Origin: Penicillus capitatus
Lineage: Eukaryota > Plantae > Chlorophyta
NCBI GenBank assembly: GCA_965649825.1
Contig: OZ287695.1
Location: 1,345,081 to 1,409,080 of the forward strand
Length of the DNA: 64,000 nucleotides
Reading direction: 5' to 3'
A program made the position numbers and the translations under genes. The notes below the pieces were generated by a model that was not told the DNA's origin, ran no database searches, and saw only the letters and a program-made list of their open reading frames with translations. Positions 1-64,000 of the stretch are shown piece by piece; within the stretch, counting starts at the first letter, position 1; each line of letters begins with the position of its first letter.

Positions 1-1539
1 AAACAATTGGCGCTTTCCGAAATCGTTTTCTCGGAAGGTGCTATTTCCGTGTATTTCTGGAGAATAGACATGGTGTGGATATTGCGTCATTAGCCGATAG
101 TCTTTTTCCGACGCCTGACGCATTCCCTAGATGCCACAGATTCAATGTCGTGTCTCATGTCTGGCAATATTTGTTTACTTTGATGCGTAAGAAAACAAAA
201 AGACTGGAAAGGGTATCATCCATGTGGAATCTCCGCTGAACGGAAAGGCCATCCGGAAAGCGTATCGAACACGTAATGACATCTTCTGCATCATCGGCAA
301 CTTCAGGACCTAGTTCTTGCTCCACTGTTCGATCGATGAATTCCTCAGAGGGGAGCAAGGGGAGCACCTCGTTCTGCGAGGACCCGTGAAAAAAAGCGAG
401 GATGATCCTGTGCTTACCTGCTGGCCGTCGATGGTGGATATCTCTTCTTGCTTCCGTCTGGCAATTTTGAACGAACTTTGTCTTTTCGACGGGCCAAAGG
501 ACATTCGATTTGTTTCTTCCAGTCGACTCTTCAGCGTCTCTTGCAGTTCAGCAGAAGGCAAAACATCAACCTCCAAATCTGTCTGGAGTATGGATACCGC
601 GCCTGCAGGTTCTAATTCAACAACCTACACATCAACGCAGTGGATATCACTATGCACTCCTCTTCCCTCTTACCTTGAGATCATGTTTCTGAAGCGTATC
701 AATAAGTAATGATATTTCGATGACGTCTCCTTCCGTCAAAGTACTGTAGCGTGAGAGCGTCTCTTCAAGAATCTCTTTTGTGTTGTCGCCCACTGCCTCA
801 TGAAATCCTTGTTTGATAGGTTGTAAACGGGCAAAGGTGCCATCGAGCAATCTCTTGTAGCATACCTTAACATCTCCCTGGCACTCTCCCTGAAAACCAC
901 CCCTAAACTCGAGATGTCCATGGACAACAAAGATGCTCACATCTTGACCCCAGAGACAACGTCGTACGTGAGGAGGCAACAAAATGGTTCCTTCTGCTGC
1001 CGAGAAGTGCAGCACACCGACGTGAGTACGATTGCCATTCTCTGTTGTCAATTCGAACAACAACGCTCCATTCCGGTACGCCTCTTGTCGCATCAGTTCT
1101 TGACTCATAGACGCCGGGAGAACAACCTGAAACATTAGTAGAGACTGAGGATTTCATGGCTGCTCCGTCCTTCACTCTACCTTATCCATCCATCTCTTAA
1201 TGCCGTAGCTCTTGGCCATGTCTTCCGACAAGACAGCAGGCGACAGAGTGGCTTCAAGCAACACACCCCTATTGTTCTCTCTTAACTGGTCGCGCCGTTC
1301 CTCTTCCTGAGACGACTTCTGTCTCAAAGAGCAGCAGTGGATAAGGTAACGACCTGTTGGCGACGCTGTTCTTCGAGCAAATGCTTCTCCCTTGCTCGTT
1401 GCTCGATTTCTGCTCTTCGTTTTTTAGCTTCAAGACGTTCCCGTTCGAGTTTCTGGAGCTTTTGCTTTTCTTTGAATTTTCGCTCGACAGATTCTTTTTC
1501 GAATTTGCGTTGACGCGATTCGATTTCTTTGGCAAACAT
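1..1539 (-). CDS. UFD1-like domain + UBX domain protein (Cdc48/p97 adaptor-like), multi-exon, 3' end runs off the window
   Basis: UFD1-like segment (VVLPASMSQELMRQEA..LFELTTENGNRTHVGVLHFSAAEGTILLP, 650-1135); UBX segment (IRFPDGLSVQRRFHMDDTLSSLFVFL, 155-367, continuing YRLMTQYP near 60-110); charged N-terminus from ATG 1539. Confidence 0.75.
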
Positions 1540-1604
1540 CTTCCTCTCGATATTCTCAACGATCGGTCGTTTTATATGGACAATCACGTCATGATAACAA
1601 AACA

Positions 1605-3654
1605 TTAGTTGACAGTCGTGCAATCGCTGGAAACGTCTCGATCATTCTCTGTGTTGATTTTTCCCTCAAGCTCGACGATTCTAAGCTGACTCTTTCGCAA
1701 ATCGCGCTCTCTCGCATGTAGCAAACCCTATGATCGACAGCGATCCGATAAGACCGATATATCGAAGGGCATGCACCTGAAGGCGTCGCATCGACGCGAT
1801 GACAGGTGATGTTGAATCGCAACTCTCTTCGCTCTGCATCGATTCGCTGAGGCGTCTCTCCAGTTCCTCGATCTGTTGCTGCAATGCAAAACGTTCGCGT
1901 TCCAGTGTAGCAACAGAACATCTGCCACATGATGGTCGCTGTAAAGAGAACGATTTGCTTATCGATTTACTTGAGAATGTCGTTCTCTCGGATGTTCTCT
2001 TCGAGTTTCTGTTTGAGATCTTGCTCCCGAAGCTTGACTTCTCTGAACTGTGTGGTGATCAGAGTCGTTTCCTGAGCCAGAAGATCGATGTCGATCGCTA
2101 ATTCTGCGATAAGCAAAGCGAACCGTTAAATCCTTCTCGAGTCGATCGATCTTCTCTCGTAATTCTGCCTCTTTGGAGCGATCGGCCTGATATTGCGCAT
2201 CGCATTCTCTGAGTCTGTCCATCGATTCATCGTTCTTAGATCGTTCTCGCTCCTGCAGTCAGTGCCCTCGGGAAAGAATCATCGATCTGTTGCAACTTAC
2301 AAGGTCTTCTTGATACTTTCGGATATCGTTCTGTAGAGTCGTAGCTTTAGATCGATTCTCTTCTACAACGCGTTTCATTGTCTCGATCTCTATTTCCCGC
2401 TTCGATCGATCATCCTCCATTTCCGAAATGCGTGCCCTTTGGAAATCCACGAGCTCCTGCAGCAAACGATCGGTGCTGGCTAAGCAATGTCGATCTGCAT
2501 ACATCATATTGCTTCAGCTTCTCTTCGATCGATCGCACACGAAGGTCGCTTTGCGTGCATTGACTTTCCAATTGGACAACCATCGATTTCAGATCGCCGA
2601 TTGCCATGTCCTTCTTGTCCTTCTCTTCTTCTAGATGCTTAATCTTTGAAGCGGAATCGACGTTTGTCACGTCCAGTTCGTTTGTGAGCGACCGCTTTGT
2701 CCTCTCCAACACCGAAATCTTTTGCAGGAGATATCAGGCATGAAACATACAATATAGTGCACACCTGCTGGCTCTGTTGTGCATTGAGCTTTGTCTGTTG
2801 TCTGTTCTGCTCCTGAGCTTTTTGGAGGTCTTCCTCCAGCTGCGCACTCTCTTGTGACTTTCTTTCGAAACTCTCTTGTATCTTCTCCAGTTCTTGCCGA
2901 AGCTGTAAACACATTCTCTCCCACTCTCTACTCTCTTTTGTCTTGTCCTCCAAAGATTTGTCATATTCCGCTTGCTGGTTTTTGAACGTTTCTTCGACAT
3001 CGTTCAGTTGCTCGACAAGGCGTTGACTCTCGAGGCCCATCGACTCAATCTGTTTGCTTTTTTCATAAAGGGCATTGCGCATTGAAGTCTCTTTTTGTCT
3101 GGCAAACTTCAAATCGGCAGATTGTCTAGCAGATCGCTTGCTTAGGCGATCAAATTTGGTACCCAAGTCTTCTTCGACCATTTGTTTGCCATCCTAAGAA
3201 CGTAACCCCTATTTCTCAGACGAAAATGAGACATAAAGAGATTCGAGTTCACAAGGCAAGAAGACGCATCGATGGTGCTTCCTTCGTTTTCTTTGTTTCT
3301 TCTGCGAAAAGGCTAAACCAGATTCTCTGTGATGCCGTATCAGGGCACATGAATCGTTTACTCGAGATGTGGTGCGACGGAATCGAGTTCTTCGCGGCAC
3401 ATCGCCGCCGTTACCTCTGTGTTCCATAACGTCAACGAGTTGCGTCGCCACGTCGACCCTATCGATATCAAAAGCGATGGCCCAAATCGCTCGCTGTATC
3501 GGAGACACCATTGTGCAAGTTTTTTCTGCAGTCTATGGTTATCAGCCTCTGCGAGTCGAAGTTCCTCAATCGAAGAACTTCGATCCGACGACACCCACGA
3601 TTCCATCGACCGACGATCGGAATCCTCATCTTCTCGGTCGTAAAGCGAAGACAT
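1605..3654 (-). CDS. Long coiled-coil protein of unknown function, multi-exon
   Basis: Consecutive same-strand E/K/Q/L-rich heptad ORFs (3358-3654, 2639-3181, 2410-2712, 2259-2507, 1959-2222, 1681-1884) separated by short GT-AG gaps; stop position approximate. Confidence 0.55.
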
Positions 3655-3885
3655 ATGTCAAACGAACCTTTGTTTTGTCGTCGTGACCGATTCTGAAAGT
3701 CAACGATCGAGGAATGCGCTCATTCCTATCAGCGATACCGACGAACGCAAGTCTGTCTTGCTCTTTCTGCAGATATCCCTTTCGTTTTGTGTTTTTCCGC
3801 GACCGAAAATAACGAGACTATGGAGTGACTTCAGAAGGCGTCGCACTTACAGCTAATCGAATCGACAAAGCTTAGAGCAAGGCAT

Positions 3886-4492
3886 CTATTCAACCTCTCC
3901 TGATTCGTAGAGATAAGTTAGGGTACACTTGCCGCAGTAGATTCGATCGAAATGCGTCGCCATAAAGATTCCTGGCCCACACGTTGGGCATTCCTTTTTG
4001 CAGCGGATCACTTTTTGGCCTTCCACCTATATCACCCCACTCAGAGCTACTGTACTGCCAATGACATCGCCTTCTCACCTTATACATTTTCAGAGCTCTG
4101 AGCTTCACGTGTTGTCTCTTGTGCCCGGGCTTCTTCGGTTTGGTGTAGGTCTTCTTTTTGCGTTTCTTACCGCCACCCAACAACTGCACGTGTGCCTCTA
4201 AGGTACAGCCTTCTTCTACGCCCAGTTCCTTCAGAGTAGCTGTTTCTTTCAAGACGTGAGAGCCCAGAACGAAGTAATGCTCCGACCAATCCTCGTCTAA
4301 AGCAACTACCCCTTCACAGAGAACTCTGCAAACAACTTGCCATCGGCTTCTCGGTTTAAGATTTGGCGCAGAGTATCGACTGTCGCTTTCTTGGGCAGAA
4401 GAACGCTATGTGTGCGATCTAGACAGCGCTGCCCCTGATTAGTGAACAGAACTGTACGTCGATAGCGTACTCGATTTGACGAAAATCCTCAT
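3886..4492 (-). CDS. RPS27A: Ribosomal protein S27a/eS31 fused to a divergent ubiquitin-like domain
   Basis: Spliced: [89 protein letters not shown]...[28 protein letters not shown]; S27a basic tract and C4 zinc finger; three introns, one GC-AG (4297-4340). Confidence 0.95.
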
Positions 4493-4581
4493 CGTAGTGT
4501 TTGGAAGTCGACGACGACGCGAAGCGTGAATAGAGAAGGCGGCTAAATGACAATGTGTCAATGTGATCATTTTGTCGGACA

Positions 4582-5480
4582 ATGGTGGTCTTGCCTGGCG
4601 ATCGTCTTTGCGCAGAAGTGCGTCGTCCGTACCCATAGTAGACATTGAACAAACAGTCTCTTTCTCTCAAGAGCGAAGCGAGATCGGGGAGAGGAACGTA
4701 CACTCGAGCAAACGATGTCCATGCTTCCAGAATGGGCGAGATGAATGTATCAAGCAACGACAGCTTTGTAGATGCTTTTTCGCAAAAACCCGAAAGAAGT
4801 AAGTAGTGTTGACCAGGAAAGGGTGATGGAGGTTCGGATGCCGAATAAAAATGATGAAACGGAGGCGCTGGCGCCACAGCCAGGAAAAGAAGTCTTCGCT
4901 CGAGTCTATATCACCCTTCGGCATCAATGATCGAAACAGCGGTTATGATACGCAGGTCACACGAATCTTTTCGCGTCATGTAAATGTCGACATCCTGGCC
5001 GTTGGAGATGATCCACTACCTCTTTCATTCAAAGGACAGATCAGGTAGATCTCTGGCACGTCACATCATTGAACACTCTATATCATCCGCGTTCAGAATC
5101 CAAGACCTTTCACAGAAGAATCCGGACCAAGTAGCGTCAATCGGATAATGGATCTTCGATCGAATTCTGAAATGCAGGTCGTCATCGCGCAATGCGTTCG
5201 ACCGGGGGACATTATTCGCGGCAAAGTTCTTTATCGAAGCGATGCCTATGGATTCTGCTTATCGACGAAAGAAGACCCATTTGGTGTTGTTCATGCCGAA
5301 AGCTTCTTAGGTCAGGACCAACTGTCCTATCAGTCAGGGCGAATGGGATGCGCAGGCCATCCTATGACGATCGTCGATAAGAGTACAATGTCCTGTCCGA
5401 TCACAAAAGTGCAAGAAGCTCGAAAAGTTGCCACCCGAAAATTGGTTAGCAACGACAAGGCATGGAATGAGAGAGCCTGA
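4582..5480 (+). CDS. CSL4: Exosome complex component CSL4 (EXOSC1)
   Basis: MVVLPGDRLC; GRGTYTRANDVHASRMG; VTRIFSRHVNVDILAVGDDPLPLSFKGQIR; VRPGDIIRGKV; C-terminal MSCPITKVQEARKVA match CSL4 N-terminal, S1 and zinc-ribbon motifs. Confidence 0.85.
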
Positions 5481-5517
5481 ATTAAATGTCACATCATCAC
5501 GCAGGACATCCGATAAG

Positions 5518-6542
5518 ATGACGTTCTCTACGAACTTGCATTCTTTCCCTTCGTCGCTGCGTCGTCCTAAGGGACAGAATCCGGCGAACAGCCACTTGAG
5601 ATCGGTGCATGTCGACAGATCTGGTTCTGTATCGGAAGCTCTCGCGGCGGCGCGTCGAACGCGTCATCAATCGTCGTGCAGTGCGCAAAGGTCGCCGAAT
5701 TCGACTCTTGGGAAAGCTCATTCGCCATCATGGCGCCTTCGTGCTCGCCGGGTCGATTCGCCCATCTTGCCACCGGTGATTCAGCTTGGAAGAGGAGCAG
5801 AGGTATGCGTTACGCGCATGTACCAAACGATCACTTCAGTAGAGATAAGCTTCCTTCCTCAGGAGGCTATGGATCTCTATTCGTACCTTTTGCGGAATCG
5901 CATCGTCTTTCTGGGTGGATTTGTCGATTTCGAGATGGCGACGAAGATTGTGGGATCCATCTTGGCACTAGATGCCCTAGATAGTGAAGAAGACATCAAA
6001 CTCTACATTAACTCACCAGGTGACGCATTTCCATGTGAATCCAGAACAGCATAGCATCTGTACTAGCAGGTGGTTCCATCTACGCGATTCTGGGAGTTGT
6101 GGATGTTCTCAGAGCCACTAAGGCAGATGTGAGCACTGTAGCCTTTGGCATCACTGGCGGAAACGCCTCTCTGATTTTGGTTGATCTCACATCGAAAGAA
6201 CAGACAGCAAAAATGTTTGATGTGACAGGCGGCTGGAACAAAAAGCAAGAGATATGCAATGCCGAGTTCTCGGATCCTCCTGCAGCAACCAGCCGGATAC
6301 ATCGCTGGCAGTTCGGTCGAAGCAAACATCACTGCGACCGAACTAGACAGATCCCTTCAGGTATTAAGACACTAGGAATGTGACGCATATTATCGGCTTT
6401 CTTTGGTCCGTAGGTCATCACACATTTGTTTGCCGAGTTTACGGGACAGAGTGTCGAACAAATGGAAATGGAAACCAACCGCGAGAACTTCTTATCTCCA
6501 GAAGCAGCTGTTGAACTTGGCATTATTGATGCCGTCGTGTAA
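5518..6542 (+). CDS. ClpR: Plastid Clp protease non-catalytic ClpR-type subunit with transit peptide
   Basis: DLYSYLLRNRIVFLGG..DIKLYINSPGG; catalytic Ser region reads TGGNASLIL and His region reads RILLQQP (both catalytic residues absent); C-terminus RENFLSPEAAVELGIIDAVV; S/R-rich N-terminus. Confidence 0.85.
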
Positions 6543-6556
6543 AGACAGGATATTGG

Positions 6557-6999
6557 TCACTCGATATGAGATCGATGAAAATGCACACTTGTCCATGAGC
6601 CATTAATGATTTGCCACACTCGCGTCTCTTCAGATTTCAATGTCTTCAATCCCTCATCCGTTCGGATTTGCTGTAAACGGAGATATGTCACCACTGCTGC
6701 TTCAGATCCCAGCATGCGTACCTACGCACGATCACGCTCGTCTGTGATGAGATCGATTGTCGATCGACGACGACTTTCGGTTGACACATGTTTTGTTTTG
6801 GAGGCGTTCTGCCGTTCGTGCCATGCTGATCGAAATACCATTTGTGGAAATCTTGTCCTTCTACTAACGTGCCTCTGGCTTCTGGTTCAAAGCAGGTCAT
6901 ATCTTCGGAGCAGAGCAAGGCATAAGTACTGAAGTCGCTGTCGGCGATGCTGTTCAAGAGCTTTCGCGTCAGCGTCAAAAGTTTCGCCTCGTCCGACAT
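6557..6999 (-). CDS. Stand-alone CaMKII association (hub) domain protein (SnoaL/NTF2-like); in-frame upstream extension to 7134 possible
   Basis: LLTLTRKLLNSIADSDFSTYALLCSEDMTCFEPEARGTLVEGQDFHKWYF...VRMLGSEAAVVTYLRLQQ...EETRVWQIINGSWTSVHFHRS; two exons; no kinase domain. Confidence 0.8.
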
Positions 7000-7172
7000 A
7001 CGATCGACCCGATCGGTTGCACAGAGACGTCTTGAATGTCGTCGTAGCGACGGAAGAGGGTGGTGGCTGCGGGGGAGACGAACGCGTGGCACCGTCGAGC
7101 TCCAACGGATCGTCCTGGGCAAATGAACGCCCATCGAATTCGATCAATTGAATCGATCGTCACGCGGACGCT

Positions 7173-7450
7173 ATGAGCAAAGAAGCGGCGAAGTTGGCTG
7201 CGATTCACGCACCGAAAATCTATGCGGAGTACGGAGCGGGCAGCTCCCGTCCGAGCGCCGTACGAGAAATCCTGACAGGTCTCACTCTCGGCGTCGCACT
7301 CGGATTCGTCTGGAAGGTCTCATCCCTTTAACCCACTCCTCTTCGCAGCGTCTCTTCTAATAGACGTACCATTGGAACGAGAAAAAGAAGATCAATAAGT
7401 ACTATGAAGATCTCGCAAAGATTTACGAACGCGAAGACGCAGAAGTCTGA
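7173..7450 (+). CDS. COX5C: Cytochrome c oxidase subunit 5C-like small protein
   Basis: Two exons give ...PSAVREILTGLTLGVALGFVWK|TYHWNEKKKINKYYEDL, matching the plant COX5C pattern (single TM helix, WKxxHWNE). Confidence 0.7.
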
Positions 7451-7718
7451 TACCTATGGTGGTGCTTCTCGACATCATCGATCCTTTCATGGACCGTCTG
7501 ACATCTGTAATGGAGATTGAGTGCAACAGATGTCTCTTAGAAACTTTAACAGATGTTGATTGTCACAGCTAAAGAGAGATAACAGCACGTCAGCAGCAGA
7601 GCGATCATCAGAAGTTTGAGCTCTTCGAAACTGTCTTCATATATCGTCATCATAGCAGACATGTTTGTGCTTCTTGAATAAATTTCAGCAGCAAGTGGGG
7701 TGGTCACATAGCAGCGGC

Positions 7719-8869
7719 CTACAATCCCAGGCGCTTCTTGAAGTCGTCCACCATCAATGCCAGTCCTTCATTCAATGGCACCACGGGCTTCCATCCCAGA
7801 ACGGTGGAGGATTTAGTGATGTCAGGTCGTCTGCACTTGGGATCGTCCGCAGTGTTCTCCTTGTAAACGAGCTTAGACGAGGTGCCCGTTACTTTAATCA
7901 CCTGCTCTGCCAATTCGAGCATCGTGAATTCTCCAGGGTTGCCAACATTGAAAGGACCCATGTGGTCCGAGTCCATAACGGTAACCATGCCCTTGACCAG
8001 ATCGTCGATGTACTGGAAGGAACGGGTCTGCTTTCCATCTCCATAAATGGTAATGGGTTCGCCTTTGAGTGCTTGAGACAAGAAGTTACTGACAACACGT
8101 CCGTCGTCCAGTGCCATCCGGGGACCATAGGTATTGAAGATTCGAACAATGCGGACCTCGGTGCCGTGCTCGCGATTGTAATCCATCGTCAACGTTTCGG
8201 CCACACGTTTACCTTCATCGTAGCACGCACGTTCGCCAATGGGGTTCACATTACCCCAATACGCCTCTGTCTGTGGGTGTTCCAAAGGATCCCCATACAC
8301 CTCGCTCGTGCTCGAGATGAGGAAGCGTGCTTTAACGCGCTTGGCAAGACCGAGCATATTCATGGTACCCATGAAGCTCGTCTTTACTGTCTTGATGGGA
8401 TTATACCTGGACGAATCATTGTTTCCGAAGTGTGAGAGAAAAGAGTGACCACACTTGTAATGCACCGGCGAAGCAGGACAGGCCAAGTGGTAGATCTGGT
8501 CGACTTCGAGTAAAATCGGCTCAACGACGTCATGACGCACAAGTTCAAAATTGGGATTGTCTAGCAAGTGCGCCACGTTGTCCTTGGAACCTGTGAAGAA
8601 ATTGTCAAGGCAGATGACCTACAACACTCAGCTGCATGAGCACGCCGTCATCATCTATGTTCCCGTCAACCTTGTCGCCGCGTCTGATGAGATAGTCGCA
8701 CAGATGACTTCCGACGAACCCCGCGCCACCGGTAACGAGCACGCGGTTGGCGTCTGTCCGAGGCTTTGTCTTGATAAGGGTACCATTCGACTCCTACGAA
8801 CAGACGAACGGACGCCATCTTAGGAGGCTGGTCATATGCGGTGCTCCCTCCTACTGTTGTCTGCGACAT
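7719..8869 (-). CDS. UXS: UDP-glucuronate decarboxylase (UDP-xylose synthase)
   Basis: [16 protein letters not shown] Rossmann motif; [11 protein letters not shown]; STSEVYGDP; [10 protein letters not shown] (SDR YxxxK); [10 protein letters not shown]. Confidence 0.97.
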
Positions 8870-9056
8870 GATGGCGGCTGCGACAAGGTCGATGTCAAAC
8901 GACGCTGCTCAGGACAAAGACTTCGATGTAACTAGGAACGGAGACGCGCTGCAGAACAACAAGGAATGCAGATGATTCCATGCGGCGCTTCGTTGACGTT
9001 AACTTATTAACCGTCGCCTATGCGCGACCAGAAAGATTTCAGATCTATTGTGTCAG

Positions 9057-9962
9057 TCAAGATGACTTCGCATACTGCTGCAGCAGTGTCAATGTCGTTC
9101 TAGCCGAATCCCATGGACTCTGCCGAGCAACATCGAATGGCGTTTGTTGCTTGTCATTTCGTGCATGAAGGTCGGCGCCATGGCGAATGAGCAATTCCAC
9201 CACTTCAAGTCGTCCCCAATACGCAGCCATGTGCAGTGCCGTTGTCCGAGCAAGACTTCGAGCTTGAACATTCGCACCAGATGTTAAGAGGGACTTGCAG
9301 ATGGCATGGTGTCCCCATCGAGCTGCCCAGTGCAATGCAGTACATCCAGATTTGTCACGGAAATCGACCGATGCACCGCAGCCGATCAAGAGATTCAGAA
9401 TGCGAGGGTCGTCTTGATTGGCAGACATGTGTAAGGGGCTCTGACCACTGACATCCAGAACATCGAAGCTCCACCCTTCACGATTCAGTCGATACAGACC
9501 GTCTTCGTCTTTCGCCTTGACAGCAGCCGTCATCTGAAGTGCAATGTCACGAGATGGTGTATGCTGAGCAGGAAGCTGGGAAGAAGCTGAAGAGACAGCA
9601 GGTGGTGTAGCAGGGGTTTTTGGCTTTGAACTTCGCCAGAGCCACGAAAAACACCAAGTATACGACGAATCACTGGACGGCGAGTCCTTGACAGCAGGAC
9701 TGTGGTGCACTGCCTGGGGGCTCTCAGAGTAGTTTGGGTTTGCTTTCTTCCATTCTTCGATCGCTGTTTTGAGAACTCTATTGGGAATGAGTCGTTTGTC
9801 TGTGACGTCGACTCCTGTACAAGGACAGGTGTTTTTGCCTTCGTCGAACCAGGATGAAATGGCATGTCTGTCGTAAGTGATGCCAGTCTCGGGTAGGATA
9901 ACGGGGTCCTCCATGACGCTCATAGATATCGGACAGCGGAATTCTTCGCGTTCGATGGACAT
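9057..9962 (-). CDS. U-box + ankyrin-repeat protein (putative E3 ligase), single coding exon
   Basis: EEFRCPISMSVMEDPVILPETGITYDRHAISSWF..TCPCTG..LIPNRVLKTAIEEW; repeats GQSPLHMSA, GCTALHWAA, RTTALHMAA. Confidence 0.9.
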   Translation of the reverse strand: MSIEREEFRCPISMSVMEDPVILPETGITYDRHAISSWFDEGKNTCPCTGVDVTDKRLIPNRVLKTAIEEWKKANPNYSESPQAVHHSPAVKDSPSSDSSYTWCFSWLWRSSKPKTPATPPAVSSASSQLPAQHTPSRDIALQMTAAVKAKDEDGLYRLNREGWSFDVLDVSGQSPLHMSANQDDPRILNLLIGCGASVDFRDKSGCTALHWAARWGHHAICKSLLTSGANVQARSLARTTALHMAAYWGRLEVVELLIRHGADLHARNDKQQTPFDVARQSPWDSARTTLTLLQQYAKSS

Positions 9963-11623
9963 GACGCACAAGTCAGCTGAACAATGGCTAAGTCAGAGAT
10001 GGCATAAAAACTCGGTAACCGTACACGCACTGGAATCAAAACTGCCTTCGATAAAGCCGCATTATCGGTCACACTGCGAACCTACTGTCACATCATAGCA
10101 GCACATTAATAACGCAGATGTACAAGCTTTGAACAGAGGCGGGGACATACGCGTTGCGTCATGTTGTCGATGGAGATTGGAGGCGACAGCGCGGAACGCG
10201 TTGACTGACATGCTGCTGTGGAGATACAAATGGCGTCTTCGGCATTTGAATCGTCGGCAGTCTGACCGACGCGAATGGCCATTAAACCCAGCGAAGATCT
10301 CGAATAACAGCAGAACGTGTTTTAGAGTTCTCTGTTCCAACATCGCTTCTTGAGAGGCACGCGAATGGATTGCTATTAAATCGGTAAAAGAAGTGGAGCA
10401 GTGTGAGAATGTATGGAGTGTCAGCTTGCTATCGATCATTGTGTAGCACTCCAGTTCGTTTGCTGCTTCCTTGGATCAAGGAAACGTGGATTCACAGGCA
10501 ACGACGATAGTGTAGATTCGGACGAAAAGCAAAGGCAATGTTGTGGACAAGAGATGACAACATTGAGTGATCAGCGCAAACGGAATAACTGACATCAGAC
10601 GCATCGGAACCCATCTTTGCAGTTTTCTTGATCGTGATACCGCAAACTGAATAGAAACGCTGTGCATAGCAGCATAGATGAAGAATCGGTGTGAACGACT
10701 TATGTGGAATGACAATCGGAATGATCTAACGATCAGCCATCAGAGCAACCAGATGCCCGTTACAGATGAAACTGTTTTCGGGCGGGAAACCGTGTCAATT
10801 TACCATGATCGCGAGACACAGAACGACAGCGTAAAGACAAATAAACGATTCGCCAGAGAATTTTTTTTCGTTTGATCATCGGATCAATCGACACGTTCGT
10901 TGGCGGATCGACGATGATCAGGATCCACAGAATTCCATCTCATGCATATCGCGCCCATGGATGACTCGTATGCGACAGATCGACGATGATCCTTTAGGAC
11001 TGCACGATACGGAACAAGGGTCTAGATTTCTCACTTCAGTGTGGATGAGCGAGATTCGTGTCAAGAATAGAGTGTTGATGTGAGGTGTGCTGAGGCGACA
11101 GGCGTCAATGTGACAGAAAGGTATGTTAATTTTCCAGATGCGGTTCAGTGACGTGACAGGTAATATGGAGTCCATTGAGCCACAGTGATAATTAGCTAAA
11201 ACCTGGAGGACCAGAGGATCCACTAGCTACGAGTGTACATTCATCTTCCATCTCTCTATACGGATGCGAAGCAACCCGAACTCTCCTTGACTCGGATCTA
11301 CTTTCAGAAACATTCGGTGCTTAGATGGAAAACACATTCATTATTCCTCCAATAGCGTTTGCTTGAACATCGCATGCGTTTTGGCAGATATAAAGTCCCT
11401 ACTAGAGAAGAGATGCATTTGAATGAACCAAAGGTCACCGGCCTGGATCGTGTCGTTTATCGCTCCCGACGCAACGACAAGGCATTTTCCAATGATCGCA
11501 CTGACTTTGGGGATGTTCGAGAATGGATATGACGCATTTCACCTGAGATCAGGAATGCTTCCAGCAACAGACACATTTACATGACAAAAGAATACTCAAG
11601 TCTTTTCATCGCTCAGTTGAATC

Positions 11624-14600
11624 TCATGCGCATCCGTCTCGAAGAATGTAAACTTTGTCGGATGACAAGAGGAGCTCATCTGCCGGCGGATTTGTGACGA
11701 CGTAGTGTAGCCTCCAGGCAGGATTCTCCACTTTCCTTCGATAGAGACCCAAAGGAATCACACATTTTCTCAAGGACAGGTCCTGAAAGAGTTCTGAGTA
11801 TGTTCGACCGACAAAGGGCTCCGGAACATCGATCTGCACGAGCATCAGTCCTCGGTCTTCCTTGAAAAGCTCTTCCATCAGCGAAACCAGTAATCCCTAT
11901 CGCCGATCATTGAACTGCACGTTTGAAACAGGGAGACGACAGACCTTGTTCAGAAAGCAGTGGCTGGCAAAAGTACTCATGACTGTCGGAACAAGAACTC
12001 TGCCAGCAGCAAAGAAAGAGTTCGCCTGCCACTCTGTCATGCCTTCTTCCCTCAACGCTCTGAGCTGGTTCTGTCGCAGAAGCCAACTCTCCCTAGGCTT
12101 CTTTCCCCTTTCCCTTCTTCGATTCTCTGTTGTCTGTCTGCCGAGGACTTTCTGCACAGAAGACTCCTATTTGTGTGGGTAAGAGATATCAGAAGGAGTA
12201 AACTTGGCGAATCAGGATTCCAGTATTGAGGAACCGAAGGGAGGATGTGTGACAGAGCTCCACTACAGAGTGCAAGGCGGAAGGAACGGTGTAAGCGGTC
12301 AGTAGTGCTTCTGAATCTGTTAGTACTGCACTCTCCACAGCAATGGAGGCATCTGTCGGTCGTTCTGCACAGGAGACATACAGCATTGCCCTGTGAGATG
12401 CATGTCCATTCATGGCATCGAAACCATCAGATGTGCTTACATGGACTGAGGGATTCCTGCTTTGTCGAGGAATGCCTTGTCAGTTGGCGATCCTTCCACG
12501 AAGAAGACATTCTTGGTTGCCATCAATTCATTGTAGTCGTCGAAATCTCTTGAGCTGTAGACAAGTGTCACAGGGACTTCAGCCACACGACGTAGCTCGG
12601 TCACAAAGGGCAGGAAACTGTCCGCAGCACCACACAGGACAATGTGGCCAGAGACGTCGAGATCCCGTTCGCTCGGCCTCCCATTCTGCAAACAATATCT
12701 CAGTGGACGCAGAAGGTCAGATTCCTTGAGATAGGACCTTTGCCTTGGACTTCCTCTTTGGCAGACCGTTTTTGATGCCTTCTCCATTGCCAAGTAAGGC
12801 GCCACTGAAAAAGAGATGCACATAAGAAGGCGGGCGTCGTTCAAGACACTCTACTTTGCTACAGAGAGCTTTGAGGCATCGATGGGAGATGGACTTCTTT
12901 TTGCCATCCGACGGAATTGCTCCACAGGAACGCAAGGCAAATCATCTGCATCAATGCTCTCGCTCTCAAACTCGCCTACAGGACATGAACGTCGAGGCGA
13001 ATCTCTCGATCTATGGCTATACCATCATAGATGGGTATGCAGTCGTACTCATCGAACAAAGCATTCTCTTCGGTGGCCAATTGCGTCGATTCGTTCAGGG
13101 GATGGCTGACGAATGGGACAGTCATGGCGTTATTCGCTTCCTCCTGTGATTTCGCCAAGAGGACCAGAGTGTCCGATGCCTTGATGAGTTGCCTGGAAGG
13201 ATTCAGCTTAAACGCTGTGCCTCTTCTGATACCTAAAAACAGCTTCCTGAACAAAAGCACCTTTACTTTTCCCACCTAATGCAACGATCTGAAACGATCG
13301 ACTGAGAAACTCCACGACTTCGATGAAGAACTGATCGACGAAGGATGGACCAGGTATTGCTTCGTAGATATGATAGGCGCATCCGTTGACATAGGATCGC
13401 AGCCATTCCCTTCCAGCCAATGTCGACAGCTGCGATTTGAAGTCCGAGACGTGTGAGATCCTCAAGAGGTTTCCCAGAAGCACGGAAGCACCCGGACACA
13501 AACAGCTCAGGACCAGCAATCGATGCCGGATACTCTCAAGACTGATGATCACATCATTGTTCCCATCCAGAAAGGGCATCACTCTTGCGATAGAGGACGA
13601 TCGAAGCACCTGGGTTAAAACTGTCTGCCGTGTCAGAAGGTGCAAAAGTGAGAGACTTGAACATAGAGAGGGTTGGATTTTGTGTAAGCCTTAATCGACC
13701 ACACTTGGAACATGATATTCAGGTCTTCTTGCTCGTCGTTTGCAGAGGCTCTGTCTGCCAAGAGAAAAATCGCCTCTGCTCGGTGCGCGTGGCAAAGTTT
13801 CAAGTCTGTTTCTGTCAACACCGTTCCTTGGATACAGGCCAGTCTGTTCTCGTTGGCATCCTGGCGACATACGTAGGACGGATTCTTTTGCACAGAAATC
13901 GATGGGTGTACTTGAAAAGCTCGAAGTTCTGTCGAGAACGGTTTCTTGCTGAGACAGACCATTCTCAGGTCGTGATACTTGTGACAGAGAGAATCCAGAA
14001 AGAACTCTGTGTAGAAGTCAGAAAACGCACGAACGTCCAGAAGGTTTTTGGAAACGAGCACAAAGGCTCGATTGGATCGTGGTATGTGACCCAGAATTGT
14101 TCGCCGTGCCGTGAATTCTTCATAGACTTGGGTGGCTCTGACAGGAATCAATACAACTCCGAGGGCCATCAAAGAAAGCACCACTACTTTACCAAACACC
14201 GTTGTTGCCACGACATCTCCATAACCGACGGTCGTCAGGGTCACCATGACGAAATACAACGCTGTGTGCCACGGCATCTTTTCGACAAGATGAATGACAG
14301 AGGCCCCAGTGAAAAGCAGAATAGCAATAGAGGCGAAGAGTTGGACGATTCGAACGGTCAAGGCACCGGAAGAGAGTGCAGACGTTGTAAGGTGTTGAAT
14401 GTTGGACAGGTTCACGGCAATCACACACAGACGCAGCACACGCATCGTCCTGGACAGTTGTGGTTTATTGCATGGATGTGAAATGCCAGGAGAGACCTGA
14501 AGATGCGAAACCATTGGAGATTGAGTCCGACAGAAATTCTCAGCGCGTGAAAGACGGGTTCCAGCATTTGAGGGGCGAAGGACATGAGATCAATGAGGTT

Positions 14601-15173
14601 CAGCATCGAGAAGACAGCTTTGATTCGATCATCTGCTGCCTGTCACGCATCGCATGATCTCATACGAGGAAGAAGACATTGGCTATGTATGCGCACCGCG
14701 ATTCTCAAAACGTAATCGATGGCGAAGAAGCAACTGAGTGCAAGATCCAGATTGTAACGCACACTGCCTCTCTGCGGAATGCTGTAGGTGCTCCAGACAT
14801 AGAGCACCACGAACAGCAAACTGCTGAAGAGCTGCAAGGCCTGAATCGTTGTGATGATCGTAGGATTTCGGCCCATGCGTTGAACGTCCAGTACAAATTC
14901 GATCCATGCCTAAGGCATCGGCCTCTCGGCGAATTCTTAGGCGACATTGCTTGCCTCTTTAAGGTCTGATGTCTTCTTGTTTTTCTTGGACTTCGATCGG
15001 CGCGGGACGGACTGGAAAACCGGATCGGAACTCGAGGCGAAGAGTAGGGGGAAGTGAATTCGGCGTAGGAGAGGCGGTAGACGACGTTCGATGCGATGTG
15101 GGACAGTGCAAGGACGATTCCGATCGAAACGGCTCGAGAAAAGAGCGTGATGGCATAATCGCGTGGCGAACAT
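11624..15173 (-). CDS. Calcium-activated BK/Slo-type potassium channel (TM pore + RCK domains), multi-exon
   Basis: Selectivity filter ALYFVMVTLTTVGYGD; S4-like MRVLRLCV; RCK segments (GHIVLCG, FFVEGSPTDKAFLDKAGI, VVTNPP); N-terminal exon joined by in-frame GC-AG intron 14910-14954. Confidence 0.88.
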
Positions 15174-15503
15174 GATCGATCATCGAGACGCGATGACGAC
15201 TCGATCCGTGACAATCGGCGAGAGAACAGAGAAGTCGATCGACGATGACACGGAAACGCAGTTTCGCGAGATCCTGTCACGTTTCGTACTCCATCGCATC
15301 ATGTTTCTTGCAGCTGAATGAGAATCTGTCGCAGAGAGCCTTGGTGAATGAAAACAAATGCGAGACATCAAGCAAACATGCATGAAGGGATGTCAAATCA
15401 TCGGGCTGAGTGACGATGCCTTTAGATCATCGGTGGTTTCGATGCTGTTTCGGATGCAGACAATCATCATGTTCTGCCATCTCGTACAGAAGAGTTCCCC
15501 GAA

Positions 15504-16980
15504 ATGATGCATACACGGCAAAGCGCTCAGAACGATTGCCCTGCGGAAAATATCGTGCATAATACAAGAAAGGACACACCCCTGTCACTGTCGGAGCTGC
15601 ATTGGATCACAAGGCAGCTCTCCGAAAATCACTCAGTACTCAAAACCGACTCCGTTACTGAAGATCGACGCTCTCCAGTCGGTCAAACGCCAGGCAGCGA
15701 TACATCTTGGCAGTTGCACCATGCAGTGGCGAAATACAAGAAAGCGAAGAGGTCATGCTTTAAAACCACTGGAGCGTTTGAGAGTCTATCGCTGAGAGAT
15801 TAGGTTGTTGGGTGGCCAAGTGCATCGTGGGGGTCATCTGGGACAGTTGCTGTCGAAAGAGAAGTCTAAGAACAGAAAACTCGTTGGCATGCTACGACTG
15901 TTTGAGACCAAAGTGACGGAACAGCTGCATTCTCTGAAACAGAAATTCGAAAACGCCAAGGCCGAAAATCAGAGACTCGATACAGTCCATCATCACCTCT
16001 CTCATACCAGACGGTTCTTTACAGTATCTATGTTAGGAGCTCCGCACTTCAGAGCTGGAGAAAATGAGCATTCTCGCTGAAGTCCATCGTCTAAGGGATT
16101 CTGTTCGGAGCAGAGATGGGAAGAAGGTGCAGAGATCAGAAAAGTGAAAAGTTTGCTTCGGCTCGGACACTTCGTGACAAAACGGGACGACTGTTTGCAG
16201 CTTTGATCACATGAAGAGCGCGGATTGGAAGATTGATGTTGTCAAGAATGGTTGCGACGTTCTCCAAGAGCTGGTGGAACTCCTGCAGGAACAGAATCGC
16301 TGTCAGGAGAAGGCAACTGTTCATGAATTGGATGCAGCGACGCAGACAGATCCTCGACATGCGGAAACTGGACACTTTGCTGAGAACGACGTGCTTCAGG
16401 ATGCAGCCACGCAGACGATCGACAATCAGGATGTCAAATCCAGGTTGATGATTGACAGATTGACAGTGCCCGTGAGCGAAATCAAGGAACAGATGTCACA
16501 TCCAGGCATAGATTCCGATGTCAACTCCTCTTTGCAAAGGCACATACGAAAGAATGCTGCGTTGTTTCTGATCCTCTCTGTTCAGAGATCGACGCGATGG
16601 TTGGAAGGAATCAATGAATGAAGTCAGAAGCTTGATGTACATGCAGAACCGTGTCCTTCATCTTGATCGCACTCTGGAGCGCATGGATCGAGAACTGCAG
16701 CAAGAACGGAATGAGGTCATCAAGCTCTGCCGCGAGAATCTCCGTCTGACACGATGCTCAGTATTTACACCTAAAGTCCCTGTGACCCTTCCCGAAACCA
16801 AAAATCAAGTTTGCTATCATCCTCCTCCATCGATGCATTCTATTGCGCATGTTACCATTGTAGGACACACAGACAGACTTATCGGTGGGGACAGTCGTGT
16901 TAGATTCGTGGGAGTTGCCGTCATCAGTGGGCAGCCTTTCTGGCACAGAGGCGACGACAGAGGACCGTTTTTGACGAAAG
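15504..16980 (+). CDS. Hypothetical coiled-coil protein, multi-exon; ends approximate
   Basis: Series of plus-strand ORFs with heptad segments (LHSLKQKFENAKAENQRL; LDRTLERMDRELQQERNEVIKLCRENLRL) separated by short introns. Confidence 0.45.
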
Positions 16981-17035
16981 AACTCAAAAGCGTCGGACTA
17001 TACCCCTCAACAGTGTTGGAGATCATGTTGCGTTT

Positions 17036-17839
17036 TCATGGCGATTTTGCAACCACTAGCGTCAGGTCTGTATCGCACACGATCTCTCCGTTGACATAAG
17101 CTTCTCCGTGAGCCTTGATCACTCCAAACCTCAGATTCTTCTTTGTGATGTCCACTTTCATCATCTACAACCATTCATGTCTCGTATGTCTATACTTGAT
17201 CACATTGATCATGTACGAGCGTATCTCCTGGAACGACAGGCTTACGAAATCTGCAATTCTCAATGCCTCCAAAAAAGAAGTTCTGCTTCGCGCCCTCATC
17301 CATCTCTTTCAACAACAAGATCCCGGCCAACTGGGCCAATGCTTCAACTTGCAGGACACCTTGAGCAACAGACCTCACCGTCACTGGGATCGTAGCAGAG
17401 CACTCCAGTATTTTTTACCTGGCATAATCGCACGATCTGGAAAATGCCCTGTGAAGAAGTTATCATTGATCGTCACATTCTTAAGGCCCACAATCGACTT
17501 CTCCTCCATCTGCGTCACTCGATCGACCATAAGAAACGGATATCTAACAGCATCGTGTCGATGGATGGAAAGCGATCGGAACTCAATATGTCATGTATCA
17601 GTGTACCTGTGAGGAAGGGTGCTCCTGATGTCCTCTATCGTCATGACAGCAGGCGCTGTCGGATCGAGCAACGTCGTTTTTTCTGCGATCGTCGTTTCGA
17701 CTTTTTGTGATGAGACCTTTAGGGCGCGTCGATTGCGGACGACATCCGTTCGAGCTGGACGGATCGATCGAGGATTTCCGAAAGCGGCGATCGTCGATCG
17801 GCGCAGACAGACTTGCGACAGATGCAGACGCTTTATCAT
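17036..17839 (-). CDS. FabZ: Plastid 3-hydroxyacyl-ACP dehydratase
   Basis: Transit-like N-terminus, then IRSTLPHRY|[30 protein letters not shown]|[20 protein letters not shown]. Confidence 0.95.
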
Positions 17840-17877
17840 TTTGCAAGCGCACGAACACACATCGCATGCATATCAGC

Positions 17878-19818
17878 TCATCGTTGCCTAACGGTCATAT
17901 ACAGTCCTTCTGTCGTATGAATCGTCGCTCCCGTCGTCAATCCGATAGTTTGATTCGGCACAAGACGAAAATCGAATGCTCTCACAATCAAGGCCAGAGC
18001 AATCACAGCTTCCATCATGGCAAACTGATCTCCGATACACTTACGAGGACCTCCACTGAATGGAATGAACCTAAAAGCGCCATCGACCACCAACACAAAC
18101 ATCATATTCTTCCTCTGACCTGTACTCCGTGTTCGATTCGTTCGGGAGGGGTTTATCCGTCGGAAACCTTTCCGGAATGAAAGACTCTGGATCATCCCAA
18201 ACATCTGGCGAATGATGAATGTTGTATATTGAGAGAAGCACATTCTGTCGTCGCGGAACCTACGATTCGATATCAGCGGATCGCAAAAGAGTGCATCGAT
18301 TGTCTCGCACTTTGATGCCTCCTGGCAGTTCGTGTTCAAGAAGGGCACGTCGAATGAGAACAGGAGGATGCGGATAGAGCCGCAGACTCTCACAGAGGCA
18401 GCTCGCGATGTACCTTAGCTTCTGGTAATCTGCCACATCCATCTCTTCCCTCTCGCCCATTACACTCTCTACTTCTTCCTGTCACATCGCATCAGCATGA
18501 GATTAGTGTGAGAGTCTCATACTTGGCATTTTTTCATCTTTGCTGGGTTTTGGACAAGGAGATACAGTGTCCATGTCAACGCAGAGGCAGTGGTTTCGTG
18601 TCCGGCCACCAGCATAGAGAGCAGGTCATCTCTGAGTTGCTTTGCTGTCACTTCTTCTCTCGAAGCTAGCAAGAATCTCAGAATGCTTGGATCGCTCTCG
18701 TCCAAGAACTCATCGGTAAACGATGTCGCTTTTCCTTCTCTCTCCACCATTTCCTTGCATTTTTCGATGAGTTCTTCTGTCGTTCTCCGTATTCGACGAA
18801 CAGCTGCTGATGCCCTTCTCTGACGTGGCAGGATCCATGAAGACAATGGAATCTTCCACAGGGGCAGCAGTTCCGTTGCACGCTGCTCTGTCTCTTTGAG
18901 TGATGTATAAACTGCTTGAATGAGATCACTGTCCGTCTTCAGCGCATCAAAATCATAATTGAACAGAGCTTTGCCCACGACATCCAAAGTCAACTGTGAA
19001 AAACACCCTTCCATATCGATCGCTCCTTCCCTCTCTGCCACTGTTCTCAGTTTCTCCATCAAATGTCGCGTCGTTGGGACATGAACGCGGCCAATCATCT
19101 CATTGAGAAAAGTCCTGACGATAGGAGGTGCACAAACGAACAAAAGTGATGTGACGGGTTGGACTTGTGAAAGGCTGGATTGACAGCACGTCTGCGAAGA
19201 CGCCAGGACTCCCCTCCCGCCACAGCAAACCCATCTCCAAAGAGAAATCGACTCACCTCTGCCACCAATCCTTTGCTGTAGCAATTCTTTCTTGGATTGT
19301 CTGATGTTTGCAAGACAAATTTCGCAGCTTCCGGAGAGGAGATCACCAGAAAACTCGAAACAGGTCCTGTCGGCAGCAGGTAAACGGGTCCACTCTCCAA
19401 CATCCACTTGTACAATGCCTTAAATAAAGCACCTCCAAGCAACTCCTGGATATCTGTAGGCGTTGCTGAGACAACGGGGATATCCTAAGAGCAATGGAAC
19501 AGGGGCGCTCATCTGGAGGTACCCTTACCGATTCGCCTCCCCACAAACGTCCGAGCTGTGTCAGCCATCCGGGACTGATGCGTGACTTTCCTGCCCCGGA
19601 TGCATCGATGCTCTTGCCCTCTGTCGTAAAAGCTACCTAGAATAGTGTTTGTCTTGCAAAGATACAAAGGTCGTGCGATCGACGTCGAGATCGGGTGTCT
19701 CTTCGATTGAGGTGCGGGTCCGAATGCAACGCTTACGCCATCTCGGTGCGATGACGCGTTTCGATCGCGAATGCGTTTCGACGAGAGACCATCGTCGTGA
19801 TGGGATCGAGATCTGCAT
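17878..19818 (-). CDS. CYP97C: Carotenoid epsilon-ring hydroxylase, cytochrome P450 CYP97C (LUT1-like)
   Basis: [70 protein letters not shown], heme motif [15 protein letters not shown]; transit peptide MQISIPSRR... Confidence 0.93.
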
Positions 19819-19840
19819 CGCTGTCACACAATATGTCCAA

Positions 19841-20816
19841 TCACTGGTACAAGTAAGCGCGATTGCTACGTTGATTGAAGGCATCTTCGATCTCGATCAA
19901 CGATGACCTCGGAAAGACGTGTCGCAGAACGAACGTCAACTGATCTTGTGCCTCTACAGAAACGGGACTCGACTCGGTCACACCTAAACGATCGCCGATC
20001 GCCGACATAACGATCACATCATACACAAACGTGCCCAGAACAAGGCGGACGAGGGCATCGACAGATGTAGGAATGAGATTGCGAGGCGTGTAATCGATGG
20101 TTTCCCCATAGCCATACTTCTGTTTCTCCTCTTCCCTCAGCATCTCAAATTGGCCAATCTCACATTCCAGATCACGCCTAGATCCATACGACACTGCACT
20201 GCATCGATTGTGGTGGTCATATCAAAAGGCATGTTACGATCCGCGCAGTCGGACAGCTGCTTTGACGATAAACTTTGGAGAGATGGAGCCAAAGGAATGT
20301 CGTGCCATCCACAGGACACAGAGCATGTATCTCAACTGCCCCGGCTAACCACACTTGCTATCTCACTCTTTTTTGAACAAGCTTTCCTAACAGCGCACCT
20401 CACCATACTCTTGTTGAATTTTGCTGCATATCGTGTTCATTTCGTCATCGATCCCATCGTAGATCAATCTCGAGAATTCCTGATAGCTCTGCCAGATCAC
20501 GATGCCGCCCATTCGCGATCCTCATGCAATCAGATCGAACAAGGACGTTACCAGACCGGTCTCCTCTTCGACGCCCTTCGGGGTTGTGAGCTTTGCGATG
20601 AGGCCAACGACGGGGAGATCATTTCGAAGCTTCTGTGCAAAGTCTGTCACCTTCTTGAAAGGCTCGCCCCTTCAAAGCCACACGTCACGTCGATCAGCAG
20701 CTCTCTGTTCTTTACCGTGGCTCTTTGGCATCACACCGAACAGAAAGTGGGACGCGTCTGACGCAGCTCCGCCTCAGAGGTGCTGCAAATCGTGGGATTG
20801 ATACGTGGATATGCAT
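19841..20816 (-). CDS. PSA3: Photosystem I assembly factor PSA3-like (CHoR1 family)
   Basis: FAQKLRNDLPVVGLIAKL, YQEFSR, VLWMARH, DLECEIGQFEML, LRHVFP resemble the PSA3 family; transit-like start MHIHVSIPRFAAPLRRSCVRR. Confidence 0.65.
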
Positions 20817-20911
20817 TTGGATCGACGCTGTCACGTCGTGGCATCGTTGTGTGTATCATCTCGTCTTTTCGCTTTACCGGTCAGCCAACCTTTCCCTTAC
20901 CTGACAGCAAC

Positions 20912-21733
20912 ATGTCGGCCATTTCCACGAAACCGGTACTCGTTCAAGTCAAGGAAAAAATCGACAAGGCTCTGCTCAACGACGAGGTCGCCACTGCCGA
21001 TTTCGTCGACATTTGTCACTCCATTATATCTGTTTTCGACAATCTCGGTTACACTTCTCACTTTTTTTCTGAAATAAAGCAATGGGGAGTTTAGGCACAA
21101 TTTTTTGCTTTGCAAAGAAGGAATTTGCTCTCAAAGTGTGCATTGATGCAGCAAAGGATGCCTCCTTTCACCTTTTGTCCTTTAGAATGCCAGCCTACAA
21201 GAGGCGAAAGGGAGATTTAAGACATTGCGAGAATTGGTGAATCATGACAAAGAGGTAGGTGAGCGATTGTCTGGATGGCACGACTGCATGACAAGAGGCA
21301 TGGTGTGCAGAATAATTGTGTCACCACCAAAAACAGCCGTGCACGAAATCTGCATCGACTGGGAAGCGCATTGACGTTTATCATGACACTCATGCAAGAG
21401 CTGTCGAGATCGACGGCCGTTCAACTCAAAGATGCTGCCCATGTTGCCTATGATGTGGCACTAGCACCCATTCACACCAAACTCGTAAAATCTGTCGTTA
21501 TCGCTGGACTGTTGGCCCTTCCTTCACGTGCCACCTTTCTGGAAAACATCAACGAAACAGGCAAGCTCCACACGCTGCAGCGGATGTGATGACGATATTT
21601 GTGGTCGACAGAGGCGACGGCAAAAACGAGAGCGATCGCTTTGCTGCCTGTCGGAAAGAAGTTGGTGAGGCATATCGAGTCACTCTATGACGAACCCATG
21701 CCGGTGTCGAACACATGGTTCATCTCAACGTGA
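20912..21733 (+). CDS. Glycolipid/ceramide-1-phosphate transfer protein (GLTP/ACD11 family)
   Basis: ADFVDICHSIISVFDNLG; SRARNLHRLGSALTFI; AAHVAYDVALAPIHT; LLALPSRATFL; last intron is GC-AG (21561-21611). Confidence 0.8.
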
Positions 21734-21806
21734 GAGATGGGTCCGATCGCCAAGTTATCTGTACATCGACGCTATTGACTTTTCAAAGAGAACATCCAGC
21801 AACGGG

Positions 21807-24281
21807 TTAAAACCATACGTCGCGTTGATACTTTCTTGATGCAGCAAGCGTATCTAAGTACTTCGCCGCATCTTTCGCATTCACAGATCCGTGTGTTTGG
21901 ATAATTCGCCGTAAACAGTTTTCTACATCGGGCGCCATAAACTGGGCATCTCCGCATACGTAGATGTGACCTTCGTCTTTTAACAGCTTCCACACAGCTT
22001 CCTTGTTTTCCCACAGCAGATCCTGAACGTAGATCTTCTTCTCCTACAGGACATGAGCGTGAGGTATAGGCCATGAGTTTGTGTTACACTTGTTCTCTAG
22101 AAAAGGCCGTATGCAGTTGTATGATGCCACGTTGGTTCCAATCTTCCAGTGTTTCTGCATAGAGATAGTCTTGATCTCTTCGTCTGCATCCAAAGAAGAG
22201 AAGATTCACGCCAACGGCATCGTTCTGTGCCATGGCCAGTTTCTCCATAATAAATGAACGGAAAGGAGCGAGTCCTGTTCCGGGACCGATCATAAGAGTA
22301 GGAGTCGTGAGCGAAGCAGGCAGACGAAAATCCGGGTTGACGGTAATGTAGATAGGCACACTGTCGCCAATTTGGAGACGTTCCGTCAAGTAGGTAGACG
22401 CAACGCCAACGCGTTCTCGATGTCGTGCTTTGTACTTAACTTCAGCTACCGTGATCGAAATGGACGAGCTGGAATGGAGATAGGAAGAGGAGATGGAGTA
22501 AAGACGCGGTAGCAGTGGCCTCAAACTGTCCAGAAACTACACATCCATGCACACCTGCTCTCTATTCAACGAGAAGCAAAGTATGACCTGTTTGAGAGGA
22601 AGAGGCGGCGTCGGAAATTCTTGAAGTATATCGATGACATGTCGACTCTGAAGATAGAGCTCTCTCTTCTCCATGTCCTGCACGATGGATTCCAGAAACG
22701 GCGGCGCCTATGCATTCCGTTTAGATCACAGCGCATAGAAGACAGGCACAGAGAGCAACTAACCTGTTGTTCTGTAGCGTGCTGTAAATCGCAGATCGAC
22801 TGGCCGCTGTCATGGAGGCCGCCGTTTCCTTTCAGTTTCGGTCCAACGGTGTGATTACTATGCATCATCTCTCCCTTTCCACTCCGTAAATGCTGCTGTA
22901 TAAGAGTGAACAGTTTGGTCTTGGGAGTTCTGTAAGATCGACCATGAGTAAGTGCAATGCATGTGCGATAGAACCTTAGATCGTAGAGTCGCAACAAGGC
23001 ATTCCGCAATGAAACAACCTCTTCCCCATTTTCTCCCGCAAGTTTCGGTGCCCAGGATGGCACTGGAATTTGAACATCTCTATCGATCTTCAGCGCTTCC
23101 ATGATCTCATCGACATCCTAGTCCACAAACGGCGATCTCTGTCGCGATCCCTTCGTGGAAAATGCAAACGCTGGGTCGATTGTTGGGATAGATGCCAACA
23201 GCATCTCCTGGAAGATATGAGAGTCCAGAGTCTGTGATGTCTAACTCCAGATGCATCGTGATCTTATCGTTGTCATCCGACACACGACACAGATTCCATC
23301 GCTTTGTAACTCTTGCCAGAAACGGACGATGCTTTGTCCACAGTCTATCATCCTCATCAGATACGGCAACAGAATCTAGGAAATCACTTGTTGCCCTTCA
23401 GACATGCTTTCCATTCGACATAACCGACCTGCAAGACTGGATGTTCCGGGAGAGAGATCCAGCGACGGCAGTGCCGACAGGACAGCCGAGATCCACTGAT
23501 CGATCACTGTCCAATTCTCTCTGTCAACTGTCACAAAGCATGTCGCTTCCTGGGCTCCTTGCCGTTGCAATGCAGCTCGGATCTGTTCTCCACATCGACA
23601 GAAATGTGTATAAGACCTGAAACGACACAATCGCAGCATCATCAGTTTAACGAAACGTCCAGCAAGAACCGTGCACTTGTCTCCAAGGGCGCAGACAGAG
23701 AAGTGGAGAGCAGAAAGATCACCAACGGATTCTCCATCAAAGAGCCATTCACAGAACGATCTCGCTTCGTAGGGAGGTACGCCATCTCCTTGGGTCGAAC
23801 AGACGAAGATCGCGATTTCTTCCTTGGACAAGTCCACGCCCTTGGGACAATCCGCCATGTTCAACACAATCGGCCTGGATCGTACAAGAGTCCACACATC
23901 CACACTACAACCCGTAGCGTACCAGTAGACACCGCTCTCTTTGATCCGATCCGCCAGAACCTCAGCCACTTCTTTCGACAACCCAAACTCGGTACCATAG
24001 ATGATCGGGATGCAGATCGCATTCACCGGCACAGGTTCCATTCCCTTCTTCTGCCGTTTTTCATCACTGGGAGAAGAGAAGGCATCGCCGAGGAAACTGT
24101 TAAAATTTGAAGGCTGTCGTTTGGGCGGCGATGCATCTTCGATAAGAAATGTCTCGAATCGCGCTCGGGTCGACGACGATGGAGGTCGACGTGTCGTGCG
24201 GAGATACCATAAGAGAGTGAGACAAATGACGCCTGTGCCGATGAAGGCTACGTGCATCGTTGAGCTGTTACTGTCCCACAT
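21807..24281 (-). CDS. Diflavin NADPH oxidoreductase (flavodoxin + FAD/NADPH domains; CysJ/CPR-like) with N-terminal membrane anchor
   Basis: IIYGTEFGLSKEVA, VCSTQGDGVPP, FSVCALGD.SYTHFCRCG, PRLYSISSS, MIGPGTGLAPFRSF, LFFGCR, IYVCGDA..MAPDV, C-terminal YQRDVWF; hydrophobic AFIGTGVICLTLLWYL. Confidence 0.85.
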
Positions 24282-24283
24282 GA

Positions 24284-26911
24284 TCAAGAATGTTTCGCTC
24301 TCTTGTCATAGACCGAACGAGCAAAGAGGGACAGAAGAACAGAGGCGATCGTTGTCGCAACACCGGCGATCAGAACGCGCACTTCTGTGGTATGGGGTTC
24401 GACGATATAAAGACGGAATCGAGGTGACGTGGAAGCCGACCATTTCGATTCCGTCCAGAGACGATCGGACGCCCATCCATACCTTGCGGCCACCACATTG
24501 GATGCTAAGTCGGCTGTCACATCAGAGAACCAGCTTCTTCAGCACACCGTCTCAGATTTTGGGATGGAGGAGGAAAGCAGACCCGCAGAGCGGATCCGAA
24601 GATTGGCATGGGATCCATTTCAGAGATAGAGAGTAGGATGGGACAAAGTAGATGGAAGCGGATTGGCAGCGGCCATAAGATTCTTCGCCGCTAAGCAATG
24701 CGCGATGTCCAATGCATACCTGCACACGCGTCATGGCTCATGACAGGATGCAGCGACTAGAGACGCACAGTGCCCTCTTCGCTGTTGCATGACAGCTTGT
24801 GTAGATCACAGGCCTTTAGCGAATGTGTACTCGATGTCTCTTCGGCTAATCTGCTGCCCATAAAATTGAAGAGGAAGTTCTCGATGTTTTTCCGTATTTC
24901 GAATCGCGCTTCCTGCAATAGAAGGCCGTTTGAGTGGTATCGAACAGCAGAGATACGTGTGTCTTGCCTGACGTCGATCGTCAAATGTAAAGATCGATGT
25001 ATAGTGCTCGACGGCTGTCGTGCCCAGAATATCTCTGTAGGATACAGACATGAATCGCTGGGCCATTGCACATGACAATCCTGGTTGCTCTCTCACCAAA
25101 CAGTCCATCAGAGTAGAGACGGTGTCTCGGATTTCTTGAGTGTCCATCATCTACCACACACATGGGTCATCACAAGCATACATACAGGCAGTACATGGAT
25201 CTCTTTTGTGTTTTCTGTGGCGAGATTGTAGAGGGACTGAGCAATGAGCATTGCTGCTTGAACAATGGCTTCGGGATCTATGCTCTCGGAATCATCTAGG
25301 ACACTCTCATAGTATGGATGTCGAAACTCCCGATCGAATTCTTCCAGGACGATGCCTTCGTAGGAGGCTCTGACGGTGAGCCATGTCATCAACGAAGAGG
25401 GTGGCAGTCCAGGATTCTCCTCCGATGCTGCATGCACTGTTGCCTGTTTGCACACAGAACCTCACAATCGGATCAGACCCCGGCAGCGCGTCACTTCAGA
25501 GAAGCCACGGCGCGTTGCACTGCGAAGAGATCGAAGGAGATTCTCTGACGTTTCTTTGGACTGTCCATGGACAAAGAACTGATACTTTCCATCATCCTTC
25601 TGAGCTCTGCCGATCTGGCCAATCTCAACGATCTACGTGCCAATGGATGGACGGTTGGCTGGATGGTATAGGATGGATGCGGTTCCACTTTCGAAATGGA
25701 TGAGAGATCAAGGGGAGGGTTGTGGCCAAACGCACCGTGTTCCCCAGGCGTCATTTCCACAATCATCCTCCTGGAACCCATGTAATCCCATGGCTCGCTC
25801 GACAATGCCGCAAATGCCAGGCGATGGCGGTAATCGGCGGCTGAGGTCTTCTTAGATAGAATATCGATGACTGTTAACAAGGTCAATAACCCAGACATGC
25901 TTGAATCTCCTCCCTAACGACACATATTCTTTCATGTATGCTTCGCTGTTCGAGTGTTGACGACCTTGATGCGATCGAGAAAGAAACCAGCAGTGTCCAT
26001 CCTCGCCATAACGAGAATCGTGTTGCTCGAAGTGATGGGCTTTGCAGGAAAGAGTCCCAGAACGGAATAGCCACCAATGGGATCGCACTGCTTGTGTTTT
26101 AGACACTCCAAGGAGTTCTCGCGAGCGGCCATCAGATTCTCCACTTCAACGTGGAACAGTGGACCGGTGAATCCCTGACCCAACGCACACGATACTCCAT
26201 TGTTGCACAAGAGAGAAACGCAACCTGATTGTTGTTCTCTTTCGCAGCTTTCAGCAGATCTCTTTCCATTTCTGGATCAGTCAGGAAAACGGGAACCGGA
26301 GCATATTGGTAACGAAGTCCAGTTCCCCAACGATTCCATGCGTAGTCTCTCCTTGCATAGGGAAAAGATGCGTTTGGGAACTTGGCATTCGGAAAGACCT
26401 CGCCACTCGAAAACCCTTCTGCACCTGTAGATGTCCATGCCTTAAGCCAGATCCTTCACACATAGATGGATCACTTTTACTCTTTAAGGCTAAAACGGCG
26501 ACAGTATGTTTCGACCATTCAGGATGCAGCTGAATGCGTTTCAGGACTTTTGGTAAGAGATGCAGATCCACGAGCAAAACACGCTCTCCTGTATGCATCC
26601 AATGATGCATGGAGCACTCGGTGGGAATCACCTTGGATCGTCTGGTGCTCATCGTCGATGCGTTGGAGAGGTGCGCGTTTCGATCGTCCGTTTGTCCGTT
26701 CGCAGCCATAGACCGCTGTGCTTGTCAAGATTTTGAAGCAACCTCCATCGAACTGCTCTCTCTTGAGATATCGCTTGACATCCTGTATCGACGAAAGCCC
26801 CTCGCTATGTACACCTACTCGCGACATCCATCATTTTTCGAAACGGTAGCCTGTGACTCATGTCCTACTCGAGAAGAGGCAGAGAGAAACGAGCGTTATA
26901 AGAAGGGTCAT
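24284..26911 (-). CDS. NCT: Nicastrin (gamma-secretase subunit), multi-exon
   Basis: Signal peptide MTLLITLVSLCLFS; GCFKILT..YGC; CDPIGGYSV; ILVMARMDTAGFF; SGLLTLL; EPWDYMGSRRM; DRLWTESKW followed by single TM VLIAGVATTIASVLLSLF. Confidence 0.8.
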
Positions 26912-27107
26912 CGGAAGACAGTTAAATTTTATAGTTTGGGTCATCTTTCATAACAAACAACGCCCATGAACATCTATGAATTTTCGAACATGAGATATTC
27001 AACAGGGGGTCAGATTTTCATTGCGGGTCCAGAACCACATGACTGTCAAATGTTGAGAAATTGGGACAACACCTCAGACTATACGGTTTTGAATGACATT
27101 CGTTTTC

Positions 27108-30100
27108 TCAGGCAGTTCCTTGGGGAGTATCTTCCCACTCCGGTTTCTTCTTTCTGAGAGCACTATACATCGCCGTCCAGTTACCGACTTCTCCCTGAGG
27201 TCCGATTGTCAAACACAGTGATGGAAAGACGAAGACACTAAAGAGGAAACTCGTCAAAACAGTGGCTGTAATATTGAAAGCGAATTTCTGGAAGAAGACG
27301 AGAATGGTCGCCCATAAAAAGAGACCAGAAATCAATGTCGTCAAAGCTCCAGCTGTCACAGAAATGCCTAGATGCGTCATTGCATCCCTCGTTCGATCGG
27401 CACGGTTGGAATGCGGACTCTCCATATACGCATCCGACAAATGAAGAGTGTAGTCCATAGAGAAACCGATCAAAATGACGATGGTAATCGATTCTGCCGT
27501 TCCCAAATCCCAACCCATCATGGCTCGAATGCCCACACCCATCACCGTTGCAACGATACCGGCAATTGTCATGACAGCAATGACGGATATGATGACGTTG
27601 CCACTGGCGACGTTCAGCACGACGAATGCAAGAACAAACACCAGAACCAGTCCAGAGATGGCACCACTGATCAGAGCGTCAGATGTCGATGGCCACAGCC
27701 ACGCTTGGCGTCCAGATTGGAATCCGCGACTCACTGATGAGGCATTGTTGTTCGATGCTTCACTATTCAAATTATCCATAAAGTCTTCCCATTCATCGAT
27801 GACTTTCTTAGCTTTGGAGCTCGATCCAGGGGGTCTAAACGTCGAATCGAATCTGAAGAACACAAAGCGGATTTCTCCTCTCCCCTGGCTGTAGCCGATG
27901 TCTTCACCGTACTCCACCGACTTTGCTTCGATCGACAGGTATTCTGCGATTCGGTCGTTAAACACATTTGGCTCCAGCGGAATCGACTCGGGTGGATCTC
28001 GTGCTTGCAACCACTCGTCGAAGTCTTCAATCCAACACTTTTGTTGTAGAGGGTCTTCTGCGAGGCGATCGTGGTCGATGTTGATGAGATACTTTGGAAT
28101 ACACGCAGAAGCGCTGCACGGAGCTTCTCTGACTCTTCTGCAAACACTCATCAGGAACTCCTGTGCTGCTATCGGTGTTGGATCGAAATCCAAATCGTAC
28201 TCAAGTTTGCCGTAGTCTTCAGAATCCCATGGATCTCTGCCACTCGTGTCCATTCCTTTCAGTCCCCAGGCCAGATACACCTCTGCCACATTGTCTTCAA
28301 AACTGTCTCTGAAAGGCGTTTTATCTGGATCGAAATAATCCAGAACTTGGTTAAGGGCGTGATCTTCAGGATACCAGCTCTCTGCTCCATCAGGAGTTTT
28401 GAATGTCGAGATAAAGCCAATGCCAACGCAAAAGAACGTGAGCCCGATCGCCAGAATCACGTATTTTGATCTCTGCAAGAAGAGGAAGAATGGTCCGTAG
28501 AAGAACTTTTCGATCGATCTGAGTTCGTGGACACCAGCATCGGCCAGAGAAGATTGTCGTCTGAGAACAATGGGTCTGTCATTGGTCTGAGGCTGACCAG
28601 AGGCGGCTGGGGGAGGTGGATAGGAGCTGCCCTGTTCATGATGTGGCGGCGCCTGAGCCATCTCCACTTCCGGATCATGAGCGCTCTGCGGTGTGGTCAC
28701 AGTTGAGCTGGGTTCTCCATGTTTCGCCTGGTGACCACCAGCGGCGCTTTCTGTCAACGGCAGAAAGAATGTCTCGTCGATCTCCACATGACAGCAGGTG
28801 CAGCATGGAAGGTAGGTGTTTACCCATGAAGGGCGACGATCTGGAATGCAGCACGGACAGATCCACTTTGTCATATACGGTGTGTAGCCAGCGTAGATAA
28901 CAAGAGTCGGCGGCATAAGGAAGAGGTTGATGAGGAAGAGGAAAACGATACACAGAGCCGCAAAGATGCCAAAAGCCTGCATGGGCATCAGAGGAGACAC
29001 AGCTGTGGCAAAGAATGCTGCCATAGTCGTAAACGATGTCACAAACACAGCCTTGGAGGCACGACTTGCCGAATACATCAAACGACCCTACAGAACACCA
29101 GACGATGATCGCATCACGCTTTCTCTTTATAGTGATGGTATGCATACCTGTAGACTTGGATCGATTCCTGGAACGCTGCCCGACTGCTTGTAGGCATCTG
29201 TGAAGACAAAGATGTCGTCTGCACCGATACCGAGCAGAATAAAGATGACAAGCAAATTCATTTCGTTGAAGAAACCGATCTGGAACACGGGCTTGTAGAA
29301 GAACAGAGCCACGGGGAACGACATGAAGATCTCCACGATGCCGATGAGCGAGAGAAACACAGATCCCAGATGAATGAGCATGTAAACCCAGACGGAGAGA
29401 ATGGACAGACCAGCCCACATAAAATCTGCCATCACCACTTTCGAATTTTCACGGTCGTTCAATTCTGGATTATAGAACAGGACTTCGAAATTATCCAATT
29501 CGCCAAAGTCACTGTATTCCGTTTTGAGTGGAGAGGGTGCTTCCATACCCAACAGATCGAACAATCTATCTTCTAAGTCCTCCAAAAATTCGTCGTACAT
29601 TTCATCGATCTGATCGTCTTCATCTGTTTTGCTGCTGGTATAGCTCTCAACCTCTTCGCCTTTTGCTGCCTTCTCTCTGCCTTTTTCAAACTCGGCAAAA
29701 TTGATTGGCAGACCTAACTCAAATCGTGACCGTGTATACTTCGAAGAATCTGTGGTGTTTTCTCCTCCTTGACTATCGTCCAGGAAAAAGGAGGCCTCAA
29801 AGAGATTCTGTGCACACACCATGGATGCGATGTGAAGATGAGGATCAGATGCCTACCGCGTTCATTCTGCTGAGCCCAAACTGAATGAAGTTATCCTCGG
29901 TTTCATTACCAAGATACCCACCAAACGAGGCATTCTCGAAATTGTACTCGTAGAAATAGAGCAGAACACTGAGGGGAAATGCACACGGAGCGTTTGCAGA
30001 ATTTGTCGTGGAGGTATAGTTCCGTAAGCACACATCTTTGTAACGATCGCTCATAATCTCGTTTTCCACCTAACCGACGAACAAACACACGTTCTCAGCA

Positions 30101-30624
30101 TCTTCCTACAGCAAGAAGACAGATGCCATATGCTTACCCTCCTCTGCGTCTCCAAATTTTCCTTCGTAAACACATTGGGCTCGCCTTTCTTGACCTCGTA
30201 CGTCACAAATATTTGCAATTCGTCTGGAGCGACACTGTAAAAAGCCTGGTCCGTCTCTTGACCTAGACACAAAGCGCAGGTTCCATGCAGCTCCGTCGTG
30301 CAGGCGGTTTCGTACTTAGTTGTTCCAATGCTTCCTCGATGGCGGCGTCTCGTTTTACATGCTTATTCGTCTTGATATCCCACTCGCCTCCACCCTCCGA
30401 CAATTTGAATCCGAGTATGGCACCAAGAGCGCCGAAGAAAAAGATAACTCCCAAAATACCGAAGAACAACTACACAGAAGTACACCACACCGTAACGTCG
30501 ATATTTTTGTCAGCATCCTCGTGGGTGAGTATTTTACAAGTAATGGATGGTCGTAAGACAGTAGCGCATAACGTTGGAGCCACCCTATGGGACCCTTTTC
30601 AAAAACGATGTTCCGCTTTTTCAT
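27108..30624 (-). CDS. Patched/Dispatched family sterol-sensing RND transporter
   Basis: SSD-type motifs FILLGIGADDIFVFTDAY, TSFTTMAAFFA, LIGFSMDYTLHLSDAY, GISVTAGALTT; two TM blocks with large luminal loops. Confidence 0.85.
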
Positions 30625-30766
30625 GACGTCAAGGTTCGACGGCGACGTGTGCGATTTCCTGCGGCCAACGATGAATGGTAAGACTATGGTAACAAACTAA
30701 GCTGAGCGGAAACAAATACAGATGGTTGTTTTGTCATGATGACGACGTGACAATACAGGACTTGTC

Positions 30767-32593
30767 ATGACTTCAACGTCGTTTCCCTCAGCGAAGCACC
30801 ACCGTCGATTTCTCATCCGGGCGTTCCATACGTCACTTCGACCAGAGCAGCCATGCGGCAGCGTACATCGCACAGACTTCAGGGGAGGACGGCATGGCGT
30901 GGGTCATGGACAAGAGTGCCCCCCTTTGTCGAATGCGTGGCCAATAGAGAACGACACAGCACACCCGTGACACCGTCGCTCTTTCGTGAAAAGGCATCGA
31001 CTGTCGAAGAAAAGAGTGAGGTCGAGACAGGACGAAACAGAAATGGACTGAGGCATATGACAAAGGACAACAACAGGCAGAGAACGCACCGCCATAGGCT
31101 TTCCTTTTACTGATGGGACGTTTGTGTTCAGCAACGGCAATGGACTACAGCGAAAGGCAGAGGTGTTTGTGGTGCGAACAGATGGATTCTCATGCACGAG
31201 GGAAATGGTGGACGGTTTGACAGATCATCCTTCACACGTGCACTCTGCCCATGCTCTGTCGTTTAGAGAACGGAAGTCTGTATTTTGAAGGCACCAGCAC
31301 GCATCAACACGTCCTGATGTGGAAAACGCGACCATCTTGGTATGGATACCGCATCCCTGTCTGATCGTCCTTATGCCACGCCTCTGTTCCAGTGTGATGG
31401 TCATCAAGAAAATGGGAAGTGCATTGCTGGAAGAAGTGAGAATCGCATTCGATGGACAGACAACGAAGAGGGAATGCCTGTGTATCTAGTTCTATGCCAC
31501 CGTTCTGCACTTGGTCAGTGAGGAGGACATGTTTCTGATGCTCGAGCCAGAACTCTATCAAGCATCGTGTGATAAATTCCCGCATCTCTCCCACCATTTC
31601 TTCACCTTCGAAGAAGGAGAGGGCCACAAGTGCGTTTGAAATGTCGCTTGTGACGCTGTTCTCTGAGCGAGCGAGTAATGGGACAGGTTAGGCAAAGTGG
31701 TCGATTTTATTGTCTGTATCGGCGGCGATGGTGTGCTGCTCCACGCTGCACATCTCTTCAAACATTCCGTTCCGCCGATCGTGGCATTCAATCTCGGTTC
31801 TTTAAGTTTTCTCACGACTTTTGACTTCAAGCACTTCAAGGAAGCCATCTCTGGTGTTATTTATGGTTCTCCAGATTCTGCAGATACATCTGTGTGTCGC
31901 ATTCCCCATTGCTACAGTGATGGCGTCTTGGTTTCTCTGAGAATGCGACTGCTTTGCGAGATTTACAAAAATGGATCAGACACACCGTACTGTGCCTATG
32001 AGTGTCTCAACGAAATCGTTGTCGATCGAGGGGCCAGTCCTTACTTGACGAACATCGAATGCTTCGAGAATGGACGACTGATCACTCGTGTACCCTCTGA
32101 TCGCCTCCTGCATCTCCGTTTGCCTGCATGAGGTGCTTTTGCAGGTCCAGGCAGATGGGATCATGTTAGCCACACCGACAGGAAGTACAGCGTACTCTGT
32201 GGCGGCTGGAGGTTCCATGGTGCATCCGCACGTCCCTGCCATTTTGCTCACACCTATCTGTCCCCATTCTCTCACTTTCCGACCCGTCATTCTTCCAGAC
32301 TATGCAGACGTCGAACTCCGGGTCCAGTGCACCGTTTGAAACGATCTGTCTTTGAAGAAGGCGTCTGTCTGGTACAGGTGGCCGAGTCGACGAGAGGGAA
32401 TGCCTGGGTCAGCTGCGATGGCCGCGATCGTCAAGTTATCGAATGTGGGGATCGTGTACGTGTGCGTATGAGTCGTCATCCTGTCCCCACCGTCACACAA
32501 CTGGAACAGACGACGGACTGGTTTAACAGTCTTGAGCGATGTTTTGGTTGGAACGAACGTGTCGAGCAGCAGCCGATCGATAAAAACACCTAG
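30767..32593 (+). CDS. NADK: NAD kinase (plastid NADK2-like); start approximate
   Basis: [84 protein letters not shown]. Confidence 0.9.
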
Positions 32594-32714
32594 TCTTCTT
32601 ACCCTGATTTCTCATTCTTTGTTTGTTATGGTTGATGGTAGTATAATCATATGCGTCGATCCGTGAGAAGACATGGATTTGTTTTGTACATTCAGCATTA
32701 TTGTGGAGGCATGC

Positions 32715-33440
32715 TCAATCGTCATTGTTATTTTTGTTTCTGTCCCATGGGAACTGGAACTCGATCTTCGGGAATTGAAACAAAGGCTTCTGCCCATCCA
32801 TTCCGAAACTGTCACCCTCTTCGCCTCTTTTTATATCGCCCAGGTTCACAACGTCAGATGTCTGACGATACGATGCTCCTCCACGACCGCCTGCGCCGGT
32901 CGCATCATCCAAACCGCCTTCTCCTGCATCGAACACAGGCAACGCTCAGTAAACGCCATCACAGAAGGAATCATACATACCTTTGGGTCCACCCTGTACC
33001 GCTTGAGGACCTAACTGACCATTTTTCCAGTCGTAGAGAGCGAGACCCACAGGTTCCTCTAAACAGTCCTGGATCTCTTTCATGAATTTCTCGAAAGGTT
33101 TTGAAGTATTGAAGCGTCCCATGCGAGCGTTGTCCAGGTACCGCTCCCAAAAATGGATCGACTGCTCCTCAAAGGGATCCTGAAAGACCTCGAAAGCGAG
33201 GATTCCTTTTGATCGATCCTGCATCTCGGCATGTGCGACATCGGCGATCTCCAAACAGAGCTTCTTGGCTTTCTCTGTACAGCCGTCTTTCACTTTCAAC
33301 GTCTTGCTGCACACGACATTGCGTAAAGATGATCTCTTGATTGCTCCTTCGACGACGAAACGTGAAGACCGTCCAGCACGGGCGGCGCCATGGACAGATG
33401 GTGTCTCCGCCAAGGATGTCCCTCGAGTCCGAGCCTGCAT
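32715..33440 (-). CDS. ABM (antibiotic biosynthesis monooxygenase)-like domain protein, probably plastid-targeted
   Basis: VVCSKTLKVK..GILAFEVFQDPFEEQSIHFWERY pattern of the ABM ferredoxin-like fold; second exon GEGGLDDATG. Confidence 0.6.
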
Positions 33441-33716
33441 CTCGAGTCCGAACCTGATCCAGATCGATTAATTCATTACGAGAGTGAATCGAAGACCTCT
33501 ATGTGTCTGTCGTACATGCATGCGATCACGCGTGGCGTCGTCGGCTACCGTCGAGATCTAGAAAAGGTGCTCTGTACATCCGTGCGCTTCTTCTCAGCCG
33601 AGGCCGTGCCAGAAAGTCCGAACACGCATTTAGACAGCGCCTTGCGTAAGACTGGTGTCCAGAACTCAAGAAATGGTCGGAGCATCAGTGGATCTCACCC
33701 CCGGTTCAATTCGTAG

Positions 33717-35059
33717 ATGGACAGGATCCTCCAACAGGTCGTTATCGAATCCTCCATCCTGCGCCACACCCTTCTGCCTGCAGCTCTCTCTTGGTTGAGG
33801 CGGAGAGGACGGCAGATGTCGCAGGCAATCATTTTCAAACTCTTTCGTGAGCACAAAGTGCTTCTTCTCGTTCAATTCTGTACCAGACCTGTGGGTGATA
33901 TAGGTGCGATACTATGATGGCAAAAAGATTCGACGCGTCAAGCATACGCGACAACTGCAACTGGGTGATCGATTGCTTCTTCCTTTGCAAGTTATTCAAT
34001 ATAAAGGATCGCCCACGTCATCCTCGGTGCAGGTAGCGCCACTGCCTTTCCGATCCTCCTTGAAGAGACTGTTGGCAGACTGTGGCCTCTGCGAATAGAA
34101 GAGGTGTCATAGATAGTGAACTGGATCAATGGGTGGAGATGTCACGTGGCTGGTTGCTCTATTCTTGTAGCGATTTCTTTGTCATCAACAAACCAGAAGG
34201 CATAGCCGTTCAGGTCTGTCGTGCACTGCATGTTATTGTATCTATAAGCCACCATCGTTCGTGACAGGGCGGAACAAGAATTCGCATCTCTATCGATCGC
34301 ATCTATGAGAGATTGGCTGTGCTGAAGAACTGGAGTGAGCCGCCAAAGTACGACGCCATAGGTAAATGTGTAGGAATTTGATGTGACGTTGTAGATTGGT
34401 CCATCGATTGGACAAGATGACGACAGGTGTGATGGTGGTGGCGCGTTCAGCCAATGCTGCTTCGTGGCTCGGTGAATCTTTTCACCAGAAAGGGCAGAAA
34501 ATTGAAAGCGGAGCCTTTGCGATCGAAAAGGTCTACTTGGCAGTGTTGGATGCCAGACGAATGTCTCGAACGAAAGGCACCATCAAATCCCTCATAAAAG
34601 TGGGCGAATCGGAGATGGCGTCTGAGACACACTTTCAGCTTCTATCAAAGAAAAAGGGACTGGCACTCGTGAAGCTTCGACCCAAGACAGGTTCCATTTC
34701 TGTCCTCTTCTTGCGGGTCACTCTTGTCGCAGGTCGAAAGCATCAGCTCAGAATGCATTGCGCGTTTAAGCTCAATGCTCCTGTGCTTGGAGATCGAATG
34801 TATACACTCAGCGAACGGCGTTACACTGTAGGCGTTCATTTGTGAGTTCGTTCCAAACCGCCTTCTGTTGCAGAAGGAGGAAATTCGTGCGTTTGAAGAG
34901 GAGTTTGGTGATGGTTGTCTACGGCATGTATATCTTCATTCTCACGAATTGATGATTTATCGTTCAAAGAAGAAACCGATTCTTATGTCTGCGCCGCTTC
35001 CGGAGCACATGGAACGCATAATGCAGTGGATCCGACAGCCAGAACGGGAGACAGACTAA
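33717..35059 (+). CDS. RluA-family RNA pseudouridine synthase, multi-exon
   Basis: FFVINKPEGIAVQ|GG; catalytic HRLDKMTTGV; TGRKHQLRMH-type motif; PVLGDRMY. Confidence 0.85.
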
Positions 35060-35504
35060 TCACATACTCTTCTGTCTGAGCAACATGTCATTTGTCCATC
35101 TCTGTTTCAATTCCACCGCATTGTCAGAAAGGGTTAAGTACATATGTAAGGAACAGAAAATGCATCGCTAGGCGAAGAATTGAGATGTCTCAAACAAACT
35201 GCTAATGAATACTTGGTCGACGATGGACTGCCAGAGCTGTTGCATGAGAAGTCTTTTCTGATGGAGATAGACAATGATTTCCAACGACGCCTAACATGTA
35301 TATCTTTTTTCCGATGCATAAGAATGAGTCTTTAACTGAAGACCGATGATGCGACGTCGTCAAAGTGGCGATGGTCGTTCAGATCGAGTCAGAACATTAA
35401 ATATTGCTGCCAGATGTTTTGATCGCCTTTAAACAGCGGCATCACCTATCAACTGACGTACAGAGTACACACTAGAAAGTCACTGAGATGGAGGATGTGT
35501 TCGA

Positions 35505-38152
35505 AACATGTGAGAAATCAATATGCTTTGAGCGGTCTAATGTGAGAAATCAGTATGCTCTGAGCGGTCCAATGTGGTGGAGAAGCTCAACGACAGAACG
35601 GGTATGTAGCACATGGGGCTGCATTGGGCGTTGAACATGTTCAAATGGAGAAATCCGTATGCTCTGAGCGGTCGAATGTGGTGGAGAATCGCCCCAACAT
35701 GTATGTAGAGTTGCATCCTCGGTCAAGCTCACGAGCACATGGGGCTGCATTGGGTGCAAAACATGTTCAAATGGAGAAATCCGTATGCTTATAGCGGTCG
35801 AATGTGGTGGAGAAGCTCCCCAACATGTATGTAGAGTTGCATCCTCCGTCAAGCTCACGATGACATGGGGCTGCATTGGGTGCAAAACATGTTCAAATGG
35901 CGAAATCAGTATGCTCTGAGCGGTCGAAAGCGGTGGAGAAGCTCCCCAACATGTATGTAGAGTTGCATCCTCTGTCAAGCTCACGAGCACATGGGGCTGC
36001 TTGGGTGGTGAACATGTTCAAATGGCGAAATCAGTATGCTCTGAGCGGTCGAAAGCGGTGGAGAAGCTCCCCAACATGTATGTAGAGTTGCCTTCTCCGT
36101 CAAGCTCACGAGCACATGGGGCTGCTTGGGTGGTGAACATGTTCAAATGGCGAAATCAGTATGCTCTGAGCGGTCGAAAGCGGTGGAGAAGCTCCCCAAC
36201 ATGTATGTAGAGTTGCCTTCTCCGTCAAGCTCACGATGACATGGGGCTGCATTGGGCGCAAAACATGTTCAAATGGAGAAATCCGTATGCTCTGAGCGGT
36301 CGAATGTGGTGGAGAAGCTCCCCAACATGTATGTAGAGTTGCATCCTCGGTCAAGCTCACGAGCACATGGGGCTGCATTGGGTGCAAAACATGTTCAAAT
36401 GGAGAAATCCGTATGCTTATAGCGGTCGAAAGCGGTGGAGAAGCCCAACAACAGAACGGGTATGTAGCATATGAGGCTGCATTGGGCGTTGAACATGTTC
36501 AAATGGTGAAATCAGTATGCTCTGAGCGGTCGAAAGCGGTGGAGAAGCCCAACAACATGTATGTAGAGTTGCCTTCTCTGTCAAGCTCACGAGCACATGG
36601 GGCTGCATTGGGTGCAAAACATGTTCAAATGGAGAAATCCGTATGCTCTGAGCGGTCGAAAGCGGTGGAGAAGCCCAAAAACAGAACGGGTATGTAGCAC
36701 ATGGGGGCTGCTTTGGTGGTGAACATGTTCAAATGGTGATATCCGTATGCTCTGAGCGGTCCAATGTGGTGGAGAATCACCCCAACATGTATGTAGAGTG
36801 GCATCCTCGGTCAAGCTCACGAGCACATGGGGCTGCTTGGGTGGTGAACATGTTCAAATGGCGAAATCAGTATGCTCTGAGCGGTCGAAAGCGGTGGAGA
36901 AGCTCCCCAACATGTATGTAGAGTTGCCTTCTCCGTCAAGCTCACGATGACATGGGGCTGCATTGGGCGCAAAACATGTTCAAATGGAGAAATCCGTATG
37001 CTCTGAGCGGTCGAATGTGAGTGGAGAATCACCCCAACATGTATGTAGAGTTGCCTCCTCCGTCAAGTTCACGAGCACATGGGGCTGCATTGGGTGCAAA
37101 ACATGTTCAAATGGAGAAATCCGTATGCTTATAGCGGTCGAAAGCGGTGGAGAAGCCCAACAACAGAACGGGTATGTAGCACATGAGGCTGCTTTGGTGG
37201 TGAACATGTTCAAATGGTGATATCCGTATGCTCTGAGCGGTCGAATGTGAGTGGAGAATCACCCCAACATGTATGTAGAGTGGCATCCTCGGTCAAGCTC
37301 ACGAGCACATGAGGCTGCTTGGGTGGTGAACATGTTCAAATGGAGAAATCCGTATGCTCTGAGCGGTCCAATGTGGTGGAGAATCACCCCAACATGTATG
37401 TAGAGTGGCATCTTCGGTCAAGCTCACGAGCACATGGGGCTGCTTGGGTGGTGAACATGTTCAAATGGAGAAATCCGTATGCTCTGAGCGGTCCAATGTG
37501 GTGGAGAATCACCCCAACATGTATGTAGAGTGGCATCCTCGGTCAAGCTCACGAGCACATGGGGCTGCTTGGGTGGTGAACATGTTCAAATGGCGAAATC
37601 AGTATGCTCTGAGCGGTCGAAAGCGGTGGAGAAGCTCCCCAACATGTATGTAGAGTTGCCTTCTCCGTCAAGCTCACGATGACATGGGGCTGCATTGGGC
37701 GCAAAACATGTTCAAATGGAGAAATCCGTATGCTCTGAGCGGTCGAATGTGAGTGGAGAATCACCCCAACATGTATGTAGAGTTGCCTCCTCCGTCAAGT
37801 TCACGAGCACATGGGGCTGCATTGGGCGCAAAACATGTTCAAATGGAGAAATCCGTATGCTTATAGCGGTCGAATGTGGTGGAGAATCACCCCAACATGT
37901 ATGTAGAGTTGCATCTTCCGTCAAGCTCACGAGCACATGGGGCTGCTTGGGCGTTGAACATGTTCAAATGGAGAAATCCGTATGCTCTGAGCGGTCGAAT
38001 GTGAGTGGAGAATCACCCCAACATGTATGTAGAGTTGCATCTTCCGTCAAGCTCACGAGCACATGGGGCTGCTTGGGTGGTGAACATGTTCAAATGGAGA
38101 AATCCGTATGCTCTGAGCGGTCCAATGTGGTGGAGAATCACCCCAACATGTA
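35505..38152. repeat. Tandem satellite array 1, ~125-128-bp unit (some ~108-bp variants), roughly 20 copies
   Basis: Unit AACATGTATGTAGAG..GTCAAGCTCACGAGCACATGGGGCTGC..AACATGTTCAAATGGAGAAATCCGTATGCTCTGAGCGGTC recurs with starts at 35699, 35825, 35951, 36076, 36201, 36327; begins with a 31-bp sub-repeat. Confidence 0.97.
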
Positions 38153-38320
38153 CGTCGTCGACGCGGTGGTGCCCGTCCCGTCGTCGTCGACGCGGTGGTG
38201 CCCGTCCCGTCGTCGTCGACGCGGTGGTGCCCGTCCCGTCGTCGTCGACGCGGTGGTGCCCGTCCCGTCGTCGTCGACGCGGTGGTGCGCGTCCCGTCGT
38301 CGTCGACGCGGTGGTGCACA
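38153..38320. repeat. GC-rich 29-bp minisatellite (GTCGTCGACGCGGTGGTGCCCGTCCCGTC), ~6 copies
   Basis: ACGCGGTGG recurs at 38161, 38190, 38219, 38248, 38277, 38306. Confidence 0.97.
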
Positions 38321-38390
38321 CTAGTGGTTCTCGCGTCGTCTGTCTGTTGTTTACCCTTGCGTCGTCTGTTTTCGCGTTCGTTTGTCTAAC

Positions 38391-38849
38391 ATGGGGAGTC
38401 GCCACCAAAAGGACATGCTCGACTTACAACAGGATATACTGAGTTGTAACGAGCTCTGGGGTTTACTGCATAAGTGGCTCGGTCCCACCAAAAAACTCAG
38501 ACTCGGACAGATCACTTATTGCATTTTTCAATTGGCGAGAGGCCTTGCAAGACAAGATGCAGAACAAGGAGAAGGATCGAGTAACACCGACGGCAGACTT
38601 TCTGTCGCGTGCAGGGAAGAGTGCGAGGACCTATTTGCCGAAGCAAGAAGAACAATAGCGGAGAAAACAGCAGAGATAAATAGAACGCCCAATCCGAGAC
38701 CCAAGCTCTGCGTGTTACGCGTGTACGAAGAAGGCCTCGCTGAGCTCCATGAAAGGAGCAAAGAACTGCAAAATGCGGCAAAGTCGGTCGAAAAGGAGGT
38801 GCAAGAGTTCATTGTTTCTATTTACAGTCTTGTTGTTGGTGATGAATGA
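38391..38849 (+). CDS. Orphan intronless ORF (~152 aa, helical/coiled-coil) inside the insertion
   Basis: Uninterrupted ORF from ATG 38391; no family recognised. Confidence 0.4.
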   Translation: MGSRHQKDMLDLQQDILSCNELWGLLHKWLGPTKKLRLGQITYCIFQLARGLARQDAEQGEGSSNTDGRLSVACREECEDLFAEARRTIAEKTAEINRTPNPRPKLCVLRVYEEGLAELHERSKELQNAAKSVEKEVQEFIVSIYSLVVGDE

Positions 38850-38879
38850 CACTCTTGTTGCTGATGACACTCTTTAAGT

Positions 38880-39170
38880 TCGATTGACACTTCACGCACC
38901 TCGGATCCGATACAGATCGTGATGCGCTGGATAAGATCTGCTCGTGTCCCCGACGTTTCGAGCTTCAGTTTCTCGCACTCAGCAATCAGAGCATCCTGTC
39001 ACATCACGCATGACCCACGAGATCGCCCCCTGACCCCACGACGGCGACGAAGACAGATCTCCCAGACCTTCTTCATGCGTTGGTACGTGCGGCGATGAAA
39101 TTTGTGTGACGATGCTGTGGCATGAAGGATCAGCAGTCGACCCTTACGCCGGATTCTTTGTCTCATCGGT
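38880..39170 (-). pseudogene. Fragment of a SAP-domain-like gene
   Basis: After a TGTGACAG acceptor: DALIAECEKLKLETSGTRADLIQRI (SAP-like); no complete gene around it. Confidence 0.45.
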
Positions 39171-39309
39171 GTCCATCCCTCACTCGCCGATCGAACACGA
39201 CTGAGGGGCTTCTACAGATACCTCGTCTGAGTCCGGGGCAAAAGAGTGAGACCATTGGGGTTACGTAATGCCGAGGAGGCGTGGATCCGTGAAACGAGGA
39301 AGGAGATAG

Positions 39310-39449
39310 CATGAGCAATGCTCGAAACGCCTTTCCTGCTGCCGTGTTTAACGAGAAGGAACGCTCGGTCGATCTCTACGGTGCACGTGTGGAGACAGAC
39401 TATCGCGGATACGAGGTGTCTGTACAGAATCTCATTGGCGTGCTGACGG
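39310..39449 (+). pseudogene. GPI8: Single-exon fragment of GPI transamidase GPI8/PIG-K
   Basis: SNARNAFPAAVFNEKERSVDLYGARVETDYRGYEVSVQNLIGVLTG matches the GPI8 segment xCNARN..VEVDYRGYEV.VEN..RVLTG; flanked by AG and GT. Confidence 0.8.
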
Positions 39450-39499
39450 GTGATGCATGTCCGTTCGTGTGATGTGTGCGTGATGCACTGGCGGCGCAG

Positions 39500-40622
39500 A
39501 CGAATGTTGTCGGCATAGGGATGTGTCCAGAAGGCCTCGAACAGAATCCCATCGTCTACGAATTCACCAGCGAAGTTCCGTTCCTTCCGTCGGAACCGGA
39601 CATCGTTTCTTGGTTTCAATCCTATGCCCTCCAAAGATATGGAGGCAGAGAGTGTTCTTCTGCTGTGGCGGCGTGGAAGATGTTGAGCGAGAGTGTGTAC
39701 GAAAACACAGCCCATCGACACGAGACGGTGATGGATATTACAACTTCTCGACCTGGACTGACCCCTTCAGAAGCTTTCTGGGGACTCAAGCCTCAAATCT
39801 GGTACAATCCAAACAAGGTCCCGGCCCTGTCACATCACACAGTTCAGCAGAGAATTCGCTTCTAGGTGATCGAAGCATGGGAAGAGATGTTACATTGCCG
39901 AAAGGTCTTTGCTGGAATCTCATCTGCCGAGTACGATCTGGTGGACATCGGTCGACAGGTGCTTAGCAAACTGGCCACAAAATTTTGGAAAAACATCGAG
40001 GCAGCTTACCGAGAGAAAGACGTCAAGTCTTTCCAAGTATCTATCGCGATCGTTGTCGAAAACGTGATCGGTCTTTTGTGTGACACCAGTCGAGCGGAGA
40101 GCGTCTGTTAGAGTTGCTGCAGGACATCGATGACCTCGTCTCTTCCCATGTTGGGTTCCTGTTGGCTCCGGTTTTGCACGAAGCACGACGTATGGGATCC
40201 ACAGAGAAAGAGAAACGCATGATGGAACACAATCTCAAACTCCAGTTGACGATCTGGGGCGACTCGTCGAGGGGTGATACCGAATTGAGTGACTATGCCA
40301 ACAGGCAATGGTCTGGTCTGATTAAGTCCTTCTACAGAGAACGGTCACCCCGACTGCTGCATTCAATATGAGAAGACTGAGTGTCTGTGTGGCGTGCAGA
40401 TGGAGACTGTGGCTGGTGCGTTGTATGGAAGACCTTAAGAAGCGAAGAGCATATGATGCCCCATCGTTTGTCAGAGATGTCATCGACTTTACGCATGAGT
40501 GGATCGCATCCGACAATCTCCACACCTTTTCTTCGGAAGCGAGGGGGAATCCATGGGTCCTGTCGGAGAGGCTATTGAGAAAATACAAGGAGGAAGCGTG
40601 GGTGTTAGAAATGAATATTTAA
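39500..40622 (+). pseudogene. NAGLU: 3' half of alpha-N-acetylglucosaminidase (GH89), introns retained, 5' half missing
   Basis: VGIGMCPEGLEQNPIVYE, YALQRYG, AAWKMLSESVY, YDLVDIGRQVLSKLA, LQLTIWGD, DYANRQWSGLIKSFY. Confidence 0.85.
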
Positions 40623-40641
40623 TGTAGAGGTGTTGTGGACA

Positions 40642-41470
40642 ATGCAGAGATTGAGACGACTGCTGTGTCTCTGGGGGAATGCCGAATACGGACGCCTTGG
40701 ATTGGGCGACGGCGCAGGGGGCAAAATGCTCCCGCACATCTGCGAACCCGTCAAAAACCCTGAGAGCGTCGCATGCGGCGCAGCACATACGGTTGTTCTG
40801 ACGGGTGTGACCCCTCTCCTCGGCCAGTCAGCCTCCTGCCAACGCCCTTTTCAGATTCTGGCGACGTTTGGAGCTTCGGTCTCAATACAGACGGCCAATT
40901 GGGTCAGTCTTCGGCAAAAGAGGCTGTCTGGGTCCGTCGTCCTTCAACAGGAGCATTTGGACGTGAGGGGAAATGCAGGTACCCGTTAGGGTCGAGATCC
41001 CGGAACCGGTAAAGAAAATCGCCGCAGGACATTTGCATACACTTTGCCTGACAAGTCACACATTTCGTCGAACCTCACTCTTTTAAGCCGTCCACTCTCT
41101 CAGGATCCGGAGCTGTTTGGGCGTTTGGATCAAATACTTATGGCCAGTTGGGAATTGGACACAAGATCTTTCCCAAGACGTCGCCCTCGCCAATAAAACT
41201 CAAAGATTTCAAAGGTCTCACTCCAACAACGGATGTCACATCAAGCCGCGTCTCTTCAGGAGTGGACATCTGCTGTGGGGCTATGCATTCTTTGGGCTTG
41301 AGCGCATCTGGAGATGTCTACTCGTGGGGATCGAATCAACAGGGACAGCTTGGGCATCCCAGCAGTCCATCCACCCTTTCCCGCTTCATTCCAAAGTCTG
41401 TCTGTGTAGAGCTGTTCGATTCTCCGAAAACCTTCACATTCAGGAACCCAGATGCCCGACCGGGTGAGGT
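40642..41470 (+). pseudogene. 5' part of an RCC1-repeat gene, introns retained, truncated
   Basis: LWGNAEYGRLGLG, VACGAAHTVVLT, VWSFGLNTDGQLG, ICCGAMHSLGLSASGDVYSWGSNQQGQLG; breaks off at ~41470. Confidence 0.8.
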
Positions 41471-42101
41471 CTACTCTTGGAGGGGCTAGGAGTTTCCTGG
41501 CTTCTTCGCGAGCTTGTTTAACTGGTTCTGGAGTTTTCCTCCGATTGGGAGGGTCGTCCCATGGGCTGCGCCGTGCTCTGTCGCGGTTGGACTTCTTGCG
41601 TGTTGGTGGGATTGGGATGCGTTCTTCTGCTTATCTGGGTGGCGGTTGGGTCATGAGTGCAATTCTTAGACTTCCGATTAGTCCTTCTAGCATAAGAGCT
41701 GCGGCGTTAAGAGGGGTATCGACGTCACCGTCTTCTTTCGTCAGCGCAGCTTGCGCTTTTTCGACTTCCGTCGTGGCTTTGATGAGCCTTCGAAGAGCTA
41801 GATCGACCGGAGAGATGTCGCTGGTGAGCTCTAATTGTCGCTCGTTGACGCCAGTTGTCGTCGGTTGGGGTTCTTCGGTACCTTCTTTCCTGTGCGTCTC
41901 GCAGAAAGCTTGAAGTAGACGTCGTAGATCGTCTACCGTTGTCTTTTTTTTAAAGCCGTCGACGCCTAGCTTCTGGCACCAGGTACGGATGGATGCGAGC
42001 TTGCCATCTTTGATTTCGCGGTCCGTAGGCAACGAAACTGCCTCATGGCAGCGACGCGCCTTGGCGGTGGATGAGCTGGATCCGTTCGCCGGAGAGCTCA
42101 T
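41470..42101 (-). pseudogene. Transposon ORF1-like fragment (helical HeH/SAP-like N-terminus) with an internal stop at 41631
   Basis: 156-aa ORF from ATG 42101; same frame stays open past the TAA (AEERIPIPPTRKKSNRDRARRSPW..) until the RCC1 fragment; family assignment is inference. Confidence 0.4.
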
Positions 42102-42126
42102 TGTACAGCAAAAAGATCACACTAAT

Positions 42127-43090
42127 ACATGTATGTAGAGTTGCCTTCTCTGTCAAGCTCACGAGCACATGGGGCTGCTTTGGTGGTGAACATGTTCAAA
42201 TGGTGATATCCGTATGCTCTGAGCGGTCGAATGTGGTGGAGAAGCTCAACAACATGTATGTAGAGTTGCATCCTCCGTCAAGCTCACAAGCACATGGGGC
42301 TGCATTGGGCGTTGAACATGTTCAAATGGAGAAACCCGGCCCATGGCCTAAAAATAAAAGCGGTCCAATGTGGTGGAGAAGCTCAACGACAGAACGGGTA
42401 TGTAGCACATGGGGCTGCTTGGGTGGTGAACATGTTCAAATGGAGAAATCAGTATGCTCTGAGCGGTCCAATGTGAGTGGAGAATCACCCCAACATGTAT
42501 GTAGAGTTGCATCCTCCGTCAAGCTCACAAGCACATTGGGCTGCATTGGGTGGTGAACATGTTCAAATGGTGAAATCCGTATGCTCTGAGCGGTCGAATG
42601 TGGTGGAGAAGCTCAACAACATGTATGTAGAGTTGCCTTCTCCGTCAAGCTCACGAGCACATGGGGCTGCATTGGGTGCAAAACATGTTCAAATGGAGAA
42701 ATCCGTATGCTTATAGCGGTCGAATGTGGTGGAGAAGCTCAACAACATGTATGTAGAGTTGCCTTCTCCGTCAAGCTCACGAGCACATGGGGCTGCATTG
42801 GGTGCAAAACATGTTCAAATGGTGATATCCGTATGCTCTGAGCGGTCGAATGTGGTGGAGAAGCTCAACGACAGAACGGGTATGTAGCACATGGGGCTGC
42901 ATTGGGCGTTGAACATGTTCAAATGGTGATATACGTATGCTCTGAGCGGTCGAATGTGAGAAATCAGTATGCTGTGAGCGGTCTAATGTGAGAAATCAGT
43001 ATGCTGTGAGCGGTCTAATGTGAGTGGAGAATCTCACCAACCGGTATGTAGAGTAAGCCCTGAGCAGTCCAATGCGAGAAATCAGTACTG
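42127..43090. repeat. Tandem satellite array 2 (same family and orientation as array 1), ~7 units ending in 31-bp sub-repeats
   Basis: Same unit sequence; ends with GTGAGAAATCAGTATGCTGTGAGCGGTCTAAT repeats. Confidence 0.97.
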
Positions 43091-43225
43091 CGGCCTCGAA
43101 AAGGGGGGTAGCCTTGCTGCAACCCGGCCCACGGGCCTCAAAGGGGGGTAGGCTTGCTGCAACCCGGCCCACGGGCCTCAAGAGGGGGGGTAAGGCTTGC
43201 TGTAACCCGGCCCTCGGGCCTCCAA
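43091..43225. repeat. ~40-bp G-tract minisatellite, 3 copies
   Basis: GGCCTCAAAGGGGGGTAGGCTTGCTGCAACCCGGCCCACG-like unit repeated. Confidence 0.9.
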
Positions 43226-43271
43226 CAGCAGCAAGACATCGGGTAGGTAATCCATGACGGCCTCCAGGTTT

Positions 43272-43640
43272 CCAGCCTCCACCGAGATTGACAGAAAGTA
43301 TAGGCCGCCTCCAGCCTCCACCGAGATTGACAGAAAGTATAGGCCGCCTCCAGCCTCCACTGAGATTGACAGAAAGTATAGGCCGCCTCCAGCCTCCACT
43401 GAGATTGACAGAAAGTATAGGCCGCCTCCAGCCTCCACTGAGATTGACAGAAAGTATAGGCCGCCTCCAGCCTCCACTGAGATTGACAGACAGTATTACA
43501 GCTTCCAGCCTCCACTGAGTTTGACAGATAGACAGTATTACAGCTTCCAGCCTCCACTGAGTTTGACAGATAGACAGTATTACAGCTTCCAGCCTCCACT
43601 GAGTTTGACAGATAGACAGTATTGCAGCTTCCAGCCTCCA
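43272..43640. repeat. 39-bp then 42-bp minisatellite (CCAGCCTCCA core, 10 copies)
   Basis: Core starts at 43272, 43311, 43350, 43389, 43428, 43467, 43505, 43547, 43589, 43631. Confidence 0.95.
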
Positions 43641-43868
43641 AATAAACAACAGCTAACACAAGGCTAACCACAACAAAGCGGAGGTGGAATGGCAGTGAGA
43701 CACGACAAGAAAGAAAACAGCCCCCATTGGTCTTTTTTTTATTTTATTTTTTCTCACACTTAAAAAAGATGTGAGATTACAGACAGAGGAAAAAAGTTTT
43801 TGTTCTTTTACTGATTTTTGTTACCCCCCGAGAAAACAGCTTGCAGAAAAAACTCTAGAGATCGGCCC

Positions 43869-45058
43869 CTAATTCATGCTAATTCTCAACAGAAACCTGC
43901 AGAACAAACAGAGCATGAGAGAGACTAAAGAGGTGAGTGGCTTGCTTACACACTGAAATGACATAAAGAACAGTCGTTGCGGGATGACTGGGGGGCAGAT
44001 GGCGATGCACTGGCCCGACATAAAAAACGGACGGGGAGGGAATCCAGGTCGTCTGACCGGAAAAATTGAGTTGCGGGGAGGGATGGGGGGCAGTTGCCGG
44101 AGGGAAAAAAGTGATGTCCGCTGAGGGAAAGGAGATGGACGAGCCGCGAGGGAGAAAAAGCACAAGCGAGAAGGAATTATTGGGGCAGGCGAGGCAGGAA
44201 TGCAAAACACAGCCGGCCGTGGAGGGAACAGAGGAACTCGGTCATGCTGCACAGAGGACGGGGAGAAAACGGGCTGTGGACAAGAAACTGGGACCCACTC
44301 CATGTGAGGAGACTCGACAGGATTGGCGGCTAAAGGCTGGACAGGCGGCGTGGCTGGCGAAGCAGGCGACCACTCCATGACCGTCGGCTGGACAGGCTGC
44401 CAGGCAGGAGGAGCGGCCTGCTGCGTGGTCGGCGGCGGCGCTGCTGGCTGGGTGGGCGGTGGAGGTGCGGCCGTCTGGCGGCTTGGAGGCGGTGCGGCAG
44501 GCTCGGAGGCCGGCTGGGAGACTGCAGGTGGCGGCGATGCAGGGCGCGCAGGTAGCGGCGGAGCAGCAGGCTGGCCCTGTTGGGCCAGTCGCGCTCTCCT
44601 GTCCTCTGAGGACAGGACCCTCGCCCGCCGCACAGGCCGCGGCTGTGGGGTATGGACCCTATTGGGTCCAAACTGCACAGGAGGGGTCTGTGCATCGAGA
44701 TGCACTTGACCCCTCTGGGCAGTTGTTCGGGATTTTAAATCCCAATACAACTCCCTACGCGTGGCCTCGTCCATTCTCTCGAAGGCCCTGGGCGGGTGAC
44801 TTCCCAGGACCTCCCTCAACGTAACCTGGTCGAAGCTGGGAACACACAATGGTTAGAGATCAGTCGAAGAAGAGTTCGTCGAAACGTCGTGCGCTGCAGA
44901 GCTTCTCGACTGCAGCCGGACGCATGCGTGTTCATGAAGAATGTCCAGCCGCAGTCGAAAGGCTCTGTAGCGCGCGACGCGTCGACGAATGGGCACAGGA
45001 CTCACGGTCTGCCAGGATATCCGTAGTCTTCTTCTGTGAACATGCGTGCGTCGGCCAT
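43869..45058 (-). CDS. Orphan Pro/Ala/Gln-rich protein with a 170-nt first intron
   Basis: MADARMFTEEDYGYPGRP spliced (GTGAGT at 45005, CTAAC branch, TTCCCAG at 44836) in frame to FDQVTLREVLGSHPP.. of ORF 43869-44849; C-terminal part may contain further introns. Confidence 0.6.
44875..44989. other. Imperfect 47-bp inverted repeat (hairpin, 21-nt loop) inside an intron
   Basis: Arm 44875-44921 vs reverse complement of 44943-44989: 39/47 identical, no gaps. Confidence 0.9.
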
Positions 45059-45139
45059 ATCTTCTTCTTTGCTTGAGCGCGCGGAAAACAAGAAGGAGTT
45101 CGAACAATTTGACAGTGCGGAAGGGTCTGTGACACGACC

Positions 45140-45145
45140 TTTATA
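45140..45145 (-). promoter_or_regulatory. TATA box candidate of the Pro-rich gene
   Basis: TATAAA on the minus strand in GC-rich context ~80 nt upstream of ATG 45058. Confidence 0.5.
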
Positions 45146-47861
45146 GGCCGCCTCGGTTGCCGAGCGCGGCCGCGGGTGGCGGTTGGGAACCGTGACCGTT
45201 TGGCGGCGCTGCATGCGCCGCCGCACAGAGGAATGGCTGCCAGAGTGACAGAAACTCAGCATGCTGTCGTCTAGCAGCGCGACGCGGGCGGAAGAGCGTT
45301 CTGGAAGCTCCACAGAGTGTTTTACAGTCGAAGTGCTTTACAACATGTCCCGTGTGCTGTCCTCTAGGTGTAACTCGCGACGCACTTTCCGCGTCCGTTG
45401 CGACGCAATCTCAGAACGGCGAACCGCTCGAGCCAGCTCCGCGTTGCCTGGCCAGAGGAACTCGGCGGGCGTTCTCTTTCGCAGGAGCGGAACGGACTGT
45501 GCGTCTGGACGGCCGTCTGTTTCGGGCGTTTCCGTCCAAACGCCGTCGACAGGGCGATCTGCGCGGTGTAACGCTAATCGGTTCCATGAACTGTCGACGG
45601 CCCTAACTCTCTCGAACATGGAAGGCGGAACGGAACGGTCGATCTTCAGCGACGACCAGACGGCCCCGGAACCATAGTTTCAGTTCAAGTTCGCTCGCGG
45701 CATCCAGTGCTACGGCAGTCCTCGACCGCTCTGGCCAGTGAAAGCCAATCGCGTATTGCATCGGCTGTGCGAGAAATGCTGCTCCTTCTGCGAAGCCGTC
45801 GACGACTTGCTTTGGCCCAAGACAGCATGAGAAGCGGCGGCGACTGGAAGACAGAGTGCCGCAAGATCTGGATCTCGCTGTGGTGCTGCAACGACTCAGG
45901 GAGCGAGCGATCTGTGCTTTAGTTGATGTCTACATGACATGGCAGAACAAGCCAGTAAGTATCATTGCAGCAGTAGGGAGAAATGGACCAGTTGCTCTGC
46001 ACGCAGACATGGATCTGGAGAGATGCATTTCGGGCACTGATTGGTGTAACCCTACGTGTTGTTTGGAATACACATCTGTTCACGCAGTCTTTCGATGTTG
46101 ATGCCAGTGTCCTCTTCCAGCAGTGGGCTGAGATCCCCAAAATTCTTTAATAGTTCTCAGCGCTGAGCCCAGGAACGGCTTTACGGTGGCAGTCATGGAG
46201 ACTGGGCAATATAGAATACGTCATGCGAGTGCTCTCAGAACATCGTACGGACAAAGATGATGATCATCTGTCTCTCGTAGCGCCGCCTGTAAGAATGACT
46301 GCTGTCTCGAAACGGTACTACGATCGATCTGCTGGATCTCGTCCATCTCTCTGCCAATCCGTTCCTTTGCCGCAGAAATGCAGACATCGGCATGTCCCCC
46401 CAGAGGGATCAGACCAATTAAGCTGGCCACGATTACATGGACCGATCGCGACTCGCCGGAAGAACAGTGACAGTTGATCGTGGACGCACGTCGAGGGTGT
46501 TTGCTTGGATTTTGAGTGACAACGCTTGTTCGAACTGCTTACCTGCCTGTGACACACTCGCTCATTTATCTCGATGTCACTCCAAAACCTCTTTTGGATT
46601 TGGTTGACAGATTGCTATTTGCCGACAGCAGTTTCCACAGATTTAGTTTAGCGTGATCTTAGCAGACGGTAAGACACTCTTTCCTGAGGACCAAGTGCTC
46701 CACGAGACAGATGCTCAAGAACACGGATGTCGTGCATAACGCGAGTGACGTCTTTGGAGATGCATAGCGGAGAGAAAAATCACAGCATGGACGCCTTCAT
46801 GGTTAGAGGAGTTCTCTCTCACTCGTGCGTAATCCATTCACTAGTTTGATTGACGAACAATGGCAATTAGGCAAAGGGTATTGAGGCGCTGCTGTTCTCC
46901 TAAACATACAAAGCGACAAATTTGCGCCGCACGAATGAGCATGGCCGTGGGAGAATATAAGAGACATCGGTAGATCTGTGAGTTGCTTCACGCGTCACAT
47001 TGTTCGTGGAAAACGACAAGATCAGAAGGAGAGTGGACATTGCAGGTTCTCCGTTTATCCTTGGCGACGTCTTCTTAACATCAACACATCGTTGACGCTG
47101 CACTTGTTTTGTGCACAGACACATTTGTTTATCTAGCCAAAATGCGTATTCGACTCGCACTCCTGCACTCTTCTAAGATCCATAGTATGCCTCACAGCAA
47201 ATTTGACCAAGACACAAGGATGAAGGCCTTGATGTTCACTAGCATCTCCCCTTTGAATGGACACAGTTTTTTCTGTCGACACTCATCCCCAAGAAAGAGA
47301 CATATCCAGCAGTGTCGATCGAATTGAAAAGTGCGATTGATTTGTATACGCAAAATCTAAAATGAACTGAAACAGCAGTGAAAAAGTTGTAGATTACAAC
47401 GTCGAACCAGACCGTGTGAGGCCACGTCGGATTTACACTCTTCCTTCAACGTTCCAGAAAAGCTCTGTTTGCCAAGTGGGTGACAACTGTATTCAAACAC
47501 GCTGTTGGTGTCACATGCTACGTCTAGAGAATTCGCGTTCCATGTCAAACCCCGCCGAAGAGACTTTGCTAAATTCTCTCTTTGAATCGACTCTTCCGTG
47601 TGTTTGTCGGGCAATCTGTTTCAATACGCAGATCTTCACTGAACGACAGATGACATGAACTGTCCCTTTCTATATCGATTGTTGTTAGTGCCTAAGCTGA
47701 CTGGCATTCGTCACACGTCTGGGTTTTCAAATATCTTCCATGAGCTCAGACTGAGTTTAAAGAACTGCTCTGTCGCTCTCATGCAACTAGAAGACCATTA
47801 AAAGCTTACTCCACTTTCACGTAGATCAAAAAAAAAACAAACTCGCCACTGCCTCAAGAAA

Positions 47862-47982
47862 TGCCATTCAATGTAGATGTTCAGCTAGCAATGGATAACA
47901 GAACTGTACCTTACTGTAAAGATTGTTTTTGCTGCCATGCCGATTCCTGTCTTATGCATGACTGGTTCTTCTTATGACTGTT
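47862..47982 (+). repeat. Dispersed repeat; second copy at 63880-64000 (runs off the window)
   Basis: TGCCATTCAATGTAGATGTTCAGCTAGCAATGGATAA.. ~120 bp in direct orientation with a few substitutions. Confidence 0.9.
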
Positions 47983-48842
47983 TGTAGCCAGCAGACGTGA
48001 ACTGTAAAGAGAATGTGCTTTGTTGCTCTCAATAAGTTGAAAGGTCCATCCAACCTTCACTCCATCTCTTTGAAGATTCGAGAAACCTTCACATCCTCTG
48101 TTCTAAAATTCAGACCGTCTCTTCATCTACCTCTCCACAAGGATATGTCTGACCAATGTCACGATGAAATAATTAACAACTCATCAGATTTGCAGCGAGC
48201 GAGGAATATTATCTGCGTGAGTCTGCATACCCCCATGCTTCGACGACTTGTGCAATCACCCACTCGTTTAGAAAAGTGAACATGTATGTTTGATGACAGA
48301 ATCGTAAACAATATCCACATGGACAGGCACTGTCAAAGTGTTAAAGAGAATGAAGCGGACAAGGGTAAATAGCATCATATGTGACGGAGAACTAGTTGGT
48401 CGTTGAACAGCAGAGAGGACTGGCTGGTCTCAGTGACATCTACGATTCTGATTGCGTCTCCAGAGAAGAATGAAAGACCGGCAATGCTGGCAGAAGCTCG
48501 AGATGCTTTTTCTGGTTCTGTGGGTGCTTCTCAGAGATCACAAAGGTATTCAAAAGACCATCATGAACGTCAGCAATCGGTTGTATATTGTAACATGTGA
48601 ATGTCAAGAAACCCCGACGACAGCAGGTAATCTCATCCAACTACTGATGGCTTCAAACTCCTCGCTTATCTGCTTCTGTGCATCTGATATTCGTGCGCAC
48701 TGACTCCTCGACTGTCACATCAAAGAATGAGTTTGGACCTCAAAAGCGGTAGTCACTCACTTGCAGCAAACGGATTGATTCATGCAACCTGGGCAGAGAA
48801 TCTGGCGAGGCAGTTAGTGATACAGCAGCAGGTCTCCAGGGT

Positions 48843-49439
48843 GAGTGGACCAGTCGGAGGGCTTCGGATCCGGCGCGCTTCGCGGACATGAACTTAGGAG
48901 TCCCGATCAAAAAAGGGGCTCGGAACAGAAAAAATCGCAGGAGAACAAAAAGCAATACATACATGCATACATTAAAAAAAGAAAAAAGAAAACAAGACGA
49001 TATCAAGAAAGGGAAGTGAAGATTAAAAATGTGCGACAAGAATCAGCAGGTAGTAAGCAGCACGTAAAACAGCTCAAGATGGACAGAAAGATAACAAAAA
49101 AAAAAACAAAAAGGGAACTGAGCAATAACAACGCGTTAGCTAACTAGACAGGAAAAACACTAAATCACAGAGATGTAAACACAGCACAAAATGAAATCAA
49201 TTAAAACATGAAAATAAAAAACAGACACAAAGCAAATGAAAGAAACACATGCAGGAAGGGGGCGACAGAATCTGAGACAATCAATAAGAAAGAAAAACGG
49301 AGCAAAAAACACACAGGCTCTGTCGCCCAGACGAGAGAGAACGGGTACCCAGAGAAAGGAGTAGAGAAAAAAGGTACAGAAAAGACGGCTCTGGGTACCG
49401 ATCCGAAAGCCTCTTACCCGGGAGTCGATCTGGTCACTC
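48843..49439. other. Inverted-repeat-bounded A-rich module, copy 1
   Basis: GAGTGGACCAGTCG-GAGGGCTTCGGATC ... GATCCGAAAGCCTC-(12 nt)-CGATCTGGTCACTC; interior strongly A-rich on plus strand; no TSD seen. Confidence 0.75.
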
Positions 49440-49795
49440 TTTGTTTTAATAATGCTGCCCAGATGATGGAGCACTGAGTCTTCTCCATCCATCCCATCCC
49501 CTCCTCAATGCCTGCCCTTTCTCGGTCCTCCTCTGCCCAGGTGCGCTGAGTCCCCCATGTTGCCAAGCGGCGGCCGGTGAAGGAGAGAGATAATATGCTG
49601 CGGCATCGAATGCCGGCAATTAGATGGGTCCGTCGTCATCTGAGGCAAAAGAGTGAGATCTGTTTTCTAAGGCGGAATGATGTTTACCTGTGACTGACGG
49701 TGCCACACGATGCATCTGATCGAGCACTGGTGGCCAGTATCTGTATCGAACTGCAACCGCTGGGAATGGAGACAAGTTCCCAGTGTGATTCGGCC

Positions 49796-50344
49796 GAATC
49801 TCTCAGCACCGGCCTTCGGATCCGGCGCGCTGCGTGGACATGAAGGAAAGGGGGTCCAAAAAGGGACCAGGAACAGAAAAAAAGAAAAAAAAACACACGA
49901 AGCAGCAAGGAAGTCAAATAAAAAGGACGAACGACCCACAGGAAAAAATCAAGCACACATGGAACTGAAAAACTTACAGGCAGGTAGGACAGAGAAAAGA
50001 ACAGGAGTATGAAAACACATGCAAAAAGGGGGCGGCGCAACAGGTGATAAATTAAAAAACAGAAAAGATTTAGCACAATCATGGAGGAGAAGAAAAAGGA
50101 GAAAACGGAATATGCAAAAAGAGACTAAATAATACACAGGAGACAGTTGCTTGTAAAAGATGTTCACAAAACGCAGACTATGGAAAGAAGGATACACGAA
50201 GTAGAAATGAAAACAAAAATACAGAGAAGAACAATTGAAGTCGCGCCGCCCAGAACGATAAGACGGGCATCCAGGGAAGAGGAAGGAAAGAGAGACAGAA
50301 GAGACGGCCCCGGATGCCGATCCGAAGACCTGCGACTGGGATTC
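49796..50344. other. Inverted-repeat-bounded A-rich module, copy 2
   Basis: GAATCTCTCAGCACCGGCCTTCGGATC ... GATCCGAAGACCTGCGACTGGGATTC; inner termini conserved with copy 1; no TSD seen. Confidence 0.75.
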
Positions 50345-51838
50345 ACTTACCGATTCACTCGGCTGTTGTCGGCACTTCTTTGACAAGTGCCGCTGGCCAC
50401 GCTCTCTCCTCCCTGACGCCCAACCATCCTCCCAAATGTCTTCGGCCGCCGCTGCAGGGGGGGGTGGTGTTGAGTGCCGGTATTGGGATGTGGCACATGA
50501 GACTCCGTTGCTTCACTGGTCTAACACCGCGCTTCTTCAGATCTGTTCAGCTTCTCCAGCTGTCTGCGTAACGAGTCAATGGACTGATCTGCAATGGACT
50601 CGGAAGTGTCGAAACACTTGGTCTGTCTGCTATGATCTGGTCCACCGGGGTTGGACATTCGATGTTCATGTCACTGATGTCTTCCGTGACGTCTTTTCTT
50701 GACATCGGTTCTTTCTGTGCTTTCTGTGCAGCATCCGAGCACTTCTGCTGAAGACAATCGGGATGACATGAATCTTCACGAGTTGGGAGCCTGCTGTCCA
50801 GCCGTGGATGAAGTCTGCAGAGTTACCATCCCGGAAGCAGTGGCATCTTGGAAGACATGTTTCTTCGCCAACTCTCCCAAACTGTCCTCGCAGTCATTCA
50901 GTCGTTTGATTCTCGGCTGCCATCCACAGAACTCATCTGCAACGATGACCACGTCGATTTCAGGCATCCACTCGTGCACTGCAATGACATACCTTCAAGA
51001 TTCAGATCATGCCATCCCAGATGGAAATTCATGTAAATCAATGCGCCTCTGAAGACGTGAAGAATGCTGACGTCTCGTATCGCGATGGCTGTTCTGGGAT
51101 AGTAGTGCATGCAGTTTCGAGTCGACGTTGACTGTTTCCAAGAGCTGGATTGCTGGAAAGACAGTCTGCAAACGTGCTTCAGTGTTTAGTTTGAGACTCC
51201 GATGCGTACTTTGTTGTCTCTAAGAAGCTGTCCGTCTTTTTTCTCTGAAGATCAGGTGTGGTCTGTCATCCCGATTTTACTTCCTTTGGCGTCGGGGACA
51301 GGTTCTTCTGGGTAACATCCAGTAGCACTTCGCTTCATGCGATATCAAAGAGTCGAAGTTGCGAGGCCATGTCGACGCGTGTCCATTTCAGCCAACAGTT
51401 CCTCGTTTGCACCTTGTTGAATCTAGCACAAGTGTTTCATTCTGTGAACACAGAGAAGGAACATACCTGAATTAAGATCAGGACAAAACAACAGAGGTCG
51501 ATTGCTTCTTCTGCAGTTGGAAAATGTAGATAGAGTGTTGCAGAACTGCCATGCCAGCGAAAAGAGTTTGAACGCTCAGCAGGCACAAGAATTCTCCAGC
51601 TTCGGATGTTGATTCCTGTCGACTGTCATTGCGTAAGCTTAAAAGAAAGACAAAATCCGTTCGTTTGCTTGCGCCCCTCCTTTAATACCTCCTGATCAGG
51701 AGGGGCGACTAATACGCCATTTGATCTGATGACTCAAATGGCATGATCAGTCATATTAGTGTTTCTGTAGGAGCCCACATACGCTTCGGCTGCAAACTTC
51801 GAAAGTAAACTAAAAAACAGCATTCTTCGCTTCGCACT

Positions 51839-54748
51839 TCAATCATAGTATTCTTTAATTCGGCTCGAGTGAACTGGATTCCTCACTGGTCCATGAACAC
51901 GCCATCTGCATCTTCCTACTCTCTCTGCTAACGTGTATGGACCTCTCCAGGCTGCAGGTTTGCCAGCTTCTGGGTAAAAGACCAGCACTCTTCTTCCAGT
52001 TCTTAAGGGTGGCGATGAGGCTGCGATTTTTTTGTGACTTCGCCTCGTAGTGGCTTCTCTTGATTTTCTGCAATTTTGGATCGCCTTTGCCCTCCATGTC
52101 TTCAGTCTCTCGTCGTCGATTCGTTCTCCATTTCGTGTCACTCCCCAGAAGAGCTCATTGGGCGTATATTTCGTCACGCCATGTATGGCATCATTGATTA
52201 CCTCCTCGAGGCGCTTGCCGTCGATCGGGAGTTCTTGGTTCGCGGTCATCTTTTCCACTCTTTTCTTGATGTTCCCGACAAGGCGCTCCACACGGCCATT
52301 AGTATGTGCCGTATAGGTGGGAGAATAGTAATGTGTGATCTGCCGCTCGGTGCAAAAGGCCCGCAATCGACGACCACAAAATGCTTGGCCTTGATCTGAA
52401 AATATAGCTTCTACGCCTCCATGTCTTGCCACTGTTGCATTCCACCATCTCGTGAGGGCCTTGATTACGGTTTCTTCGTTTGGTTGCGTCGTTATCGTCA
52501 ACTGGCAGAACCTGGTTAGTCCGTCGACGATTGCTAAGACGTGCTTGTTCTTCTTTTGATATCTTCCAAGCTTGATTGGTCCTAGGAAGTCGAGGAACAA
52601 CATGTGGTTTGCCACGGGGCATTCGATGCCTCTCCATTCGTCTCTAAGACGGGGTCTGGCTCCCCTTTGACAACCCTCGCATCTTCGCACGAACTCTTCA
52701 ACATCCGTTCGGGCCGATGGCCATATGCTTCCGTCCCTTTTAAGGTGCTCCCATGTTCGGCGGGAGTTCCAATGACCGTCGTGGGCTGTTCTCAGGCGTT
52801 CTGTCTGTTGCTCTGTGAGAAATGTCGTTGCTGCCTTTTCCAATGATGGCCATCGGCTTAAGACATCTGCCACCCCGTTGGATGCACCGGGAAGGTAGCA
52901 CACTTCAAGTCTGGAGGGGATCTCGAAGTTCGTCCAAAGCCAATCGAGCAGTCTGGACACCCTTGCGTCGAGGAGTGACCGGCTTCGTGGCGTTCCCATT
53001 ACGCATTGGTATGCACTTTGGGAATCTGTCCACACCACTATTCGCATCCCTGCTGTCATGACCTTCACTTGCTCGAGGGCCCAACAAAGCCCTCTCAGTT
53101 CTCCAAGCATGCTGCTCACAGCGCCGTTGGCTTCACGACGACTGTTGATTCCGATCAAAAGTCCTTCGCTCATCGGTCCTGAGAACAGAGCATATCCGGT
53201 TCCTACGCCGCTCCAGTCGACGTAGAGGTGCGATTCCTTCGTCGCATTGGTTGGTAGTCGATGCAGTGACATCGAGTTACGCAGCACAAGTTCCCATACC
53301 TCCCTTGTCTTCCTCTGCAGTGTGGCCAGATCTGATCGATCCTTTCTCGAGAGACTCAGTTCTTCTTGTAAGGGCTCCAGCCACTGGCTTAGTCTGTGAC
53401 ATGTGGGTCGACAGACGTTCAGTATTCCAATCATCTTCTGCAGTTGATGCTTCGACGTCGATATGGGCACTTGGGTGCATTGCTTGCGAATGTAGCTCTC
53501 GAGGCTGAACGTTGATTCTCGGACATCGTACCCCAGAAAAATCACTTGCTTTTCACAGAACTGCATCTTCTGTCGATTGGTGTGAAGGCAGTGGGCCTCC
53601 ATCACTCTTAATACTTCTTCCAGATTGCTGTCATGTTCCCCTTGATCGCGTCCGCCAATCAAGATGTCATCTTGATAGATGATTGCTTTGGTGGTCTCGA
53701 AGACCGAGCGCAGACGGCTAAGGAACAGCGAAGGGCTGCACGACCATCCCATCGGAAGGCATTTGTATGTCCACCTTTTCCCTTGGTGCTCGAATCCGAA
53801 TAGCTTCTGGAGAGCATCGCAAACCTGTAGGTGAAAAAACCCACAGTCTAAATCAAGGACAGTAAACCTATCCCATTCGGCTGGTATGGATGATACTGTC
53901 TCCTTTACACTCGTCATTTGTGTCTTCCAGGTTCGGCAGTAGGTATTCAAGAGCCGGAAGTCGAGGGTCTTGCGTGCTTTCCCGCTGGGCTTTCTGACCC
54001 ATATCGTGGGGCTCAGAAAGACCCTTTCACCAGGCTTCACTCTCCTGATAACCCCACGTGCCTCCATATCGGTGAGCACTTCGTTGGCTTCTTTGGTAGA
54101 GACGTCCCCCGTCTCGTATCGAGCGCCTCTGTTGCATCTTGGAATGTCCGCCACATCCTTCAGCCACTCGATCTCGTTGTGGCATATCTTCAATCGCGCG
54201 ATCGTCTTGCCCGCGCCGAAGATGCCTTTCGAGAACACCGCTGGGTATTTCTGCACCCAGTGATCCAGATCGGCTTTTTTCGTGTGGGCTGATGCTGAGA
54301 CGGGACTCGTCGCAGGACTCCCGTCTTCTTCGCGGGTCGCTTCCGGTTCGCTGATGTCGAATCGGCTCTCCGGTGTCTTGATGATTGCCGCTGCCTTGAG
54401 TTTCGGACTCAACAATTTGGCTTCGTCGGCAGAATTATAGATTTGGACTCTGACTGTTCCCTCATTGGACAGGGAAACAGAAGCTAGCAGGTTACGGACC
54501 TGTAGCACTGGCAGCACGCCTTGGATCCCGTCTCCTACCACGTTGAACGGTAGAACCAGGATCTTTGTCTCCTTAGGGCCCATCACGGTGGACCTTCCGA
54601 GGGGCAAGTGAGCACGGTTGCCCACGACTGCGACACGCGCCGCCTTGTTTCTTTGGCCGAGGATGGAGATCTCCACCGTAGGGTGAGCGGCGGATCTCCC
54701 CTGGATTCTTGGCTCTGGGGCAGAGGTCCCCAGATCTAGAAGTTTTTT
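51839..54748 (-). CDS. Element A pol (RT, RNase H, integrase), entered by -1 frameshift
   Basis: LDFRLLN, LDLDCGFF, LPMGWSCSP, YQDD; YVDWSG, ELRG, TDSQ; HHCC zinc finger, LDFLGP, SDQG, NGRVER, GPY. Confidence 0.97.
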   Translation of the reverse strand, partial: KKLLDLGTSAPEPRIQGRSAAHPTVEISILGQRNKAARVAVVGNRAHLPLGRSTVMGPKETKILVLPFNVVGDGIQGVLPVLQVRNLLASVSLSNEGTVRVQIYNSADEAKLLSPKLKAAAIIKTPESRFDISEPEATREEDGSPATSPVSASAHTKKADLDHWVQKYPAVFSKGIFGAGKTIARLKICHNEIEWLKDVADIPRCNRGARYETGDVSTKEANEVLTDMEARGVIRRVKPGERVFLSPTIWVRKPSGKARKTLDFRLLNTYCRTWKTQMTSVKETVSSIPAEWDRFTVLDLDCGFFHLQVCDALQKLFGFEHQGKRWTYKCLPMGWSCSPSLFLSRLRSVFETTKAIIYQDDILIGGRDQGEHDSNLEEVLRVMEAHCLHTNRQKMQFCEKQVIFLGYDVRESTFSLESYIRKQCTQVPISTSKHQLQKMIGILNVCRPTCHRLSQWLEPLQEELSLSRKDRSDLATLQRKTREVWELVLRNSMSLHRLPTNATKESHLYVDWSGVGTGYALFSGPMSEGLLIGINSRREANGAVSSMLGELRGLCWALEQVKVMTAGMRIVVWTDSQSAYQCVMGTPRSRSLLDARVSRLLDWLWTNFEIPSRLEVCYLPGASNGVADVLSRWPSLEKAATTFLTEQQTERLRTAHDGHWNSRRTWEHLKRDGSIWPSARTDVEEFVRRCEGCQRGARPRLRDEWRGIECPVANHMLFLDFLGPIKLGRYQKKNKHVLAIVDGLTRFCQLTITTQPNEETVIKALTRWWNATVARHGGVEAIFSDQGQAFCGRRLRAFCTERQITHYYSPTYTAHTNGRVERLVGNIKKRVEKMTANQELPIDGKRLEEVINDAIHGVTKYTPNELFWGVTRNGERIDDERLKTWRAKAIQNCRKSREATTRRSHKKIAASSPPLRTGRRVLVFYPEAGKPAAWRGPYTLAERVGRCRWRVHGPVRNPVHSSRIKEYYD
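54714..54748 (-). promoter_or_regulatory. -1 programmed ribosomal frameshift signal of element A
   Basis: Slippery A-AAA-AAC (54742-54748) in ORF1 frame, 7-nt spacer, perfect 7-bp stem TCTGGGG/CCCCAGA (54714-54734); ORF2 is in the -1 frame. Confidence 0.85.
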
Positions 54749-56274
54749 TGCAGCTGAGCTTTGGAGGCTGCATGGCAGAAGAGTCTCTCTCCGCATGGTC
54801 TCTGTAGGTATTCCTCGCTGCAGTTGATGCTGAACTCGAACTGACGTAACGCCGGAGTTCCCAATATCGTTTTCCCCAGTTGGGGAACAACCAAGTACGT
54901 CACACTCTTCTCTGAGTTCCCGAGGTGAGTGTTCAGGGTAGTCTGCCCAAGAACGGGTAGACCCTCGCCTGAGACTCCGTAAACCTCCGTTACGTCGCAA
55001 GGCACCGCTGAATGTCCGATCTCTTCACAGATCGTCCTGGAGATCAAGTTGGCGGACGACCCGGAGTCAATGAGAAACTCCCGGGCCCGAGGCTCGTTTT
55101 CGATCCGCCCTTGCACGTGGAGGAGAGGTCTCCCGTTGTCCCTTTCCGTTCCACTGACTGCCGCCGTTGTCGGCTGATGAGAGCACCCTTCATCTGTCTG
55201 AACTTCGCCTCCTCTGGGAGAGGACCGGCCACTTCTGAAACTGAACTCATCGTCAATGTCCGATCCCATACAGGTGGACGCTGCATAAGCTCTGTCTTTT
55301 CGCTGTTTGGGGCACTCATCTTTCCAGTGCATCCCACGGCATACAGGACACGGAGCGCTGGGCTTGCTAGGCCTGGCAGGGCAGGCCCAAATCGGATGAT
55401 CGTCTCCCCCACACCGTTTGCATCGCTTCCCTCTCGGAGTTCCTCCGTCCTTTCTCGGAAAAGCAGAGGGTCCGGGAGAATCGGACGAGCGTCGGCGAGC
55501 ATGCGTGTCGGGTTTGTCGACCCTGGAGCCTCGTTTTTCGTCCGAGGCCCGCCTTAACTCCCTCAGGGCATTCTTTACCTCCCTGAGTTCTTGTCTGAGG
55601 TCGTCGTCATTGCCTTCTGGCTCGCTTTCCCACTGCAGTCGTCGAAGGAGTTGGATAAACTTTTGGATGGCTATTCCCAAAACCACCCAGATTGGCAGAT
55701 GGAAATACCACTTTACCACAGCCCTGCATCCTTTCCACATGACCGTCGCCTTGAGCCACATCAGGCAGAGCACGTTTGTGACGATGAATGCCACGCAGAG
55801 CCAGAAGATCGTCCACATGTTGCGGAGCGACGTGCCTGTGACCGTCGCCGCCGCTGCGATGAAGTCGACGATTGAGTTTCGGATCCGATGGAAGGTTGAC
55901 CGCCACATCCCGCTTTCGTCCGCGGCGGTTTCCGGCGCAGTCGGCGCATCCTCAGCCTTGGAGTGATCGCTGGCCGAGAACCATGTCTTCCAGAACTTCC
56001 ATCGGCCCCCCGTCGTGGACTCGGCCGTTTCTTCGTGACATGGACAGCATGCAGCCAGACGTTTGCGCAGTCTAATCGACTCTCCTAACAGCTGGTCTTT
56101 GTCTTCCCGTAACTCCGCGTTCTCTCGTCGCAAGAGCTTGATGGTCCGCATTATATCCGCCATGTTCTGCCCGGCAGTCATCTCCAAGCCTTCGTTGGAC
56201 GTATCGTCGTTTGTCGCTGCCTCCGCTTGGATACCTCCATCGCAATAAAGGAGGATTGCCACCAACACAGCCAT
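54736..56274 (-). CDS. Element A ORF1: signal peptide, coiled coil, hydrophobic membrane segments, two zinc knuckles, aspartic protease
   Basis: MAVLVAILLYCDGGIQA; WTIFWLCVAFIVTNVLCLMWL; CKRCGGDDHPIWAC and CPVCRGMHWKDEC; FLIDSGSS; an in-frame ATG also at 56316 inside the LTR end. Confidence 0.9.
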   Translation of the reverse strand: MAVLVAILLYCDGGIQAEAATNDDTSNEGLEMTAGQNMADIMRTIKLLRRENAELREDKDQLLGESIRLRKRLAACCPCHEETAESTTGGRWKFWKTWFSASDHSKAEDAPTAPETAADESGMWRSTFHRIRNSIVDFIAAAATVTGTSLRNMWTIFWLCVAFIVTNVLCLMWLKATVMWKGCRAVVKWYFHLPIWVVLGIAIQKFIQLLRRLQWESEPEGNDDDLRQELREVKNALRELRRASDEKRGSRVDKPDTHARRRSSDSPGPSAFPRKDGGTPRGKRCKRCGGDDHPIWACPARPSKPSAPCPVCRGMHWKDECPKQRKDRAYAASTCMGSDIDDEFSFRSGRSSPRGGEVQTDEGCSHQPTTAAVSGTERDNGRPLLHVQGRIENEPRAREFLIDSGSSANLISRTICEEIGHSAVPCDVTEVYGVSGEGLPVLGQTTLNTHLGNSEKSVTYLVVPQLGKTILGTPALRQFEFSINCSEEYLQRPCGERLFCHAASKAQLQKNF

Positions 56275-56296
56275 GACCGTCCGGTCGGTCTCCTTC

Positions 56297-56308
56297 GCTC
56301 CGAAACCA
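56297..56308 (-). promoter_or_regulatory. Primer-binding site of element A (TGGTTTCGGAGC)
   Basis: 2 nt inside the 5' LTR; begins with TGG complementary to tRNA CCA. Confidence 0.85.
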
Positions 56309-57791
56309 GATGTCATTGCGTAAGCTTAAAAGAAAGACAAAATCCGTTCGTTTGCTTGCGCCCCTCCTTTAATACCTCCTGATCAGGAGGGGCGACTAAT
56401 ACGCCATTTGATCTGATGACTCAAATGGCATGATCAGTCATATTAGTGTTTCTGTAGGAGCCCACATCGACCACGCCCTTGTCTGTGTGAGCAGCAGCGG
56501 TCTTTGACGAAACCATGCTTGTACTCAATGTTTGCTGGATGCCTCGTCCTTCATCATCGGATTCGTAAGTGTAATTGTACTGAGCTGAGGACTGGCCCGC
56601 CATCTAGAATTCAAACTCCATCTTGATTGGTGTGTAGCATTGGATTTCTTACCGTTGCGAACGAGATATGGGAATTCACCCAAGTGATTCAAGTGCCAAT
56701 CTCCTTCTGAAATTCGAATCGATTCGCTAGATGCTTATCCTCGTGGAACAGACTCCGTTTGCGGCACAGCTGGTTCCTTGTCGGAGCGGAAATCCAGTCA
56801 ACCAGAACCTGGTCGTTTGATCTGCATCAATGCGAGCTGGTCTTCGAGGACGAGTCACAACGTGTTTGTTGGAATTATCTCGTCATTGAGCTTTCGACAA
56901 CAGTCCAGCTGGTCCGGCTTCTACCGTCACTGTCGCCAGCGAGTGAAACCTTCTTTAAAGAAGGACTGATTGGCGCCAGAGAGAAAGTGTCGATGCACTC
57001 GGAATCTTCGTTCTGCGATGGAGGACTGACTCTGTCTTCGAACGATCGAGATTGAAATCGGCTTTCATCTCACTCGAGCCATCCTCCCATCGCCTCTGAC
57101 GGAATGAGGCAGCGAAAGCAGTTGTCGATAGCAAACCACTGTGAACAGCTGATCGACTGAGCACTCACCGAGGGCTGTTGTTGCCTAGACAAAACGCTTA
57201 CTTAGCATCTAAGCCATTGACCTCCCATGTAGAACGTGCTTGCATAGAAGATCATCGTCTTCTGCCTTTTCTGCGTGGATACTCCATCGAGGATGGTTCC
57301 ACTGGTCTCGTGGTCGGGCGGAGGAGGTCTGTTGTCCACTGCATCGTGTCTGGGAGACTTCGAGATCTTAAGCCAGACGAACCGAGTTATGGAGTCCGTT
57401 GGCAGGCGATTCCCTGTGCCGTGAAGTTTTCGATGGCTCCTGCTGGTCACCTGCAGAGACGCCTTTGTATGATAAACGATATGTAAAACGCTCACCAGTC
57501 CGCAGATCTTCAGGGTTTAATTGTTCTCTCGCAGTCTCCGAAAACTGCAACGCCTTTTATCTTGTTATCCGCTAGTGGACTTCTGAGATTCAGTTCTCCG
57601 TCTATAGCCTTTAAGCTCCGAATAGAGACCCAGCGGTGAGATGTTGCAACCTTTGTCTTGCTGTTGTCATGAATGAGGAATTAGGGGGCGTCAAACCCGA
57701 AGCGTCACTTGATGTACTTAACAGTGGTGCCTGTGTCATGTACGTGATTAGTGTGATCTTTTCTGTAACAATTCTGATCGTAAAAGCGACA

Positions 57792-57803
57792 TGGTTTCGG
57801 AGC
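57792..57803 (+). promoter_or_regulatory. Primer-binding site of element B (TGGTTTCGGAGC)
   Basis: Immediately after the 5' LTR; identical 12-mer to the PBS of element A. Confidence 0.85.
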
Positions 57804-57808
57804 CGAAG

Positions 57809-59359
57809 ATGTACGCCAGATGGACGCCAGAGGCCGAACGCTGGCTGATTCCATATTTGGAAGCGACTGAGGATGTAGGACATGATCGTCTCAGGCGACT
57901 TCTTAAGCATGTCGATAATCGCACGTCGGGAGGACATGCCGTCGTCGATATCGTTGCACGTTATCAGACTAAGGGACGGGATGCTATTCTCGCCGATTAT
58001 GCAGACGCCGCAGCTCGGAATGAAGCTGCTAACGTCATCGGACTTAACAACCTGCGCTGGCATCGCATCAAACAGGCTTTGCGAACACTGCATCCGCAAG
58101 AAAATGCCATGGCGCCCGAGACGCAACTATTGACGATGAAGCGACACCCCAAGAACGAAAACCTTCTCGAGTTCGTGATGCGTTATCGACGCTCTGCCGA
58201 TCAGTTCATAACGCAAGGAATGGTGACGAAAGAAAGGTGTTTGCAGATCCTCTTTCAAAAACTGCCGGATGCGTTACAAACCATGATGTCTATCATTCCG
58301 TTCAATACAGCAACCTTGGATACAGTGGAGGACATCGTCCGCAGTAAACTTGACTGGATGGCAATTACGAAACCAGGGGTGTATGTCACGAAAGAACTCG
58401 GCGACTATATGGAAGTGGATGCGGTCGAGCTTCACGCGGCACAGAGTGTCGACGAAGAATGTCACAACATGCGCGAGAAGATCATCTCAGGGTCGGATAT
58501 TCGTTTCGACGCCATCACGAATGCGAACGGCGTTATGATCGCGTGGAAGAAGCTCATGGATCAACCTCGATTCTACCGCGAGGCGGAGCGATTTATGGCT
58601 GCTAGACGAAAGAAATCGCAGACTGGGCAGCGGCCACGTTATATGGCAGTTGCAGAGGATACTTCTGAGGTCGACGAGGATGATTTTACATTCGATGCGG
58701 AAGTCCCCTCAAGAGAACCTCATCGGGACGACACGGCAGGCGATCACGATCGTCTATGCATGATCGATGGAGGATTGGAAGATAAACGTGTCGAGTCGCC
58801 TTTGGTCTGTTCGAGTGTTTACCCTAAGTCGAAGCCTAGTTTGCATCTCGGAGTGGAGCTGAACGGAAAACGAGTTAACGCCTTGATCGACACAGGTGCG
58901 ACCAATTGCTTTGTACAGCTAAGGACACTCGAAGCATTGGGGCTGGAAAAGGACGTGAAATCATGCCAGCGAAGTGTCACTCTCGGCAACGGGACATCTA
59001 CACCTCTTGCGGGAAGGGTAAGCCTGAAAGCAATCGTCGAAGGGGAGGCGTATCCTATCGACGCATTTGTACTCGCCGGCAAAGGGCCAGCTCTCATTCT
59101 GGGCTATCGATTCCTTGAAGAGAACAACCTGATCATCGATTGTCGCGCTAGAAGGCTGTTGAGAGCTCATCAGGCACCGTTGCAGTGCCACCATGGCGAG
59201 CTTGTAAAGAAGCAGCCCGACGAGCGATTAGACAGTGGTCGGAAGGAGATGCAGGATTTGATGACCGAAATACGAGCGCTCACGGTTCAGATCTCCGCCC
59301 TGATAAGTCTGTTGCAAAAAAACGAACAAGCGTCATTGTTGGCTCCAGCTCAACAGTGA
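57809..59359 (+). CDS. Element B ORF1: capsid-like Gag + aspartic protease, no CCHC knuckle seen
   Basis: Helical Gag with MHR-like NENLLEFVMRYRR..ILFQKLP; protease ALIDTGAT..ILGYRFL; an in-frame ATG also at 57791. Confidence 0.88.
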   Translation: MYARWTPEAERWLIPYLEATEDVGHDRLRRLLKHVDNRTSGGHAVVDIVARYQTKGRDAILADYADAAARNEAANVIGLNNLRWHRIKQALRTLHPQENAMAPETQLLTMKRHPKNENLLEFVMRYRRSADQFITQGMVTKERCLQILFQKLPDALQTMMSIIPFNTATLDTVEDIVRSKLDWMAITKPGVYVTKELGDYMEVDAVELHAAQSVDEECHNMREKIISGSDIRFDAITNANGVMIAWKKLMDQPRFYREAERFMAARRKKSQTGQRPRYMAVAEDTSEVDEDDFTFDAEVPSREPHRDDTAGDHDRLCMIDGGLEDKRVESPLVCSSVYPKSKPSLHLGVELNGKRVNALIDTGATNCFVQLRTLEALGLEKDVKSCQRSVTLGNGTSTPLAGRVSLKAIVEGEAYPIDAFVLAGKGPALILGYRFLEENNLIIDCRARRLLRAHQAPLQCHHGELVKKQPDERLDSGRKEMQDLMTEIRALTVQISALISLLQKNEQASLLAPAQQ

Positions 59360-59363
59360 ACGC
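59317..59363 (+). promoter_or_regulatory. -1 programmed ribosomal frameshift signal of element B
   Basis: Slippery A-AAA-AAC (59317-59323), 6-nt spacer, stem GCGTCATTGTTG / CAACAGTGAACGC (59330-59363); ORF2 is in the -1 frame. Confidence 0.85.
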
Positions 59364-62109
59364 TATCCACATGCTGGAAAAGCCACTGTATCTACCATAT
59401 CGGAAGAACGGACGTATCGTAATCCCTTTCAATCGTTCATGTGTGCTTGGACCAGGAGAGAAGCGAAAATTGATTCTGTCACTCTTCTTTCCTCCGGGGA
59501 CGTTGTTGACGGTGGAAGATGGCATCACGGCATCCCAGATGCGATTCTCTCCTCAGACCAATGGGACGCGGGTGTGGGGTATATTGGAGAATTGCAGTTC
59601 TGTGCCTAGGCATATTACCCACCGGATGGTCTTGTGTCTCGTACGCTCGACAGCGACTCACTTGAAAGTCATCGACAAGGGACTGTTGCCGATCGAGGAA
59701 CGGCAAAGACCGGTAGCTTTGAACACAGTGTCGTCATCTGTCGTGCAAGATCTGATCTTAAGTTTCCCAGAACTATGCAAGCCAGGTTTGGGACGATGCA
59801 AAACATACGAGGTGAAGTCCATTCCTTTCAAGTGTCCATTGCCCCGTCAGCAAAAACCATATCAGTCAGCGACAGCACCTCGGGAACAATCTCTGCTGGT
59901 GAAAGAGATCGAGAAGTTGGTCGCATTGGGGGCAGTAACTGAGGTGACAAGCGAGCCTTTTCTGATACCAGTGTTTGCTATTCCTAAGAAGACGGGAGAT
60001 GTCAGACTAGTGTTGGACTTCCGTAAGTTCAATTCCTGCGTAGAGCAACAACCATTCCTTCCAGTTAATCGTGAGCACACGATGGCAACAATTCGACCTT
60101 ATGTGGTGGGATCAGCACTGGACTTATCCAATGCCTATTTTCAGGTGGCCTTGCATCCCTCATTACATCCATACTTCGGGGTCAATGTGTCTGGTCGGTT
60201 CTTTCAGTATAGTCGATTGCCTTTCGGGTATCACAACAGCCCGGCAGAGTTTTTGCGAGCACTTCGTCCTACACTACAGCGCATCCGTCGACGGATTTCC
60301 TCACAGCTATTGGATTACATGGATGATCTCCTTCTTCTGTCACCATCGGAAGAGCAACATAAGTCGGATCTTCGAGTAATGTTCCAGATACTCCAAGAGG
60401 ATGGATGGAGATTGCGACCAGACAAGTGTGTCTTCATGGAGCAAAACTTTCCTTTTTTAGGACATATCGTCACTCCCAATGGCTGGCGGCCGTCACCTGC
60501 GTCGATCGATCGTCTGCAAGCCATTCCGTGTCCATCAACCCGTTCTGGATGGCGTTCCGTGAGAGGGTGGTTTCAGCAGATCGTCAGGTTTCTCTACCGC
60601 GGGGACAATGTCCATGAGGCGCTGCGGAAGGCAGAAGAGACTGGTGCATCTGAAGATTGGCGCCAGTTCGTCCGTGGTCTCGAGACGCATATGATCAGGA
60701 TTATGCATCCACTCGGCGATGATGAGTTCGGCGTTGCAGTAGATGCCAGTGGATCTGGATGGGGAGCGTGTTTGACACAAGGACGAGATATTATCTGCTG
60801 CACATCCGGACTTTGGTCGAAGCGCTACAGCCATCACATGTCAAATAATCTCGAGCTCGAAGCAGTTGTGCGGGCACTGAAACGATTCAGACCTTGGTTG
60901 TTTGCTGCAAAGGTCACTCTGTTTACGGATAATTCGTCGGTGCAGAGTCTGGCCAATTCATCGAATCACAGTGATTTCATCAAGCGACGTCTGGACAAGA
61001 TACTCGACATCTGCCCGAGGGTTCGGTTTCTTCCTGGGAAGACGAACATTCTTCCTGATTTCCTGTCCCGGCAAGCGGAGCTTTTGAAGGCGGAGAAAGG
61101 GGGACAAGCTGCTGTTCTGGCCTCTTCTACAGAGGACGTCTTGCGTGAGGCCCACGCTGCCCATTATGGAACCGAAAAAACGTACCTGCTTGCACGGCAA
61201 ATGGATCCCAGTGTGGACAGACGTCAGGTAGAGGAGTACGTTCGGAAATGTCAATCCTGTCAACAGTTCAAGCGGAAAGCACCATCGGTTCCACTCGGTC
61301 ACCTGCCGGATGCAGAAAAAGTTGGTGAGTTTCTATCCATGGACTTTATCGGTCCTCTTCAAGCTGCTCCATCGGGTGTTCGCTACATTTTTACGTTGGT
61401 CGATTCCTTGTCCCGGCTAGGATTTGCGATGCCATGCACGAAGCCCACGATGGAAAACGCAAAGAAGGGCATCGCCCAGTGGATGGAGGGTCATGGGCAA
61501 CCGAGTCGGATTCTCTCGGATCGAGGAGCCGCGTTTCAGTCAGCCAGATTTCGACAATGGGCTGCTGACAAGGACATCGAGATTGTCCTAACTGCGCCAA
61601 ACGCGCACCATAGCAATGGGTTGTGCGAGAGGTTCCAACAGACCTTGATAAACCGACTTCGGAGGATGATGGTGGATGGACCAAAGAGGCGTTGCTGGAA
61701 AGCGGTTCTTCCAGAGGCGATTCGGCGAATGAATGAGACCCCCCATGGCGTCACTGGGTTCTGTCCGACATATCTGTATTCTGGGACAAACAGGGATGGC
61801 AGCCAAGCATCGCCAGATAGGTTGAACGATGACAGAAAAACGGCCATCAAACGAATGACGGCTCAGAGACAGCAAATGGAGAAGCAAGGACGTAGAGGCA
61901 TTCCGTTCATACCTTCTGTAGGGCAGTTGGTCTGGGTGTACGACTCTGTTCGCATGGCACGGCTCGATGACAAGTTCTCCCCATTTTGGAAAGGACCGTT
62001 TAGAGTAGTCGAAGCTCTCTCAGGACATATCTTCTGGGTGCAGCACGCGCATTCTGGTCAACGGCTGGTTGTTCATGTGGACAACCTTCAGCCGTATTAT
62101 GGCCAATGA
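59317..62109 (+). CDS. Element B pol (RT, RNase H, integrase), entered by -1 frameshift
   Basis: VLDFRKFN, LDLSNAYFQ, LPFGYHNSP, YMDD; VDASGSGWG, ELEAV, TDN; HHCC, MDFIGP, SDRG, NGLCER, GPF. Confidence 0.97.
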   Translation, partial: KKRTSVIVGSSSTVNAIHMLEKPLYLPYRKNGRIVIPFNRSCVLGPGEKRKLILSLFFPPGTLLTVEDGITASQMRFSPQTNGTRVWGILENCSSVPRHITHRMVLCLVRSTATHLKVIDKGLLPIEERQRPVALNTVSSSVVQDLILSFPELCKPGLGRCKTYEVKSIPFKCPLPRQQKPYQSATAPREQSLLVKEIEKLVALGAVTEVTSEPFLIPVFAIPKKTGDVRLVLDFRKFNSCVEQQPFLPVNREHTMATIRPYVVGSALDLSNAYFQVALHPSLHPYFGVNVSGRFFQYSRLPFGYHNSPAEFLRALRPTLQRIRRRISSQLLDYMDDLLLLSPSEEQHKSDLRVMFQILQEDGWRLRPDKCVFMEQNFPFLGHIVTPNGWRPSPASIDRLQAIPCPSTRSGWRSVRGWFQQIVRFLYRGDNVHEALRKAEETGASEDWRQFVRGLETHMIRIMHPLGDDEFGVAVDASGSGWGACLTQGRDIICCTSGLWSKRYSHHMSNNLELEAVVRALKRFRPWLFAAKVTLFTDNSSVQSLANSSNHSDFIKRRLDKILDICPRVRFLPGKTNILPDFLSRQAELLKAEKGGQAAVLASSTEDVLREAHAAHYGTEKTYLLARQMDPSVDRRQVEEYVRKCQSCQQFKRKAPSVPLGHLPDAEKVGEFLSMDFIGPLQAAPSGVRYIFTLVDSLSRLGFAMPCTKPTMENAKKGIAQWMEGHGQPSRILSDRGAAFQSARFRQWAADKDIEIVLTAPNAHHSNGLCERFQQTLINRLRRMMVDGPKRRCWKAVLPEAIRRMNETPHGVTGFCPTYLYSGTNRDGSQASPDRLNDDRKTAIKRMTAQRQQMEKQGRRGIPFIPSVGQLVWVYDSVRMARLDDKFSPFWKGPFRVVEALSGHIFWVQHAHSGQRLVVHVDNLQPYYGQ

Positions 62110-64000
62110 TCTTGTTCAGAGCGTTGACACAGGGCCACACTTGAGTCAGGAGAGATTTGGAGGGTATTGATGCCTTCGTTGAGCTCATTCGAATGAAGAG
62201 GCTGGAAAACGCGAAGTCCCCTTGCAAAAGTCTTGGTGGTACATCTCCACAGGTCTTCGGAGTCTATTGCGCAGGAAAGCGTGTCATGAATGAGGAATTA
62301 GGGGGCGTCAAACCCGAAGCGTCACTTGATGTACTTAACAGTGGTGCCTGTGTCATGTACGTGATTAGTGTGATCTTTTCTGTAACAATTCTGATCGTAA
62401 AAGCGACACTGTAGCACGTTGCCACGATTTAACAACTCGTTTTCCTGCCGGTGAGTCCTGCAAACAAACAGGATTGGTTTTCTCTTGCATGAGCTCAGCC
62501 TCAGCCTATTTCACACCTGTTTCTCAACCGAAAAGCCGAATGAGACACCTTCATCTGCATGCGTGACCACCGTCACTGTCCGAATCATCCTTGTCCTGTG
62601 CCAAGGTTTGCAGCGAATGCATTCGTCTCCCTGACATCCAATTCTGTCCAAAGGATTCCCCCAGTTGGTAAGATCGAATCGGACCGAACACCTCTTCTCC
62701 GACACCGGCCGATTCTGTGACATGTACGTTCGACAAGTGTTCAGAAGAGGGTGGACAGACCTGGAATCGATACACTTCTTTATTGCCGTACCCAGCCAGA
62801 GGTCTCTTGATCGCTGGAGTAGTTCAAAGCCGAAGACAGAATCTAATCTGTTCTATGTTCCTGTCTCGGTCCACGTAGGTCGGTTGACATCCATTGGCTG
62901 CTTCATCATCCAACGACGAGATCATCCAAGAGACAAGGATCCGATCTCGGAATCAACGAAGCTTGGATTGGGCATTGCCTTTCATGAACCGTTTCCTCGT
63001 CCTGCCCATCGAGACATCAACGCGCTCACAGTGCTAAATGGTATCGAATTGAGAACTTACGTCAAGGATGTCCATTGACACCGCAGCCAACACCGTTGAT
63101 GACCTCGTCTTCGCGGAGTGGATGGGACATGATCTTCGACGAAGAATCCTCACTGGAGAAACCTTCCAACTCCGAGAGATAATTCGATGCTTCTTCAGGC
63201 AGATGATCGCTGCTTCTTTGTTCCAAGTTACGTTTCTTCAAAGCAATAAAGATCGACCTTGCCAAAACAGTAGCACTATGCAGCTTACCAGGAAAGTCTA
63301 GACGACGAAGGACTGCACCAGATGTCGGATGCTGAATGATTGATCATGTGTCGTCACTGTTCAAGGCCCCTTCGATCATGAACCTTCGAGTTTCGGGACC
63401 ATCTCCAATGTCAATGTCCGTGTCCAGAGCAGACTTCGCATCTGATTTCCACAGAGGACCAGGAGAACGGATGATGAGACATGCTTGGTCGGGCAGCTTC
63501 CTCTTCACAGGGATGATTTCCCAGTCGACAGTCTTCTCCAAAAACAGCGACTTCCTTCGTCAAATCAGGCTGGAAAGTGTGACTGGGGTACTGAAATCCG
63601 GCACTGGAAGAAACATCAGCGGAGGCGCTTCAGATTGAAGTGCCAACGGATATTGCAGTGCCGTCATGCAGGAAGTGTGTCATACTCCGTTCGACAGTCC
63701 TTTGTGACACTCCTGCCAGCCAACTGCCTCTTGACCAGATTCCACCGGCTGTAAGCGTCATGTTCAGTCTCCTCGGGTACCTTGTACTCTGTCGAACGAT
63801 GTCGATGATTCGCTGATCTCCCTTCTTCTGAAATCGCCTCTCTAAGGCTGATTGACTATCCAGATGTCTTCGTACGATCTGCCATTCAATGTAGATGTTC
63901 AGCTAGCAATGGATAATAGAACTGTACCTTACTGTAATGATTGTTTTTGCTGCCATGCGGATTCCTATCTTATGCATGACTGGTCCTTCTCATGACTGTC

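Follow-up and report, generated by a model that had tools for sequence, protein, structure and literature searches.

A recently inserted LTR retrotransposon of Penicillus capitatus with a predicted membrane-anchored Gag and no detectable capsid domain

In the genome of Penicillus capitatus (contig OZ287695.1; the window analysed is the whole stretch of 64,000 nucleotides from position 1,345,081 to 1,409,080), we identified a Ty3/Gypsy-like LTR retrotransposon, here termed element A, that inserted recently and whose reading frames are intact. As judged from its sequence, the Gag of element A lacks any detectable capsid domain, and its predicted topology is that of a single-pass (type I) membrane protein with a cytosolic C-terminus. 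Dozens of distant relatives share this design, and it is therefore likely that these elements copy their RNA within a membrane pocket and not within the protein shell regarded as universal in this group.

Structure and recent insertion of element A

Element A occupies positions 51624-56466 of the window (4843 bp) on the minus strand, on which all of its features described below are located. As stated in the sequence-only reading, its LTRs (5', 56311..56466; 3', 51624..51779; 156 bp, TG...CA) are 100% identical, it is flanked on both sides by a 5-bp target-site duplication (TCGAC, 56467..56471, with its partner at 51619-51623), and its frames are uninterrupted, with ORF1 open from 56316 to 54736 and Pol open from 55024 to 51839. 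The recent transposition proposed there was also corroborated. A contig of run X1 joins 51623 to 56477, demonstrating that an empty site of element A exists, and an identical ORF1 was found on a second contig (P0008, which could be a haplotig). It is on these two observations that the term "young" is based, LTR identity over 156 bp by itself giving loose dating only. In addition, a whole element of ~90% identity was present on a single contig in run X6.

The primer-binding site (PBS; TGGTTTCGGAGC, 56297..56308), a 12-mer starting with TGG, lies 2 nt past the LTR, reads GFGA within ORF1, and is identical over its 12 nt in the neighbouring element B; we take it to resemble the iMet-tRNA PBS motif. 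In the 14 nt ahead of the 3' LTR, the region of the polypurine tract contains 9 purines and is interrupted, compared with the Metaviridae standard of ~10 A/G. A slippery heptamer (A_AAA_AAC, 54742..54748) immediately ahead of the ORF1 stop is predicted to direct a -1 frameshift into Pol, and is followed 7 nt 3' by a hairpin (z -2.3), the loop of which might form a pseudoknot by pairing further 3'. Pol (51839..54741 within the open frame 55024-51839) comprises a beta-rich N-terminal domain, reverse transcriptase (RT, with YQDD), RNase H (RH) and integrase (IN, with HHCC and D,D,E), giving the PR-RT-RH-IN order of Metaviridae. The best PDB match of Pol was Ty3 Gag-Pol (E 1.4e-19), with foamy virus RT close to it (1.3e-17). 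The beta-rich domain is possibly a dUTPase remnant, with scores of just 8.6 and 1.1 bits against two dUTPase-like relatives.

A predicted single-pass membrane Gag

ORF1 (54736..56316) encodes 526 aa of membrane Gag and protease from an ATG within the final six bases of the 5' LTR. Of the features named in the sequence-only reading, an N-terminal hydrophobic segment, two coiled coils, a W-rich segment, two knuckles and a C-terminal protease were recovered. For the signal peptide, the hydrophobic segment was upheld and its start was moved: P0002 and P0003 carry Ile in place of the Met at aa 15, from which it had been read, but Met1, at the end of the LTR, is conserved. A simple heuristic predicts a cleavable signal peptide at aa 1-31/33 (56218..56316), with an h-region at aa 13-23 and a small-x-Ala site followed by acidic residues. 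Downstream of it are coiled coil 1 (aa 49-90, 56047..56172), predicted to be lumenal and leucine-zipper-like by eye, with Leu at d and Asn/Lys/Ser at a, and then a W-rich helix (aa 104-115), a variable linker and a membrane-proximal amphipathic helix (aa 135-168), together at 55813..56007. The single predicted transmembrane (TM) helix (aa 170-188, 55753..55809) carries a family-conserved Asn181, and is followed by basic amphipathic helices on the predicted cytosolic side (55630..55752), kinked at the conserved Pro208, 27 residues past Asn181. Coiled coil 2 (aa 237-263, 55528..55608) occupies the position of the capsid CTD in sister families. The nucleocapsid (NC; 55312..55422), with two CCHC knuckles (aa 299-312 and 323-335), has profile matches to retroviral and Ty3 NC, and the aspartic protease (PR; 54766..55131) has a DSG motif and matches PF13650 (E 4.9e-4). 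Pfam matches of ORF1 to MRVI1 (E 0.022) and ZapB (E 0.047) were taken as generic TM and coiled-coil hits.

Two hydrophobic membrane stretches had been proposed for ORF1. By hydropathy heuristics, on which the topology is based, aa 170-188 (KD 2.37, zero charged residues) was the sole one of the two to behave as a TM helix. The other (aa ~199-229) has an amphipathic character: it reaches KD>=1.6 in only 9 of 28 family rows, contains one or more charged residues in 26 of 28, and has a KD of 0.94 in the 63%-identical sister subfamily. Two membrane spans were rejected on this basis. With a single span, NC and Pol would stay cytosolic; the unsupported layout, with two spans after a signal peptide, would place NC, protease and Pol in the lumen.

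The predicted topology is conserved across the family, as assessed in a 28-row alignment (rows picked by eye, with 4 of 32 dropped as near-duplicates or fragments; distant rows at 12-26% identity). The main TM had KD>=1.6 in 27 of 28 rows, with Lys/Arg richer on its C side in 23 and on its N side in 2. A transmembrane Asn was found in 25 rows and the Pro in 26, with a spacing of exactly 27 in 25 of the 28. Moreover, an upstream h-region was present in 25/33, followed by a small-x-Ala site in 17/25, compared with 3/25 after the main TM. The conserved layout consists of a signal peptide, a coiled coil, one TM helix with Asn, amphipathic helices, a second coiled coil, zinc knuckles and a protease. 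Between subfamilies, identity was 90% in the TM, 83% in NC, 76% in coiled coil 1, 73% in PR and 16% in the linker. The membrane module is under purifying selection (pN/pS 0.34-0.35); for aa 129-263 against the X6 copy, 11 synonymous and 13 non-synonymous changes were counted (ratio 0.35, p 0.01).

Search for a capsid domain

The earlier suggestion that ORF1 has little room for a usual capsid was supported by a lineage-specific capsid-CTD profile, which recovered 12 of 14 capsid-bearing relatives at >=20 bits in leave-one-out (the Caulerpa protein P0040 being among those that failed). Element B scored 39-41 bits with it; none of 39 A-type proteins scored above 2.5 bits, ORF1 of element A scored -3.6 bits, and a scan of all six frames of element A was empty, excluding a CTD of this kind encoded in another frame. 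The profile is lineage-tuned and misses distant ordinary Gags, with a best score of 11 bits among 12 held-out proteins and 2.2 bits for P0079, a Ty3_capsid protein by Pfam. Pfam itself detected no capsid in element A, which does not count as evidence because none was detected in element B either. When the family profile was compared with the PDB, Gag polyproteins were matched only through NC and PR; searching the PDB with capsid-bearing relatives gave mostly RT matches and thus no capsid control.

Structure prediction and fold searches, as proposed in the sequence-only reading, listed no capsid or fusogen of note. The model of aa 1-350 consisted of long helices (42, 25, 45, 22 and 27 aa) without a compact bundle, at a pTM of 0.27, and cannot by itself exclude a fold. 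Between the last amphipathic helix (ending at aa 229) and the first knuckle (aa 299), it contained one 27-residue helix and a low-confidence linker. Searches with this low-pTM model exclude no family: Foldseek against the PDB returned 3 rows (E 4-10), BFVD returned 244 rows at E<=10 with none below 0.001 (the best aligning 74 columns, probably the knuckles, to a deltaretrovirus Gag fragment), and a VIA fold search gave generic coiled coils over aa 127-234 (best Z 6.3). By comparison, in the sister-family protein P0029, used as a positive control, a CTD folded at pLDDT >90 right past a similar membrane segment. All of its top 10 Foldseek rows were capsids (Arc, BLV, HTLV, PEG10, PNMA2 and Copia; E 0.07-0.98, none <0.001), and residues ~103-192 of its model matched the Copia/PEG10/Arc CTD (Z 7.4-7.6, rmsd 3.2-3.7, 69-87 aligned).

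Relatives and phylogeny

The search for homologues with the same layout, suggested earlier, identified two subfamilies, all full-length members of which carry the layout of element A, and 28 distant clusters. Among 45 relatives (of 147 matches, those with >=300 aa before the protease), 28 had a TM without a CTD, 8 a TM and a CTD, 4 a CTD without a TM and 5 neither; these counts are biased toward TM proteins because the search profile included the TM region, and for the 12 rows with a CTD, the CTD scores are in-training. The sister families keep a lone CTD downstream of a membrane helix. The membrane-module profile gave no score on the TM+CTD families or on long TM forms, so their anchors are homologous to that of element A by layout and by eye only.

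Caulerpa lentillifera was the sole taxonomically meaningful named source of relatives. In an RT-RH tree of 12 rows (P0098, P0019 and P0058 dropped; a Closterium chromodomain element as the sole named reference lineage), element A grouped at a support of 100/97 with two Caulerpa elements, of which one has TM+CTD and the other a TM but no CTD. In the protease tree, the capsid-less forms are not one clade: their monophyly was rejected with p-AU 8.6e-6 in a quick, unrooted tree of 22 versus 11 rows and ~125 columns (P0024 dropped). The distribution of the CTD is patchy between closely related proteins (e.g., P0078 versus P0165/P0201), a pattern in which the order of losses is unrooted and which recombination could also produce. 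Beyond these proteins, the related-locus scan yielded 1 distant locus among 436 metagenome candidates and none among 59 viral-contig candidates, a word-indexed search with the family alignment found 6 proteins only, and ESM Atlas returned no usable match for P0001 1-330 or P0045 20-285.

Proposed mechanism and alternative explanations

Regarding the earlier suggestion of a capsid-less, membrane-tethered Gag, no capsid is detectable and a membrane protein is predicted; tethering or enclosure, and hence a membrane compartment in place of the capsid, is what we infer. In the specific form that we give about an even chance, the single-pass Gag assembles on the ER or nuclear-envelope membrane and wraps RNA and Pol in a pocket doing the capsid's job. 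The signal peptide, beginning at the PBS, would bring the ribosome, and with it the genomic RNA being translated, to the ER; coiled coil 1 would enter the lumen, aa 170-188 would span the membrane and everything downstream would remain cytosolic, with the -1 frameshift past the protease yielding a minority of membrane-anchored Gag-PR-Pol. Copies would oligomerise via coiled coil 1 in the lumen and the Asn of the TM helix, amphipathic helices at either face of the membrane would bend it, and the knuckles would collect RNA and primer tRNA into a bud or necked spherule. Crowding in the bud might activate the protease and release NC, RT and IN, after which the cDNA-integrase complex could exit via the neck or by back-fusion and integrate with a 5-bp duplication.

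On a wider scale, we lean slightly towards the view that an autonomous LTR lineage seen in siphonous green algae (e.g., Caulerpa) swapped the retroviral-type capsid, the hallmark of Ortervirales, for a self-assembling membrane protein whose single chain serves as envelope, scaffold, nucleocapsid and protease. The loss would be recorded in living intermediates (anchor with full capsid, anchor with CTD only, anchor only), and pockets budding into the lumen of the ER or the perinuclear space could ferry the element among the many nuclei of a giant cell, or from cell to cell. Capsid loss was likely a stepwise process that occurred more than once, leading from anchor plus full capsid through anchor plus CTD only to anchor plus coiled coil.

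Less probably, the type I ORF1 protein would only concentrate RNA, NC and Pol at the cytosolic face of the ER, still without a capsid and with nothing enclosed, and reverse transcription would take place in an open RNP cluster held by coiled coil 2 and NC, perhaps after protease release. This shares the topology and capsid absence of the pocket model, and Ty1 is described, in the available part of PMC3945221, as nucleating assembly sites through SRP and the ER. However, it leaves unexplained the conserved lumenal coiled coil (76%), the transmembrane Asn and the fixed-spacing amphipathic helices, and RNA and cDNA left in the open would be vulnerable to nucleases and silencing.

Rather unlikely is a dependence on helpers, in which particles of capsid-bearing families (P0029-type TM+CTD, or element B-type Gag) package A-type Gag-Pol and RNA, for example by mixing via the membrane module. 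Element B, a capsid-bearing element whose PBS and frameshift layout are the same, is situated 1.2 kb from element A, and CTD-bearing families, including a TM+CTD family of 18 members, apparently share the assembly of element A, so that help in trans is possible; the patchiness of the CTD among close relatives also fits. Nevertheless, element A retains intact PR, RT, RH, IN and NC, capsid-less clusters outnumber TM+CTD clusters (28 versus 8, in a biased sample), and a lone CTD without an NTD would not form a canonical shell either.

An enveloped, transmissible particle appears improbable. Here the lumenal part would be a spike or fusogen, making Gag and Env one protein, and vesicles, after leaving the cell or traversing the perinuclear space, would fuse with a target membrane. 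The type I layout, with a coiled coil, a W-rich segment and a membrane-proximal helix, loosely resembles viral TM proteins, a C-x4-CC-like motif occurs in 18 of 32 aligned rows (it is absent from element A), the motif ahead of the TM anchor in class I fusogens and retroviral Env being CX6CC, and fusogen-like small proteins move env-less MDG1 elements between cells, according to the available part of bioRxiv 10.1101/2025.03.14.642691. The fusogen-like Gag raised in the sequence-only reading nevertheless gained no positive evidence: searches of Pfam and the PDB yielded no fusogen sequence match, an internal fusion peptide is not evident, the sole hydrophobic segment at the N-terminus resembles a signal peptide that is cleaved off, and the heptads of coiled coil 1 look dimeric by eye, not trimeric.

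Finally, it is very improbable, and largely refuted, that aa 90-300 conceal a highly diverged capsid or that this copy is non-autonomous, a chimera that captured a membrane gene of the host: capsids diverge fast, Pfam is blank on element B too and the CTD profile misses distant Gags, but the lineage profile finds the capsid of element B and none in element A, aa 229-299 holds just one helix and a linker, and a chimera is excluded by the layout shared within both subfamilies, the 28 distant clusters and the whole element in run X6.

Comparison with known systems

In Metaviridae, gag encodes capsid and nucleocapsid, replication proceeds in capsid-built VLPs and env lies past integrase (PMC7879559). 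Element A resembles them in its LTRs, PBS, NC knuckles and PR-RT-RH-IN order, but differs in having no detectable capsid, a membrane domain as the N-terminal part of Gag, PR in ORF1 ahead of the frameshift and a weak polypurine tract. A Gag form with a transmembrane segment is known in MLV glycoGag, which retains MA-CA-NC and which the available part of PMC12530543 describes as an accessory, CUG-initiated, N-terminally extended type II protein with its Gag part outside, made beside normal Gag. In contrast, the membrane form of element A is its only Gag (no second gag frame was found in the 4843-bp element), is predicted to be type I with NC-PR-Pol cytosolic, and is without a detectable capsid. 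As proposed for element A, Ty1 targets its RNA co-translationally to the ER through Gag; unlike that of element A, the Gag of Ty1 contains a capsid and goes back to the cytosol to build VLPs, and it is not described as an integral membrane protein in the available part of PMC3945221.

Other LTR elements encode small or unusual membrane proteins with amphipathic or coiled-coil parts, including the MDG1-group sORF2/FAST-like proteins (bioRxiv 10.1101/2025.03.14.642691), the small TM protein ORF3 of bdelloid Vesta4 (PMC5408684) and Tor Env (PMC4402516). In the available parts of these sources, all three are separate genes beside gag, none being fused to NC-PR-Pol or replacing a capsid, and the capsid of 412 is shown by antibody (bioRxiv 10.1101/2025.03.14.642691). 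A literature search, with Repbase and most subscription journals outside its scope, found no description of the architecture of element A, and the available main text of the REXdb paper (PMC6317226) does not mention its terms.

The capsid protein is the structural feature that retroviruses share with metaviruses, pseudoviruses and caulimoviruses, and the particle is regarded as the site of reverse transcription (PMC7879559; PMC8515867). If the proposal is true, an active LTR element without a capsid would mean that the capsid is dispensable where a membrane does the same job, and the graded series among living relatives would illustrate how a capsid can be lost. Being intact and <5 kb, element A is suited to a standard transposition assay, and it could serve to package RNA and enzymes into membranes with one protein. 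Brome mosaic virus 1a is a self-assembling peripheral membrane protein that builds the replication spherules of a positive-strand RNA virus. Such spherules belong to RdRp viruses and no homology is claimed, but they do the same job as that proposed for element A. With an active capsid-less LTR element, the old parallel between retroviral capsids and membrane replication compartments would become directly testable.

Structure of element A and its neighbour

Element A, a Ty3/Gypsy-like LTR retrotransposon, occupies 51624-56466 on the minus strand and is bounded by identical LTRs of 156 bp, each with TG at its start and CA at its end. TCGAC was found on both flanks, and a contig of run X1 carried an empty-site allele connecting 51623 directly with 56477, indicating that these 5 bp are a true target duplication. 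ORF1 (56316 to 54736, minus strand; 526 aa) starts at an ATG within the final six LTR bases and ends in an aspartic protease, while the RT, RNase H, and integrase, with intact catalytic motifs, are encoded in a second frame. The identical LTRs, target duplication, and uninterrupted ORFs described in the sequence-only reading were confirmed. A 12-mer resembling a primer-binding site (PBS) lies just past the 5' LTR, and the polypurine tract is weak.

The ORF1 and Pol frames overlap, with A_AAA_AAC just ahead of the ORF1 end and a hairpin 7 nt past it (z -2.3; 2 of 200 shuffles equally stable), and a -1 frameshift is predicted after the protease. At 56297-56316, ORF1 begins within the LTR end and translation runs through the PBS, as is common among relatives (GFGA or MVSE near the N-terminus), and almost no post-PBS leader is therefore left for a packaging signal. 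In A (about 54300-54700, minus strand), in element B (about 59400-59700, plus strand), and in relatives, a beta-rich domain opens Pol between the frameshift and the RT; it may be a dUTPase remnant, for which the profile test was weak.

Element B (57665-62408, plus strand), a second intact LTR retrotransposon, served as a control for A. Its LTRs (127 bp) are identical and flanked by the 4-bp repeat CTGT, and it shares the PBS and the Gag-PR / A_AAA_AAC / Pol layout of A. A host gene matching plant chloroplast carotene epsilon-monooxygenase (E 3.7e-68) points to a green alga as the likely host. Elsewhere, the window harbors mixed tandem arrays at 35500-38350 and 42050-43650 (units of about 126, 104, 32, 29, 39, and 42 bp) and a 120-bp repeat at 47862-47981 and 63880-63999 (95% identical, 16 kb spacing).

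Search for a capsid

Pfam detected no capsid in A and none in B either, so its silence on A is empty as a test. A profile of the capsid C-terminal domain (CTD), built from an alignment of 14 relatives with a capsid-like segment, regained 12 of the 14 at 20-55 bits in leave-one-out trials, and it is lineage-tuned, since distant ordinary Gags score at most 11 bits. None of the 39 A-type proteins exceeded 2.5 bits. When trained without B, the profile scored the soluble, CTD-bearing Gag of B at 39 bits and found nothing across the six frames of A; by these sequence tests no capsid is detectable, in line with the absence proposed earlier. Moreover, the family profile matched the HIV, RSV, Ty3, and Copia Gag chains over the nucleocapsid (NC) or protease only.

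AlphaFold2 modeling of aa 1-350 with 32 sequences gave long helices at 49-90, 135-159, 161-205, 208-229, and 237-263, with a pTM of 0.27 and low confidence at 265-295. The same pipeline applied to the sister family P0029 as a control yielded a compact domain (pLDDT >90) directly past the membrane segment. Retroelement capsids filled its best 10 Foldseek rows, none below E 0.001, and residues of about 103-192 matched the Copia, PEG10, and Arc CTDs with Z of 7.4-7.6 (VIA). In A, this position is taken by a coiled coil of 27 residues together with a basic linker.

Anatomy of the membrane module

For the module alignment, 32 rows were chosen by eye and 4 near-duplicates or fragments were removed. 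The order in the remaining 28 rows was constant: a hydrophobic N-terminus leads into a coiled coil, a W-rich segment, in many cases C-x4-CC, an amphipathic helix, and the transmembrane (TM) segment, beyond which come an amphipathic helix, Pro, a second amphipathic helix, a coiled coil, knuckles, and protease. The TM segment reached a hydropathy (KD) of at least 1.6 in 27 of 28 rows with a low hydrophobic moment (median 0.15) and contained Asn in 25. Pro occurred past it in 26 of 28, at a spacing of exactly 27 residues in 25, and a Lys/Arg excess lay on the post-TM side in 23 rows and on the pre-TM side in 2. The hydrophobic moment was 0.44 and 0.39 in the two post-TM helices, and even the most hydrophobic second window attained KD 1.6 in just 9 of 28 rows. 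Being amphipathic and rarely that hydrophobic, this second window suggests one span rather than two; of the two TM stretches first proposed, the former stands but the latter does not.

An h-region was present upstream of the TM segment in 25 of 33 proteins, with a small-x-Ala site after it in 17 of 25 and after the main TM in 3 of 25; the 8 proteins without one may be gene calls from a later Met. In several families, the h-region immediately follows the translated PBS (GFGA or MVSE). A signal peptide and one span, predicted from hydropathy heuristics rather than SignalP or DeepTMHMM, point to a type I topology with the coiled coil lumenal and NC-PR-Pol cytosolic, which is the sole arrangement compatible with RNA binding and a frameshifted Pol.

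Conservation, distribution, and proposed capsid loss

Close homologues fell into two subfamilies, one with identities of 91-100% and the other of about 60-63%, and the ORF1 layout was the same in every full-length member of both. Together with a wider set of clusters, these provide the same-layout relatives that the sequence-only reading had called for. Identity between the subfamilies was 90% in the TM helix, 83% in NC, 80% in the W-rich region, 76% in the first coiled coil, 73% in the protease, and 16-35% in linkers. A 4591-bp contig of run X6 (organism C) matched the whole of element A at about 90% identity, and over aa 129-263 the changes against that copy numbered 11 at synonymous and 13 at non-synonymous sites (ratio 0.35, p 0.01).

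A profile of the full ORF1, searched without an index, retrieved 149 clusters (E<=0.001), 147 of them new, a census skewed toward TM proteins as the query included the TM. Lys-Asn, the translated slip site, stood at the end or at most 2 residues from it in 51 of the 147. Among the 45 clusters with at least 300 residues ahead of the protease, 28 had a strongly hydrophobic segment but lacked a CTD by the lineage profile, 8 had both, 4 had a CTD alone, and 5 had neither, 3 of which look like ordinary Gags overlooked by that profile. Four of 20 clusters checked (P0040, P0165, P0098, and P0057) contained Caulerpa lentillifera gene models; Caulerpa and Bryopsis are described as coenocytic Bryopsidales (bioRxiv 10.1101/2023.11.22.568388), and the host may belong to this group as well. 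One of the 20 had a member filed under a bacterial MAG; the contig in question spans 3.4 kb and is likely eukaryotic sequence that strayed into the bin. In the Caulerpa model P0098, a patatin-like N-terminal region, recognised by eye, precedes an A-type membrane Gag-protease; this is probably a gene-model fusion but may instead reflect capture or domestication.

The clusters form a graded series, from a membrane anchor followed by space for a full capsid (P0129, P0054, P0114, P0144, P0090, and P0124; N-terminal domain by eye), through a signal peptide, coiled coil, anchor, and lone CTD (P0029 and the Caulerpa cluster P0201), to no CTD in A and 27-28 other clusters. The membrane-module profile gave no score on TM+CTD or long TM forms, so homology of the anchor is by layout only. 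In the unrooted protease tree, calculated for 60 rows over 129 columns, P0029 and P0165 were placed amid capsid-less rows although both bear a CTD, P0165 as sister to the capsid-less P0078 (support 98/88), and forcing 22 capsid-less rows together was rejected (p-AU 8.6e-6; quick tree, subset picked after the first tree). The unrooted RT-RH tree (12 rows) united A, P0016, and two Caulerpa elements (100/97), with B and the anchor-plus-full-capsid P0090 and P0124 outside. Repeated capsid loss is the simplest reading of these trees; recombination or regain may instead lie behind the patchy CTD.

Possible mechanisms

Membrane-enclosed replication is put forward as the best mechanism for A, with our confidence evenly balanced. 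The protein would enter the ER with its own RNA in tow, oligomerise via the coiled coil in the lumen and the Asn of the TM helix, and curve the membrane through its amphipathic helices; RNA, primer, and Pol would then end up inside a bud or spherule, and enzyme maturation by the protease would take place there. An open tether to the membrane, which would draw on the same predicted anchor, is unlikely. Help from capsid-bearing families is doubtful and less probable again; B is a possible helper as well as a natural control. An enveloped fusogenic particle is quite improbable for A. The enclosed, tethered, and fusogenic readings are all capsid-less in cis. Six long forms (P0035, P0051, P0057, P0076, P0081, and P0082) have 900-1100 aa ahead of Pol and no CTD, with a far larger predicted lumenal coiled-coil region, a small CPPG/CPWG-like Cys motif, and a long Pro/Arg-rich linker on the cytosolic side, and are stronger candidates for acting as a spike or binding a receptor than A is. 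A hidden capsid or a chimeric copy is highly improbable, set beside the empty six-frame search and the layout shared throughout the family.

Comparison with known systems

No published account of this architecture was found among titles and the starts of abstracts, Repbase and subscription journals lying outside the search. In Metaviridae, gag comprises capsid and nucleocapsid, replication takes place in VLPs, and env follows integrase (PMC7879559). Element A is alike in enzymes and termini, but the sequence tests found it without the capsid feature, and the label given to it is therefore Ty3/Gypsy-like, short of tested membership. MLV glycoGag (PMC12530543), the Ty1 ER route (PMC3945221), sORF2 (bioRxiv 10.1101/2025.03.14.642691), and the envelope-like genes of bdelloid Vesta4 (PMC5408684) and Tor (PMC4402516) each have one trait in common with A; in the available portions of these sources, capsid replacement is not part of the descriptions of glycoGag and Ty1, nor are sORF2 and the envelope-like genes described as capsid substitutes. 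Element A is a real and conserved variant, apparently undescribed, that lacks a defining feature of its order.
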